NCBI GenBank assembly: GCA_965153455.1
Contig: OZ234493.1
Location: 29,626,213-29,690,212 of the forward strand
Direction of reading: 5' to 3'
Source of the DNA: Sphagnum compactum
Lineage: Eukaryota
DNA length: 64,000 nucleotides
Below the pieces are notes generated by a model. The model was not told the origin of the DNA. It did not search any database and saw only the letters and a program-made list of their open reading frames with translations. The number at the start of each line of letters is the position of its first letter. Within the stretch, counting starts at the first letter, position 1. Positions 1 through 64,000 of the stretch are shown in pieces. The position numbers were made by a program, and so were the translations under genes.

Positions 1-3000
1 AACTGAGGAGGAATTTTGGTCCCACACTAAGGTGAAAAATGAACTTGAGTCTTTTCATAATGAGAATGGTCATTTACAAAATCATTTTGCTCTTGCTCTT
101 CTTCTGGCAATAGTAAACCTTAACCATTAGCCACCACATCAGTACAAAGTCCATAGCAGCCTATTGGGTGGAGTTTCATAGCAACATCAAGCTACATCAT
201 CAATCGTGAACAAATATCCTTCACGACAAGTTGAGGAGCATGAACATGTTGTAACACATAAATTCTCCTACATGGATTTGACTTAGACTGAAGTGTTTCC
301 AGTTATAATAGAATCTACATCTATTCATGTTGCGGTAGTAACAAGTTTAGAATTAGGGGTGGATTAGCTAATTCACCCCTCCAATCCACTTCCTTCAGGC
401 ATCTAAAACTTGTCTTTCAATAATTGTCTTTTTTTTAAGATCTCCAATAAAGAGGACCTAAGGTTTGATTTGAGCACTAAAATTTAGACAGGAAGTATGG
501 AAGAGCAAGCTTTGAGTGCAACTTTAGAGGCCCGAAGGAAAGGCCAGTGCATTGCAGTTTTGGACTCAAAATCTAGGGAGGCTAAAACTGACTTTTTTTC
601 CCAACAACTTTTTCTCTCCTCTTTCTTTGAAAACTTTAAAGACTGAAGCAAGAAGGGAGTTGTACATCTCTGTGCCTCATGAAGTCGTTTCTACCTTTGG
701 TTTCCCCTTCATTGGAGAGGTATCCACTACCCACCCGCAACTCTTCTTCTTTTATTTCTAGCAATTCCCATCATTTCCACTTTTTGAGTTTCTTGAGAAA
801 CAATTGGTAGCTTGGTTTCTAATAGAATTTCTAGAATAGTTATCCAGCTAGGGTTTTTGTAGCTCCGTTTGGCTTGTCTAGTGAGGATCTGCTATAACAA
901 CACTAATTTAATTATGTACCCAATTGAGAGATGCTAAGGTTTTGGCACTAAATGTGTCAAACTTAAGAACCTATAAACAAGATTACAAAACACAAAACAA
1001 TAATGCAAGATCAGTATCCATTCATAAGAACCTTAATAAATTGATCTTGTAATATGTCAATGCTTGAAAGAAACCCTAGCCGAACATTACTTTGAAAATT
1101 TTAGTCACTAATTTCAAGCAATTGTGGCAAGCAAAGAAAACAAGAACAAGTATTTGGAAGTTGGAAATTATGACCCCCTTGGGTAACATTAGCTTAAACA
1201 AAATACTTGAAAAAATTGCACGTATGTTCATGAAGCAAAGCTATGGACATGCACTTCAACTAGTCAAAGGGTGTTTTGCTTTGATAGGTATTAGGCACTA
1301 CAAACTTAATGGAGAAGTATCCAATATTGCAACACATGGGAAAGGAGAAGAAGTACATGTGCCAAGGTTCATGCTTAATGGGATTTTCAATTGATCACAT
1401 GAGCTTGAAAATTGGCGCTCCTGATGTGGAAAACAATTTCAAATGTCATTGGCTTGTAGAGCTTTGGTAGGAGGTTGTGAACTTCAAAAATGAGGTTGAT
1501 AGATAAGAAGCAGCTAAGTTGTTTGGTGAGGAGTTTCATACCTTAGGCCACATCGTTTGGTGCATTGAAAATGTGGGTGGTTTACAAGTGTGGAATGGAC
1601 ACATTGAACTTTCGGTGGCTTTTGCAAAATTGGCAATCATTGCTTTTATTCTAGTATGTCAAAATCTTTTCTATAAAACCTCAAGCATTTCGAAGTTGTT
1701 AAGCTAACATATTCCCTTTTTTGATATCACAGTAATGTTGTTTGGTTGTTTCATGGGCTTGTTGATGGTATTTATTGATTTTAATTTCTTTTGAATTGAA
1801 TATGACAAATGGAGTCATTTCATAATGAACTTGGTTGGGCCTTTTCACATTCCACAAGAACTTATAATTTGATCTAAATTGTAGTGATTTACAAATGTCA
1901 TTTAAATGTAGAAATATTTTAGGACCTTCAACCTTGATTGAATGTGGAGGATGCAATGAAGAATATTTTTATGCACGTTTGTTAGTGGATACACCATTAG
2001 AATCAACAACAACAATTGTTCAAGTATGTTGAATGCTAATAGTTGTGCAAGATTTTTTTCCATGTGGATGGATGAAATTCTGTATGGTTTGCTTTCAAGT
2101 TAGGTGTGTCATGTTATGCAAGGATGGTGACAATTTTAGAGCACTACCACCAGAGGTAGCTAGAACTTGGGCATTAGGAAAAAAAATTATTTTCTTAATT
2201 GGGCCAGATATTATCAAGGCTTTTCAAGGTGGAGTAAGATCCTAACCATCTGAAAGTTTCAAAAACATCAACTATTCATATTGGATTGCTAGAATTTTGT
2301 GTAGAGAGAAAGGTTGAATAATTTATTCATTTAAAGTATGGGTTGAGAATCATGGAATTGAATTTTTGAAAATGCCTTATTAATGTTGGTGGTGACCTTG
2401 TGTAGATAATTTATTTGAATTACTGTTTGAAGTTCGAGTTACTAAATCATGGCAATGATTTCAAAGTTCGGGAGAAAAAAAATCTAGCAAGATCTTGTCG
2501 ACATGTCTAATGATAATCACAAGGGACCCTCATCATACAACTTACCAAGAAGAAAATAACATTAGTTGCTTAATATTAGAACCATTAATAGAGTATTATT
2601 GTGGGTAACCATTGTAACCAAGACTTGCAATGAAGTATTCCCATTGTGAGTTGAATACATTAAGTAGTGCATTCATCGAATGGTTGTCATAGAAGCCTTC
2701 AAGGGCCAAAAACATCCACACTTGCCCACAACATTACTTGAATTTTTGTCATTAAATTCAAATTATATGATTATTGGTAGATGCTATATCAAGTGGATTA
2801 GAAAGTTGGTCCATCAAGGATGAAGACTGAAAATGGTGATGAAGAGATTTTTTTTGTGAAAATAAGAAAACATAACTGATGATTCTTTGGTGCAACAAAA
2901 GGTCGACATATCTATTCCCTCTTGTGATGATCTTTTTGCATCTAAAGGTCACAATCATAGAATGTCATAAACCTGTCCAATGGCCTCAGATCCTTTTGTT

Positions 3001-3699
3001 ACAATGCAGAAAAAAAGGTTTTTGCATCTCATACCTAGTCATTACTAATGCAAAATTGAATTTGCTTATATTTTTAAACTTGTAATGCTTGATGCGATTT
3101 CAGAATGATGATCATTATATTGGATTTTAATTGATGATTTTATATGTTGCATCTTAATTGATAATCATCCTAATGATTTTCCATTCACCAATGACATTTC
3201 ATAGTTGAGTATCTTTCTAGATTCAGAATAACTTTGCTTTTCCTACAAAAGACATGATAAATATGTCATAATAAATTTTGTCTTTATTTTGGATTCGTAA
3301 TATCCTTACTTTCCAAGCAAAAGACTTGAGAAAATAGTAATAACGGCTCCATCTTTTCTGGGTTGAAACTTGAAATTAGCATATGCATGATTGCATGACA
3401 AAAAATACTATAGAAATTTTTAATAGGTTGCATGTCTAGGATCACTATTACATCATGTGAAAGAATTCAAAAATGATGAAAACCTACCAATTATTAATAA
3501 AACAAAGAACCCAACAAAGGGGGAAAAAAAGGTATAAGATGGAAGGACCCCAAGTGCTAACAAAATAAGAATACTCCAAAGAGGGCAAATCGCAAGGGGA
3601 ACGAGAAGAATCAAGTACTTGAACCTTCCCCCCCAATTGCAAGAAGCATATTAAATAAGGAGGGGAGGAACACCTAAAAGAATGCCTAGCTTAGACGAA

Positions 3700-6055
3700 C
3701 CTTCACTTATAATAATAACACACCTCAAAATAAAGGTTGCCTATGTTCGCTATGATGCCATTGACACCCTTTGCATGTAAAATGAAGGCAAAACTTTAAG
3801 AACATTGAAATAAGTTACTCTTACGTCCCGTTCCATTCCCCTTCCTAAGGTAGTTTCATTTTTCATACCTAGATTTTGTGAAAAGTTTTGCCATTACTTC
3901 TTCCACAATGCCCGTAAATGAAAGACTATAACTCAAATGTATTGGTGTAGCTTATGTCATTGGCCTGAATGTGAATTGGTTGATAAATATTGGAGGTTTT
4001 CAAAGACCATAAATGAAGAAAAAACTTTTAAAAAATCTTCATTCTAATATTCTATTTTTAGCATGTAGTAAAAAATATTTAAAAATGATTAAAGATTTGT
4101 ACTTCATATTTGGTTTTTAGCCAAATTTGGCTAAATCTTCTTAGGGACGATAGTTATTTTTATTACAAACAAAATTTTTTAAAAACGAATAATGACCATC
4201 ACAAACATAATATATATTGGCACCTTCACTTTTTAGGGTGAAACCTTTATTATAGAAACTCCACATATGCATCATACACCAAATTATAAATGAAATATAG
4301 CCAATATATGCATTGTTGGGGCATTTGGGCCAATAAACTAGGTTTTGGTAATGATCACATGATTCAATAGTTGAAATGGGTGTGTTCATTGCTCCATGTG
4401 CAAGTGTTCAAGAATTTTCACTAGTTTGTTGAAGCATACTTAATGCGACATTGGATAGCTTGTCATGATTTTTTATGTTTATGCTAATTGGAATGAATGT
4501 TTCACCTATTGATGAATGTGGTAAAAGTTCATGAAACATTACCCTACCATCCTCTTTTCTGCCATGAATTGTTGTGCTTTGTTTTGGCAAGACGTTGGTC
4601 AAGTTTTCTAGAACCTTGGAAACAAATGGTGAAACATCTTTAATGCCAAAACTTTCTATTGTATTTCCAATGACGTTTCTTACTTTCCCGACCAATACAA
4701 TGACAAAAAATGGAATGAATTTTCCTCAATATAGGACATAATATTGTTAGTCTAGGATTCACACTCTTGAAGTAGGATTGAACAATGAAATATAAGACTT
4801 AATTAAGCTCAATATGCAAGATCGGGATTCATAAAACAAAAGTGGAGTTGTAACCCAAGAATCCAATTCCTAACACAAGATTACATGTCTTAATAAAGAA
4901 TTGAGGATCCTAAATCATGGATCCAATTTTCTAAAAACTATTAGGTAGTAAATGTTCCTACAAAATCAAGGACTCATATTCCCAATTCAAAAGGATTTAA
5001 TTCATTTCCTTCCAAAATTTCCTATATTTTGGAAAATTATAAGGTCTTGTATTAAGACTTGTTAAGGATTCTACATTCTTGAAACCACACCTTGGTTCCC
5101 ACAAAAATTAGTGGTTTGACACCTCTTGTGACAAAAATTATGAAGGTGCACTAATTGATCTTGACGATGTGTATGTAAGAAATTCATTAAGGATGATATC
5201 GAAAAGGACATTAAGACTCAATGAAGTAGATTGATTCATGTGCATCAAGATTAAGGACTAAAAGAGAACAATGGAAAATTGATTGTTGAAGACGATAGAT
5301 TTTGAAACAAAACACACAAATGAATGGAAATAAATAACATAAACATATAGACAACAAAATGTATTCAAAAGTGTGTTTCACACATGTGAAAATGAAATGT
5401 CGGGTGTTTCCATTGGGAGTGATTGTACCATATTTGCTTATATTTTCATGCCCACCCTTCCTTGAACATCCTTGGAATCTAGTTTTAAACCCCAAGTTGC
5501 ACACCAATTTGTAATAAAGATGGCGTTACAAAAAGGAACAACACAATGGGATGAAGTTGTGTGTATTCTCCTATACACCAAATGTGATAAGCATGCTCGA
5601 CAGAGGTCGTCAATAAATTATTGCAATTAAATCACAATCCACAAAGATGACATGTGGGGTAGTTGCAAGATAGGGTGGCTCATTTTTTCATCACATTTGA
5701 TTTTTTACATATTGTATTCTATTCAAATGTCATAAACATATGGTGAAATCATCAATGTGACAAAAATATTTACAAATTAAAATTGCCAATTTGAATAAGA
5801 ATATGCACATAATCATGAAATTCAAAAAATAACACTAAACATATAGTCATGAACTTTCATTAAATTACTATAATTACAATAATTAATTTTTATTACTGTA
5901 AAAATATGAATAATTAATGTGAATATTTTGTAGTTTTGATAATTGTTAATTGTAAATAAGTAATTTTAAGTTATAAATAAAACAATTTACTATAATTGAA
6001 TTAATTGAATTACAATAAGTACACGAATTATTCATATTATAGTAAAATTATCATA
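3700..6055. repeat. Left copy of large inverted duplication (partner 32773-35465)
   Basis: Reverse complement matches 32773-35465 along its length. Mirrored ORFs: 4408..4695(-) vs 34109..34384(+), 5211..5507(-) vs 33348..33587(+), 4141..4389(-) vs 34438..34656(+). Confidence 0.95.
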
Positions 6056-7869
6056 AGAATTATAAATTTAAATTTAAATTACAATAATCAATATTACACA
6101 TTATGAATACAATTACATATTATATATTTTTACTGAATTTTTAGCAGTGTAAGAAAATTAATAATTAAGGTAAATTTTTATGTTGGACAAATAATTATTT
6201 ATTGTAAATAAATAATTATAAATAATAGATATATCAATTTTATAATAATGATGATAATTACAGTAATTACTCGAATTACCTTATGATTAATGTAAAAAGA
6301 TTAAATATGGATTTTAACTATACATTTTAAGTTATAAATAATTTGATTATTTATAATTATTTATAACTCTTTTTTTGGTAGTTAATTTAATTACAATAAC
6401 TCTATGATAATTATTGTACTTTTTTTTATACATCTATAGATCATTGATGTATTGCCACCTTTAGATATACCCTAATATGAGGCTAATATACAATAATAAT
6501 TTTTTCAAACCATGCCGAACTAATCTATGAAAATAATACATATATATACCATTATGAATGTGGAGTACATAATGTATACATAAGGCTTACTGTACATAAT
6601 TGTTAGTTACCATAACATAAAACACATGACTTACCCTATACAAAATTAGTAACATACATAACTTAATGTATAAATAACTAATTAGTTACCATTTCTTGGT
6701 CACTTTTGCAACTAATGGGCCATACAAAGGCCTTTTAAGATGAAAATAATGTGAATAGTTATCCCATTGGAAGAATGAAAAACCAATAAATAGTTGCAAC
6801 ATAGTCATAAATGTGACCAAAAAATGTGTGATATAATTTTCAATTGTAAATGTAACCAATTTTAGTTGTAAACGACAATTAGTCGCATGTAGTCACAAAT
6901 CATTTGGTTACGTTTTAGTCTTTTTCTACTAGTGACAATGTTTTTACTGATGGAAAGGTCCTTTCTTTTTTTGAACATTAGCTATCCATGTCCATATATA
7001 TATTCTCATGCATTGAAGTATATACAAAATTGGTGTTATTATATTTTTTCTCAATGCCAAATTTCTTTTCATAGGGAGTTGGGTGAAAGGTCGCATCTTG
7101 ATGTGAAAATGCTTTCTTGAATGTTGAATCATTTTTGCCCACCATCTATCATGGAACCTAGGATTTGAATGTTGATGAAAAATCATTAATTAATTTGATA
7201 GTTTTCAAAATCTAACTGTTTAGATCTTAGAAAAGAAAAGGAACCTATTTTCATCATTGTGGTTTTGTTAGTTTTGACAACCTTGATAAATATTTGTTTT
7301 TTAAAACTAGAACCATGCATTCCAATGTTTGTAGAGCATGGCACAGTGGTTGTTGTCACGCTTACTAATGAACATTTGCAATTGAGGGGTTGACATAGTA
7401 TGCAAGAGTGCCCAAAATTTGTTTTTTGCCTTTCAATTTGTAGTTGTAGTTAAGAAACGATCTCACTATGCACTTGCAACAAAGACATTAGTCCCAATAT
7501 CAATGTCATCCATTCACGTGTGATCTATCATTCATCATTATGTTTTGTGATTGACCAAAGTAGTTAAATATGGGACTTTCTTAGTTGACACACCACCTTG
7601 AGAGGCTTGACTATGGACTATGTAATTTTCCAAGTAAATGTTTCAATTAGAATTCAATTGTAGACCATGGGTGCTAAGAATATTCCATGAGCTCCAAAAT
7701 AATTGGGATTTGCCTTCATTTGTCCACCAAAAGAGTAGGCAGTTCAATTGACTTGGCAATTTTGAATAAATTTTTTAAATATTCAAAAAATTACAATTGA
7801 AACGTAGTTGAAGACAATTTCAAGTCGAAGGTGGGTTGGTTGAAAAAGAGGGGTTTTCTACTAGTGATT

Positions 7870-10800
7870 CAGTTGGTGATAGATGAAGGTAATTCTTTCA
7901 AATTGAAAGACCTTAACAAATTAAGTTCCTTGAATGCATTAAATTGGCCAATAAATGTAAGTAATTCCTACAAGCTCATACATTCCCACAATTAAAACTT
8001 TTGGATTGCATTTAATTGGCCAATGTACATGTAAGTAATTCTTGCAAGTTGAAGCATTCACACAAATCAAGATTTTCAAGTGCACTCAATGACTAATAGA
8101 TGAAAGTAGTTTTTTCAAGTTGTGACACCTTAACAAATGAAGCTTTTTTGGAATGTATTCAACTAGTCAATAAATGAAAATAATTATTTCAAGCTAAATC
8201 ACCTTAACAAATGAAGCACTTTGAGTGCATTCAATTCACCCCTAGATGAATGTATTTCTTTCACGATGTTTTCAAGTGGTAAAAATCTTATAAATAAAGA
8301 TTTGTAGTGCTTTCAATTCGCAAATAGATGAAAGTAGGTCTCTCAAGTTGCGACATTCGTACAAATAAAACTTTTGGAGTGCATTCAATTGGCCAATACA
8401 TAAATGTAATTATTTCAAATAGTAACACCTTAACAAATCAAGCTTTTGGATTGCATCCAATTAGCCAATACATGAAGGTACTTCTTTCAAGTTGGAACAC
8501 CCTAACAAATCAAGCTTTTGGATTGCATCCAATTAGCCAATACATGAAGGTACTTCTTTCAAGTTGGAACACCCTAACAAATCAAGCTTTTGGAGTGCAT
8601 TCAATTGACCAATAGATAAAGTTAGTTCTTTCATGTTCAAACACCCTAATAAAACAAGCTCTTGGAGTGCATTCAATTGGCCAATAGATGAAGATACTTC
8701 CTTCAAGTTCGAACATTTTCACAAATCAAGGTCTTGGAGTGCATTCAATTGGCCAATAGATGAAGGTAATTCTTTCAAGTTGGAACACCTCAACAAATCA
8801 AGCGTTTGAAATGCATTCAATTACCAATAGATGAAGGTAGTTCCTTCAAGTTTGAACACCCTGACAAATCAAGCTCTTGGATTCCATTCAATTGGTCAGT
8901 AGATGAACGTAGTTCTTTCAAGTTGGAACACTTCGACAAATCAATCTTTTGTAGTGCGTTCAATTGGCCAATAGATGAAGATACTTCCTTCAAGTTCAAA
9001 GATTTTCACAAATCAAGGTCTTGGAGTGCATTCAATTGGCCAATAGATGAAGGTAGTTCTTTCAAGCTGAAACACCCTAACAAATCAACCTCTTGAAGTG
9101 CATTCAATTGGCCAATAGATGAAGGTAGTTTTTTCAAATTAGAACACCTTGACAAAACAAGTTGTTGTAGTGCGTTTAATTGGCCAATAGATGAAGGTAA
9201 TTCTTTCAAGTTGGAACACCCTAACAAATCAAGCTCTTGGAGTGCATTCAATTGGCCAATAGATGAAGGCAGTTCTTTAAAATTGGAACACCTTCACAAA
9301 TCAAGCGTTTGGAGTGCGTTCAATTGGCTAATAGATGATGGTAGTTCTTTCAAGTTGGAACATTTCGACAAATCAAGCTCTTGGAGTGCGTTCAATTGCC
9401 CAATAGATGAAGGTAGTTCTTTCAAGTCGCAACACTCGGACAAATAAAACTTTTGGAGTGCGTCCAATTTGCCAATAGATGAAGGTAGTTCTTTCAAGTT
9501 GGAACACTTCGACAAATGAAGCTTTTGTAGTGCGTTCAATTGGCCAATAGATGATGGTAGTTCTTTCAAGTTGGAACATTTCGACAAATCAAACTCTTGG
9601 AGTGTGTTCAATTGGCCAATAGATGAAGGTAGTTCTTTCAAGTTGGAACATTTCGACAAATCAAGCTTTTGGAGTGCGTTCAATTGGCCAATAGATGAAG
9701 GTAGTTCTTTCAAGTTGGAACACCCCCCAAAATAAAGCTCTTGGAGTGCGTTCAATTGGCCAATAGATGAAGGTAGTTCTTTCAAATTGGAACAACTTAA
9801 CAAATGAAGCTTTTGGAGTGCGTTCAATTGGCCAATAGATGATGGTAGTTCTTTCAAGTTGGAACATTTCGACAAATCAAACTTTTGGAGTGCGTTCAAT
9901 TGGCCAATAGATGAAGGTAGTTCTTTCAAGTTAGAACACCCTGACAAATCAAGCTGTGAGAGTGCATTCAATTGGCCAATAGATGAAGGTAGTTGTTTCC
10001 AATTGTAACATCCCCGCAAATTAAGCTTTTGGAGTGCGTTCAAGTGGCCAATAGATGAAGGTAATTCTTTCAAATTGGAAGACCCTAACAAATCAAGTTT
10101 TAGGAGTGCGTTCAATTGGCCAATAGATGAAGGTAGTTCTTTCAAATTGGAACAATCCGATAAATGAAGCATTTGGAGTGCATTCAATTGGCCAATAGAT
10201 GAAGGTAGTTCTTTCAAGTTAGAACACCTCCCCAAACGAAGCTCTTGGAGTGCGTTCAATCGCCCAATAGATGAAGGTAGTTCTTTCAAATTGCAACACT
10301 TTGACAAATGAAGCTTTTGGAGTGCGTCCAATTGGCTAATAGATGAAGGTAGTTCTTTCAAATTGGAACACCCCCACAAACGAAGCTCTTGGAGTGCGTT
10401 CAATTGGCCAATAGATGAAGGTAGTTCTTTCAAGTTGGAACACCCCCACAAACGAAGCTCTTGGAGTGCGTTCAATTGGCCAATAGATGAAGGTAGTTCT
10501 TTCAAATTGGAATACCCCCACAAATGAAGCTTTTGGAGTGCGTTCAATTGCCCAATAGATATAGGTAGTTCTTTCAAGTTGGAACAATCCAACAAATGAA
10601 GCTCTTGGAATGCGTTCAATTGGCCAATAGATGAAGGTAGTTCTTTTAAGTAGGAACACCCTCGCAAATGAAGCTCTTGGAGTGCGTTCAATTGGCCAAT
10701 AGATGAAGGTAGTTCTTTCAAGTCGGAACACCCCCGCAAATTAAGCTCTTGGAGTGCGTTCAATTGGCCAATAGATGAAGATAGTTCTTTGAAATTGGAA

Positions 10801-12470
10801 AACTCCCAAAAATTAAGCTCTTGGAATGTGTTCAATTGGCCAATAGATGAAGGTAGTTCTTTCAAGTTGGAACACCCCCACAAACGAAGCTCTTGGAGTG
10901 CGTTCAATTGGCCAATAGATGAAGGTAGTTCTTTCAAGTTGGAACACCCCCACAAACGAAGCTCTTGGAGTGCGTTCAATTGGCCAATAGATGAAGGTAG
11001 TTCTTTCAAGTTGGAACACTCCGACAAATCAAGTTTTTGGAGTGCGTTCAATTGGCCAATATATGAAGGTAGTTCTTTCAAGTTGGAACATTCCGACAAA
11101 TAAAGCTCTTGGAGTGCGTTCAATTGGCCAATAGATGAAGGTAGTTCTTTCAAGTTGGAACACACCCCGAAATGAAGCTCTTGGAGTGCGTTCAATTGGC
11201 CAATAGATGAAGGTAGTTCTTTTTAGTTGGAACACTCCGACAAATCAAGTTTTTGGAGTGCGTTCAATTGGCCAATAGATGAAGGTAGTTATTTCAAGTT
11301 GGAACATTCCGACAAATAAAGCTCTTGGAGTGCGTTCAATTGGCCAATAGATGAAGGTAGTTCTTTCAAATTGAAACACCAATGCAAACGAAGCTGTTGG
11401 AGTGCGTTCAATTGGCCAATAGATGAAGGTAGTTCTTTGAAGTTCGAACACCATGTCAAATCAAGTTTTTGGAGTGCGTTCAATTGGCCAATAGATGAAG
11501 GTAGTTTTTTCAAATTGGAACCCCCCTCCAAACGAAGCTCTTGTAGTGCGTTCAATTGGCCAATAGATGAAGGTAGTTCTTTCAAGTTGGAACACCCCTC
11601 CAAACGAAGCTCTTGTAGTGCGTTCAATTGGCCAATAGATGAAGGTAGTTCTTTCAAATTGCAACACCAACGCAAACGAAGCTCTTGGAGTGCGTTCAAT
11701 TGGCCAATAGATGAAGGTAGTTCTTTCAAGTTGGAACACTCCGACAAATCAAGTTTTTGGAGTGCGTTCAATTGGCCAATAGATGAAGGTAGTTCTTTCA
11801 AGTTGGAACATTCCGACAAATAAAGCTCTTGGAGTGTGTTCAATTGGCATATAGATGAAGGTAATTCTTTCAAGTTGGAACACCCCCCCAAACGAAGCTT
11901 TTGGAGTGCGTTCAATTGGCCAATAGATGGAGGCAATTTCTGACAGCTCGACAAATCAAGTTGTTGGAGTGCATTTAATTGTCCAATAGATGAAGGTAGT
12001 TCTTTCAAATTGGAACACCCCCACAAATGAAGCTATTGGAGTGTGTTCAATTGGCGAATAGATGAAGGTAGTTCTTTCAAGTTGGAACACCATGACAAAT
12101 CAAGTTTTTTGAGTGCGTTCAATTGGCCAATAGATGAAGGTAGTTCTTTCAAGTTGGAACAGTTCGACAAATAAAGCTCTTGAAGTGCGTTCAATTGGCC
12201 AATAGATGAAGGTAGTTCTTTCAAGTCGGAACACCCCCGTAAATTAAGCTCTTGGAGTGCCTTTAATTGGCCAATACATGAAGTTAATTCTTTCAAGTTG
12301 AAACACCCCCACAAAGTAAGCTTTTGGAGTGCATTCAATTGGCCAATAGATGGAGGCAATTTTTTCAATTTCTGACAGCTCGACAAATCAAGCTCTTGGA
12401 GTGCATTTAATTGGCCAATAGATGAAGGTATTTCTTCCAAATTTTGGCATTGTGCCAAATCAAGTACTTG
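7870..12470 (-). repeat. Coding tandem array of ~64 x 72-bp LRR units (LQxLxLxxCSNLKELPSSIGQLNA)
   Basis: The + strand motif caattggccaatagatgaagg recurs every 72 nt from ~8390 to ~12412. One unit near 11940 is 63 nt. Degenerate units continue down to ~7880. Unit count is manual. Confidence 0.95.
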
Positions 12471-15400
12471 TATTTGTAAACAATTAAACAAATTATTTGG
12501 CAACTTTCGAATCATGTAGTTTTTGAAGCACAACCATTTAACCTTATTCAAATTTCTCCCTTGGATGCAATTTTCCACGATAGTTGGTGAAGCTTCTGTT
12601 AGGTCAAGCAACCTGAGGTTGCGAAATCCCTTTAAACTGATTTGAGACAATGTAGGCAACTCGACACATTTTTTCAATGAGATGCCTTCTAAATTCTCCA
12701 TCACCTATCACATGAAATGAAAACAAAAGGATTATCAATACAAAAAAACATTTCATCCTAGCGCCAAATTTATTAGAAAAGCTTGTATTTATAAAATCAA
12801 TATTCCAATTTAAAGCATTTGGTTTTGGACATCAAAAGAAATCATAGGATATCATAATAAAATTATGGATTGAAATAGTATGGTGACAACCTCATCCTTT
12901 TGTAAAAAGAAATTTGACATATTTGATTTCCATATAAATCGATTCATAATTGGAGGTTCCCTTGCAATATATTGACCCATGTCTTGTAATTGTTCATGTA
13001 TGTACAAGATTCCATCTTCTGCCCATTGGACTAAAGATCTATGTTGTAAATTTTGTAATTCAAACCTTGGGTATAAATAATCTCCACTCCACACTCGACA
13101 AATTGTACTTATTTTCAAACCACCCAAAAAACAAGCAATATCCAAAAACATGTTTTGATGTTGCTTATCCAAGTGGTCATAAGAAATTTTCAATACATTC
13201 CAAAGCTCTTCATTATCATTGCCCCCCGTGAGATTTTGCCCACTTTTCAATTTTCTTAATGCACCTTCCCAAATTTCCAATTCTTTAGTATTGCACAAAA
13301 AGGAACCTAATACTTTAAGACTTAAAGGGAGCCCCCCACATGCTTTTATAATCTTCATACATATATCTTTGAAATCCTTTCTTGGAACATGATTTGCATT
13401 ACCGAATGCATGGAACATAAATAGTTCCCTTGCTTGTTTTTCTTCCAAAGATTTCATGACCACTTTTCCATCTTCATTTACATGAGATTTCAAAATTTGC
13501 CAATTTCGACAATTCACAAGTACTTTGCTTTTAGGAGTTGCATTCTTGGTATCAATGAGAAGTTGCAAGGATGTAAGGTTGTCCACTTTACCAACATCAT
13601 CCACCACCACTAACACTTTTTCTGATATCATACATTGCCTAATCCGATCAAGGTCATCTTGATTCACATTTTTATCCTTGCATATCCCACACAAATCATG
13701 TAGGAGTTGTTTTATGACATCGTTGATATTCTCTTTTGATTTCACATCCTCCAAAAAACTAGATTTGTCATATTGGTTGTGGAACAAATGATAAATTTTT
13801 TTGCACAAAGTGGTTTTCCCAATCCCACCCATTCCAACCAAACCAACAATAGATTCCTTTTGTAACAAGATGTTTATGTCTTTTGCTTTGTCAATCAACG
13901 CCACCTCATGATATGGCAAACGTGGAAGCAATATATTTTTCTGTCAAAATTCACAAAATATAGGTCATTTATATGTTATCTTTTTTATTTGATAACCAAT
14001 ATATCTCACATTGCATATGCGATACGCATCAAGTGTGCTATGACCTAATGTGTATCAAATTACATGAACATATATGAAATCAAAAGATTTAAATTTGAAG
14101 TTTTTACCTCCATACATATTTTCAAACATTTTAACAATAAAGAATAACTTGGATGATATTTGTTTGGTGGCTTGCAAATTGTCAAGTGATTAGCATCCTC
14201 AATTTTGTAATGGTTGTTGTTTGACAATTGAATAGCTGAGGCATATGGCACTAAAATTCCCTGCATTTGCAAAAGATTAAGTTAATGGAACTCATTGACT
14301 TGTTTGTTCACTTAGGATTTAACTTATAAGTAATATAGTAATTCCAAATGGTGGTGGAAACTAAGTTTTATAACTATTGATGTTTGAATCATAATGAAAT
14401 ATTTTGTGTAAAAAAAATCCCTTCAACCTTTTGGCAAGCAAATTATATAAATACGTCACAAAGTTATTGGGTTTTAATCTCATTAATCTTACATGTTTTA
14501 ATGATGTTATGATTTTTCATACAAATATTTATATGGAATTGATTTCATGAACAGAAAATTTAAAACCTATTTCCTGATGTTTGAAATCAATCAAATTTCC
14601 TTTCCATCAATAATAATTCATGAAACAAAGTTCATAAAACACATGACCCATTCACCACATTAATATATTTAGAAGTATTGAGTCCTTGATCCCAGACAAG
14701 TTTTGACAATACAAAAAATGTTCAACTATTGAACCAAGTTGGATAACTTTCAATGTGGTGAAATGAAAATCTTACCCAATTCTCGTTGAGTGGTAATCCT
14801 TCGCCAAATGCATAAATGTTGAGGTTTTCACGAGCGGCATTTTTAAAATCCGTTGAAAGGTGCTCCATTTGTGGGTTGAAAGATTTTAAATTTAAAAAAA
14901 AACCAGATTAGGTTGCATACTTGTTCATTGTGTTGATTTGTTGATGTTGCCAAGTGAAATAATTTGATAAAAATTGGGTACCACTAGCATGTGGTACACT
15001 ATAAAATACTACACCTTTAACAGTGTTCAAAAATTTCTTACAACATTTGTGTACTTCATCATCCAAATCATTTCTTAGCCTTTGATGTTCGTGTTTCCAA
15101 GCTTCAACCACCAAGCTTTTGAGTACCAGACCTCCAAAACTATAAGCAACTAATGTCACTGGTCCATCCCAAAGGGATTGATAACTACAAAATATTCAAC
15201 AATGCACCAAAATTTTGTTATCAACATCGCATTAACATGTACAAATTTATCCTATTATATTTGGGGCAATTTTCCAATCTGCACATGACCTAAGCCATAA
15301 ATTCATAATTGATTTGTTCGTCATTTGTCATTTTTCATTTATCGACTCCACTAATCTACCTAAAAAATGTGACAACCATGTTTTGGTAAAACTATTATTA

Positions 15401-16223
15401 TGTACAAGTATGTAGGTGTTTACATTCTTGTGTTAATGTAGAACTCACCTTCTATGTGTTACCTTGGAAATATCGTTGAAATAAGAAGAAATTTGAATTA
15501 AAAAAAGATATACCTTATTTTGGAAATAATGTTTTTGCAATGAAATGGATGCAAATTTTCTACAGATGTATTCATTTAATTTAATTCAATTCAATAGCAT
15601 TACCAAAGATAAAGCTTCAAAAAATACGAATTAAAAATTGTCATGAAAACCAAACTAATTGTACCATGAACTTATAATATGAACATAGACTTTGCTATTA
15701 TCATCAAAGAAGAACATTTGCATTTTAGCACCATTTTCCGTTCTCCTACATGAATCTAACGATTCAAATAAATTGCAACTTGTTGGTGTGTATCACAATA
15801 CTAGCACACATGAACAATTAACTCATGCAAAACATTTAAGTATTTCTAAAGATGTAAACAATTATCTTTAATGTACACAAGGAGAAATAATTAATGTGTC
15901 CATAAATAGAGGAGATTGTCACACCTTGAATTTATAACCAAACTTTGAATGAGGTTTTTGCCAATTTCAGTCACATCATTGTGAACACTTGCCACAATGT
16001 TACAATCATAGGACAATGATAAAATTCGAACATTGTTGTTCAAGTCTTCGGGTAGCCACTTTTCTGGCCAACATATGCACTCTTCTATATTGTTGGTGGG
16101 GCGTGTTGTCCATGTTTCCTTCCATTCATCATTTGTGCCAAAAGCAATCCCATGAAAAAAAATAATGGTCAAGTTTGGATTATCGGAATTGCAAGTGGGA
16201 TTTAAATCATGCACTAGATATTT
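7870..16223 (-). pseudogene. alpha/beta-hydrolase-NB-ARC-LRR (HNL-type) immune receptor, disrupted
   Basis: GT-AG exons join in frame: 16223-15925, 15184-14776, 14260-14108, 13940-12891, 12704-~7870. Hydrolase motifs FFHGI, WPEKWLPEDL, RILSLSYD, AYSFGG, DANHLTICKP. NB-ARC motifs GMGGIGKTT, LVVVDDV, GGLPLSL, FLDIACF, IHEQL, followed by an LRR array. Stops at 14908-10, 12033-35, 11289-91, 11223-25, 9294-96 and 9006-08; 1-nt deletion near 8822. Confidence 0.93.
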
Positions 16224-17229
16224 CTGCAAAGAAAATGAAAATGGGTCAACACAATTCTTCAAACATCTCTTGAAAATTATTTGGCTATACATTAAATTAG
16301 AGAAATGCAATATACAAATTATAGTAGTTAGATAAAGGCAATAATTAATTGAAAAGATTAAGTTTAACAAGAAGACAATAGGAGATGAATTGGAGAATAC
16401 TGAATCTATCTTGCATGACTCACAAATGAAGGTCATTCACATGTGTCATAGACTTCAAAGTTTCAAAACATAGTTCAATAAGTAAATATTGTTGCATAGT
16501 AGGTGGAACTAATGCCAATCAATAAAGGTTAATGCTACGAATTGGATTCTTTCAAGTTTGGGTTGATTAACTAAACCATCTAGTTTGGTTCATTTGTATT
16601 TCATGACATTTTCCCCAACATTTGGGTCAATAAGGCTTCCAACTCCTAAGGAATTGGGACACGAACCCAATAAGAATGTCCAAGAGCATTTTAATAATTT
16701 GCTTTACGTTGTTGGATTAAGACTACACATTGAACTTAGCTCATAATAAAAGTTCCAATCCTTATAAGTTCAATATATTCTTAGTCAATGCCAATTGACA
16801 AATTTCCCTTTCACCAATTCTACTTGTTATAGCAAGTGTAAGAGGCTATAATGATGACCCCATTTCCTATTGTTTTGAACATCATTTCATATTGTTTTTA
16901 TCTAAACAAACAAACTGGAAAGTAGGCAAAGTGAAAATGTATGACAAGGAAGCTTGTAAATGATTGAGGACATTCAGGTACCCTAGTGGCTAAAGGGTAT
17001 GGTTGTGAAGCTGCTGGTTGGGAGTTCAAATCTGAACTAGACCTCTTTCTCCTGATGCTTTGTGAGGACAATAAGCTAACATGGTTGTAAGGGTCAGGGA
17101 AAATTTTCAACACACACCCAACAAAATTAAAAAAAACAAAGTACAATCAAACTTCAACATGTAACTTGGGAAAGCCCAAGAAAAAACTGTGCAAAGAAAG
17201 TTCATCATAAGATTAAGAAGAAGCACCAC

Positions 17230-17382
17230 ATTGCTGTGCCATCCAGAGCTTGAAGGAGCATTTTCAGCATGGACCAAAGGTGTCTCAATCGCAGCAGGGA
17301 AATGCACAACATCTCTCTTTCTTTTTGGTGGCCCTTGTGAAAGATCAACTCCTTTTCCCTTGAGGCCATCTGAACTTCCCAT
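17230..17382 (-). CDS. Candidate first coding exon of the HNL gene (MGSSDGLKGKGVDLSQGPPKRKR...)
   Basis: ATG at 17382 in a more GC-rich stretch upstream of the hydrolase exon, which starts at an acceptor and needs an upstream exon. Possible donor at AATGTG|GTGCTT. Connectivity is unproven. Confidence 0.35.
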
Positions 17383-17466
17383 ATTTTGCACCACTGAAAT
17401 TACTTTTGCTCACTGCTCTCATAAATATTTTTCTCTTAACCTTCTGCTCTCATAAAACCTGCTACA

Positions 17467-17861
17467 AATCCTTTGCCGTCCCAATAGCATACAAAGGGTA
17501 TGATGGGTGTCCCTCACATCACAAATTGCCGCAAGCTAAGCTATTCTTTCCACTAGATCTCCCCAAAAAACATCAACCCCTTTCCTCTTCAGGATCTCCC
17601 TGGAATTCTCACACTCTTCTCTTCTTACTCCTTTTGGACTTTTCTCACATGAGAAGAAGCTCTAATAAAACCAGCCAGTAATCCTCTGCCATCCCAATAG
17701 CATACACAGGGTATGACGGGTGTCCGTCACATCACAGATTCCCGCATGCTACGCTGATCTTTCCACTAGATCTCTCCAAAAAAATCAACCCCTTTCCTCT
17801 TCACGATCTCTCTGGAATTCCCCCACTCTGTTCTCTTACTCCTTTTTCGACTTTTCTCACA
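17467..17861. repeat. Tandem duplication of ~180 bp upstream of the NLR
   Basis: 17467-17649 and 17680-17861 both read aatcct.tgcc.tcccaatagcatac...ccactagatctc...gacttttctcaca. Confidence 0.9.
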
Positions 17862-18447
17862 GAGTTTCTTCTTCATTTTCTCCTCCCCCAGAAACTTCGA
17901 GAAGGGTTTTGCCGTGACACTGGACAATCCATTACTTTCCTTCTGGAACACATGTCTCTATTTTCTATTCATAATTGAGGATGGAATATGCAATGTCACC
18001 TTGAGACTTGTCAAACACGCTTTACTTTTTCCCTCTGGCCTCCTCCATTATTATCATCATGACTTTTGTTCACATCCACACACCGACCTTTCTTTTACCA
18101 AAAAACTATAGCCAAAAAGCTAAGTCATAAATTTGAAAAGTGCTAAAATCAAATGCTTTTTGAGATTCTCTATAGCCAAAATTGAACCAAATTCAAAGAA
18201 AAATCGTCAGATTTCCATACATGGTTTTCAAGTAGGTACTCAAAAATAAGAGAAATATGTTTAAAGTTTTCTAATGCCATATTTAGCTCATAGCCAAATC
18301 TGACTAAATCTTCCTACTGCTGATAGCCACTTGGGCTATATCTCAAAACTGACCCAAAAAACTATTGATCCACACGTTTCCTGCTGTTTGCAGATTTTAT
18401 TGAAGCGTTATGCCAGAGCTCATGTTGCAGGCAATGCATGATTATTT

Positions 18448-18697
18448 GGGCCTTGGTTGAGCCAGCCAGGGTGAATTGGCCCCCACATTGGGATCATGGT
18501 AAAAACCCCCAAAAATCCATTCAAATGGCCATATTAGGCCCAAAATTTATAAATTTGGACTTAGGGACCAGGATTTTGTCTAGGGAAATGATATTTTTAA
18601 TATTTAGAATATTTATGGGCAATTTAAAGGGTCTTTGCGATTTCTACCATGATCCCAATGTGGGGATCAATTTGCCTTGGTCGGGTGAACCTGGCCT
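18448..18697. mobile_element. MITE-like element with ~50-bp imperfect TIRs
   Basis: Perfect 21-bp inverted pair ccccacattgggatcatggta (18481-18501) / taccatgatcccaatgtgggg (18645-18665). The match extends outward imperfectly. No TSD resolved. Confidence 0.7.
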
Positions 18698-20499
18698 ACA
18701 GTAGAACCACAGTGAAAATCCCAAAGTTTTTGGGGGCAGTTTCAAAACATTATGTAGCATCCTTAGAGCATCTCCACCCCACACTTGCAAACACGCATTT
18801 TCATTAAATCTTGCAGCAGGATAGCATGACTCCTGCTCTGCTCCTGTATTGACGTCGATTTGGCAGTGGTCATTTTAACCCCTTTAAATGCTTTTTTCTA
18901 TTACGGATTTGGACAGTGACTATTAATGGTCCAGATGTAAAGACATGAATGGTCTTTGAGTGTTTCAAAGGGACTTTCATGACGTTTGCGGGTGGGGACA
19001 GTGATCATTAAACACTATTCTATTTTAACATAAAGGAGTTGCCTACAGTTTGGGGGTGGAGATGCTCTCAGACAAAATCAGGGTCTCTGAATCCACAAAG
19101 ACAGCCTCTAAGAGGTCTTGCTCAAGAAGGTGAGTGTACCAGTGTAGGTGCTGGTTCGCCCTGGCCAGTGGCTATGATTGGAGCAGCCTGGGGGGAGAAG
19201 GAAAAGTTACGTGGACGGTCATAGCAAATAAATCCGGAGTGGAAAAACAAAAGAAATTCTGTACAGAGCAGTGATTTTTTCTTGGTGAATTTTCGCACTG
19301 TGGCTACAAAGTTTTTTTTGAAGAAATTGGGAAATTTTGTTTTAATAGGGTGAATTCGTGAAAAAAATGATCAAAAAGTGGAAAAAATGGACAGAATTTA
19401 CAAACCACAAAATTGGGAAAGAAAAAGAAAAAGAAGTACTGGTACAGAAGTATATATATGTGTGCACTCTAAATAAAGTATGGGAAAACATCATGTGAAA
19501 CTAATGATGTTTTTACTGCAAGACCCTTTTGACGGCTTATGTGGAAAACCACAATCAGCATGATTGACATCTGCTGCAAACATGTTGGATCTGAGATCTG
19601 AGGCCTTAGCCTAGTCAAAGCCAGTAATTTTTTGCTCATTTTTGGTTTGTGTTATGGTGCCTGCCCACAACCAAGTCTGGTGTTTGTGAAGGAATTGGGG
19701 CAACCTGTAATTGATGGCCAGGCTGATTTAATTTTTTAACTTTTTATTTTAGGCCCTAATTTATTAACATTTTAATTTTTTGATACCAGAATGTTATCAA
19801 TAATAACATATTTGTTATTCAACAAACCGGTATCAACTTGATGACATGGAATTGCTTTTCACAATTTCCTAGTGGTCCCTGGGATTCATTCCCAGTCTCT
19901 CTCTCCCAGTACTGAGTCGCATTCTTTTCATTCATACAACCTGCTTGATGCAAAAAAAAAAAGAAATTCGAATCTTGCTCAGAATTGTGTTGCTCAATGT
20001 GCTTGGATTGTCTCTTTCAGGATTGCAGTTCAACCTGCAAGTGGAGGACTATGCCTGTCTGAAGCTCTGGGCATCACTTCCGGGTTGCCAAGCCGTGTTA
20101 TCAATCTCCTCAACACTGATGTTATAATCATGATTGGTCTTTGCTTGATCACAAACAGCCAATAGATTGTGCAACAAGTTTGCACCTCTGGCAAACACTC
20201 CCTCATCACTAGGCTCTGAAGCTTATTGATCTTGTTTCTTTACATAACAATGCTTGGTGGTCGTTGGTCTTTGTGATGATGTGATTTCATTCTTCATGAT
20301 CCCTCTCATCATCATCATCATCATCATTTCTGACATTGAATGATGATCAGTCTTAGACTGGAATAGCAGTATCTCCATCTCATTTGTGAATTTCAAGTCC
20401 TGTCCCTTCTTGTCTCTTGTAGCAATGCCAGGAAAATCTTGAACTGCAGCTCTTTCAGCAGCGGCAGGACATTGACCAGTTTTGTTGTTGTGTTGTTGA

Positions 20500-20831
20500 G
20501 AAACCAAATTCGTGGTGTGCCTGTGTGAAGAGAACCACTTGGTTCATACATACTCAGCTTTCCTCAATGGTGGCAAATCCAACCCTCTCTTCTTCAATGA
20601 GCATTTGATAGCCTTGGACATGACAGTCAAAATGCTCTGCAACTGCTTGGCTTCCTCCTACGAAAGCTGTGGGAAAAAGTTGCACAAGCAAGGTGTACTG
20701 CTGTCTCAGGGGTGGAATCTCAAACTGAGCTCTAAAATCTGTGTCCGCCAGTATCCTCCTTCTCCTCCCCCTGGCAGACTCACCAGCAGCATCTACACTT
20801 TCCATGGCTATGTCTCTGTATTCATAATCAC
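20500..20831 (-). pseudogene. DUF506 (PDDEXK-like) last-exon remnant
   Basis: DYEYRDI...RILADTDFRAQFEI...LFPTAFVG, then after a frameshift LQSILTVMSKAIKCSLKKRGLDLPPLRKAEYM and KWFSSH. This matches the DUF506 signature (DFxxQFEIARP...LPPWRK.EYM..KW). Two frameshifts. Confidence 0.8.
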
Positions 20832-23800
20832 TTGCAGCTGACATCAAACAAAGACAAAATGGTGTGCGGAAAAAGCATGTCAACATTTCTTGCATATTTA
20901 TTGTTCTTGTCAAGCTGAACATCTCAAGATACACATTCACATGCATAGAACTTTGTGAGATCAATGCTGCAAGATTGATTGATTACAGAGAGATTGATCA
21001 ATTACTGAGAGAGATTTTGGCAATCAAAATGGCAAGATGGACATGAACATTGTTTGTGACACAACAGTGAGCTATGGAGTCAAGCAGCTTCCCACTGCTG
21101 CAGGCAGGGTCAGGTTATGATCAGCTCAAGGGTTTGCAAAGATGCAAGAATATTCATGAAGGTAGCAAGTAAGAAATTTCTTTTGTTTGAAATTCAATTC
21201 AATTATTTGTGTCTGCTTTGTGCATATTGAAATAATGCAAGTCAAGCAATTTGAGACTCTCTTATGCGGCCTGGCCCAAGTGATTATTAATTGCATACAC
21301 TACTTTTAAAGGCTCATCCTAGTAATGGCCAAGTTATCATTCCACCTGCAAAGTTTGTGTGCTGCATGGTAAGTATAAAAAGCATCCTGAAACTTATCTC
21401 TACTTCTAAGATGCGGAAACTGGCAGCAGATGTGGTCAATAGTGGTCAGCAGTGAGAAAGGAGGTGCTCTTGTTCCTAGTCATCTCCATGACAGATCTGT
21501 GGCACAACACTTACTAAATTGTTGCAGTAAACCAAAGCCCTCTAGTATTGCTGAAACATGCCTCATTTTGATAAACTCGGTGTTCACATTATGTCATATG
21601 CAGATGAGCCCATTTTGCTGTGGTTGGACTTCACTAAGAAACTATGGTACGCATCATTTCAGATTTCTACTGCTTTGAAGTCCAGGTTCAGCATTGACAA
21701 TTGATGGGACCGAGTTAATAGTCAGGAGAACTGGAGAATACATGCATGGCATCCAAATCTCAATGTTCTGAAAGCCTACTTTGGAAGCATTCTCTATATG
21801 CCAAAATGAGGATTTGGCTGATGTTGGAACAACTGTTCCTGTATTTGATCTTCCTGAGCATCAAGGAGTCTGGTTGCAGAGCTTTCTTCAATAGCAATGG
21901 CTGATCTCTGCTTCTCTTTCTGCTCAAAGCATCCTTATCTGGTTGAGCCCCTGGATACGACTGCGGTACTTAATTGCCATGCAAAGGTAGTAGTACTCTC
22001 TATTGCTGTTTCACAAAAGCAGATGGCCTGCCTATGGGAAGGGAAGGGAGTATCCAATGCAATGCATTTTTCCGCTGCAGTTCCAAACGTTTTCTCTTGT
22101 GAGTCTCTCTCCTGAGAAGCTGCAGAACTCCTAAAGCAAGTTCTGCAGCTTCTCACTGTGAGGAAGATCAAACAATGTTGGAGTTGAGGAGGCTGCTTTT
22201 GAGTCCATTGCCCCCATCATGGGAACTTGTAATGTCGATGATACACTAAATTCAAAAGATGCAGTGAACACTATCATGGAGCTGTTCATCAAAAGATAGG
22301 AGGGGTTTGTGTTGGAAGGCGGGCCTCCGCATCTTTTTGTAGGCATCCACAATATTCATGACTATGTCTATAGAATTAGACATGAGGTTGGAGCGGCACC
22401 TAAGAAACATAATAGGGATGTGCTAAGGTAATGGAGGCAATTGTTCCTGGGACATATTGACAATCAGTTTGCAGGTGATGAATTTGCTCCCTGTTATGTA
22501 TGAGGAGCTTTGAAAACATCCAGAGTTCACATTTGCTATGTGGTGCAGTGAATGAGGTGTTTGAGAGGGAAATTGTAGACTGTGGTGTCCTTGAGATGGG
22601 AACATAGTCACGTCATCCTTGATATGTCAGAGGAAGGTGCAAGAGCTGGCAGTTGAGTGTTTCCTAGACATTTGAGTGTCTGATTGGATAGATCACAGAT
22701 GTTTTCAGGGTCATATTCAAGAACACTGGAATCCTTCTTAATCTGACTCCAAATGGTATAGTGCCAGGGACCTTCATTGCCGTATTTCAAAGCCCATTGT
22801 TGCTTCCTTTAGGGGTTTGATGCCACTTGCAAGTTAGATGTGTGAGAGAGTCTCCATGCAGTTTCAGGTGGGACCTAAATGTCTTGTTTCCCATTTTTTG
22901 ATATCCTTCATATGTGTTTGTGGAGCTGCAAAGTTTGCAATGTGTGGTGTATGTAAGAGAGGAAGTTGGAAAATGGCATGCTGATACCCTCTAGTTTAGC
23001 AAATATCAACATGCAAACCTCCTGTATGCTGAGAAACTGGATATCTTAAAAACCTTAATTGACTTACTCAGGTCACTGAGAGAGAACCAAAATGGCCAGA
23101 CTTTTGTGTGATGTTTGTGCAATGCTCTTAAACCCAGGCCACAGCAAGGTGTTGGGCTTGAGTCATTCAGAATGTGTCATACTTGGTTTGCTGAATGGTG
23201 GTCTCATTTCTTCTTGCACTTGTGACTCCATACTGAAGATTTTAAGTTTTGTCACTCCATCTGTAGAAGTTGCATGGGCCCAGATTGGTCTATATAGACT
23301 GTAAATTGCTGAGACTAGAAGTTTATTGCAAATGATGTAATGTTGCTGGATAACTATTCTTAATGACATTATGCTGTCCAAGCAGGAGAAATATTTTGTA
23401 GTTGTACACAGATGTAGCTTGCCGGAGACACATAGTATATGCTGTTACACCACCAAATATTCTACATAGCAATAGATTGAATTTTTTTGGGATAATGGTA
23501 ATTAACCTTACTATTAATGTGCAACCATGCTTTGAAAATACACTCCTATGCTCGAGAGCTAGGGAAATGAACATGCATGCTAATGAAACACCAATTATGC
23601 AAATCAAGGGCCCATTTTCTATGCTTGAATGGTTTGGCATTAGATTACCTATATTTCGGAAAAACCTATAGGTTTGAGTCTCTTGATTGCAACACATATA
23701 ATATTCACTTTGCAAGAAAATCATCAGAAGCCTCATTAGTATTCCTTATCACCTAAAAAAAGGTGACAATAACAATATAAGAAAATTTTGCTAACTTGGC

Positions 23801-26800
23801 TAATTAGGATGAAAGGTGTGAATTGACCTTAACATGATTGCTTTAAATCATAACTATTGTTCAAAAAGTTCACAAATATTTTTTTCATCATCATGAAATG
23901 TTTAAACAATGATGTACTAATGGTTGCAATGATATATGAGCTACTAACAATTGATTTTGGTTTGGAGTGAATGAAATTTGTGGGAATGCTATTGGGTCTT
24001 TAATTTTTGGTGTGTGAAGTTTGGCAATGGCTATTGGTTTTGCACTTGGAATTATGGAAGCTTACAAGGATGAATTATTTAATGATGTTGCATGGAGTTG
24101 GTGTGTGAATGAATAAATGGAGGACCTATTTCATTAGTTGAATAAAGAATTTCCATGGTAGGAAGCATTCGGACTTCTATGTTTTTGTGTTGAGTAGAAT
24201 GCACTACAAAATAGATATTGCACTTTGAGTTTTAAATTAAGCATAAAGAGGAACTTTGTAATTTGCTATGTAGTTATACCTTTTGAAAGCTTAACATGAA
24301 TAATAGAGAGAGGAGCTTAAGTAGATGATGATATATTAAAAAATTTGCCTTGATTCTATGAAAACATACAAAGACATGTGCAATCTTATGATGTTGTGAG
24401 AGCAAAACCAGAAATGTAGGAAAACCTGAAGTGAAATCTTGTACTCTCTAATCCTAGAGTGCCTTATTCATCCATGTAAAACCTGTTGCCGTAGCAAGTT
24501 ATCTATTGTAGGAGCAAAGATTGAATCATTTCTTACATCTAATCCTATTTTATGAATACAAAAACCTTTAAGCTAGATTCAAACCAAGGGTTACTACAAA
24601 TATTTTTATTCCACTTAACTCCCTCTTGATTTGGGAGTTAAAATGACCAATCATAGAACTTGGAGTAAATTAACCTTCATGTTATTCACACAAGGGGATA
24701 GATAATATAGTACGATGGGCTTAATTTAGCTCTATGTTGAACCATTTACATTGAGGGGATGTCCAAACTATGCAAAATGTTTGGGCAGCTTAGTGAAACT
24801 TACAAATTTATTTTTTCCTCGTGCTACCAAAAACAATTGGGCACTTTGCAGAAATTTCCTGAGAATTTTATTGTTGGATGCTCGAATTTGTTCTGGCAAT
24901 AATGGGAATTTTATGCAGCCTGATAATTTTGGGCAAATTATATAGATTGAAAGAAATTTCACTTCTGCTCAAAAATTTGGGCACTGTGGAAAAATCCTGA
25001 TGTTCGAAAAAGAATTTGATAAAAACTTTCCAGGAGGCTCAAAACATTTCAGTTTTGGGATTTATTTGCACAATAATGTTGGGCATATTAGAAACGTTAA
25101 AAATTTTCAATTCTGCTCCCAAAAATGTTAGGCACTCTGGAAAAAAGGGCAAATGACCAAATCTTTATTTGGAAAAGAAAATTCAAACAAAGAAAAATTT
25201 CAATTTTCCAATACACATGTATTTAATCTTTTTGTAATGGAAAAAAAAGGAAAGAAAAAGTGTGGGTTCTCCCCCCACCATCTCCTCAAAAAAAAAAGTT
25301 AAATAGAAGATGGAGTTTTTTTAAAAAGGAAATAATTAAAGTAGTACTATTTCCCAAAGCTCCTTTAAGTTTATTATAGCTTTAAATAAAGTGCTATTTT
25401 ACTAAAAAAATTAAAAAGGTTGAGTGTATTAATTATAAATCTAAAAAAATAATATTGACCCACTCTTGCTTTCAAAGAATATGCCATACAATGTGAAATT
25501 ATTTTTACACCCTTGCACAATTTTATCTCCTTTTCCCCTTTGTTTTTTCTTATGTCATTGGCAAAGCAATTTCCACCTTCCCCAAGAGAACTAATCCAAA
25601 TATGTTTGCTTGTTTGACTCTCACTTGGTCCTCAAATTTAATGGTGGTGTTGGGTAGGGAGTTCTTTGTACTTGGTACAAAGGCCTCTAAACCAACCTAA
25701 GGTGATTTACTAAAAGATGAAACATGACAACTCTTATTTCTCTTAGCCTTCTTTCCTACATCCATTTACTAATACCTTTTGAGGTCTAGCATACATTTTG
25801 TTTTGCAAAATCCATTTTAACAATAATATAAAATAATTATAAAATTTTGGTGATAATTCATAATTATAGGCAACTTTTGATAGGTAGCTTCTTTGGCAAG
25901 TTCTTTTGATTGTAAAATTTAAAGAATGACTTTTAGAAAATAGGTTATGAAATTTTGACAATAAATATAGATGCCAACTTTTAGCGGGTTCTTTCAACTC
26001 TAAACTTTTAAAGCGTGAGACTTTTACAACATTTTTTACTCTATTTTTTTTTGCAAAAATAAAGAAAGATAATATTCCACTAAATTATAGGATACTTGTT
26101 TAATATTGAATACTTGTTTTACAAGGGTGGACCAGCATAAAGCAAGAAGCTCTTAGATTTCCAATTTCCACCAATTATTTTTATTTTGCCTTATTTTCAT
26201 ATTGCTTTGCCCACATATTGTTCTTATTATTTCTCCTTTAGTTCATCTCTCAATACTAAAAGTTACCTGTTGTTTTCACCTTTGCTTGTACAATGGATTT
26301 AGTTTCAAGATTTAAAATAATGATCTAGATATAACCTATGTTGGGAAGGAGTTTGAGAAACAAAAATAGGATGATCTAATATGACACCCAAAAAGGGAGG
26401 AAAAAATATGTAAGTCAAAACCCACACAACACCCCCAAAAAGAAAATCAATCCCCCCCCCCCCCCCCCCCCCTCTCCAAAAAAATATTCTCACTAGAAGA
26501 AAAAGTGGGACATACACCAAACAAAAACAAGTTATTGTTTAACTCCTTGGTTTTCTTAAAACTTAGTAGTGCCCATGGTCAATGTAGATTTATAGGAAAT
26601 GAATGAACGCATGAAGGAATTTGTCTTCCTCTCTTTCTCATTCTCTCATTTTTCTTTTCCTCCATGTGTTTGCAGCTACAATATAAAAATTGTGATTTGG
26701 TGAGATTGTGAAAGTATGGAATGAATATGTGGAAGCTCAATTGAGGTTTTGTGAATTCAACTATTTAGTTTGTTGTTCAATGTTTTCAATTAGATTTTGA

Positions 26801-27269
26801 CCAAAAAAATTTGGACAAGTTTGAAGAATGTAAACCTAGTTTTTTGTTATTATTGTTTTTAGTGGTGATGGTGAGTTGAAGGTGTGTCGAGGTTGAGAAG
26901 TCTAAGAAAAACAAGTCCAGAATTGTGCATTGGGAGATAGATGTGGAAGACAACTTATGAATTGGAGTTTGTTAAATTTGCACTTGTTAGCTTCTTGGTA
27001 AACTTGAGATTGTTGTTGTTGTTGTTATTTTGAATAGGGATTTGTAAATTTGAGGTGCAATATGTGATGGAGGATTTGTTGTAGCTACTAAAGATGGTAT
27101 TAGACATTCATATTTTTGGGGTTGAATTTCAAGGGATTCTTTTGGGTGACGGTGGTGGTAATGGTGGTGGGCAGGTGAAAGAGGAAACAATGCAATGAAA
27201 TTTAGATATTTGGATTTTTAAATCCATTTTTTTCTTTTTGAAATGAAGAGTTTACAAGTAAACAAGCAA

Positions 27270-27758
27270 TTTTGAAGGTAATCAAGGAATCATGGGGTCA
27301 ATGATTCCACAAGAAAACCAACTTGTGGTGAGCTTCTTTCTTTCTATTGATGTTTGTTTCTATTGAAAAAAGGTTAATACGAGAGTTCAAGGAAAAATAA
27401 AGCATGGGCATGGTTTGTTGAACTTTTATAGTTGCAGAGCTTTTCTTCATTACTAGTCATGGTTGTGAGCATGTTCAATTGTGGCCTAAACAAATTCACT
27501 TTTGAATCCATAACTAATTCATTTTTTTCTATTTTTTCTTGTTGTATGTTTAGAATTTGCAATCAAAACCACCTCTTAAGTAACTCGATTGTGTCAACAT
27601 TTGCCAGCTTTGTGGGGATGATGATGTTGGGGTGACTTTGGAAGCTAATAAGTTTTTTATCGTTTGTGATGAATGTTTATTTTTGATCTGTCAAACATGT
27701 TATGAACACAAGACCCAAAACATGGATGAAACCCATTTATATTATCATCATAAAGGTC
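27270..27758 (+). pseudogene. CESA: Cellulose synthase (CESA) N-terminal zinc-finger fragment
   Basis: 27563-27758 reads KPPLK*LDCVNICQLCGDDDVGVTLEANKFFIVCDECLFLICQTCYEHK...YHHKG. This matches the CESA CQICGDDVG...ACNECAFPVCRPCYEYE...YKRHKG motif, with a stop and loss of the last CxxC. A remnant like GSHNRNELVV (ttccacaag...cttgtggtg) lies at ~27305-27330. Confidence 0.8.
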
Positions 27759-27800
27759 ACCATTGGGTTGTTTTTCTCATAAATTTCTTGTTGGATATAA

Positions 27801-28648
27801 TCAACCAGGCTCAGGATTACCATGTTGCAGTCGTTGCACAGCAATGTGCTGCATTTGATCAGCAATCAAAGGATTGACTACAGGAGCACCTCCTCTATAA
27901 CCTCTTTCAACCCCTTGGGCCTTCCGTCCAACTGGCTGCTGCTTCCACTCCTCTTCAACTTGCTCTACAAGCTTTGTAATAGCAATGACAGCTCTGATGA
28001 CAGTCATTCTCACTTTCAATTCCCTCCCAATGTAGTTGGACAGCCCTGCGATCAAATTCAACATACTTTCCCTTGAACACCACAACTGTCTGCCTGCCCC
28101 TTATGTCCAAAGTACACCGAATTCATAACATGCCCTGCACCAGTATACTAAGAAACCTGTCTTGGTGAGGCACTGATCATGTGTCTGGTCATTACTGTAA
28201 TTGTGCCAACTTCCAATGGCAGAATTAACACCCTGAAAGAAATGTATCCAAGCCTTGTGGAAAGATCGATCAGTGATAATTTTCCATCTTTAGGATTCAA
28301 GAGAGGAAAGACACGTGAGAAAAATGCCCAACCTCACCACAAAGATGGCAAGTAAATTCCTCTGCCTTCCTGCACTTCCAGCTTCTTTCTACTGCTTTGG
28401 CCTTGGGTTCCCAGACTTTGGCTCCCCTACCTGTGAAATCTGTGGGAACAGCATTTGGATCACGAGGCTCATCTTCATCTTCTGAATCACTCGCATTTGC
28501 ACTCAAACCGTTTGTTGTTGTTGGTCTTGATGGCCGGTGCCACTTCTCGCCGTGTGTCCTGTAGTGCCTTTGGAGGCCCTGTGTACTCCGTTCCATACAC
28601 CTCCTTGAACCATTCCTCATCTCCATCATCATCCAGTTGATCAGCCAT
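27801..28648 (-). pseudogene. Plant CCHC zinc-knuckle protein copy, disrupted
   Basis: ATG at 28648 (MADQLDDDGDEEWFKEVYGTEYTGP), frameshift at ~28506, then DPNAVPTDFT...CHLCGEVGHFSH to 28315. Exon 2 starts at 28045 (GCPTTLGGN*), with a stop at 28016-18 and an apparent internal deletion. Confidence 0.8.
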
Positions 28649-30578
28649 TCCTCAAAGACTTGTGTTCCTCTGCTTCCTACTCACATTCGACCTCTTAATT
28701 CCTACTGTGGATGCAGCACACTACCGCCACCACCACCACCAAGACAGGCTTATTACCTCATCCGTCCCCCGTCCATACCAAGCTCCATGTTAGTGCAACA
28801 CAATATACTATACCTAGAGAAGAAGAAAGCAGACGGATTCCACAAACAAGCAGAACCGAAAATTCCTGTCCAAAAGCAGTCCATCACGATTGTAAGCTTG
28901 TGCTGTTCACGTTGTGTTTGGAGTTTACCAACAACAACAATAAAGAAAATATTATCAACGAAAAACAGCACGCAAATTGATCATGCCACAACAATCGTAC
29001 CAGCAATCAATAAGATTGCCCTAATCTAGTATAAAGGGAGACGAAAGAGCAAGCAAAAACAAAATTCTGACCACTTACTCTTCTTCTTCTTCTTCTTCTT
29101 CTTGTTGCGGCATCTCGATCCTTCAAAACTCGAAAGACCATTCCCGCAACAAACAATCGCAGCTGCAGCAGAGTATGGAGACGACGAGAACGACGAGAAC
29201 GACGACGAAGACGATGACGACGACGAAGAGGACGACGACTTATCTCCGTTTTACTTTGGAAGGTCCAATACAACCTGTACTGGGCCTATCAAATTCCGAA
29301 AGATCCATTTTTATGATTAGTCACTTTTTAAAAATAAGAAAAAAAAATTGTTACTTTATGTAGAGGAAGGTTATGCTATGGCAGGCTTTGGAATTTTTGA
29401 CCTCTCTCAACCTATCCACCTCAGGGACCTCAAATCCAGAAGGCCCCCCCCATAAGGGGACCTTCTCCTACATGAATACCCCTACATTGAACCTATTTTT
29501 TGAAAGCTGACCTACTTTTCTTTATCTTAATATAGAGCTAAGATCAACACCATAAACTTTTGCTATTTTCATTTTTTAAATTAAATTGTATTACTTGTCA
29601 CTATTGTTGTATTTATGTGATAGGTTTTGTTGTATTATGTTGTAGGGGAGGTTCTCATATGAGTGCGTTCTCTTGAAGAAGGGGCACTTGAGGGCGTGAG
29701 CTTGATGGTGTTCCCAAACCCTCAAGAAATCGCATGAGTACATGAACCTCCCCTTACATAAACAACTCTCTTTGTATTTCCTTGCTTCTTTCCCATCTCG
29801 TAGAAAAGAAATATTTCCATGGGAACATGGGAACATATAAGTTGTTTATGGTATATTTACTAACTTGAGAATTGAAATTCTAAGAAACCATACTCCATGA
29901 GTATTTACATATTACATGCACTGGTATATTGAAAAGTGATTTGATTTTACATTGGGGTTGGCTGTTGTGTTTCTCAATCTAAAATTGGTGAATTCAGTGA
30001 CACTTCTTTCTATGATTGTCAAATAGCCATCCCAAACTATGTACAGTTTTGCTCATATTTTACAATCACAAATTTACAACCCTTCAAATTTCTATGTCCA
30101 TGCATGTAAAATCTCTTGTGGTCAAGTTTTAAGTTAACTAGCTCAACACTAAGGACAGAGTAGCCAGCAAGAGTTCTAGTAGTAAACCTTTTCTTTGATG
30201 AAACAATGGAAGTGCATTGTGGTGGTGGAGGAAGAACCCTCAACTTTCCCTCAAATAACCTCTCAAGATGTTCTTGCTGCGACATTTGTATTCAATCTTT
30301 TTGGTAATCTGTATGAAATGAAGTGAAGGGTATGTTGTTGTGGTTTTCAAGCTTTCATGCTATTTGTATAGATTGCCACTAAAACTAAAACTGCATAACA
30401 AACCATGACTACTACTCTATTAGTATGCTTATAAGCTGGAAGGCTTTTCCATTGTCAAGTGCTCTATATGTTTCTAGAAGCAAGAGTTTCTTCGATGGGT
30501 AGGGTAATTGATAATGGCCATTGTAGTTTCAGGAAAAAATCAGAAAAAGATCCTTGTCCTTTCTCATCATCATCATCT

Positions 30579-31294
30579 TCAGGATTGTGTTGGAGTCTCC
30601 ACAGTGAGAGGGCAGTTGAAAGCTTCAAAGCCGAATTGTTGTACAAAGCAATCGATAAGCTGGTCTGTGACCACCGCTTGCCCTTGCAGCGGATGGGAGG
30701 AAGAGAGTTCCTTGCTGAGAGACGTGACCTCCTTATCGGCGATTCCACAAGGAACGATGTGTTGGAAGAACCTCAAATCCGGAGCTATGTTAAACGCCAA
30801 ACCGTGTGAAGTGATGCTGCCAGAGGAGACTCTGACGCCCACAGCACCGATCTTCTTCCTGTTGTCCGATACCCAAACCCCTGTCTCCTTCACTATTCTT
30901 CCTCTGGCGGTGATGCCATAGAGATGGCACAGTCGGATCATGGTGTCTTCCAAGCCTTCCACGTACTTGCGAACCCCGAGCTTCAAGTTTCTTAGAGACA
31001 GGATAGGATACAGGACTGCCTGGCCCGGGCCGTGGAACGTGATGTCGCCTCCTCTCTCAGTCTGGTGAATCTCGGCTCCCATGCTCCTCACAACGTCAGG
31101 CGTCGACAGAAGGTTGTGTAGCGTCCGACGCTTGCCGACTGTGAAAGTTGGAGGTGCTGCAAACACAAGAGCGTGTCGCAAATCGTGCCTACTCGCCGCT
31201 TCTCTACTAGCTCATTCTGAAGCACAAGTGCCGCTGCGTATTTCACTACTCCCATTCTCCAGATCTCCAATCTCCTCCCTCTCGATGTTGCCAT
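30579..31294 (-). pseudogene. LIP2: Octanoyltransferase LipB/LIP2, intronless, one frameshift
   Basis: ATG at 31294 gives LEIWRMGVVKY...DTLLCLQH in one frame. PPTFTVGKRR...RGGDITFHGPGQAVLYPI...KIGAVGV...TSHGLAFN...IVPCG is in another frame. One base is missing at ~31154 (CAC-CT-CCA). Confidence 0.88.
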
Positions 31295-31429
31295 CAATCT
31301 TTTCCTCAGGTTTCCAAGCTTTTTTCTTCTTCTCGCATGCACATGTTTTTTGTAGCCAACATGTGCACTGCATGAACTATACAGTTTTCGTCCATTCAGA
31401 ACATGGTTCCACAACTTCTCATCTCCATT

Positions 31430-32618
31430 GACAAGAGGATTCTGCTGTGGCTCTTGAACTCCTGAGTAGGTTATGTTTGGTAACTGATCGAGGTCGTCAA
31501 TTACTGGAAATACCTTTGATGCTCTGTGCCCTGGGCTATTTCCAGCAACCGACCACCTCTTGCTCTCCCAGTTGTTTTTGTGGGCTTGTGCCCCCACCCA
31601 ATGGTGTTCGCAAGCATGGACTCTTTCTGGCGGAAGGTAGCAGATGCTCTTTAGGATCTTGGACCTGACCCTGGGGATGCACTCTGCTTGTCACAGGAGT
31701 CTCCATCAGGTCTTACCAATCTTGGGGCCACCTGCTACGTGAACAATGTTCGGCAGTGCCTTTACATGAACAGGTATGCTTTTCAGCTCCTTAAATTAGT
31801 GTGGATAGGTCTCTCTGTTTGTTCTCTGTCTGCTGTGCCCATTGAGTGCTAGCTGACATCATGACTTAGGCTTGCTGTTGCTTTGGTTAGTTTGGAAGGG
31901 TTTGGTTTTGTAATTTGTCTGTTTTCTGACATGCCATTGGATCTGAAACTTCTATAACTGTACTATTCTGTGATCTCTAAATTTTTCTCGGGTTCGACAT
32001 AACTATGGAGAAAAAAGAGTATATAGGAGGGATCCAGCAAAGCATTGTGGTGATGTAGTTGTTTATGCTTTCCCCCCAGCACCCCCAAGTTAGTCCAGTA
32101 ATCCAGGGCCTTTTCATGGCATAAAACCCTCCAGATTGTAGCTACCAAGAATGGCAAATTTGTGTTGAAACTTTGCTAGTACCTGCCCTGTGTTCATTAG
32201 ATAACATGTTCAGGCATTGACCTCTCTACTTTTAACATATTATGTTGGAATTAGTAATTTTTGAACATGAGAGAAAAGATATAGGTGGAAGGATGTGCTA
32301 GCTGAGTGAAAGTGCATTGGTGAACAGGGCATTTCATACAGGTGTTTTTGCTGCAGAGGTTGAGTTGATGAATTGGCAGCCAGCACTGTACCAGCTAGGC
32401 CTCTTTTTTGCACAGTTGCATTCTGGGAAGAAGATGGCTGTGGGTTCAGCTCCCTTTGCAAGCACATTGGAGCTTGATAATGCAGTACAGCAGGATGGTC
32501 AGGAGTTTCTGAAGCTGCTACTTACATTACTGGAGAGAGTGCTTGCAACATTGGATTGTTTATTGGCTCAAAATGTTGTACAAAATGTGTTTCGTGGCAC
32601 CTTTTGCTATGTCATTAA
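31430..32618 (+). pseudogene. UBP26: Ubiquitin-specific protease UBP26-like 5' fragment (2 exons)
   Basis: CFCGLVPPPNGVRKHGL, frameshift at ~31625, TAG at 31652-54, then LGPDP and the Cys-box [21 protein letters not shown]. Intron 31774-32327. Exon 2 reads LFFAQLHSGK...LELDNAVQQDGQEFLKLLLTLLE to a donor after 32618. No further exons found. Confidence 0.88.
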
Positions 32619-32772
32619 GTGAGCATTCACTCATCCAATTTGATTTAGATTTTCAGTATCTGGGAGATAATTTTTCAAGATGTCTATTGAGTTTTGACAA
32701 AGGAATCTAGATCCTTCTTTTCACAATTATATGCAACTGTTCATATGTGGAGGATGTGTACAATTTCTGAAA

Positions 32773-35465
32773 TATGAGTAATTTTACTATAATATGAATA
32801 ATTCATGTACTTATTGTAATTCAATTATAGTAAATTATTATATTTAAAATTTAAAATTACTTATTTCCAATTAACAATTATAAGAACTACAAAATATTCA
32901 CATTAAATATTCATATTTTTACAGTAATCAAAATTAATTACTGCAATTATAATAATTTAATGAAAGTTCATGACTATATGTTTAGTGTTATTTTTTGAAT
33001 TTCATGATTATGTGCATATCCTTATTCAAATTGGCAATTTTAATTTGTAAATATTTTTGTCACATTGATGATTTCACCATATGTTTATGACATTTGAATA
33101 GAATACAATATGTAAAAAATAAAATGTGATGAAAAAATGAGCCACCCTATCTTGCAACTACCCCACGTCATCTTTGTGGATTGTGATTTAGTTGCAATAA
33201 TTTATTGACGACCTCTGTCGAGCATGCTTATCACACTTGGTGTATAAGAGAATACACACAACTTCATCCACTGTGTTGTTCCTTTTTGTAATGCCATTTT
33301 TATTACAAATTGGTGTGCAGCTTGGGGTTTAAAACTAGATTCCAAGGATGTTCAAGGGTGGGCATGAAAATAGAAGCAAATATGGTACAATCACTTCCAA
33401 TGGAAACACCCAACATTTCATTTTCACATGTGTTAAACACACTTTTGAATACATTTTGTTGTCTACATGTTTATGTTATTTATTTCCATTCATTTGTGTG
33501 TTTTGTTTCAAGATCTATCGTCTTCAACAATCAATTTTCCATTGTTCTCTTGTAGTCCTTAATCTTGATGCACATGACTCCATCTAGTTCATTGAGTCTT
33601 AATGTCCTTTTCGATATCATCCTTAATGAATTTCTTACATACACATGGTCAAGATCAATTAGTGCACCTTCATAATTTTTGTCACAAGAAGTGTCAAACC
33701 ACTAATTTTTGTGGGAACCAAGGTGTGGTTTCAAGAATTTAGAATCCTTAACAAGTCTTAATACAAGACCTTATAATTTTCCAAAATTTCCTATAATTGA
33801 ATTGAATCCTTTTGAATTGGGAATATGAGTCCTTGATTTTGTAGGAACATTTACTACCTAATAGTGTTCTTAGAATATTGGATCCGTGATTTAGGATCCT
33901 CAATTCTTCATTAAGACATGCAATCTTGTGTTAGGAATTGGATTCTTGGGTTACAACTCCACTTTTGTTTTATGAAACCCAATCTTGCATATTGAGCTTA
34001 ATTAAGTTTTTTATTTCATTTTTCAATCCTACTTCAAGAGTGTGGATCCTAGACTAACAATATTATGTCCTATATTGAGGAAAATTCATTCCATATTTTA
34101 TCATTGTATTGGTAGGGAAAGTAAGAAATGTCATTGGAAATACAATAGAAAGTTTTTGCATTAAAGATGTTTCACCATTTGTCTCCAAGGTTCTACAAGC
34201 CTTGACCAAAATCTTGCTAAAACAAAGCACAACAATTCATGGCAGAAAAGAGGATGGTAGGGTAATGTTTCATGAACTTTTACCACATTCATCTATAGGT
34301 GAAACATTCATTCCAATTGGCATAAACACAAAAAATCATGACAAGCTATCCAATGTCACATGTGAGTATGCTTCAACAAACTAGTGATAATTCTTGAACA
34401 CTTGCACATCGAGCAATGAACACACCCATTTCAATTATTGAATCATGTGATCATTTACCAAAACCTAGTTTATTGGCCCAAATGCCCCAACAATGCATAT
34501 ATTTCATTTAAAATTTGGTGTATGATGCATATGTGCAGTTTCTATAGTAAAGGTTTCACCCTAAAAAGTGAAGGTGCCAATATATACTATGTAGGTGATA
34601 GTCATTGTTCCTTTTTAGAAATTTTTATTTGTAATAAAAATAACTATCGTCCCTAAGAAAATTTAGCCAAATTTGGCTAGAAACCAAATATGAAATACAA
34701 ATTTTTTTTTGACTACACACTAAAAATAGAATATTACAACGAAGATTTTTTAAAAGTTTTTTCTTCACTTATGGTCTTTGAAAACCTCCAATATTTATCT
34801 ATGAAAGAAAGTAGTTTATTTGATTTGTTTGTCACATTGAAATCTCCCAAACCATGGTGTGTCTTGTCATGCTCTTGATGTCGTTGGAAAGCTCTCAATG
34901 AATACTAAGGGTGTATCAAGTTGGTTTCATAATGTTTCAACTTATAGTGCATAAGTTATTGAAAACTATTTTTTCATTGAAAATTCATTTAACTAAAAAT
35001 AAATTATAATGGAATTTGGGCACACTCTTGGCATTGCTAGAAAAATTTCAATTCATACGATTTAATGAAGGTGTTTGGATTTGCATAAATTCAATGACAT
35101 TTGCGAAAAAACTGAATTTTTAGTTTTTTTGTTCAAAATTCAATTAAATTACAAAACAATGGTTTTGGAAGGAAGAAATGGGTAACCAATTCACATTCAG
35201 GCCAATGACATAGGCTACACCAATACATTTGAGTTATAATCTTTCATCAATAGTCATTGTGGAAGAAGTAATGGCAAAACTTCTCACAAAATCTAGGTAT
35301 GAAAAATGAGACTACTTTAGGAAGGGGAATGGAACCTTGGGACTTAAGAGTAACTTATTTCAATGTTCTTAAAGTTTTGCCTTCATTTTACATGCAAAAG
35401 GTGTCAATGGCATTATAACGAGCATAGGAAACTTTTATTTTGAGGTGTGTTATTATTATAGGTGA
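32773..35465. repeat. Right copy of large inverted duplication (partner 3700-6055)
   Basis: Inverted match to 3700-6055, plus an extra 384-bp segment (34800-35183) absent from the left copy. Confidence 0.95.
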
Positions 35466-38350
35466 TGTTTTGAGTGATTATGACTTTCATTCCTCTATAA
35501 ATCTTTAAGAATGGTGCTAAATTTTGATTTTTATTTGTTGGCATGGTTTGCTTTATAATGTATTAAATATCATTGCGTATTGGATTTTTTTTATAAATAC
35601 CAATAGCTAAAATTGTATAACATTTTTGTTTTAATGAATTTGAATTTATTTTTATGATTTGATGGTTGATGGCATTGCTTTAATTCATTTCAAGGAACTA
35701 CAAAGGTTGCCCCCCTCCATGGATCTTCAAATATTTTATTTTTAAATTATAAAAAAATTATGTTTTGAGTAATTCAAAGTCTGATTTAGAAATTTTCCAA
35801 TTCTAAGATTTTTTAGAAATGATGTGTAAAAGATGTCTTCGCTTTATCACATCTGTTCTATCAATATTATGCTATTAGGATGAACATAATTTTCCCATAA
35901 ACTTTTACCAATAATTTTTTTAAAGTTTGTTTTATGAATGCAAAGGTTGGTTGGATATTTGTTGAATACAATGGTGTATTAGTGATAGGTGGAAATTGTA
36001 AAAAATTGCACATGAACATTATGTTCATCTCACCAAATGTTGGATTTTGATTTTTGCAATTTCATGTGTATTGTAGCAAACATGTTACAACTAACCATTG
36101 AAATTTCATCAATAATTATGAATTCAATAGTTGACCAAATATCAACTATTGCATTTGATTATTAACAATGGCATGTTTGTCAATGGTCAAGCCCAATAAT
36201 GAATGTATAATTGTTCCACCCACTAACAATGTTGCATTTGTAATGTATGCCACAATGTGAATTTTTTGTTCATTATTCATTTCATAAAAAAAATTGGATG
36301 GCTTTGATGACTTATGTTTTTCCTGTTCTTATAACACCTCCTACATGTTGTAATATTTGTTTCGTGGAATTCATTTGTGTGAACTTTTCAAATGCATAAA
36401 CTTGTAATTTATTTAATTTATATATTTAATTTATTAGTCTTTTAATGGACATTGGTGAATAAATATATTCATAAATTCATTTTACATTGTCTATATTTGT
36501 ATATGAATTATTTGATTGATTTATTTCAACTGTGGGTACATGTGGATTGTGATTTACATGTGTTTGATTCTTGTTTATATGCAGATGCATAAAATCTGGT
36601 GTTGACATATTAAGTACATGATTTTATTTAATATATGGCTCCATTCTTTTATATTATTTTGAGCTTCACTAATTATCATATTCATGTCATCTATTTCGTT
36701 TTTTAAATATGTTTTTAAATTTTCCATTGATTCAATTTTTCTTGTTAGTTCAATATGTATTCTTTATTATTTGTGTTACATAATAAGTATTCCATTTCTA
36801 ATTGTTCAAATTTTTGTTCTTGTTGTTTAGTATTACATTGTATTGTAATTTTGTCAATTTCTTCATGTATCATGTTTTCAACTTGTTCTAAATAAAAATG
36901 ATTTGTTATTGATTCATCATTTTCATTATCATGAACTTCATATTTATTGTAGCTCTAAATAATTTATTTGCATCTCTTGAATCTTTGCATTCATGTAAAA
37001 TTTTGATGTTTTTAATTATCTGTTTTTTAAAGTTGGAAATTTTTTTAAATGATTCATTCAATGTTGTGCTTTCCATGACATAGGGAGATCCTTTTTGATA
37101 TCGAACAAAGTTCACCATGAAGAAAAAATAATGAAAGTTGTTCGAACATAATTTTTTTGATCATTTTTTTATGATGGTATTATATAGGTTTGAATGACTA
37201 GTATTTTATAGTCATATATAGTATGTGTTTTGTATTGAGGGTGATCCTAATGAAATCAATGTCTACGAATATTATTGATTTTATTTGTTTTGCTAGAAAA
37301 TTCATATGGAAACTAATATCCAAAACAATTAGGTATTTGTTGATAATCGGTTCGAAATTTGTGTATGACATATTCTGAATTTTAAATTTTTTTGTCAATT
37401 GTAAATGTTTCAAAAATTTCATTTATGATATTATTGTTTTTATTTTGGTTCATATCTTTGTTTTCTTGTTCATTTACCCATGTTCAAAAACTATACCATG
37501 GTATATATGTGAAATCATAATCGATGATGTGATCTAGTAAAAGTTAATAAATAACTATCTTTTGAAGTCAATATTTCTTGTTGGCCTTTTCTCCTTGTAT
37601 GGCCTAATTATTTGTTTGCCTATGCCATGTTGGTGATAGTGGTTGTTATTTGGACATATGAAACTAGGAGCCATGATTCCAACAAACTTGTAAAAAATTA
37701 GTGCAACAAGTTTGCTTGCACTATCAAGCACTATTTGAAATACAGGTGAATACATCTTCCTTTCTTGAAATCCTTAAAATGCAAATGATCTTCCCATTGC
37801 CAATAGTTCATGGGCTAAATGATTTTTTAAGTATGTTGCCCTATTTTTTTCATGACAATATTCACCTTTAGGCTTTAGATTCAAATGTTGCTTCCACTTT
37901 TAGCTGGGTCGCCATTTGTCCCTCCTAAACTTGATATGCTAACGTTGGAATTGTTATTATTTTAGGTCATATTTTGGCCATTCCTCTTGACAATGCTGAT
38001 GAAAGCATGATACACAGGGGCTATTGCTATGATATAGAACACTTCTTTAGAATTGCATCTTGTTTCATTTAGTTTTGCAATTGGCATAATTCATGTTTGG
38101 GATCCTTAAGCATGAATTTATGGAACAAGACTCTTTTGGATGATTTTGTGTTTGTTTGCCATACAAGGTGGTGACTCCAATGCCTCTCTTCAAAATTGAC
38201 CTTGATGTCTTTGGTGCAAGTTAGTGAGTGTACGTTATAGTTACTGAGATGAATACTTGCATATGGGGAGATTGTGTTTGTTGACTATTTTTGTTTAGAT
38301 CTACGACAACCAGAGGTTCAACATCATTATGATTGAAATATTAACCAATG
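35465..38350 (-). mobile_element. Decayed Helitron RepHel (PIF1-type helicase) remnant
   Basis: Minus-strand motifs in order: GGVIRTGKT (~36345, Walker A-like), LLVGGTIIHSLLGL (~36220), IIIDEISMV (~36119-36093), GEMNIMFMCNFLQFPP (~36030-35990), IILIEQM (~35860), LAPFLKIYRGMKVIITQNI (~35520-35465). Many stops. The upstream Rep part and the right boundary are uncertain. Confidence 0.78.
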
Positions 38351-40611
38351 CACTACTTTGCAAATCTATTATCCTTTTGAGTTTTTTTTAAAAAATTTGT
38401 GAGAGGGAGCAACAGGGAGGAATTGGATGCAAGTAATGTATGCAATGTTTTGATTTATATTGTGATGGTGATCAAGTGTAGGTCATACTTATGTCCTCTT
38501 TGTTGACATTTAGAATTTTTAACCCAAATAACCAACCTAGATGCCATATTTGAAGGTTCTCAATCAGGTTATGAAAAAATTGCCCCATATGCATAATCGG
38601 ATTGGGTGATCCTAGGTAGGTTATTGCAAAAATTGGCCCTTCCGCATATCCAGCAGTTAATAATTCATAAAAAAAATGAACATTGATATCCTGGTGTGCT
38701 GGCCTTGCGCAGATTTTTAATCTTTTTTAAGGCGCGTTCTGGAATATTGATACCAGGTTGATCCAAAAAATCTAGAAAAAAAAGAACATTGATACCCTGC
38801 GTGTAAGTCAAATTTCAAAATTTTGCAAGAACTGCCCCCACCTAGTATTGAAAAAAACCAATATCCGGACAACACTGGTCCTAACTCTAGGTGAAGTGCT
38901 CTAGCTTAACAAAGTGCCAACTTGTCTTCCTTGACTAGGGGATAGTAAGATCCAATAGATGTTGGTTTTGTTTGCTCTCTTGTTCTCCATTTGTACCCCA
39001 ACGAGCATCTTGCCATCGCCTTAGGGGTTTAGGCTTGGAGCCAGTGCTAAGGACTATTTTTCTTATATCCCAAGCTGTTTGATTTGCCATGAGGGCAAGT
39101 GTTGTTTTTGCACTTGCCAAAATCTACCAGGAGGGGATTGCACAATCACTTGTGACACAAGAACATAGCCTCAAAGTTTGCAATGATTTTTTGCGAATCT
39201 GCCAATGCTGGCTGGCTTGTACTGTTGTGATAAAATGCACAGCAAAGAATTTTCAAAGTTTGCAATGATGTCTTCCAATCTGCCAATGCTTGCTGGTCCC
39301 TACAGTTGCCATTAAAAGCACTAAGAAAGATTTTCAAATTGGTTGGCAATGTTCACAATGAAACCTTCAAAACTCCCCGAAATGACCTCACAATCATTTC
39401 CACAATGTTCCGTGGAATTGTTAAGGACAAAGAACACGCAATTTCTAAATTGTGGAAAGAAAAGAACCATCTAAGTAGCTATCCTACTTCCGTTGTGGCA
39501 TATGTACCAAAAAAAGTTGTCTTGGGCAACAAGTTCCTCCTTGTGAATATAAAAAGTTACACATGCTCTAGCGTGGTCACAAGGGAACCTCCATGTTGCT
39601 GGCCGGAGTGAACCAACAGCCGACCTACAAACGGATGGCAGGATGGATGTGCGGACGCAGAACACTCTGTTCATTGCATTATTGTCTCATAGCTAACCAT
39701 ATTGGTCAGCTATATATGTACATCCACACCAAGTGCCTTACAGACATAGTTTGGTTATGACTCAGTTCATCCACACCTGAGTAATAATAGATTGCCAATG
39801 GATGCTGTACTGGAGGGTTGCTAGTAAGAGCATCTCCACCAATGTTCAGTATGTGACCCTGCAAAAATATTTCTCACATCCAAGTTTTAGTTACTAGGTA
39901 ACTAGTTTCCAACTCCACCCACAAAACTGAAACTGGGACTGCAAGTAGGTGGGAGACTACTGGTAGCAACCCGCTCGGACCAATCAAACTATCTACCCAA
40001 TCAGAAACAGGGAGCAGTCAATAAATACGATTTGACTGTGTTTATTACACTGTTCGAGGGCTCTGGAAAGCTCTGCATTTTCTCAGGGTCCCGGCAATCT
40101 TTCAGTGGATTCACTGGGTTTAGAACTCTATGTCTTTTGCCGTGCACTGCAAATGGCAATACGGCGTGTTTTGACTTTTCATACATTTATGGGCTTGATC
40201 TTTGATCTTCAAGGCTCAACCTTTTTCCAAAGCTTTCCAAATTTTCAACATTGGAATATTTTCTGAAGCCTCACAACCCTTTTTTGCCAAAGCTTCTGCC
40301 CAATTTTCAAAGGTTGAAATTCTTTTCTTTTTTGGGGAACTTTAATGTCGAGCAGCTTGAAGTCTCGTCGAGTTTTTCCCAATATCTTCATATAAAAAAT
40401 CATTCTTCGGGATTCTCCTATTTCTCAATTATTTTATGCTGAAGTTGGTTCCTGGCGGTGTCTCTTTGGAGAATCCTGTGTTGAGGGCTTCAAGTTTCAA
40501 CAACTCCTGCACCGCATAGACCATAAAAGTCTTGGACTGGACCAATTTTCTGTCAACTAAATAGCAGAAATCGTTTGTGAGAGGGGATCTATGCGAAGAA
40601 GTAGCTCTTGT

Positions 40612-40612
40612 C

Positions 40613-40662
<50 letters not shown>
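40612..40662. repeat. Compound (GT)n(GA)n microsatellite upstream of VSR
   Basis: gtgtgt...gagaga run seen directly. Confidence 0.9.
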
Positions 40663-40664
<2 letters not shown>

Positions 40665-41279
40665 AGGGATACGGAGAAAGGTTCGTGGTGGGAGAATTTT
40701 GATCTTCTTAGAGGAGGAGCAAAACCGACAATTTTGTTCCTCAAGTTGTGGGGATTGTCATACACAAAACTGAATAAATTGCGGCCGTCTCTGTAGCAGT
40801 GGTGGGTTAGGTGCTTCTGGGAGGAAGCTCACTTTCTTTTTAGACTCGTGTGATTGTTGCTTTGCTGATTAAGGTTTCTCACTTTTTGGTTTTCATCAGG
40901 CTATACAAGGAGCCGCCTTCTGAAGATCTGGAGCGGATGAACCTGGAATTCTATAGTCTTTTTTTGTTTCCCTGTTGTTCTTGAATGTTTGTATTGGATC
41001 TGCATCCGAGGAAAGTGGGAGCGGAGGAGGAGGGGAGACGAACCCTATACGTAAATTTGGGTTAGCCTCTGGAATAGTCGGTAGAGATCAAGGTGCAGAT
41101 TTGTATTCTCCTCCGAGCTAGTCCTGGACTCCGGATTCTGTTGAGAGCCTTGTTAGGATTGTAGTCATATGGGTGGATTACCTTAGTTTGGATCAGAGTG
41201 AGCTCTAAGGGTTGAAAGACACGAATTCGAGAGCGTTCCGGATTCAAAGGGCTTTGAAAGCATCCAGGGGAGCTCATCA

Positions 41280-44200
41280 ATGATGGGGAAGCTTTACATG
41301 ACAGGCAAAAGAATGGCAAGGTTCCAAATTTTGGCGCTTGTGTTTGCTATGGTAGCATCGTCGGCGTTGGGAGCCTTTCTAATCGAAGAGAACAGCATCA
41401 CCGTGACCTCTCCTGATAGTTTGAAGGGAACTTACCAAAGCTCAATTGGGAATTTTGGAGTGCCGCAGTATGGAGGCACCCTAGCAGGAACGGTGTTATA
41501 CTTGAAAGATAAGCCAAAGGGTTGTGATCCTTTTGAAGATAGAACCTTTAAAGCAAACAGCGGCGGTCGTCCAGTCTTCGCTCTTGTGGATCGTGGAGGT
41601 TTGTTTTTCTTTGACACTTCGTTTCTGTTTGTTGTTTGTATGACCTTTCTGTTGGAATTTCTACTAGTCTTTCAGAGTTCACTCAAAGTGCTGTAATTGA
41701 GTTTGGCAGATTGTTATTTCACGACCAAGGTGTACCATGCACAGCAAGCAGGTGCAGCAGCAGTGTTGGTTGCAGACAGCAGGACAGAGAGTCTCGTCAC
41801 CATGGATTCACCTGAAGAGAATCCCAGTACAGCAAAGGAAGTTGAGGATATCAACATCCCATCCGCTCTCATCACGAAAGACTTTGGTGACAAGTTGAAG
41901 AGTGCTCTTGAGCACAAGGAATTGGTCAACATGAAACTTGATTGGCGGGAATCACTCCCACACCCAGATGAGCGTGTTGAATATGAATTCTGGACTAACA
42001 GCAATGACGAATGTGGTCCTAAATGCGACGCACAAATTGAATTTGTGAGAAGCTTTAAAGGTGTTGCTCAGATTTTGGAGCGGGGTCAGTACACACTTTT
42101 CACTCCGCATTACATAACATGGTATTGCCCAAAGGCTTTTGTCGAGAGCAAGCAGTGTAAATCACAGTGCATTAACAATGGCCGGTACTGTGCTCCTGAC
42201 CCTGAGCAAGATTTCAACATTGGATATGATGGGAAGCAAGTGGTGACAGAGAATTTGCGGCAACTCTGTGTTTTCAAAGTTGCCACACAGTTGACGACAC
42301 CCAGACCATGGGTATGGTGGGATTATGTCACTGATTTCCAGATTCGTTGCCCAATGAAAGAGAAGAAATATGGGCCAGAGTGTGCAGAGCAAGTTATCAC
42401 CTCATTATGTACGTTTCTTCCTTTCAATACATACAACAGGTTTTCCTGACACTGTATTGTGGAAGTTAAAAGTCCCTTTTTGGTGAGGTTTTGTGTCTGC
42501 TCGTTCAGAATGGGAATTAGACTTGAATGCTAAGAAAGCCAATTTTGATTATGAAATTTTGCTGTGGGATTGCAGCATTGAATCCTTCAGATATCCGTGA
42601 ATGTATGGGCGATCTGACAGTTGATGAAGATAATCCAATTCTAAAAGCAGAGCAAGAGGCACAGGTTGGTTCCTTTCCTTTACTCTTGGAAACTCTCCAC
42701 AGTGATACTTTACAGTATGCTTGCTGTGGTTTCCAACATCATTCTAATACAGATTTGTCCCGATAATAAAAAGCCTTCTAATCTAGCAACTTTCCAAGAA
42801 AAGACATGACAATTGCATATTGGAGCGAGTTTTCTCCTGGCATGTTTTTGCTGCAACAAAGTAACCTTGTGGGCTATGTGCTGGGATCGAAGGAGGAGAT
42901 TAGAATTGAAATTACAGTACAATTGGTGTCAAAAATGCAGTTGATTGCATCACCTAATCCCTTAGACGGTAGAATGCTACAATTATTATATATACTATAA
43001 GGAAATAAAATCCTGCTATGCCACTATGGCCTTATTACTGTTGGTCTGGAGAATGCCTAGAAACCTGTGCAACTACAGATGATATTAAAAACTATGCTCA
43101 GCCTGTCGATGAGATTCATGGATATTGTAACAAGACCTGTATTGTTGATGGCACTCACCAATATGATATTCTCGGTACAGTTCTGCAGTTCTTCCTGTCT
43201 GTATGATGGTGAAGCATCATGCATTGATGTTCATTTTGGTTAGGGCATTGACAAATCTGTGTTTGGCTGTCAGGTTGGGAAAGGTGATCGTGGTGATGTC
43301 ACCATTTTGCCAACACTTGTCATCAACCAACGGCAGTACCGAGGTTGGTGTGATTTCGGCCCTTCATCTTGTTTACCAGGTGTTGCAATGACAAAATGCA
43401 AGCATGAAATGGGCATGAAGGCTGACCAAGAAAGTTTCTGATTTTCAGAGTCTAACATATTCAAACTAATACAACCTAAACCTGACATCACCTATCCTGA
43501 TATAGCTGCACAGAACCAAATTCTAAGTAGTACGTACCTTTCTGTATAATTTGGTCTTGCAGGAAAGCTGGAGAAGGCAGCCGTGACTAAGGCTATCTGT
43601 TCAGGTTACAAGGAGACCACAGACCCACCCGTGTGTTTAAGTCAAGGTAATCATCATCAAACTTATCCTCTTGATATGTTTGAACCTTGCATGCAAAGTT
43701 CTCATCTTGAAGAAATTCACAATGTCAATGTACAATCGCTGCTAGTGGATGTATAGTGTTATGTGTAATAAAACGCAAAATTGTCTTTTTCTCCTTTTCC
43801 CACCTGGATATTCCTTATTTCCCTGGTATTGAATAAAACCATGCAATGAAACAGAAAAGTTGGAATCTAGGGTCTTTTGACAGGAGTCTTTCCTTGAGAT
43901 TTTGCAGCTGTTGAGACAAATGAATGCCTCAGCAACAATGGTGGATGCTGGCACAAGGGTAATATTACAGCATGCAAGGTACAATGACACCTTCTCATCT
44001 GTCCCAACTCCTGAAACAGCCATTCAACAGACTTGGGCAGGCAGTTGCTGCAACTGAATAGTGACACTGGAATTTGGTTATTTGGTTGCTGAGTTCACGT
44101 GCAACATATTTGTGTGTCACTGTAAAAGTAGTTGTTGTAGAACTTGAACTCAAGATTTTCAGAATAGGGGGAGTTCTGGACTACCAAACAGACTGAGATG

Positions 44201-46199
44201 ACAAGAAATGGGAAGGACTCAGGTTGTTCTCGTTTTTAGTAACTGACATTTGCCTTGTTACAGACTATCATTGTGGCACATGAAGCTCCCCAGTTTGTGT
44301 TGTATTTCTGTGTGCCCCAACAATGCTAGTCCATGAGATCATTAGCAAAATTGCTTGTTCTTGATGTTCTCTGATTGTTTGTTTGTCGGGAACTATTTTT
44401 TTCCACAGGACACATTCCGCGGCCGTGTATGCGAGTGCCCACTGGTTGAAGGTGTGCAGTTTGAAGGTGATGGATACACCGACTGTCAAGGTACTGATAA
44501 ACATTTGTGTGATGCCATTCAGCCACCCCTTAGATACTTTCACAACTGCCCACCTTTCAATTATTCAACAAAAGTTTGATTGTCTAACTTCACAAAATCT
44601 GGAAACAGCCAAAGGACTAGGACGTTGCAATTTTGACAACAATGGGTGCTGGAAAGAAACTCAAGGAGGCGTTATATTTACTGCTTGCCAGGTACTCCTG
44701 CACTTTCCCCTCCCAGGTTTTCATCTGAAATTGCACTGTAAAGTTTGGGCACAAGATAGCAATTACTCAGTGCTGATGGAGATATTTAAATCAGTTCACT
44801 GTAGTTGGCATAAAAGGACAAAAGTTCTACTGTACAACAAAAATGTGACAGTAGGGTGTGTTGTGTGTTTAGGGTTTCAGTTATTGGAGAAGTATGATTC
44901 TACTTTAGAAGAGGCAGTGCTGATACATTCCAGTCTGTATTGAGGGTTGTATTGAGATAGATGCATGATGTCTTAGTCATAGACCTCTCAAACCTGGTTA
45001 GACACAGTTTGTTCTCTGGAAATTATACATAATGCAATCTCTGGCTAGTGTGGTAGAGTTTGTAGCATAATGATGAGACAAGGGATGACATCACCAGACA
45101 TAATAAATCTGTGCCATTGTTTTTGGTGCTTGAAGGATTCCTATACTGGATGCACATGCCCCGAGGGGTTCACTGGTGATGGGTTTGTTGATGGCTCTGG
45201 ATGTACTGGTATGTCACATACATGCTAACACATTATTCTCACCTTTTAAGTAGAGATGCTGATGTACTTAGGCTTTGACCTGATTAGAATACCCTGAATC
45301 CTCACTGTGACCTTATTAACGGGACTGGTATGTGACCTCCACCACTGATGAAGTCAGTGGGGATGTTATGGTAGGGGGTAATACATTAAATTTTTCTGTT
45401 AATAGGTCCCTGAAGATGCTTATGACTGAGGAGTGATTTTATTTTCTCTTTTCTTTAGGCTTGAGTTTCCTCTTTTTCATGTCTGCTCTCTGGTTGCTGT
45501 TACATTGTTGGATCAGAAAATTCTATAACCTTATCATCAGGTCACCTCACAATTCTTTTCAGGTTGACATAAATTGTAGGTATAGAGAAATTCTCATTAC
45601 TTATGAAGATACTGTTGTTTGTGCAGATATTGATGAGTGCTCTGAAAAGACAAGATGTCAATGTCCAGAATGTCAGTGCACAAACAAGTGGGGTGGTTAT
45701 GATTGCCAATGCTCTGGCGGCCTTCTCTACATTCATGAACATGATACTTGCATCAGTGAATCCTCATTCCCTATTCATGCTTCCTGAGCACCCTTGCCAT
45801 TTGAGCCATTCTAAATGAATCATATGTATAGATGATTGTTTTTTAGTCTTAGCAGTCCTAACACTTTATGTGGGTTTGATTGAGCAGGCAAAAGGATTAC
45901 ACCATCCAAAGTTGGGTGGACTGTTTCAGTCATAGTATTGGTCGGGATGGTGGTTCTTGCAGTCGGTGGCTATGTTATCTACAAATACAGGCTACGGGTA
46001 CAATTTCCTCAGTGCCATCACTTCATGCATTTGCATATAATTTGTCGTTCTAGTTATGTTTGAAGTATACTGAGCTTGTGTCTTCTTTTGTGGGGGATGG
46101 CAGTCATACATGGATTCTGAGATCAGAGCAATCATGGCACAATACATGCCATTAGATAGCCAGAATGAAGTTCATACCCATATGCAGGAGGATGCCTAA
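41280..46199 (+). CDS. VSR: Vacuolar sorting receptor (BP-80/VSR family), intact, 12 exons
   Basis: Exons 41280-41598, 41710-42408, 42576-42664, 43274-43343, 43563-43646, 43908-43978, 44409-44490, 44609-44691, 45136-45208, 45627-45755, 45888-45997, 46104-46199; all GT-AG with consistent phase. Signal peptide, PA domain ([20 protein letters not shown]), [13 protein letters not shown], three EGF repeats, TM segment, and tail [19 protein letters not shown]. The start could be any Met from 41280 to 41313. Confidence 0.96.
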
Positions 46200-46334
46200 C
46201 TGCAGGTTTTTACTGTCCCTGCACAATGGCTTCTACCCAGATGACAAGTATCCCAAGTATTCTAGATCATATCTGTGGTGTTGCTTGTGGTGTGCTTTGA
46301 GGATATGTTCAAGATACAGGGGGCCCCAACCCTA

Positions 46335-46795
46335 TCCTCTTTGTAGGTGTCTCTATGCCATAGGCTCAGATGCTTGGTTGTATGGGAGCAAGAAAAAATG
46401 AAATGAAGCTTACCCTCACGAGCTTGTTGCAGCTTGAATGAGGATACTATTGAAATTTTTGATCAGCTATGTCTCGAGTGTAAGCTGACATCATAACTGA
46501 GTCTTCATGTTGCCTCCAGAAATGAAATAGAAACTCAGGATGCAGAACTTTGTATAACTGTTTGCCCCAAGTTTTATGCAGATTATCATATATTCACCTA
46601 CACCCACCATTGGAACTGATGAAGTTGGTTGGGCATTAATGGCAGCTAGCCCTGCTATTCATGATGAAGGTGATGGTCTGATACTTTGTTATACTCACAA
46701 GGCTATGACCACACTCATTCTTGTGTTTGTTGTGATTGGCTAAAACTGACATGATGGTTACCTTCAAAGTGTTATTGTGGAGTTTTCTATGCAAT
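46335..46795. repeat. VSR 3' region, related to two downstream copies (50859-51162, 52080-52527)
   Basis: Shared blocks: agcttgttgcagcttgaatgaggatactattga, agaaactcagga, ctacacccac, tgatgaaggtgatggtctg. Confidence 0.88.
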
Positions 46796-49210
46796 CTTAC
46801 TAGATACACTACCCATGGTGTCTGCTTCCTAAGAATTCTCAAAGAGCATCTGCTCCTTAGATTTGCAAGATTCTGTGTGAGTATAGTTTTCAGCCTATTG
46901 AAGCACTTCTCATATGTTACCACAGAGGTTTGGATACACTCAAAGAAGATTGTAAAGACACCATTGATGTCCTCAAACAGAGATATACAACTGGATTGGG
47001 TTTGGCTGCGGTAGCTGAGTTGTCATAGATATTAGTAAAGGTAGATTGAAATTGCTATTGTGAGCTTGTTTAGGCTTCTCTGGGGATCAGGTCCTGATGT
47101 TCATGACACTGAACCAGATTCACAATCATCTAAGTTAGCTTTGAGGAATCTTCTAAGTTAGCTTTATGGGGCTAATTGTTGTGTATGGGTAGAGATGGGG
47201 TGAAATTTGTATACTTTATGTTGCACAAAGTCTCATAACAGCAAGAGTTGGGATGAGTGAGGACGCAGTGGCAAACTGGATGCTTGGATTTGTGACCTTA
47301 GCTTGTGGGTGCATTTGTCCTTTATTTTAGTAAAGCATTGATGGTGAAAATGGTTGAACAGCTCTGAAGCATGTGTTGACTCCTTGTAAGGTGTGCACTA
47401 AAGGTGGAACAGATGAGAGTTGACAAAGGTGAAATTTGTACATATATAACACAGAATTTTTCCCAAGGCCATAACAGCCAGAGACATTGCAATGCGTCCA
47501 GTGACATGCTTGATGAAGACTAGTTGAAACCAAACAAGTGACAAGAAATGACAAAGCTGGAGGTTTGGCAAGGTTTAAGAGCATCACTTGCTGAAGTATG
47601 ACTTGGCAATTTGCAGGTACACACTGCAATGTGTCCAGTAACACACTTTATGAAGAATTGAAAACCAAACTAGTGGTCAGACTTATCAAAGCTGGAGGTT
47701 TGAGATGGTTCAAGAGTATCACTTGTTGAAGCATGGTTTTGGGATTAGTGACCATGGCATCCAAACTGTCCTCTTTCACAGCTTTTGCTACTGAAACTGT
47801 ATCATGGGGAATTTCCTTGCCTATCTTTGACTGAATCATGCTGTTGGAAGTTACCTGCACATATGCCTTGAAATGAATATTATTTCCTGTCTAATGTCCT
47901 TGGGTTAACCCATGCAGCTGCAAAATAGTGTCTGCATTTTTTAATATTGTGATATCCAAAAGTTCACAAATTGTATAAGTAGGGAACTTTCGAAGTAGGG
48001 CGCATTGACTAAATCTTCCAGTGAGAGGGTGAATCAAAGTGATTTGATTTCCGGGAAGGGATACTGTAGGTTCAAAGGTGCAAAAAAAAGCAGCATGTGA
48101 TTGTGCTGAGAAAACTGCACCTTCAGCTGCTTGTCATAATCTTGGTGACAAACAGGAGTAATGTAATGCCTACAAGAAATTGGATGCTCTAGGGGATAAT
48201 TATTGTCCTGTGGTTTGATTGAAATTGAAGCAGAAACTTGCACTAAACAGCTTACAGATGGTGCAGCCCGATCCAGGATAGAGACCAAGGGTGTTATTAT
48301 GCCCGCCACATATTCCACACTTTGATTATCCTTTGAATTGACCAGTCTCCAGTATTTATGAAAGGTAATTAGTCTCCTAAAAGCATGGAAATAGATTGAA
48401 TTAGTGTGTGATGGTTTAGTAGTGCTGAGGGATGGAGAGGTTAAAATATGGATTTGATCACTCCTCAAGTTCATTCTGCACACAATGAATCTATGATGAA
48501 CCAATTAAAAGAAATGCAACCACTTCATTGTCAAAATCTCACCAAAAGACTTTTTTTGATCATCATCATCCTTTTGGGAGAGAAAAAACATGAATATTAT
48601 AGATCCTTAAATTGACTCTCTGTGCCATCATCCTTCCACAATTTATCAATAAGAGAGAACCATGTTACATTATTTGTCCAAATGTCAACATAAGGTCATC
48701 ACCATCATCATTCTTAGAGAGAAAGTAAGCATCTACCAACATTAAGCATTATAATTGAACATTAAATTAGTCAAGAGACATATTGGGTCATGAAGTGTCG
48801 TAGCTTTTCCAAATCATAATTACAATTTAGTTATGTCAAGTAGGTGACAATTTTGTAGATATATATATATATATAGTGTGTGTGTGTGTGTGTGATGATG
48901 CCTTTGTGAAACTGATAATACTAAAAGCTTCTAGTTGGTGAAGCACAAAACTTTGTAGTTGGTGTGTATGTTTATGACAAGGAGGTTTGAGCTCTCCTTT
49001 TAGTAATCGAGGTCTAGGGTTTAATCTATTGAATGGAGAGTTCTAATGTTCTTAGAACTTCAACATTGATCAAGTGTCAAGTCTGGCAAATTATCCGTAG
49101 CCATCTGGCAAATTTTTTGGGTCCAAAAGAACCCTAAAATTTTGTGAGAATTTTGTCACCACTGCCAGACTAGTTTAGTGGAAGAAATTTGGCAACAATT
49201 CTCCACTTTC

Positions 49211-49427
49211 AGGTGCATTCACACTTGGTGTTAAGGACTCTAGTATTAAGTCCCCTAACACCAAGCTAGTCATTTAGGACCTAAACCTATTTATCATGAA
49301 GATTTTTATGTTAAGTTAAACATTCATTTAATATGAAACAATCATCCATTTAACATTGGGTGCCACCTAAGATGCCACCTAGATTTTCAATTAACACACT
49401 GACTTAACATTCTGTGTGAATGCACCT
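49211..49427. mobile_element. MITE (Tourist/PIF-like?) with 14-bp perfect TIR
   Basis: aggtgcattcacac at 49211-49224 and gtgtgaatgcacct at 49414-49427, with tgttaag/cttaaca further in. Flanks ttc/tta are a possible degenerate 3-bp TSD. Confidence 0.75.
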
Positions 49428-49619
49428 TTAGAATACAACACACACAATCTTTTACCCAATCCTTTCACTATTATTTCACAGTCAAATCAATAATGGAATG
49501 CTCTCTCTTACCGAGATTGAAATCTGACCAGCAAATCTCTCACTGTGCAAAAAAATTATTTACTCATTTACTTTCCTACTTGTGAGTCGAAAACATAGCC
49601 GGCGTTAATTGGGGAGAGG

Positions 49620-49800
49620 GGCAGGGGCGGAGTTGTCGGTCCCTTCTCATTGGTGCTCCTACTGACGTCCTATCGGCCAAGATCTTCACCACAGCCAATA
49701 AGATTGCTCCATGGTTTGTCCGTAGCCGGCATTATCTGACGTGTCTTCCACGTGGCCGTACTGGCCTTAAATCAGAAACGACGCCTCTAGGGTTTGGTTG
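49620..49800 (+). promoter_or_regulatory. GC-rich promoter with clustered bZIP, CCAAT, GC-box and telo-box motifs
   Basis: GGGGCGG 49624, ATTGG 49649, TGACGTC 49663, CCAAT 49695, TGACGTGTC 49737, CCACGTGGC 49748, TAGGGTTT 49788. Confidence 0.6.
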
Positions 49801-50075
49801 TTTCTTCCATTTGGCGAAGAAATTTGCGAATTGCTTGGCATCGCGATCATCGTCACCAGGAAGTTTCGGTATTGTTATGGAGGATTGCGCGGCCGCCTTC
49901 GGCAAGGGGAGAGAGAGAGAGAGAGAGAGGTAGGCGTTTGAGGAGTGGAAGAGAAAAGGGCTCTTTTTTTTCCAGCAGGAGATGTTAGAGATATGAACGG
50001 GTTGAGGATTGGAGGTAGAGAAAGGAAAAAGAGGGCAAGGAAGGGAAGAGTTGGGTGCGTTCGGGAGGGGCTCAA

Positions 50076-50502
50076 ATGCGTCGACAGCAGCGAGGACCTC
50101 CGGCGTCCCTGATTACCAGGGCAGTTGACTGGGTGTTCACTATGTTGCGCAACGCCGAGTTCGAGATTCTCTTCGTTCTATTCTTCGTTATCGCTTACCT
50201 TCTTTTCAAGGACTTGGTATGGTGGTGGCCGTTTCACTTTTTTTTGAGTCTCCCTTTGGTTTTCTTATGAACTTTTTTGTCGTTTTTCTGCTCAGTTTCG
50301 GGGTCCTGATGCTGCATTCGATTAGTCTGAATCTCTCTCATCGAGCAGATATTTTGTTTCTTTTTCCTTTCTTGATGATGATGCGTGAGAGATCATTTGA
50401 AATGATCAAAGAACTGTTTGTCGGCTGTGGCAGACCGCGCGGCCGGAGTATAATCAGATTTTGTCTAAGAAAGGTCAAGAGCGGGGGAGCGGGTTCTTCT
50501 GA
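50076..50502 (+). CDS. Small (69 aa) single-pass membrane protein of unknown function, 2 exons
   Basis: Exons 50076-50216 and 50434-50502 (TTG|gtatgg...ggcag|ACC) give MRRQQRGPPASLITRAVDWVFTMLRNAEFEILFVLFFVIAYLLFKDLTARPEYNQILSKKGQERGSGFF*. I recall the AEFEILF...FKDLTxRPEYN motif from small conserved plant proteins (not checked by search). Confidence 0.82.
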
Positions 50503-50858
50503 CCGAGTGCTCCTAGATGCAACCGAGTGTCGGGCTTCCTCCCAATTCTATATAGTATTGGGTGAGTCATCTCAACTAATAATCTGTTTACGCGCATCCT
50601 TATCGACTTTCTTGATGAGATTTTCCAGAGCTTTTTCCTGGTCTCTAAACATAGTAGCTATAGATGAGTAGACTGGGAACCTTATACCGTGATTTCTTTA
50701 GCTGTGTATGTGTATGAGGTGCTGATACGCACACATTTGTTTTCATCGGTAACTCTTGTCTGTTTGCATTGTTTTAGCTTCCCAGGAGACAAAACCCTGC
50801 AACAATGGGCCTTTAAAATGCCAGATACTGTGAAAGAAGATCAAAGTTTCACTTTTGG

Positions 50859-51162
50859 GCAATGTCTCTTGAGTGCTAGCTAACATCACGTCTGAGTCTT
50901 CCCATTGCTTCCTGAAAGGCAACAGAAACTCAGGATGCAGATTGTGTACAAGTTTTTGGGAAGATTATTATATGCTTATCTACACCCACTGTTGGGAGCG
51001 GATGAACTCGGTGGGTAGTCATGGCAGCTCGTCACTGCCGTTCGTGATGAAGGTGATGGTCTGTCACTTTGTGAGCGACTCTCATGAGGTTATGACTGCA
51101 CTCATTGTTGTGTTACCTTTAATTGTTGTTGTGGAGATTTCTCTGCAACTTCATCAAGCTTT
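50859..51162. repeat. Near-identical copy of 52211-52527, flanked by a 12-bp direct repeat
   Basis: Aligns from gcaatgtctcttgagtgctag to caacttcatcaagcttt. cttttgggcaat occurs at 50852-50863 and 51159-51170. Confidence 0.9.
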
Positions 51163-52079
51163 TGGGCAATCCTTGTACAGTATCTAGGTGCAAGATAGTA
51201 ATTTTTCCTAATGATTATTTATCAATGTGCCATTGGGTTATGTGTTGCTGTGCATGGGTAGGAGCAAGCCATTGGAGATTTTGGGAAAGGGAAACTATTT
51301 GGTTCTCATTAGGACCACAAAGTGATCAAACTTCACAGTCTTCTTACGGATAATGCCGATGCAAAGTTATGAATTTGGGCATGTATACAATCTGAGGGCA
51401 TACTCTTCATTAGAATCACCTGAAGTAATGGGAACACAGCTCTATCATACAAACAGGTTGTTGTTGACCTAGACAATGTATGACTAGAATGATCTCAGTG
51501 AGCAAGACTTTTGCAGGGTACATCATTTCTCATTCACAACAATTTTGATGAGACACAAGGTTGTACCACTGCTATTGCCATCTCAATTTTCTGGAATAAG
51601 AGGTCAAGTTTCTTTCTGACCAATATGACCGCTATTATGCTTCAAATTCCCTTGAGCCACAAGTATAGGAACTGAGGTGTGTCAGCTTCTGGAGTTGTTG
51701 GAAGAAGCTATTGATGTTTCAGTGCTGTGTGCTTTGCAGTAAGAGTCCAAAGTACCAGAGTGTTTGGCATAATTGATGCAGAGTTTGCTGCCTTGATTCT
51801 TCCCAGATAGGCTTAAAAAGGACCTTTAAAGTTCACAATGACCAACATGCGAATCATCCAACTTACAGAAGCCGCCTCTGGAATCATGTGTGTTAACAGC
51901 AGTCTAAGCACCAGCAGGAATCATCAATGCCCACATTTGGTTTGTTGGTTTCTCAGATCAAGTATTGTTGATCACTTTGGTGTAGAATTTGCTGTCTCAA
52001 TGTCAGGCAGTGCAGAGATGTTTGTGACAGCATAATCAGGAATTGACCCGGTCATGCTTTATTGCTTCATGGGACACCC

Positions 52080-52527
52080 TCTTTATAGGCCTCTATGTCT
52101 TTTAGGCATAGATGCTTGCATATACAGGGACATGCTAAAATGAAATAAAAGCTCTTTCCTTCAGAAGCTTGTTGCAGCTTGAATGAGGATACTATTGACT
52201 TTTTTGATTAGCAATGTCTCTTGAGTGCTAGCCAACATCACGTCTGAGTCTTCCCTATTGCTTCTGGAAAGGCAACAGAAACTCAGGACACAGATTGTGT
52301 GTAATGGTTTGCCCAAGTTTTTGGGAAGATCATTATATGCTTATCTACACCCACTGTTGGGAGCTGATGAACTCGGTGGGTAGTCATGGCAGCTTGTCAC
52401 TGCCGTTCATGATGAAGGTGATGGTCTGTCACTTTGTGAGCGACTCTCATGAGGTTATGACTGCACTCATTGTCGTGTTACCTTTAATTGTTGTTGTGGA
52501 GATTTCTCTGCAACTTCATCAAGCTTT
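52080..52527. repeat. Diverged copy of the VSR 3' region; probable donor of 50859-51162
   Basis: Direct alignment to both 46335-46795 and 50859-51162. Confidence 0.88.
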
Positions 52528-54477
52528 ATTGCTTCCTGGGGAGAAACATCATTGATTGCTTTGGTTACAATTGGCAGTGTGAAGAGTACATGAGTCACAT
52601 GACCATCCACATTTGTCATGCTCATGTGTGGTTTATCGCTCTATCCAAGAGACATTGGTGGCCACATTTGTCAGGCTTGGGAGTCTGAAGAGTAGTAAGT
52701 GACTAGCAGCACGACTGGGATTGTTGTGCTCATGTCTGGTTAATTGGTTTCTTAAGACAAACATTGGGGATCAAATTGGTCATAGAAGAAATTTTCACAG
52801 CCAGGCCTGTCACTTAACAGGAAGTCGCCAATACTTCCAAGATACTTTTTTCTATGAAAAAGGATGAACAACTAAGTTCATGGTCAAAAATAGTTGTGGA
52901 TGTCTAGTTCAAGCATAGAAGTAACTTAACGATCCATTTTTGAAGGCATGTTTGGATCAAAGTTTCTATCACATCAGTAAGAACCACTACAACAGAATGT
53001 TGTTTTTCCTATGGCAGTAGACATTTAGCTTTGTGACCCTTGTGAAACTTTGTGTCTTGTCTTTTTTTGAGCATATGAGAGAGAGTTGGGATGGCCTAAT
53101 ATACGTATATCCCGTTAGGCATGCTTGTTTGCAACTTATACAGCAAGTGCACTCATCATTGTCATGGGTTAGAATTGAATGTGGATTTGTAAAGCCCTCC
53201 TAGTTTTTTTGTTTTTGTAAATGGTTGCCAGTATTCAATGGAACTCTGCACTGCAGACACCTCTACAGTGGGTTGTTATGTGCACCACAGTTTTCAATAC
53301 AGAAATACTGTAGTACCTTGGCAGCTTCAACAAACGGTTTCAACACATATTACTCAAAGAAATGTTGAAATTGTTTGAAAAATATTTTCTTAAAGAATTT
53401 TTTTGTGTGAAGCAAAATAGAGAATCCTTTGGAATATTCAGGAATAGTGTATTATTCAACATGGAATCTTTGAACTATCAATTACTGAACAGACATACCA
53501 TAGTACCTTGATGGCACAAATTATATTTTCTTAGAAATACTGAAATTTTCAAAATTTTATTTTTTGTGAAGAAATTTTTTTTTTGGTTGAGGGAAAATGA
53601 AGAATCTTTTGAAATATTATGACAATATTTTATTTATCAAAATGAAATCTTCAAATTTAATTAGTTAATGATTCGACTGCCATGTGCTAAAGCCACCCCT
53701 GTAGGTAATGCAGATTGTTGAAGCTGACCCTGTTCTATATGGTACATAAACTCAATAAGCTTTGATTTTCCATTTCTAAAATAGTCTTGTCCCAAAATTC
53801 AATTTCATTTGCAATTTTAACATTCATTCAAGTCCTTCATTTGTTTGTTTGTGTGTTTCCCCAAAACACTATTCTGTTACAGTAGTGGTAGTTCCTTCTT
53901 TCTATGTCCCCACAAAGCTGCCCATGTCATTAGCCTAAGCCCAAAATAGTGAGAAGCAGAAATGAAAATAGCTGTTGGTGGGGATGGGGGTCCTTTCATA
54001 TTTGGACTTGAGAGTGGCAGCATCCCATATCATCCTTGCCCAACTATGTGTTAGATAGACCACCGCTTCCCATTGAAAGCCAAGTCCAAATAGGATAAAA
54101 ACCATTTAATCCTTTTCGGGGGTTTCTTATTAAAGAAACAATCCTCCATTTCCAAACCTTTTTCCATTGCTTTTCTACATACACCAGTCTATGCATGAAA
54201 GAAATAGCTCACTTCCAAGCAGTTCTTCTTCTATTCTTTTGTTGCACTCCCAAAATCTATTGATAATCATCTCCCGTACCCTTGCTTTGCAATTAATGCA
54301 ATTCACATCAATTTCATTCACTGCCACAACTTTATGCCACATTACCTTATATGAACCCCTAAGTCTGTCTTTGCACAATTCTTCAACCACACATTGTTCT
54401 ACTAAAAGTGGAATGTTTGTTGCGAGAGGATCAGTGCCCATTTCTTAGGTACGGTTTTGCTCAACCTCCTCCTATTA

Positions 54478-55145
54478 CAATAAACTCTCTCTAAACTAAT
54501 ATTGTGTAAACTAATATTCTCTCTAAACTAATATGCGGGCACAGGCTCGTGGCGGGCCTCATACTTAATCTAATAATTCTTCATAAACTGATATTCAATA
54601 TTTTTTTCCAGTCCCATAGCATTTTATAAACTAATACATCATACATATGGCACCAAAAAAGCGATGAAATCAGAGGAAACACCTTCGAAAGTACAGAGCT
54701 AGATGCGCTGGAAGAAGCTATCAATATTCCTCGGTAGTATGAAAAGTTCCTTTCTGCGGCATTGTTCTGCTCTTGCTTTTGGGGAAAGGGTTTGGACAAG
54801 ACTGACCAGCTGACTGCCCACAGCCCCTTTTATAGAGCGAAGGAGGGCATTCTGAGAGTACCCAGAGTGCAGCCTTCCACAACCTCACTTTCTGCCAAGA
54901 TTTCTACCACTCATGTCATATGATCTTCTACGTGCTTCTTTGATCCTCCACCAAGCTCCACAAGGTTCCGTTACCTTCCCCAATGATCCATGACCTTCTA
55001 CTAACCTCCATGACCTTCCATGCTGCTCTGGCAAGTCCCGGAATGATTTTTGTTACCCCCCATATAATTTGTGTAAATTAATATCCTCCATAAACTAATA
55101 TCTTCCAGCCGGTCCCAAGGATATTAGTTTAGAGAAAGTTTACTG
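54478..55145. mobile_element. Non-autonomous Tc1/mariner/pogo-like element
   Basis: Ends ta-caataaactctctctaaactaatat and atattagtttagagaaagtttactg-ta match at 25/27 positions. TA flanks both sides (54476-77, 55146-47). Subterminal taaactaatat repeats are present. Confidence 0.85.
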
Positions 55146-58100
55146 TATTAAGGAATTTTCTGCTAATTTTAGTTCAATATTTCAACAATTCTCCATGCTC
55201 TTCCCATGCCTAGTCTCCAACCTCGCTGGGTCCATTTATGGGTCCAACTCCAACCTCACTAGGGACCTATAGAAGAGGAAGAATTGAGTTGAACTTTTGC
55301 AAGGCATGTATTTCACCTTTGTTCTTATTTCCTTGATACACAAAAAAAACCAAGATATGATCAGGTGGCCTTAACATTTGGTGATCACACCACAAATATA
55401 AAACCATGATTCCTAGTTTATTGACTCTTATTTTGAGATTTCTCGTTTATTATTTGTCTTCATCACAAAAGTGAATTTTATTTTCAAAAGTGATTGTATA
55501 TTTGTTGTGTTTTTTATTTTCAAACAAGCCACATAAAACTTCCAAAAACAATAAAATTATACTTAAGTCTTTTTGTTTGTCTATAACTTCTTTTTTTTAT
55601 TGTAGTATGACAACAGTTCTTACTAGAAGCATGAGGAAGCAATTGGATGAAGCGTTGCAAGAAATATAACAAGCCAAACCTTTTGGTGGTCAAGGAATGG
55701 AGTTACCAAAAATGGATCTACATGATGTTGCTACTTTTCACAGTGAGGAGTAGTTGGAGTTGGAAACTACACCCAACAAAGGAGAACTAGAAAATTGGAG
55801 TGATACCAAAAACCATCTAACAAAAAATACTGTTAATATTACAACAAAGACTTTGCAAGAACCTATTTGGAACCTTATCAAAAACCAAGTTTGTTGGTAC
55901 AATGAAATTGTTTTACCCAATACTTTGTGCTTAGGAGAATGGAAAATTTCAACTCCAAAGGTGATCAAAGAATGTGATGGTTTTAGGAGAAGGATGTTTT
56001 TAATGATGAACGTAGTGACCATTCTTCTAATGAGTATGGGGGATGATGATGAATTCAAACAAGAAATTTTGATAGCCCTTGTTTTTAATGTCGAAATCAC
56101 CTCTTTTGTTCTAACATGTTACTTTTGTCATGGCATTGGTCACATGATAGGAAGTTGCCCCTATTGATTTAGTGAAGTGTTAGTTACCAACCCTTTTCCG
56201 ACTTTTGTGCCCAATACCCACCTAGTTGCTCTCAAAGTTATAACTAGTGAAGGTGATGGAGGAGCACCAAAATTATTACAACATTCCCATGCAATATTTC
56301 CACCAACCAAAGGGTTTTATACCAGAAATCAAAGACCTTTTCTAAACCCACTAGGGGAGGAGGTGTACCCCCTAGTAGTGGTTCACTTGGAGGTGGAAGT
56401 GGACCAACTAGGATCTACTTAGAACCTTGGTACCCATTGTGGTATCCAGTATTGTTATTTCTGTTCCTACAATTATCTTTACTCGAAAATCTTTGTCATA
56501 TCTTACTTACTCCATTGGAACAACTCTTGATGCCCATGTTAGGGTATTAAAAAAAGGCCATTTAGGCTGGGGAGGGGGGTTGGGGGGATGATTCTAACAT
56601 AGTGAATTATTTTTTTGCTTCACTTTGATAGGTGCCATTTCAGAATGGGGGGGAAATTTCATTCAATCTCACCCAAGTTGTACCTTTGAAAAGTTGGAAG
56701 GTTTTTTACAAACAGTTCAAACTAATGAACAACACTACATGACTCTTAAAATGATCAAATAAGGCGATGATGAAAAGGTTGAAGTGTACTATACCTGTAT
56801 ACTCAAGCTTGTTAATTGTTTTACAACATCAAGCAAGTGATATCTTGTTGACTACCTTTTTGAGAGTCGGAGTATTGCCCTACTTAAGGGTAGTGACAAT
56901 AGGGATGAAGAGAGACACCTTATTTTAACACAAGGAGGCTACTATTATTTGTGAAGAAAACTTGGGGGATGTTTTTAATAGGAAATTACTTGAACCCTCA
57001 ACAAAATAATAAAATTAATGAAACAAAACAAACAAAAATCACTTGTGGATGTTGCCACAAATGGGACATGCCAAGGAGTGGTGTCACTAGAACCTAGATA
57101 ATCTCAACAAGTTGAAGGGAAAAAAGAATTTTTGATAAACAAAATTTCCACCATGTGCAAAGGAAAGGATAAAAAATCAATCTAATAAATATGACAAATA
57201 GAATCAAGGTGGCAAAAATGGTCCCACATTTTACCATTGTTTTATCTGTTGTTTAGTACAACATAAAATTTAAGTTTGTCCACACAAACAAGCAACCCAA
57301 TAGATGTTCAAGGAAAAAACCTCCACATGAAAATTGAATAAGGAATTAAAGGCAATTGTCAGCATGGTTTTGGCAATATGACAAGGAGTAAAGTATCGAA
57401 AGTAGTCACTTTCAAAGAAAAAGAATCAAGGAAAACAAAATTTGCAATTGATTGGGTGAAGAGAACCAATTGTAAGAAACATTTGAATTTGTTATCTACA
57501 AAATCCAAGAGAATGAACCTCCCATGCAATTGGAAACAAGTTGAATATTGGGAATTCAATTCCAAATCTTGCAAAACTTACTAAAAATAGTCATATCGAA
57601 ATGTTAGATGGTATTGATTTTGTCCATGGTAGATCTACTATTAGCAAATATTTTAATTATATTAAAAATTATTTAATTGTTGTTGGATAATGTACACACC
57701 TTTACTTTGGGCCAACATTTCATGCATATTGTCCCATATTTAAAATAATATGTTTTTTTTAAACTCTCTCCCTCCAAGAAACTGGACATCTCATTAGGAC
57801 CTACTCCTATCATAACTTCAAGAGCCAAAGACCTCGCATGGCAATAATACAAGTGCATCTAAGAAAAATTATTGTGGAGGATGTGCTATTGGATGGAGGA
57901 TCTCTAGTCAACATAATTGCCAAAGATTTGAACAAAACATTAGGATTTCCCATTTTTAGACCAACCCCTTTTACCTTAACAATGGCAAACTAGACCTTCA
58001 CTAAATAAGTAGGTCTGATTAAGGATCTCAACATCATCCATGGAATTCTATATGTTGTATCATTTGTAACTATGAAAAATAATGTTTTGGATGTAAGTTA

Positions 58101-58877
58101 TTTTATGTTGATTGGCCACCCTTGGCTACATAATGCCAAAGTCACTCATGATTGGGGGAACAACCTCATCACCATTGATGGGAATGGCATTATGCATACA
58201 ATAGTCATGAACACAAATTTGGATAGTAACATGAAGTGGCTAAAAGTGCTCTTTGGCTACGATTTTGTTAATGGAGTCATTGATGAAGAGGAGGATTTTT
58301 TTTAGAAAACAAACTAGATTTGTTCATAATCAAAATTATCACCTTACCGAAACTGGGAATCTTGTTGGCACTTCTCAAAAGTTTAGAATATGGTATTGAG
58401 GATTTCATTTTTTATTTTCCACATGCACCAACAAAATTTTGGTAGATGCCACTATTATTCAAATCAAGGTACATGACCTAACGATTAACAAATGGACATT
58501 ACTAGAAGAAGTCCGAGTCAAGTTGTTCAATTTAGGTATTGATGAAGAACCATAATTGGTGAAAATCTATGCATATTTTTGATCCTAAGATAACCCAAAA
58601 GGTAAAACAATTATTCCAATACAAAGATGTCTTTGCGTAGACATACGAGGATTTGACAAGCATACCACCCCACATAACATGACATTGAATTGAATTGGAT
58701 AACATTATTCCACCAACACATCAAACTTAATACATGATGAATCCTAATTATGCAACAATCGTAAAACAAGATTTGGACAAACTACTAAATTCATGGCCCC
58801 AATGAAGGAAGCCATTTGGCTTTCCCCCATTGTTCTAGTACCAAAAAAGAATGGGAAACTTAATATTTGCATGGACT

Positions 58878-59725
58878 TGTTAATAGACAAAGTATATACT
58901 TTTAGAAAAACATGTACATAAGAATCTCATTATTCTTATGCATGCATGTTCAAACTATACACAATCTATAGATTCGAATTCAAAAGATAATAAGACAAAT
59001 TTATGAATGTTATTGCAAATGAACAAGAATACAAAAGATTCAAACTCGTCTTCTTAAATAGGCTAAATGATTTTTACTAGTAATTAAAATAATTACCTAA
59101 CTAAGTAGGAATTAATAACTAGTTAGTTAACATTCATCCAAATTCTAATTTAGCACATACAAAAATCAAATATGTACTCAATACATGGTAACATCTAACT
59201 AACAAGATAACTATGGATTATGATTTAACACTTAAAAAAATCAAATTTGTACTTAATATATGTTAACATTTGATTAATAAGATAAATACAAATTATGACT
59301 TAACATTTTAAAAATAAAATATGTATTTAATATGCCTTAACATCTAATTAACAAGGTAACTATAGGTTAATCTTATATATAATTACATACATGGTGTCTG
59401 TCCGTGCGTGCGTCTGTCCGTTTTTACCTTTTCGAAATTACCTAATTTAACTAAGTTACTTTTTACTGCCGCAGTTATTACTGAGCGGCAGCGGGGGGGG
59501 GGGGGGGGGGGGGGCAGCAAGGGGGGGGACGGGCGGGAAAGGACCGGACGGGGGAGTGAAAGGAGGTGTTTTTTTTTTTTTTTCGTTTTTTTTGGGTCCT
59601 CCCTCCTTTTCTTGGGGGTGGCTGGAGTGGCGTAGCCACGGGTTACCAACCACTCGTACTTATAAAGGCCAGATCTATGTTTACTACATGTTAAAGACTA
59701 TAGATTAATGTTTATAGGGTTAACA
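58878..59725. mobile_element. Solo-LTR-like insertion splitting the Gypsy RT
   Basis: Begins TGTTAA and ends TTAACA. Flanks ggact/tgacc form a degenerate 5-bp TSD. The RT reading ICMD..KLNVTTKKD resumes across it. Contains three ~76-bp tandem units (59160-59370). Confidence 0.72.
59371..59656 (+). mobile_element. Short non-autonomous Helitron-like element
   Basis: Sits between A and T with no TSD. Starts TC (tcttatatataa), has a subterminal hairpin gtggc-gta-gccac, and ends ctcg. GC-rich with poly-G in an AT-rich host. Confidence 0.7.
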
Positions 59726-62700
59726 TGACCTTTGAAAATTGAATGTGACCACCAAAAAAGATTCATATCCTTTAATTTTTACGAAAGAAGTCTTGGATAT
59801 GGTGGCAAGTCATGAGATCTATTCCTTTTTAAATGGATGTTCCAACTATCATCAAATTATGATAGCCTCAAAAAACTTGTTCAAAGTGGCCTTCATTGCA
59901 AATTGGGGAGCCTTTGTGTGGATTGTCATGTTGTTTGAACTACAAAATGTTCCAATGACATACCAACATGCAATGTATATGGCCTTTTGAGGCTATTTTG
60001 GGGTTCAATGTGTTCAAGAAGTTGTTCCTTGATGACTTCAATGTGTTCAATGATTTCAAAATGCAACTAGATAAACTTTGATTGTGTTTTGACAAGTGCA
60101 TAGATTTTAGTAATAGTTTTAACCTAGAGAAATGCGTGTTCTCAATATATTTTAGGGTCATCTTCGAGTATATTGTATCCAAGGAAGGCAAATTACTAGA
60201 TCCAAAAAAGATTTTAGCAATAGTCAATATGCTACCACCGAAAACCTTAAAGGACATACATGTTTTAAATGGCATGGCCTAGTTTTATAGTTGTTTTATT
60301 TGCAATTTTTCCTTTATAATGGCACAATCACCAAGGTACTATGAAAATTTTAGATTTTTTCTTTGACCCTAGAATGTAAAGTAGGGAAACCATTGAATAA
60401 CTATATTTAAATGCTTTGATTTTTGTCACTCCTAGGTGGGATTTAGAATTTCATGTCTAGACATATGCTTCCAACTTGGTAGTTAAAACTATGCTAGCCC
60501 ATAACACTCTTGAAAAAATGTGATTAACTAATTGCCTATGCATCCCATGTTCTCAACAATGCAAAAAAAAATTACATTGCTATAGAAAAGGAAGCCTTGG
60601 CCATGGTTTATGCATTGCACAAATTCATGCATTATTTATTGGGCAATAGGTTTATATTTTATATAAATCACATGGCACACATATACTTGATAAAAAAGCC
60701 ACAAGTTTTTGGGAGAATAACTAGATGGTTGTTGTTGTTTTTGGAATATGATTTTTCTGTAATCTACAAACTAGGTCGTTCTCATTTTGATGTAGATGTT
60801 TTATCATGACTATCAAATATTACTAAAAACTATGGAGTCCCAAACCAAACCACAAACGCTTCTCTATTCCTATTGTAGTTTATTTGGTTGCAAGAAATTA
60901 AGGATTGCCTTTCCATTGGAAAATTTATCCAATAAGGTATTATCAAGAACAAAAAAAAAAAGTAATGCTAAAGGCATTGCCTTTTTCCTTCATTCACAAC
61001 TAGTTGTACAAATAGGGACCATATCAAACATTGAGATGGTGCTTGTAACAAGATTATATTCCAATTGCGTTGCAGGAAATGCATCAAGGAGTGGGAGGTG
61101 GCCATTTCTTTGTAGACATCAATATTAGGAAGATCTTGGATGCTAAATATTGTTGGCATACTTTAAAGAAGGACGCTATGCAACATTATTAGTTTAGTGA
61201 TGACTGCCAACATACAAAAATTTTAGCCACCAAGAACATGGCCACATTGGTTACCACTTTGCCAACTGAACCTTTTATGAAATGGGGCTTGGACTTCATT
61301 AGGCCCATTAAGTTTATTAATAGGACCATTGAAAATAAACATATTTTGGTAGCTACAAATTATGCTACAAAATGGTGGAAGCCAAAGTCTTTAGGACCAA
61401 TGTAACAACATAATCTATTTATGAGTTCATTTTGATAAGGTTTGGTTGTACATTCACCCTAGTTAGTGACAAATGCACAGACTTCATCAATGATGCCATT
61501 GATATCTTGACCATTCATTTTTTTTTCACACTAGTTTCCCCACCTATTATACATGAGGGAATAATCATGTAGAATCGACCAACAAAGGCATCCAACTATT
61601 GTTGACCAAATTGGTAGATGAGAAAATGATAAATTGGGATGAACATCTACATATCCTCCAATATGTTTATAGGACTGCTTTCAAGGTGGCAACATGGCAT
61701 ACCCGTTTTTAGTTGGTGTATGGGTTTTTCTTCTTTAATGCCTATAAATTATTTGCTACCCACCACCAACTCCCAAACTTCCAAGAAATTTTCACTAGTC
61801 AAAATATTAACCAATAGACTATTAGAATTGGAAACATTAGAGGATTCAAATAGGAGGCGATTGAAACCATAGGCAAAAGATAGTGGAATCATGTTCTTTA
61901 GGTGCAACACCATTACAAGACCAAATCCTTTTCCATGTGGAATCATGTGTTATGGTTTCCAAAAGACAAAAAAAATCACATAGGAAAATTCAAGAAAAGA
62001 TGGTTTGGCTTGACTGGAATCAATATTGCCTACCCAACAACATTGTTTTGTTGATCAATGTGGACAAATTTGACCCCAATCTCATCCTTGTCAACATCAA
62101 CAAGTCAAGACCTTAGTATAGATTTCAGGATGCAGCTACCATAAGATTGGAAGTTTAAATACAAGGGGGAAGAAATGAGATAATGGGTCTCCATAGGGAA
62201 ACCTTACTAAAATTTCTCCAAAGGGAAACCATAACAAAATTTATCTACATGAAACCCCACCAAATCGTTTTTATAGGGAAGCACTATTAAAATTTCTCCA
62301 CATGGTGATATTTCTGAATTCATTGTGGGGAACTATTACCAGAATCCAATTGCAACAACAATTGGTTAAGATTGATAGAAAACTGGAACCATTTGCAAAT
62401 TTTGGAACATTGGAATCCCCTATCAAACAAATTCTATAGGGAAACCTTTTTGAAATTCCCTATAGGGAAACATTATCGAAGTTTCTCCAAATGGTGATAT
62501 TATCGAAAATTCATTACACGAACATACTACTGAAATTCAACTAGATCATGCAACACCTTGTTAACATTGGCACAAAACCAAAATCAATTACATATTTTAG
62601 ATCATTGGAATTGGCTATAGATTTTGGAACAATGGAATAAGCTACAAATTTTGTAACATCAAATTTCCAGTCTCACAATGGCGTTGCCTTAAGTATTTAG

Positions 62701-64000
62701 AAGAATCCATGAACATTTCATGAGCATTACTTGTAATCCCCAATATTACATTGTAATTATTTATTTCAACACATTGACATAGTGCACATTGGTCATTATA
62801 ATGATCCTATCCAAAACAAAACAATAGTTACCTTGCCTGAATATGCAAGCCACTCCATTTTCATAGGTCACATGTACCATGCACCCTTCATGATCATCAA
62901 CTGGATAATGGTTGTCATATGCCCACACGCTTTTGTACATATAAGGAAAAAGATATCACATTAGGGTCAACATCCACCCCATTAGCAATATGCACCCTTA
63001 TGATGTTCAACAACCAAGTTGCAAATGATGGGATATCTTGTGCCAAGTGATTTGACCATTGTATATTCCCTCATGCTCAACACCCACCCATTGCCCTTCT
63101 ACGAAATTCCATACAATCTTGATGCAATGTAAAGCATGCCTTGTGTCACTCTTTGCACCCATGTCCCATCCCATTACACCAAATTAGACAATGTCCAAAT
63201 GTATAGGACAATCCACTATATTGCTACCCACCACCAATTCACGTCTAAGCCTAAACCATTTGCATCCTCACCAAACCATTATGGTTTCACCAAGATTGGA
63301 ACCCAAGTTAGTCAAACTAGTCAATAATCAAACTAGTCAACTTGGAGAGGGTTGCTTGGGAGGAACCCTTCCAAGCTAGCTTCTTGAATTTCCTTTTAAA
63401 AAATCGAATTTTGATAGCAATTTGAAAATTTTCAAGCTCAAATTTTATATTTGATAACTTATTTGATTTTTTGTGTTTAATTTTTATATAAATAGTATGG
63501 AATTTAACCACATTGAATGAGATTTGAGTGTAAGGATGAATCATCATTTGAATGGATGATAGATCAAATTGACTAACCAAATGAAATGAATTTTTAAGGA
63601 AAAAAATGAACCCAAGCAATCTATGTCTATGGATGAAACTAAGTAACTTCATGGTGAATTAACATGTACTAGGTGATGGGGGTTTCCCGGCCACAAATTG
63701 TGGTGTATGATTGAATTAAAATATGTTCTCAATCCCATTCCCCCTATCATGAATCATAGATAAAATTTCATGAATGAAATTTAAAGGAACTTTCATGATG
63801 AAAAGAATTTCATGAAATTTTATCCATGAAAGTTCAGCCATTCATACATTGAATTTTTACAAATGATATTTCATGGATGCTTAGCCATAAATCATGGATG
63901 AATTTAATGCATGAAACAAAAACATGAATGAAAATAAATTCATGGATGAAGCAAAAATTGAAAATGATATTTCCTAGGTGAAACTTTACTTCATGGTAAA

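Follow-up and report, generated by a model that had tools for sequence, protein, structure and literature searches.

The 64,000-nt stretch of Sphagnum compactum DNA analyzed here (assembly GCA_965153455.1, contig OZ234493.1, positions 29,626,213 to 29,690,212 of the forward strand; hereafter the window, in which all positions are counted) contains a very long tandem array of 72-bp units, each coding for one leucine-rich repeat (LRR). This raises the question of whether the locus encodes a giant receptor, and whether its units are shuffled or converted into new specificities, as the initial annotation of this DNA proposed. We used dynamic-programming alignment to a unit consensus to resolve the array into 64 units of 72 bp (numbered 0-63), running on the minus strand from 12464 down to 7863, in agreement with the ~64 units first reported at 7870-12470. 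Tandem Repeats Finder (TRF) recovered 57.6 copies of period 72 at 8302-12440 with 85% matches. The coding strand of the array, which the initial annotation did not give, is the minus strand; plus-strand ORFs inside the array (e.g., 10672-11103) are mirror frames of the repeat and not genes.

The nearly fixed scaffold claimed for the 24-residue unit (CSNLKELPSSIGQLNALQ) holds in units 0-56, across which LxLxxCSNLKELPSSIGQLNALQx is almost invariant. Unit 7 is short by 9 nt, and units 57-63 are degenerate, agreeing with the consensus at 50-55 of 72 bases. Unique sequence borders the array at both ends. The array had been described as highly homogenised; the mean pairwise identity of its units is 84.7% at the nucleotide and 73.8% at the amino acid level, and only three pairs are identical (10=20, 21=28, and 54=55), and the largest repeated higher-order block comprises 3 units.

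Sequence similarity assigns the array to the last exon of a Sphagnum hydrolase-NB-ARC-LRR (Hyd-NLR/HNL) gene (Table 1). The ORF at 12852-13943 matched the Pfam models NB-ARC (E=9.1e-33) and WHD_ROQ1 (E=5.6e-12), and the NB-ARC exon has 2057 homologues, the best of them 92% identical. All named closest homologues, including the named ones of the NB-ARC exon, are Sphagnum proteins, which bears out the earlier assignment to a non-flowering plant. By tblastn, the hydrolase exons share 68-94% identity with the N-terminal parts of two Sphagnum proteins, P0123 and P0124. Exon A is 93% identical to P0123 and 79% to P0124, and its open frame reaches an upstream ATG at 16436, which is annotated as the start in S. 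fallax and S. tenellum. The possible first exon was located with P0124 residues 1-57 as a tblastn query (75% identity). Pfam searches returned no match for the hydrolase exons of the window, including the ORF at 15891-16436 that holds exon A; DUF676 scored 22.4 bits in P0124 (cutoff 20.3) and, below the cutoff, 19.0 bits in P0123. RNA-contig joints bound exon C (13942 to 14112 and 14258/14261 to 14789/14780), and another falls at the intron between the NB-ARC and LRR exons (12702 to 12889, cut +2; one contig each in X15 and X16, side 21). Two of the hallmarks of a plant NLR, an NB-ARC domain with a P-loop and C-terminal LRRs on the same gene, are present in the window; the third, an intact reading frame, is lacking. 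Bryophyte hydrolase-NLRs (HNL) were reportedly described by Xue and colleagues in 2012. Passages of a later survey list hydrolase-type NLRs in Sphagnum, with an alpha/beta-hydrolase-like N-terminus, NB-ARC and LRR, the layout proposed for the present gene; unlike our data, these passages give no repeat structure, size or turnover for the LRR array (Chia et al., 2024, PMC11218826).

Table 1. Parts of the gene and of the repeat array in the window, in the direction of transcription.
Feature	Position	Strand	Basis or remark
Possible first coding exon (MGSSDGLKGKG...WHSNV)	17212..17382	-	Only similarity to the N-terminus of S. compactum paralogue P0124
Hydrolase exon A (KYLVHDLNP...FFHGIAFG...SLVINS)	15928..16223	-	tblastn and RNA-contig joint 15186 to 15928
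Hydrolase exon B with AYSFGG serine-elbow motif	14776..15186	-	tblastn; in-frame TAA at 14910-14908
Hydrolase exon C (GILVPYASAIQLSNNNHYKIEDANHLTICKPP...)	14108..14260	-	tblastn, 94% identity to P0124
NB-ARC and winged-helix exon, open, P-loop GMGGIGKT	12891..13940	-	Pfam
186-nt GT..AG intron between NB-ARC exon and LRR exon	12705..12890	-	P0124 junction KDEVV/ENLEGISLKKC
Non-repetitive start of LRR exon (ENLEGISLKKC...NLFNCLQIQV)	12465..12704	-	71% identity to P0124 residues 693-800
LRR units 0-5, the sole units ahead of the first in-frame stop (TAG 12035-12033)	12033..12464	-	
LRR units 6-50, in the frame of units 0-5, with four stops and a 1-nt deletion in unit 50	8803..12032	-	
LRR units 51-56, shifted by one base, with more stops; 54 and 55 identical, stop included	8371..8802	-	
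Units 57-63, degenerate; several stops and indels (1, 2, and 11 nt)	7863..8370	-	

The array, implicitly taken for part of a working receptor in the initial annotation, does not form one open frame. Five in-frame stops interrupt the first 50 units (TAG at 12035, TAA at 11291 and 11225, TGA at 9296 and 9008), the first of them 5.6 units into the array if counted from its TRF start (12440). The 1-nt deletion in unit 50 (8873-8803) is followed by stops in units 52, 54, 55, 56, 58, 59, and 62 and by indels in units 57-61; all three stop codons are represented. The longest ORF left encodes 642 aa (9294-11222; Pfam LRR_14, E=2.2e-107). Upstream, the TAA in hydrolase exon B changes KYATQSGF to KYAT(stop)SGF at a codon where relatives have Gln (tblastn). 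Because of the stop in the hydrolase exon, the five stops in the first 50 units and the frameshift, the locus cannot encode the 64-LRR receptor attributed to it. The closest annotated relatives, from S. fallax (93%) and S. tenellum (91%), have no LRR, their models reading into the intron.

If the stops and the frameshift were errors of sequencing or assembly, the locus could still be a working giant receptor of ~50-64 LRRs, as might be argued from the 642-aa ORF and its modelled regular LRR solenoid, from the well-preserved scaffold in units 0-56, from relatives whose arrays are open for 38-55 units, and from RNA contigs that cover the exons at an identity of at least 94%. We consider this highly improbable. 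Two different exons carry six or more independent substitutions that create TAA, TAG or TGA, and there are indels besides; one stop recurs in a pair of identical adjoining units, and a second recurs at a distance of four units; 21 of 44 related arrays from independent assemblies show the same arrangement of an early stop and a long tail; and the gene models of the closest relatives, from two further species, have no LRR. We infer that the single-base stop substitutions are real. The window copy is a pseudogene, a relic rather than a working 64-LRR receptor, with its stops and its length taken from the assembly.

The stops also served as markers of later change in the array. The identical units 54 and 55 share a stop, and units 47-48 and 51-52 are mutual nearest neighbours, with one stop common to 48 and 52. 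These duplicated stop-bearing units indicate that the array was still changing after the frame was lost, as a neutral minisatellite does. In the dead units, the scaffold retains a piN/piS of 0.48; either function was lost recently, or the units have been refreshed by conversion from live copies. The contigs of X1, X2, X15, and X16 that match 12400-16450 are ~100-nt unitigs from many paralogues, at 94% identity or above, and the best sequencing run shares 0.48 of the sampled words of the window. Since RNA contigs cover the exons with the expected joints, the locus or a near relative may be transcribed, and the window locus may yield a truncated product.

We assessed the wider occurrence of such arrays in 80 related metagenome loci, whose repeat arrays may themselves be mis-assembled in places. 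A 72-bp array followed the NB-ARC domain in 68 of the 80; in the other 12, the contig extended 553 nt or less beyond the NB-ARC match. Fifty-eight loci carried 11.5-80.6 copies, and 10 loci of the family, from independent metagenome assemblies, carried 52-81. These long arrays bear on the suggestion that the length in the window is an artefact, a shorter repeat having been over-expanded or mis-joined by the assembler. Assembly is difficult when 72-bp repeats are 85% identical, and the length was judged from assembled sequence. Such an error nevertheless appears very unlikely: the units of the window array are individually distinct, with three identical pairs among 64 and no repeated block above 3 units, both ends of the array run into unique flanks, and contig pairs from different samples agree at 99.8-100% over whole arrays.

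Openness was scored in the 44 non-redundant arrays that run into a stop. Eight were open for at least 30 units (maximum 54.6), seven were open up to the array end (16-40 units), and 21 continued for at least 10 units beyond the first stop. All 15 loci with open arrays that were checked had a stop-free NB-ARC match with a P-loop. Unit identity within the 10 arrays measured, including the window, was 68-79% at the amino acid level. These genes form a large, recently expanded Sphagnum family. Its annotated Sphagnum proteins, among the best matches listed, have at most 23 units or no LRR. None of the 80 loci contained a true orthologue of the window array; the best whole-gene identities to the window were 92.1% (L060, whose contig ends in the NB-ARC), 91.5% (L002), and 90.5% (L001), and the variable residues of the L001 array are not colinear with those of the window. 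A literature search, with subscription journals and supplements outside its reach, found no paper describing such arrays.

The variation within the unit was analyzed position by position. Over the 57 units 0-56 of the window array, amino acid entropy was highest at position 4 (2.65 bits) and position 5 (2.62), followed by positions 2 (2.27), 24 (1.86), and 7 (1.30), and did not exceed 0.85 at any of the other 19. Nonsynonymous diversity was 0.47 at positions 2, 4, and 5 compared to 0.074 at the remaining 20 codons, with position 24 left out. The results confirm the earlier observation that variation concentrates in the xLxLxx motif, and they extend to the family, in which 885 pooled units of 20 arrays gave entropy peaks at positions 2, 4, 5, 7, 8, and 24. 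Positions 2, 4, 5, and 24 reached at least 1.0 bit in each of the 20 arrays, and 7 and 8 were lower in some. The solenoid prediction that had been proposed as a check was carried out with AlphaFold2 on the 642-aa ORF. The model (pLDDT 92) is a regular LRR solenoid with one strand and one short helix per 24 residues, and its Foldseek matches are LRR proteins. The predicted beta-strand spans positions 24-4, which would place the variable positions 2, 4, 5, and 24 on or just past it, consistent with the expectation that the x positions line the beta-sheet. Contrary to what had been supposed, the residues are not code-like: positions 24, 2, 4, and 5 show 39 distinct combinations in 56 strands, and the window array has 32 triplets in 57 units, which rules out a small residue code of the TALE type.

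To follow the turnover of units, we compared family copies, which could be alleles, orthologues or paralogues of each other. Copies 91-98% identical differed in length by 144, 217, 433, and 2952 nt, corresponding to 2, 3, 6, and 41 units, and L004 and L007 were separated by four single-unit gaps of exactly 72 nt each. For 55% of the 885 units, the nearest neighbour lay in the same array, compared to 5.4% expected. Unit numbers were equal in five pairs at least 99.8% identical; hence, turnover is not fast on that scale. These sequence comparisons support recombination-driven turnover of repeats in the family. The proposed unit shuffling or conversion thus finds its support in the family, through the 72-nt-multiple differences and the clustering of units by array, but not in a working receptor at the window locus.

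Selection at the variable positions was measured in colinear pairs. At positions 2, 4, and 5, pN was 0.094; in the scaffold, pN was 0.024 and pS 0.055. The resulting pN/pS was 1.16 at the x positions (Fisher p=0.62) versus 0.44 in the scaffold, and pN at the x positions was 1.7 times the scaffold pS (Fisher p=1e-4; p=0.025 once the pair in which L035 recurs is left out). The scaffold is under constraint, and the x positions change at or above the synonymous rate; a pN/pS of 1.16 at the x positions alone is no proof of positive selection. The nonsynonymous excess that had been predicted is thus seen relative to scaffold pS but not in pN/pS at the x positions themselves, which does not differ from 1. 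The data suggest adaptive diversification of the family. Alternatively, the whole pattern could be neutral, produced by minisatellite-like unequal crossing-over and relaxed constraint at exposed residues. This alternative accommodates the pN/pS of 1.16, an among-unit piN/piS at the x positions that ranges from 0.63 to 3.8 across 20 arrays, the long dead tails of about half of the arrays (21 of 44), the early stops of many, the continuing duplication of dead units, and the equal unit numbers of near-identical copies. We regard it as unlikely, though a serious contender, given the 1.7-fold excess over the scaffold synonymous rate, the restriction of the highest variability to six positions in the pooled arrays alongside purifying selection on the scaffold, and the arrays open for 38-55 units that adjoin stop-free NB-ARC exons, which one would hardly expect if long open arrays were not selected for.

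We conclude that the window very probably holds the LRR last exon of a pseudogenised Hyd-NLR/HNL gene, from a Sphagnum family whose 72-bp arrays turn over like minisatellites. In the mechanism that we propose, the LRR exon of the family would be a minisatellite-like array of 72-bp (24-residue) units, and unequal recombination, slippage or conversion would add, remove, and copy whole units, as inferred from the 72-nt-multiple differences and the clustering of units by array. Each array would drift toward its own unit types, with the scaffold kept and the residues on or near the beta-strand (24, 2, 4, and 5; also 7 and 8 in the family) left to vary. Intact members would probably be receptors of 16 to ~55 LRRs with differing binding surfaces. 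In the window copy, the frame is broken in the hydrolase exon as well as at several points of the array, and units were still being duplicated later.

The LRRs of plant NLRs are usually few and divergent. In tomato Cf-2/Cf-5 and Arabidopsis RPP5, LRR copy number varies by intragenic unequal exchange, and these resemble the Sphagnum arrays in their very similar 24-residue LRR units, hypervariable solvent-exposed xxLxLxx residues, and differences in LRR number. However, the Cf proteins are extracellular receptor-like proteins with arrays of ~25-38 LRRs, whereas the Sphagnum proteins are NLRs with longer arrays, and we know of no long untranslated tails in the Cf-2/Cf-5/RPP5 arrays. TALE repeats, too, are long series of near-identical units, each varying at few residues; the fold is another one, the Sphagnum units lack a small residue code, and there is no hint in them of unit-by-unit ligand reading. 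Rice has allelic BED-NLRs, Xa1/Xo1, whose LRR region contains, according to PMC7748017, 93-aa repeats that are almost identical and number 4-7 depending on the allele. Near-identical tandem repeats in an NLR LRR region are common to both, but the Xa1 unit spans several LRRs in 4-7 copies behind a zfBED domain, while in Sphagnum each unit corresponds to one 24-aa LRR, present in up to ~55 coding copies (81 if all copies are counted), behind a hydrolase and in a different lineage.

The fungal NLRs with internally conserved WD40 (HET-E/HET-D/NWD), ANK or TPR repeats, including the HIC class with repeats more than 85% identical, offer a further parallel, as far as the passages used here describe them (Dyrka et al., 2014, PMC4986451; Ament-Velasquez et al., 2025, PMC12222747). 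Like these, the Sphagnum genes are NOD-type receptors with a tandem array of similar repeats as C-terminal sensor. In both, the repeats vary at a handful of surface sites, related copies differ in the number of repeats, units resemble each other more within an array than across arrays, and inactive copies are numerous. The Sphagnum repeats differ in being 24-aa LRRs, the host is a plant, and unit identity (68-79% aa in 10 arrays) is under the fungal 85% criterion. In Ectocarpus, passages of Zambounis et al. (2012, PMC3341825) describe exon shuffling and diversifying selection on the repeats of ROCO LRR and NB-ARC-TPR genes, which are also candidate immune receptors of a non-flowering lineage with a repeat domain of interchangeable modules. 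Ectocarpus has one repeat per exon, whereas all Sphagnum units lie in a single uninterrupted exon; therefore, turnover would proceed by within-exon unequal exchange and not by exon shuffling. A bolder proposal, which we offer tentatively and consider rather doubtful, is that Sphagnum hydrolase-NLRs are a plant counterpart of the fungal repeat-diversified NLRs, with unequal exchange and conversion of 72-bp cassettes, inside an array or from one array to another, creating new lengths and surfaces (16 to ~55 LRRs) and with dead copies, the window copy among them, and long untranslated tails acting as unit reservoirs for live genes.

Near-identical sensor repeats with turnover in number are, according to passages of PMC12222747, mainly fungal and bacterial, the one LRR case mentioned there being from a sea urchin. 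The window locus itself is a pseudogene; the significance lies in its family, which combines variation of concave-face residues with differences in unit number between close copies. If the proposed explanation is true, it would explain why the annotated Sphagnum proteins among the best matches listed stop at 23 units or fewer or have no LRR, and censuses of Sphagnum NLRs would be understated. With a single 24-residue LRR repeated in up to ~55 coding copies, a moss NLR family would bring both land plants and LRRs into this mode of receptor evolution.

Tandem Repeats Finder (TRF) resolved the repeat as a single array (Table), and no second array comparable to it was found in the rest of the window. 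Translation identified the minus strand as the coding strand, with units of 24 residues that follow the pattern LxLxxCSNLKELPSSIGQLNALQx. Aligned to the unit consensus by dynamic programming, the array comprises 64 units, numbered 0-63, from 12464 down to 7863, in agreement with the extent (7870..12470) and the approximately 64 units proposed in the initial annotation. Units 0-56 have a mean pairwise identity of about 84.6-84.7% at the nucleotide level and 73.8% at the amino acid level. Distance lowers identity only slightly (0.859 at offset 1, 0.838 at offset 30). Three unit pairs are identical (10=20, 21=28, 54=55), and recurring unit blocks are short, spanning 2-3 units only. Other frames of the array also contain long ORFs, which repeat SAFNWPIDEGSSFK... 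and ERTTFIYWPIERTP...; these were rejected as separate genes and are by-products of periodic sequence.

The variation among 57 window units is concentrated at few positions. Amino acid entropy reaches 2.27, 2.65 and 2.62 bits at positions 2, 4 and 5 (hereafter x positions), 1.86 bits at position 24 and 1.30 bits at position 7, with each of the other 19 positions at or below 0.85 bits; likewise, nonsynonymous diversity is 0.47 at the x positions versus 0.074 at the 20 codons that remain when these and position 24 are excluded. The longest ORF (642 aa), modelled from its single sequence with AlphaFold2 (pLDDT 92, pTM 0.81), has in every 24 residues a five-residue strand, formed by positions 24, 1, 2, 3 and 4, and a short helix, and the Foldseek matches of the model are LRR solenoids only (e.g., GSO1, SHOC2 and Leptospira LIC proteins). 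The entropy and diversity peaks, the predicted strand and the Foldseek matches thus bear out the earlier proposal that variation falls in xLxLxx on the β-sheet face. The description of these residues as code-like did not hold: 39 residue combinations occur among 56 strands, which is no small code. Positions co-vary more than in shuffled data (for both 2-4 and 4-5, the observed value was attained in 0/1000 shuffles), the pattern expected from unit types spreading by duplication.

Upstream of the array lies an open exon encoding NB-ARC and winged-helix domains, and further upstream, on the same strand, are three exons with 68-94% identity to N-terminal parts of the S. tenellum relative P0123 and the S. 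compactum paralogue P0124. The match of the N-terminal region to DUF676 (putative serine esterase) exceeds the Pfam cutoff in P0124 (22.4 bits) and falls narrowly short in P0123 (19.0 bits); the window's own N-terminal exons gave no Pfam match. The intron before the LRR exon has the same junction as in P0124, and the NB-ARC/LRR junction was weakly supported by joined RNA contigs, one from each of two metatranscriptome runs. The predicted architecture is hydrolase-NB-ARC-LRR, that of the Hyd-NLR (HNL) class, which has been recorded for Sphagnum (Chia et al. 2024, PMC11218826). Elsewhere in the window, vacuolar sorting receptor exons, two unrelated tandem repeats of small size and a lipoyl protein ligase ORF were detected, the last of which looks like an ordinary housekeeping gene near the NLR.

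Table. Features of the array, the associated gene and the remaining window
Feature	Position	Strand	Details
NB-ARC + Roq1-type winged-helix exon, open	upstream of array	-	Pfam E=9.1e-33 and 5.6e-12
TAA in middle of three N-terminal exons	14910-14908	-	Gln in relatives
Intron, GT..AG	12890-12705	-	186 nt; between NB-ARC and LRR exons
LRR array (TRF)	8302-12440	-	period 72, 57.6 copies, 85% matches, no indels
In-frame stop TAG	12035	-	frame of unit 0
In-frame stop TAA	11291	-	frame of unit 0
In-frame stop TAA	11225	-	frame of unit 0
In-frame stop TGA	9296	-	frame of unit 0
In-frame stop TGA	9008	-	frame of unit 0
ORF in other array frame	10672-11103	+	
ORF in other array frame	11320-11823	+	
ORF in other array frame	10336-10740	-	
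Lipoyl protein ligase A/B catalytic domain ORF	30579-31690	-	Pfam LplA-B_cat, E=2.3e-32
Vacuolar sorting receptor exons	41202-42449	+	Pfam VSR_TRX E=4.7e-70, PA domain E=1.2e-10
Small tandem repeat	39171-39338		81 bp x 2.1
Small tandem repeat	59140-59364		75 bp x 3.0

The initial annotation described a real array and overlooked that the gene carrying it is broken. Besides the stop in an N-terminal exon, five stops interrupt the frame of unit 0 (Table), the first after about 6 units (5.6 when counted from where TRF begins the array). A single base is missing from unit 50, further stops lie in units 52, 54, 55, 56, 58, 59 and 62, indels of 1, 2 and 11 nt affect units 57-61, and units 57-63 are degenerate. 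Units 54 and 55 are identical with the stop included, and units 47-48 and 51-52 are mutual nearest neighbours with one stop common to units 48 and 52, which indicates that unit copying outlasted the loss of the frame. With stops and array length as given by the assembly, the locus is a Hyd-NLR pseudogene, and its LRR exon behaves like a minisatellite.

We compared 80 metagenome-contig loci (L-numbers) with NB-ARC 79-94% identical to that of the window. A 72-bp array follows the NB-ARC match by approximately 450 nt in 68 loci, and in the other 12 at most 553 nt of contig remain after the match. At least 10 copies are present in 58 loci (range 11.5-80.6). Seven loci were dropped as repeats of others (L006, L007, L021, L039, L041, L050 and L076; L007 is only ~93-97% identical to the retained L004), leaving 51; in 44 of these a stop is encountered before the contig ends, and the other 7 continue past the contig end. 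Among the 44, the median number of units before the first stop is 15.9, and eight arrays have at least 30: L033 (54.6), L010 (48.8), L004 (48.4), L068 (40.0), L045 (38.6), L057 (38.2), L026 (36.5) and L042 (34.5). In seven of the 44, the array stays open until no more than 2 units from its end (16-40 units), and NB-ARC matches were stop-free with a P-loop in all 15 checked loci with long or fully open arrays. At least 10 units lie past the first stop in 21/44 arrays, with tails of 10-62 units (L010, L013, L031, L052, L066, L072, L032 and others). A shorter coding array followed by an untranslated repeat tail seems to recur regularly in the family. The window array, with 51.9 units past its first stop, stands at the decayed end alongside L052, L066, L072 and L032.

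Of 885 units in 20 arrays, 55% had their nearest neighbour in the same array when all 72 nt were compared, and 34% when the comparison was limited to the 54 scaffold nt, versus 5.4% by chance. Five close pairs, all metagenome assemblies that could be alleles, orthologues or paralogues, differ by exact unit multiples: L027/L030 by 144 nt (2 units; 98.1% identity), L058/L063 by 217 nt (3 units; 96.6%), L018/L035 by 433 nt (6 units; 90.9%), L033/L035 by 2952 nt (41 units; 91.6%), and L004/L007 by four exact 72-nt gaps, two per copy (97.4%). Against fast turnover count five near-identical pairs (99.8-100%), likewise metagenome assemblies and possible alleles, orthologues or paralogues, with equal unit numbers, namely L019/L021, L044/L050, L034/L039, L008/L076 and L005/L041. 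The variable residues of close paralogues' arrays are not colinear. In L001, whose NB-ARC is the most similar (94% aa), a different unit type dominates the array at 3583-5376 (LDLNGCCNLKEL...), and positions 7-8 are variable too. The recombination mechanism proposed initially is plausible for the family; the broken gene in the window is no working receptor.

Among units within 20 arrays, piN/piS was 0.63-3.8 at the x positions and 0.14-0.78 in the scaffold. A codon-by-codon comparison of five colinear pairs, in which L035 was used twice, gave pN 0.094 and pS 0.081 at the x positions (ratio 1.16, indistinguishable from 1, p=0.62), and pN 0.024 and pS 0.055 in the scaffold (ratio 0.44). The x-position pN is 1.7-fold the scaffold pS (Fisher p=1e-4; p=0.025 without the pair reusing L035). 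This suggests, short of demonstration, diversifying selection at the x positions.

At E<=0.001, the NB-ARC exon had 2057 homologues close to it in length, plus 4152 that are longer; the named closest matches, with identity up to 93%, are all from Sphagnum (balticum, jensenii, compactum, fallax, tenellum and troendelagicum). The closest annotated relatives, S. fallax BDL97_08G041700 (P0122, 672 aa) and P0123 (723 aa), lack LRRs, and both terminate in intron sequence read on from the NB-ARC exon (...KDEVVTIPFQSYNFIMIL). Of the 75 longer matches examined (P0121-P0195), 25 likewise have no LRR, these 25 being 650-902 aa, mostly 650-756 aa, in length. Units of the array scaffold number 0-23 in annotated paralogues of 637-2000 aa. 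When the LRR ORF was queried against proteins of 1125-3210 aa, no Sphagnum family protein above 1350 aa was among the best 120 matches; an LRR-only ORF of 1205 aa from a metagenome was recovered. Annotation may systematically miss or truncate the LRR exons of this family. Moss NB-ARC ORFs in JGI peat/moss metagenomes have been given automatic names of a bacterial kind (e.g., 'energy-coupling factor transporter ATP-binding protein EcfA2', 'nucleoside-triphosphatase THEP1') and are misannotated plant NLR exons.

Cf-2/Cf-5 and RPP5 are older cases of LRR copy-number change. No description of the Sphagnum arrays was found in the main texts of the openly accessible literature searched. In fungi, NLRs whose WD40, ANK or TPR repeats are highly conserved are described as varying chiefly at surface positions, as polymorphic in repeat number and as having many inactive alleles, with concerted evolution a possibility (PMC4986451, PMC12222747). 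They follow the same logic as the Sphagnum arrays, but with a different repeat type and repeats more than 85% identical, versus 73.8% aa in the window. According to PMC12222747, such repeat conservation is mostly found in fungi and bacteria, and the single LRR case it cites is from a sea urchin. Among flowering plants, alleles of Xa1 contain 4-7 nearly identical 93-aa repeats, the number varying from allele to allele (PMC7748017), and in Ectocarpus LRR domains are rebuilt via shuffling of one-repeat exons (PMC3341825). The Sphagnum family differs from these known systems in that its unit is a single LRR, in its up to ~55 coding units and ~81 units in total, and in its long untranslated tails.

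Follow-up and report, generated by a model that had tools for sequence, protein, structure and literature searches.

Hydrolase-NLRs, immune receptors in which an alpha/beta-hydrolase domain stands where the receptors of flowering plants have a TIR or coiled-coil domain, have been published for bryophytes, Sphagnum included, under the names HNL (Xue et al. 2012, PMC3352924) and Hyd-NLR (Chia et al. 2024, PMC11218826), and Sphagnum has been named in print as a genus rich in them. The class is a main open item in plant NLR biology; according to papers on it, no enzymatic activity or substrate is known for any member. Two Hyd domains from Marchantia have been found to cause HR-like death and ion leakage in Nicotiana benthamiana. 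A related arrangement exists in fungi, where sesB-like domains occupy the N-terminus of a STAND NTPase, and a sesB-related fold in a bryophyte NLR has already been remarked upon (Dyrka et al. 2014, PMC4986451).

In this study we analysed a window of 64,000 nucleotides from Sphagnum compactum, in which an earlier, sequence-only reading had noticed a lipase-like alpha/beta-hydrolase as the N-terminal domain of an NLR. That reading had stated that hydrolase-NLRs are reported from bryophytes, which the published record bears out, and that their substrate and signalling output are unresolved, in agreement with a literature that still describes their biochemistry as unknown. We find that the locus is a real gene of a known class, one stop-interrupted copy of a large, described Sphagnum family, and that it adds no new class. 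As a member of the hydrolase-NLR family this copy is probably dead, and the account that we consider probable for the locus as a whole is that of a hydrolase-NLR family gene of which this particular copy was recently inactivated.

Exon structure and transcript joints

The gene lies on the minus strand (Table 1). Its five exons from exon 0 to the NB-ARC exon, joined at GT..AG borders, give 2064 nt, or 688 codons, in one frame that contains one stop. The order of the encoded parts, alpha/beta-hydrolase, NB-ARC and LRR in one frame, is that of the described HNL and Hyd-NLR proteins. The introns between hydrolase and NB-ARC, between NB-ARC and LRR, and between exons C and D within the hydrolase domain are all in phase 0, as are the hydrolase|NBS and NBS|LRR introns of HNL, which likewise has one more inside its hydrolase domain (Xue et al. 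2012, PMC3352924).

Table 1. Features of the hydrolase-NLR locus, in window coordinates
Feature	Position	Strand	Details
Exon 0	17230..17382	-	ATG at 17382; 51 codons (MGSSDGLKGKGVDLSQGPPKRKRD...GWHSN); phase-0 GT donor after 17230
Hydrolase exon A	15925..16223	-	strand beta3 and FFHG oxyanion-type motif (FFHGI), His75 codon 16154-16152; phase 2 at end
Hydrolase exon B/C (one exon)	14776..15184	-	elbow AYSFGG (Ser166 codon 15141-15139); FYSVPHAS with VPH (His216)
Exon B/C, 3' part		-	cap helices, then FGEGL (Glu279 codon 14802-14800)
In-frame TAA, codon 243	14908..14910	-	within exon B/C; homologs have Gln (KYATQSGF), P0012 has His
Hydrolase exon D	14108..14260	-	strand beta8; EDANH (Asp309, His312 codon 14188-14186); motif DANHLTICKP; phase 0 at both ends
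Exon D, 3' part		-	C-terminal helix, which is the linker to NB-ARC
NB-ARC exon with winged-helix domain	12891..13940	-	P-loop GMGGIGKT, Lys380 codon 13817-13815
First LRR stretch	12033..12704	-	223 codons, after a phase-0 intron; ends at first in-frame stop 12035-12033
LRR tandem array	8302..12440	-	57.6 units of 72 bp, i.e. 24-residue LRRs, consensus ...CSNLKELPSSIGQLNALQEL.L (Tandem Repeats Finder, translation, tblastn)

Exon 0 was located by tblastn with residues 1-51 of an intact Sphagnum homolog (P0012), and residues 152-287 of the same protein gave a single match at 15183-14776; B/C is one exon, and homologs are read without a break across it. The sequence-only reading had placed three exons upstream of NB-ARC, spliced in frame. 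The in-frame GT..AG splicing stands, and the count is four, exon 0 with its ATG, which lies beyond the interval marked in that reading, having been overlooked, as was the in-frame TAA of exon B/C. Public gene models for the orthologous locus begin within intron 0, so the real first exon is missing from them as well. The four motifs quoted in that reading (FFHGI, AYSFGG, FYSVPHAS and DANHLTICKP) are all found on the minus strand inside the interval given for the domain, both ends of which proved to be exact splice sites: an AG acceptor directly precedes 16223, and a GT donor directly follows 12891, where the NB-ARC exon ends. A tRNA-like stretch in intron 0, at about 16975-17045, was noted by eye; ARAGORN finds no tRNA anywhere in the window.

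RNA-seq had been proposed as a check of the junctions. Exact joints in RNA contigs back four of the five introns between exon 0 and the first LRR exon, the hydrolase-to-NB-ARC intron among them; the contigs are short (72-182 nt among those listed), mostly 95-99% identical to the window and may derive from paralogs, and the joints are flanked by sides of 21-29 letters, flagged as weak. Exon 0 is joined to exon A (17230|16223) in contigs from X1, X2 and X3, and exon A to exon B/C (15925|15184) in contigs from X3 and X6, while one contig each, both from X6, joins exon D to NB-ARC (14108|13940) and NB-ARC to LRR (12891|12704, cut +2). The joint of exon B/C to exon D (14776|14260) was not found exactly in the RNA contigs, which in X1 and X2 hold an inexact joint, 14789|14258.

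Family, fold and candidate active site

Exon A matched 161 proteins at E<=0.001 among 197 candidates, with identities of up to 98%, which places the hydrolase exons far beyond chance, and all of the exon A matches that bear an organism name are from Sphagnum. Among 120 proteins listed, 28 combine the elbow, the P-loop and at least three LRR motifs. The sequence-only reading had called for an intact paralog, and intact Sphagnum homologs do exist, such as P0012, which is 95% identical to the window's exon A over 97% of that exon. TIR and CC domains are absent from the family, the hydrolase domain taking the N-terminal position, and fusions of this hydrolase module with kinase, caspase (metacaspase-like), lectin and U-box modules occur as well. 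The family extends to liverworts: the Marchantia Hyd-NLR P0282 aligns with P0012 collinearly over residues 69-962 (E 3e-74, 27% identity). Differences from the described HNL and Hyd-NLR proteins include the elbow, mostly GHSFGG in liverworts but AYSFGG in the Sphagnum clade, and the separate first exon of the Sphagnum clade with its basic PPKRKRD stretch, as well as, in this copy, the premature stop and the 57.6-unit LRR array.

The NB-ARC exon matches Pfam NB-ARC (9.1e-33) and WHD_ROQ1 (5.6e-12), and the LRR part matches LRR_14 (2.1e-27 for the first LRR stretch, and 2.2e-107). Compared with solved relatives, the NB-ARC is closest to Roq1 (6.2e-39), followed by RPP1 (8.3e-23) and MLA13 (1.6e-17), and judged by these best solved relatives it is of the TIR-NLR type, near to which the NB-ARC of HNL and Hyd-NLR proteins has also been placed. 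The likeness to the TIR-NLR resistosomes Roq1 and RPP1 covers both NB-ARC and winged-helix domain; unlike TIR-NLRs, the locus has no TIR, and the intron at the domain border is in phase 0, where TNLs are described as having phase 2 (Xue et al. 2012, PMC3352924).

Assignment of the hydrolase part to a family relies on the intact homologs, because the window exons scanned singly gave no Pfam hydrolase family at cut-off (DUF676 at 12.3 bits, E 0.12); with the stop read as X they gave no DUF676 match. DUF676 (PF05057, putative serine esterase; cut-off 20.3 bits) is the only hydrolase family reached by the intact Sphagnum homologs, five of eight passing (25.1, 23.1, 20.7, 26.9 and 25.8 bits) and three falling below (15.6, 19.0 and 16.4 bits); the scores are thus close to the cut-off, and the matches span no more than about positions 33-154 of the 217 in the profile. 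For PGAP1 (PF07819, cut-off 24.3 bits), three distant relatives come close at 23.6, 24.1 and 23.6 bits; within the E-value limits used, the Pfam scan did not list it for the eight Sphagnum homologs or the window exons, and precomputed PF07819 matches are listed for Marchantia P0282 and for fungal proteins. Some Marchantia and Riccia relatives are called 'protein SERAC1' by their sources, which reflects labels rather than sequence comparison.

That the domain would model as an alpha/beta-hydrolase was confirmed with the intact homolog by AlphaFold2, Foldseek and structural alignment. The AlphaFold2 model of P0012 residues 52-347 has a pLDDT of 82 and a pTM of 0.86, and Foldseek returned at least 500 matches at E<=0.001, which among those listed are overwhelmingly alpha/beta-hydrolases. 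A sequence search of the PDB with the domain profile gave a best E of 0.012, and as this match spans the elbow only, there is no close relative among solved structures. In the model, S115 follows strand 109-114, E228 ends strand 222-228 and H261 follows strand 253-257. This places Ser after beta5, Glu at the end of beta7 and His after beta8, corresponding to the window codons Ser166, Glu279 and His312; the histidine in DANHLTICKP, named beforehand as the candidate catalytic residue, thus occupies the canonical catalytic position. Ser is found in 64 of 65 complete domains (one has Cys) and Glu in all 65, a set whose selection pattern itself demanded the His. Asp309, in EDANH, was considered as the catalytic acid and is likewise found in 65 of 65, yet a Marchantia member has His at this position and the fungal protein P0292 has Asn, and we therefore prefer the Glu at the end of beta7.

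The presence of these residues raises the question of whether they are used. The domain may instead work without catalysis, as a scaffold or as a module binding a small molecule or lipid, in the manner reported for the lipase-like EDS1 family; the oligomer would then make an interaction surface. EDS1 retains a triad of Ser, Asp and His, yet its immune function does not require it. We regard this as unlikely, though it is the strongest of the alternatives. In its favor, the elbow departs from the canonical G-x-S-x-G, reading A-Y-S-F-G in 76 of 79 Sphagnum-clade elbows (120 proteins) and G-H-S-F-G in more distant relatives, and some relatives carry Cys, Gly, Lys, Asn or Asp in place of the nucleophile. 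A-x-S-x-G elbows are, for their part, present in some active lipases. Membrane or lipid binding and EDS1-like roles are both named as options in a review. Against it, mosses and liverworts alike show the near-invariant Ser and Glu along with the FFHG oxyanion-type motif, which is the pattern that an active site under purifying selection would leave, and the fungal protein has motifs that align with these. A catalytic domain remains our preferred reading.

The sequence-only reading had likened the motifs to SesB- and PGAP1-like domains, and the resemblance is one of real homology: the bryophyte profile aligns over 242 columns with the N-terminal domain of P0292, a NACHT-WD40 protein of Aspergillus nanangensis (hhalign probability 99.7%, E 4.1e-26), and the fungal proteins P0292-P0294 are found by HMMER at 2.1e-8 to 3.1e-6. 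The whole domain is homologous, with FxHG, GHSxGG, PHxG, F.E and NH..ICK shared. The fungal receptors differ in combining NACHT or NB-ARC with WD40, ANK or TPR, whereas those of Sphagnum combine a plant NB-ARC with LRR.

Among solved structures, the best match in two VIA-align runs is phospholipase PlaB of Legionella pneumophila (PDB 6zth, 6zti), which has an alpha/beta-hydrolase domain of lipase type. It aligns with the P0012 model at Z 18.3 (rmsd 3.0, 225 aligned), the next entry having 16.9, and an independent wide search gave Z 17.7 (rmsd 3.1, 230 aligned); PGAP1/Bst1 (8k9t) also aligns, with Z 14.4. As PlaB outscores generic hydrolases by only 1.0 to 1.4 Z, it offers a lead on substrate class and not a family assignment. 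It is bacterial, 14% identical and outside any NLR, and its activity is reported to be governed by oligomeric state, dissociation of the tetramer switching it on. For the family, these comparisons provide three handles: Ser, His and the Glu at the end of beta7 as key residues, rather than the Asp beside the His; a phospholipase as the nearest solved fold; and firm homology to the sesB-like/PGAP1-like N-terminal domain of fungal NLRs.

State of the copy in the window

An intact open reading frame, as expected of a working member, is not present in this copy. The TAA at codon 243 precedes the Glu and His codons and maps to the cap loop that connects strands beta6 and beta7, where the model has low confidence; a product ending there would have 242 residues and lack Glu, His, NB-ARC and LRR. 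The LRR array carries six further in-frame stops, beginning at 12035, 11291, 11225, 9296, 9008 and 8819, with the frame lost past 8819; a protein ending at the first of these would still have a normal-length LRR. Removal of the TAA by splicing was considered and rejected: the sole GT..AG pair available flanks a stretch of 58 nt, a length not divisible by three, and homologs are read without a break here. Apart from the TAA, comparison of conserved columns revealed no decay in the hydrolase part, which departs from the Sphagnum consensus at 4 of 149 columns (homolog median 2; 17 of 59 homologs differ equally or more). The locus is thus most likely a pseudogene, inactivated by a stop of CAA-to-TAA type together with the six LRR stops and the frame loss, and recently so because so few conserved columns depart from the consensus. 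For the front of the gene, the call rests on one stop codon, as read in the assembly.

An alternative is a copy that is still functional, in which the TAA would be an assembly error or a segregating allele and the protein would end at 12035, or in which the truncated product would be useful. We consider this improbable. The low decay, within the range of the homologs, would fit a functional copy, as would the fact that every splice site is intact and that one codon is the sole defect between the ATG and 12035. Matching spliced contigs are present in RNA libraries, and annotated homologs (e.g. P0001 and P0014) likewise finish in frame-shifted LRR sequence. However, the TAA stands in the sequence as given, no other letter at 14910 occurs among the RNA differences listed, the 58-nt pair offers no way around it, and the product that ends at the stop lacks the parts named above. 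Recent inactivation is therefore retained as the preferred reading of this copy.

Predicted action of intact relatives and wider reading

For the intact relatives, which the sequence-only reading had suggested may be ligand-activated lipid hydrolases, we tentatively propose a course of events to which we attach slightly less than even confidence. The LRR would sense a pathogen-derived cue, and the NB-ARC would oligomerise, as in TIR-NLR resistosomes. By analogy with the known resistosome structures, the receptor may form a tetramer. Once clustered, the N-terminal domains would function as a serine hydrolase with a Ser-His-Glu triad and cleave an ester, for which a membrane lipid is the most plausible candidate, with cell death as the outcome. 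An integrated decoy, in which the hydrolase would be a copy of an effector-targeted host hydrolase and thus a bait instead of the receptor's signalling part, would suit the expansion of integrated domains among the NLRs of Ceratodon and Sphagnum and the fusions of the module to other domains, but is very unlikely in view of its executor position at the N-terminus throughout a family without TIR or CC, of the HR-like death for which isolated Marchantia Hyd domains suffice, and of the homologous domain at the same position in a fungal NLR.

Extending the catalytic proposal further, the bryophyte Hyd domain and the fungal sesB-like domain may be one ancient NLR executor shared across kingdoms, a suggestion that we regard as doubtful at present. 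It would be a phospholipase-type enzyme with a Ser-His-Glu triad, here replacing TIR on a TIR-NLR-type chassis, that would be switched on through clustering by a STAND NTPase. The cell would die either from its attack on membrane lipids or through a signal that it frees from lipids. If this were true, the fusions to kinase, metacaspase-like, lectin and U-box modules would mark a general effector cassette for death or defence.

As for the N-terminus itself, the N-myristoylation pattern of PROSITE matches both this copy (MGSSDGL) and 21 of the 38 Sphagnum proteins that have the true first exon. It was rejected as a conserved membrane anchor, not being a feature of the family: 13 of the 38 Sphagnum proteins have no Gly2, and it fits just 6 of 43 liverwort relatives. 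Six others of these 43 show a hydrophobic N-terminus.

Exon structure and splicing of the hydrolase-NLR gene

The locus is a receptor gene ordered hydrolase, TIR-NLR-type NB-ARC and LRR, with conserved Ser, His and Glu at the canonical positions. The original observation is confirmed, and its structural reading is right. Hyd-NLRs as a class, and their occurrence in Sphagnum, have been published before, which bears out the statement that such receptors are reported from bryophytes: they were defined as HNL in Marchantia, and thought liverwort-specific, by Xue et al. 2012 (PMC3352924). Chia et al. 2024 (PMC11218826) catalogued them across non-flowering plants, drawing on proteome data for S. fallax and S. 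magellanicum, mention Sphagnum hydrolase-NLRs, and describe two Marchantia Hyd domains that elicit an HR-like death, with ion leakage, in N. benthamiana. A 2023 review names Marchantia, Sphagnum and Ceratodon as the genera where the hydrolase domain is most frequent, and calls its biochemistry unknown. Our literature searches on Hyd-NLRs, Sphagnum NLR-hydrolases and cell death by Marchantia hydrolase domains from 2024 onward found no test of catalytic mutants or substrate.

The sequence-only reading had three exons upstream of NB-ARC splicing in frame, over an interval that runs exactly from an acceptor end (16223) to a donor end (12891). These three exons do join in frame and carry all the motifs quoted for them, but the AG acceptor immediately upstream of 16223 means that an earlier exon must exist, and a fourth, ATG-bearing exon was located. 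Joined by coordinates with a script, the five exons from exon 0 to NB-ARC form a single reading frame of 688 codons (2064 nt) that is interrupted once, by a stop at codon 243. In Pfam the NB-ARC scores 9.1e-33 and a winged helix of the Roq1 type 5.6e-12, and LRRs are matched as well. A second NLR within the 64-kb window was not seen by tblastn with P0012, an intact Sphagnum homolog.

Coordinates of the hydrolase-NLR exons and of other features in the window
Feature	Position	Strand	Remarks
Exon 0	17382-17230	-	ATG start, phase-0 GT donor; tblastn with intact homolog
Exon A	16223-15925	-	canonical GT..AG borders; FFHGI
Exon B/C, single exon	15184-14776	-	canonical GT..AG borders; AYSFGG, FYSVPHAS
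In-frame TAA in exon B/C	14910-14908	-	
Exon D	14260-14108	-	canonical GT..AG borders; DANHLTICKP
Exon E, NB-ARC	13940-12891	-	canonical GT..AG borders
LRR exon	starts 12704	-	canonical GT..AG border
LRR array	8302-12440	-	57.6 units of 72 bp, 85% matches, no indels (Tandem Repeats Finder)
ORF over LRR array	10672-11103	+	opposite strand to the array
ORF over LRR array	11320-11823	+	opposite strand to the array
Intron-derived ORF	15891-16436	-	MTFICESCKID...
tRNA-like stretch, intron 0	~16975-17045		
PDDEXK_6 ORF	20554-20982	-	6.1e-8
Lipoyl ligase A/B catalytic domain ORF	30579-31211	-	2.3e-32
Vacuolar sorting receptor ORF	41202-42449	+	VSR_TRX 4.7e-70, PA 1.2e-10

RNA supports most of these junctions. 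Each of 24 runs, 18 of them recorded as RNA, contains 0.30-0.35 of the sampled words of 12800-17450, and we compared contigs from four metatranscriptome runs, each of a different study (X1, X2, X3 and X6), with the locus. The joint 17230/16223 occurs exactly in contigs of X1, X2 and X3, and 15925/15184 in those of X3 and X6, while 14108/13940 (side 24) and 12891/12704 (side 21, cut +2) were each matched exactly in one X6 contig; the C/D joint (14776/14260) had no exact match in the contigs of the four runs. An alternative exon 0 donor at 17227, 3 nt from 17230, was seen in all four runs, and the two donors, both present in RNA contigs, correspond to homologs with HSNVK and HSNK. Since these contigs are short, and most of them 95-99% identical, paralogs may be their source; they demonstrate this pattern of splicing for genes of the kind in Sphagnum RNA, not expression of the locus itself.

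Exon 0 encodes MG..(S/D)G.K.KGVDLSQGPPKRKRD. A basic PPKRKR-like stretch lies within the first 40 residues in 38 of 120 homologs, 21 of which also have a myristoylation-like start and 13 of which lack Gly2; this N-terminus may serve in nuclear or membrane targeting.

Fold, active site and family of the hydrolase domain

For P0012, residues 52-347 were modelled with AlphaFold2 from a 19-row alignment (mean pLDDT 82, pTM 0.86). Structure searches with this model place the domain in the proposed alpha/beta-hydrolase fold. Foldseek matches at E<=0.001 numbered 500 or more, and the listed ones were overwhelmingly alpha/beta-hydrolases (thioesterases, lipases, esterases, monoglyceride lipase); VIA-align against 48,161 representative chains gave 430 with Z>=8, led by Legionella PlaB (Z 17.7, rmsd 3.1, 230 aligned), with PGAP1/Bst1 at Z 14.4. 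PlaB again came first in a second comparison, over the Foldseek top 1000 (Z 18.3 and 18.1, next 16.9). By sequence, no relative of the domain was found among solved structures (best E 0.012).

In the model, strand 109-114 leads into Ser115, strand 222-228 has Glu228 as its last residue and strand 253-257 precedes His261. These residues (Ser166, Glu279 and His312 in the window) sit where the fold canonically has its nucleophile, acid and histidine. A set of 65 complete domains, 59 of them Sphagnum-type and the other 6 distant, was selected on His261 and the FFHG motif, so that conservation there carries no weight; in this set Ser is conserved in 64 (one Cys), Glu in all, Asp258, which adjoins His261, in all, and the VPH-motif residue His165 in 64. 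Glu is the likelier catalytic acid, since Asp258 is replaced by His in a Marchantia member and by Asn in the fungal protein, both of which retain Glu. The Sphagnum elbow reads AYSFGG in 76 of 79 recognisable cases, and most of the more distant relatives have GHSFGG.

Exon B, used as query in an exhaustive HMMER search, returned 114 representatives, of which the more distant proved on look-up to belong to liverworts (Calypogeia, Marchantia and Riccia). The Calypogeia member, searched in turn, returned 47 proteins, including Marchantia Hyd-NLRs, some labelled 'protein SERAC1' by their source, and at its tail three NACHT/WD40-type proteins, two named as fungal. P0012 aligns end to end with the Marchantia Hyd-NLR P0282 (E 3e-74). 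The sole Pfam hydrolase family reached was DUF676, whose cut-off (20.3 bits) is passed by five of eight intact Sphagnum homologs, but the window exons on their own fall below every Pfam hydrolase cut-off, DUF676 included; PGAP1 lies narrowly below its cut-off in three distant relatives. The resemblance suggested to fungal SesB-type, PGAP1-like domains of NLRs proves to be homology, since the bryophyte alignment, compared profile to profile with the N-terminal part of P0292, a fungal NACHT-WD40 protein, matched it at a probability of 99.7% (E 4.1e-26, 242 columns). A sesB-type link, to a domain related to SERAC1, had already been drawn for a bryophyte NLR (Dyrka et al. 2014, PMC4986451).

Introns of the locus are in phase 0 at the hydrolase/NB-ARC and NB-ARC/LRR borders and inside the hydrolase domain, in agreement with the phase-0 introns, at both domain borders and within the hydrolase domain, that mark the HNL class (Xue et al. 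2012, PMC3352924). Its NB-ARC matches Roq1 best (6.2e-39) and RPP1 next (8.3e-23), both more strongly than the CC-NLR MLA13 (1.6e-17), in keeping with published accounts that set most Hyd-NLRs of bryophytes next to TIR-NLRs (Chia et al. 2024, PMC11218826; Xue et al. 2012, PMC3352924).

For intact members we tentatively propose, as a possible rather than a probable course, that LRR-mediated recognition would free the NB-ARC switch, that the receptor would then oligomerise, and that the clustered hydrolase domains would turn active on an ester substrate. Roq1 and RPP1 are known to form tetramers. The substrate would most plausibly be a membrane lipid, given that the phospholipase PlaB is the nearest solved fold, that a helical cap lies between beta6 and beta7, and that lipase kinship is published for sesB/SERAC1-type domains (Dyrka et al. 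2014, PMC4986451). A non-catalytic scaffold or ligand binder is an unlikely role for a domain with this Ser and Glu conservation, and an integrated decoy a very improbable one.

Probable inactivation of the window copy, and Sphagnum relatives of the gene

Where the TAA interrupts exon B/C, homologs continue uninterrupted with ...NKYATQSGF..., and an intron removing it was rejected, as the GT..AG pair around the stop spans 58 nt, not a multiple of three. Its position falls in a low-confidence cap loop between beta6 and beta7 of the P0012 model, upstream of the Glu279 and His312 codons, and a product stopping there would retain Ser while losing the rest of the active site, NB-ARC and LRR. Six further stops start at 12035, 11291, 11225, 9296, 9008 and 8819 in the LRR frame, which is lost after 8819. 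The hydrolase part otherwise showed no decay: 4 of 149 columns conserved at >=90% differ from the Sphagnum consensus, against a homolog median of 2, and 17 of 59 homologs differ as much or more. The window copy is therefore most likely a recently inactivated pseudogene, a reading that for the front part rests on one stop codon in the given assembly; a still-functional allele is distinctly unlikely.

The LRR array has more than twice the maximum of 23 units of the same motif among 120 listed homologs, which may reflect either a genuine expansion by unequal crossing-over or an effect of the assembly. The long ORFs on its opposite strand and in its other frames (SSWSAFNWPIDEGSSFKLEH..., FQLERTTFIYWPIE...) are by-products of the 72-bp repeat; the public homolog models P0001 and P0014 terminate in such shifted-frame text.

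Of 197 candidate proteins for exon A (99 residues), 161 matched at E<=0.001, and every organism named among the 120 matches listed is Sphagnum (identity 72-98%). By simple motif counts over these 120, 28 have elbow, P-loop and at least three LRR motifs, 32 elbow and P-loop, 16 the elbow only and 5 other combinations; the remaining 39 are short fragments that lack all three motifs. P0003, P0004 and P0007, whose N-terminus is the window's intron-derived ORF, appear to represent this locus in S. troendelagicum, S. tenellum and S. fallax, with gene models that begin within intron 0; these models miss the true first exon and treat intron 0 as coding, and that of P0007 also omits exon D, while that of P0004 continues beyond the NB-ARC donor. 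Also in intron 0, RNA-library contigs lie on a stretch that is tRNA-like by eye; a scan of the whole window by ARAGORN yielded no tRNA, and the stretch may be a repeat element.

Elsewhere in bryophytes the hydrolase module occurs fused to other partners (P0074, P0202, P0225, P0184, P0234, P0258, P0259, P0269, P0270, P0271 and P0276): protein kinase in Sphagnum, caspase p20 in Marchantia, B-lectin in Marchantia paleacea and Calypogeia and, from precomputed Pfam, a U-box in Calypogeia.
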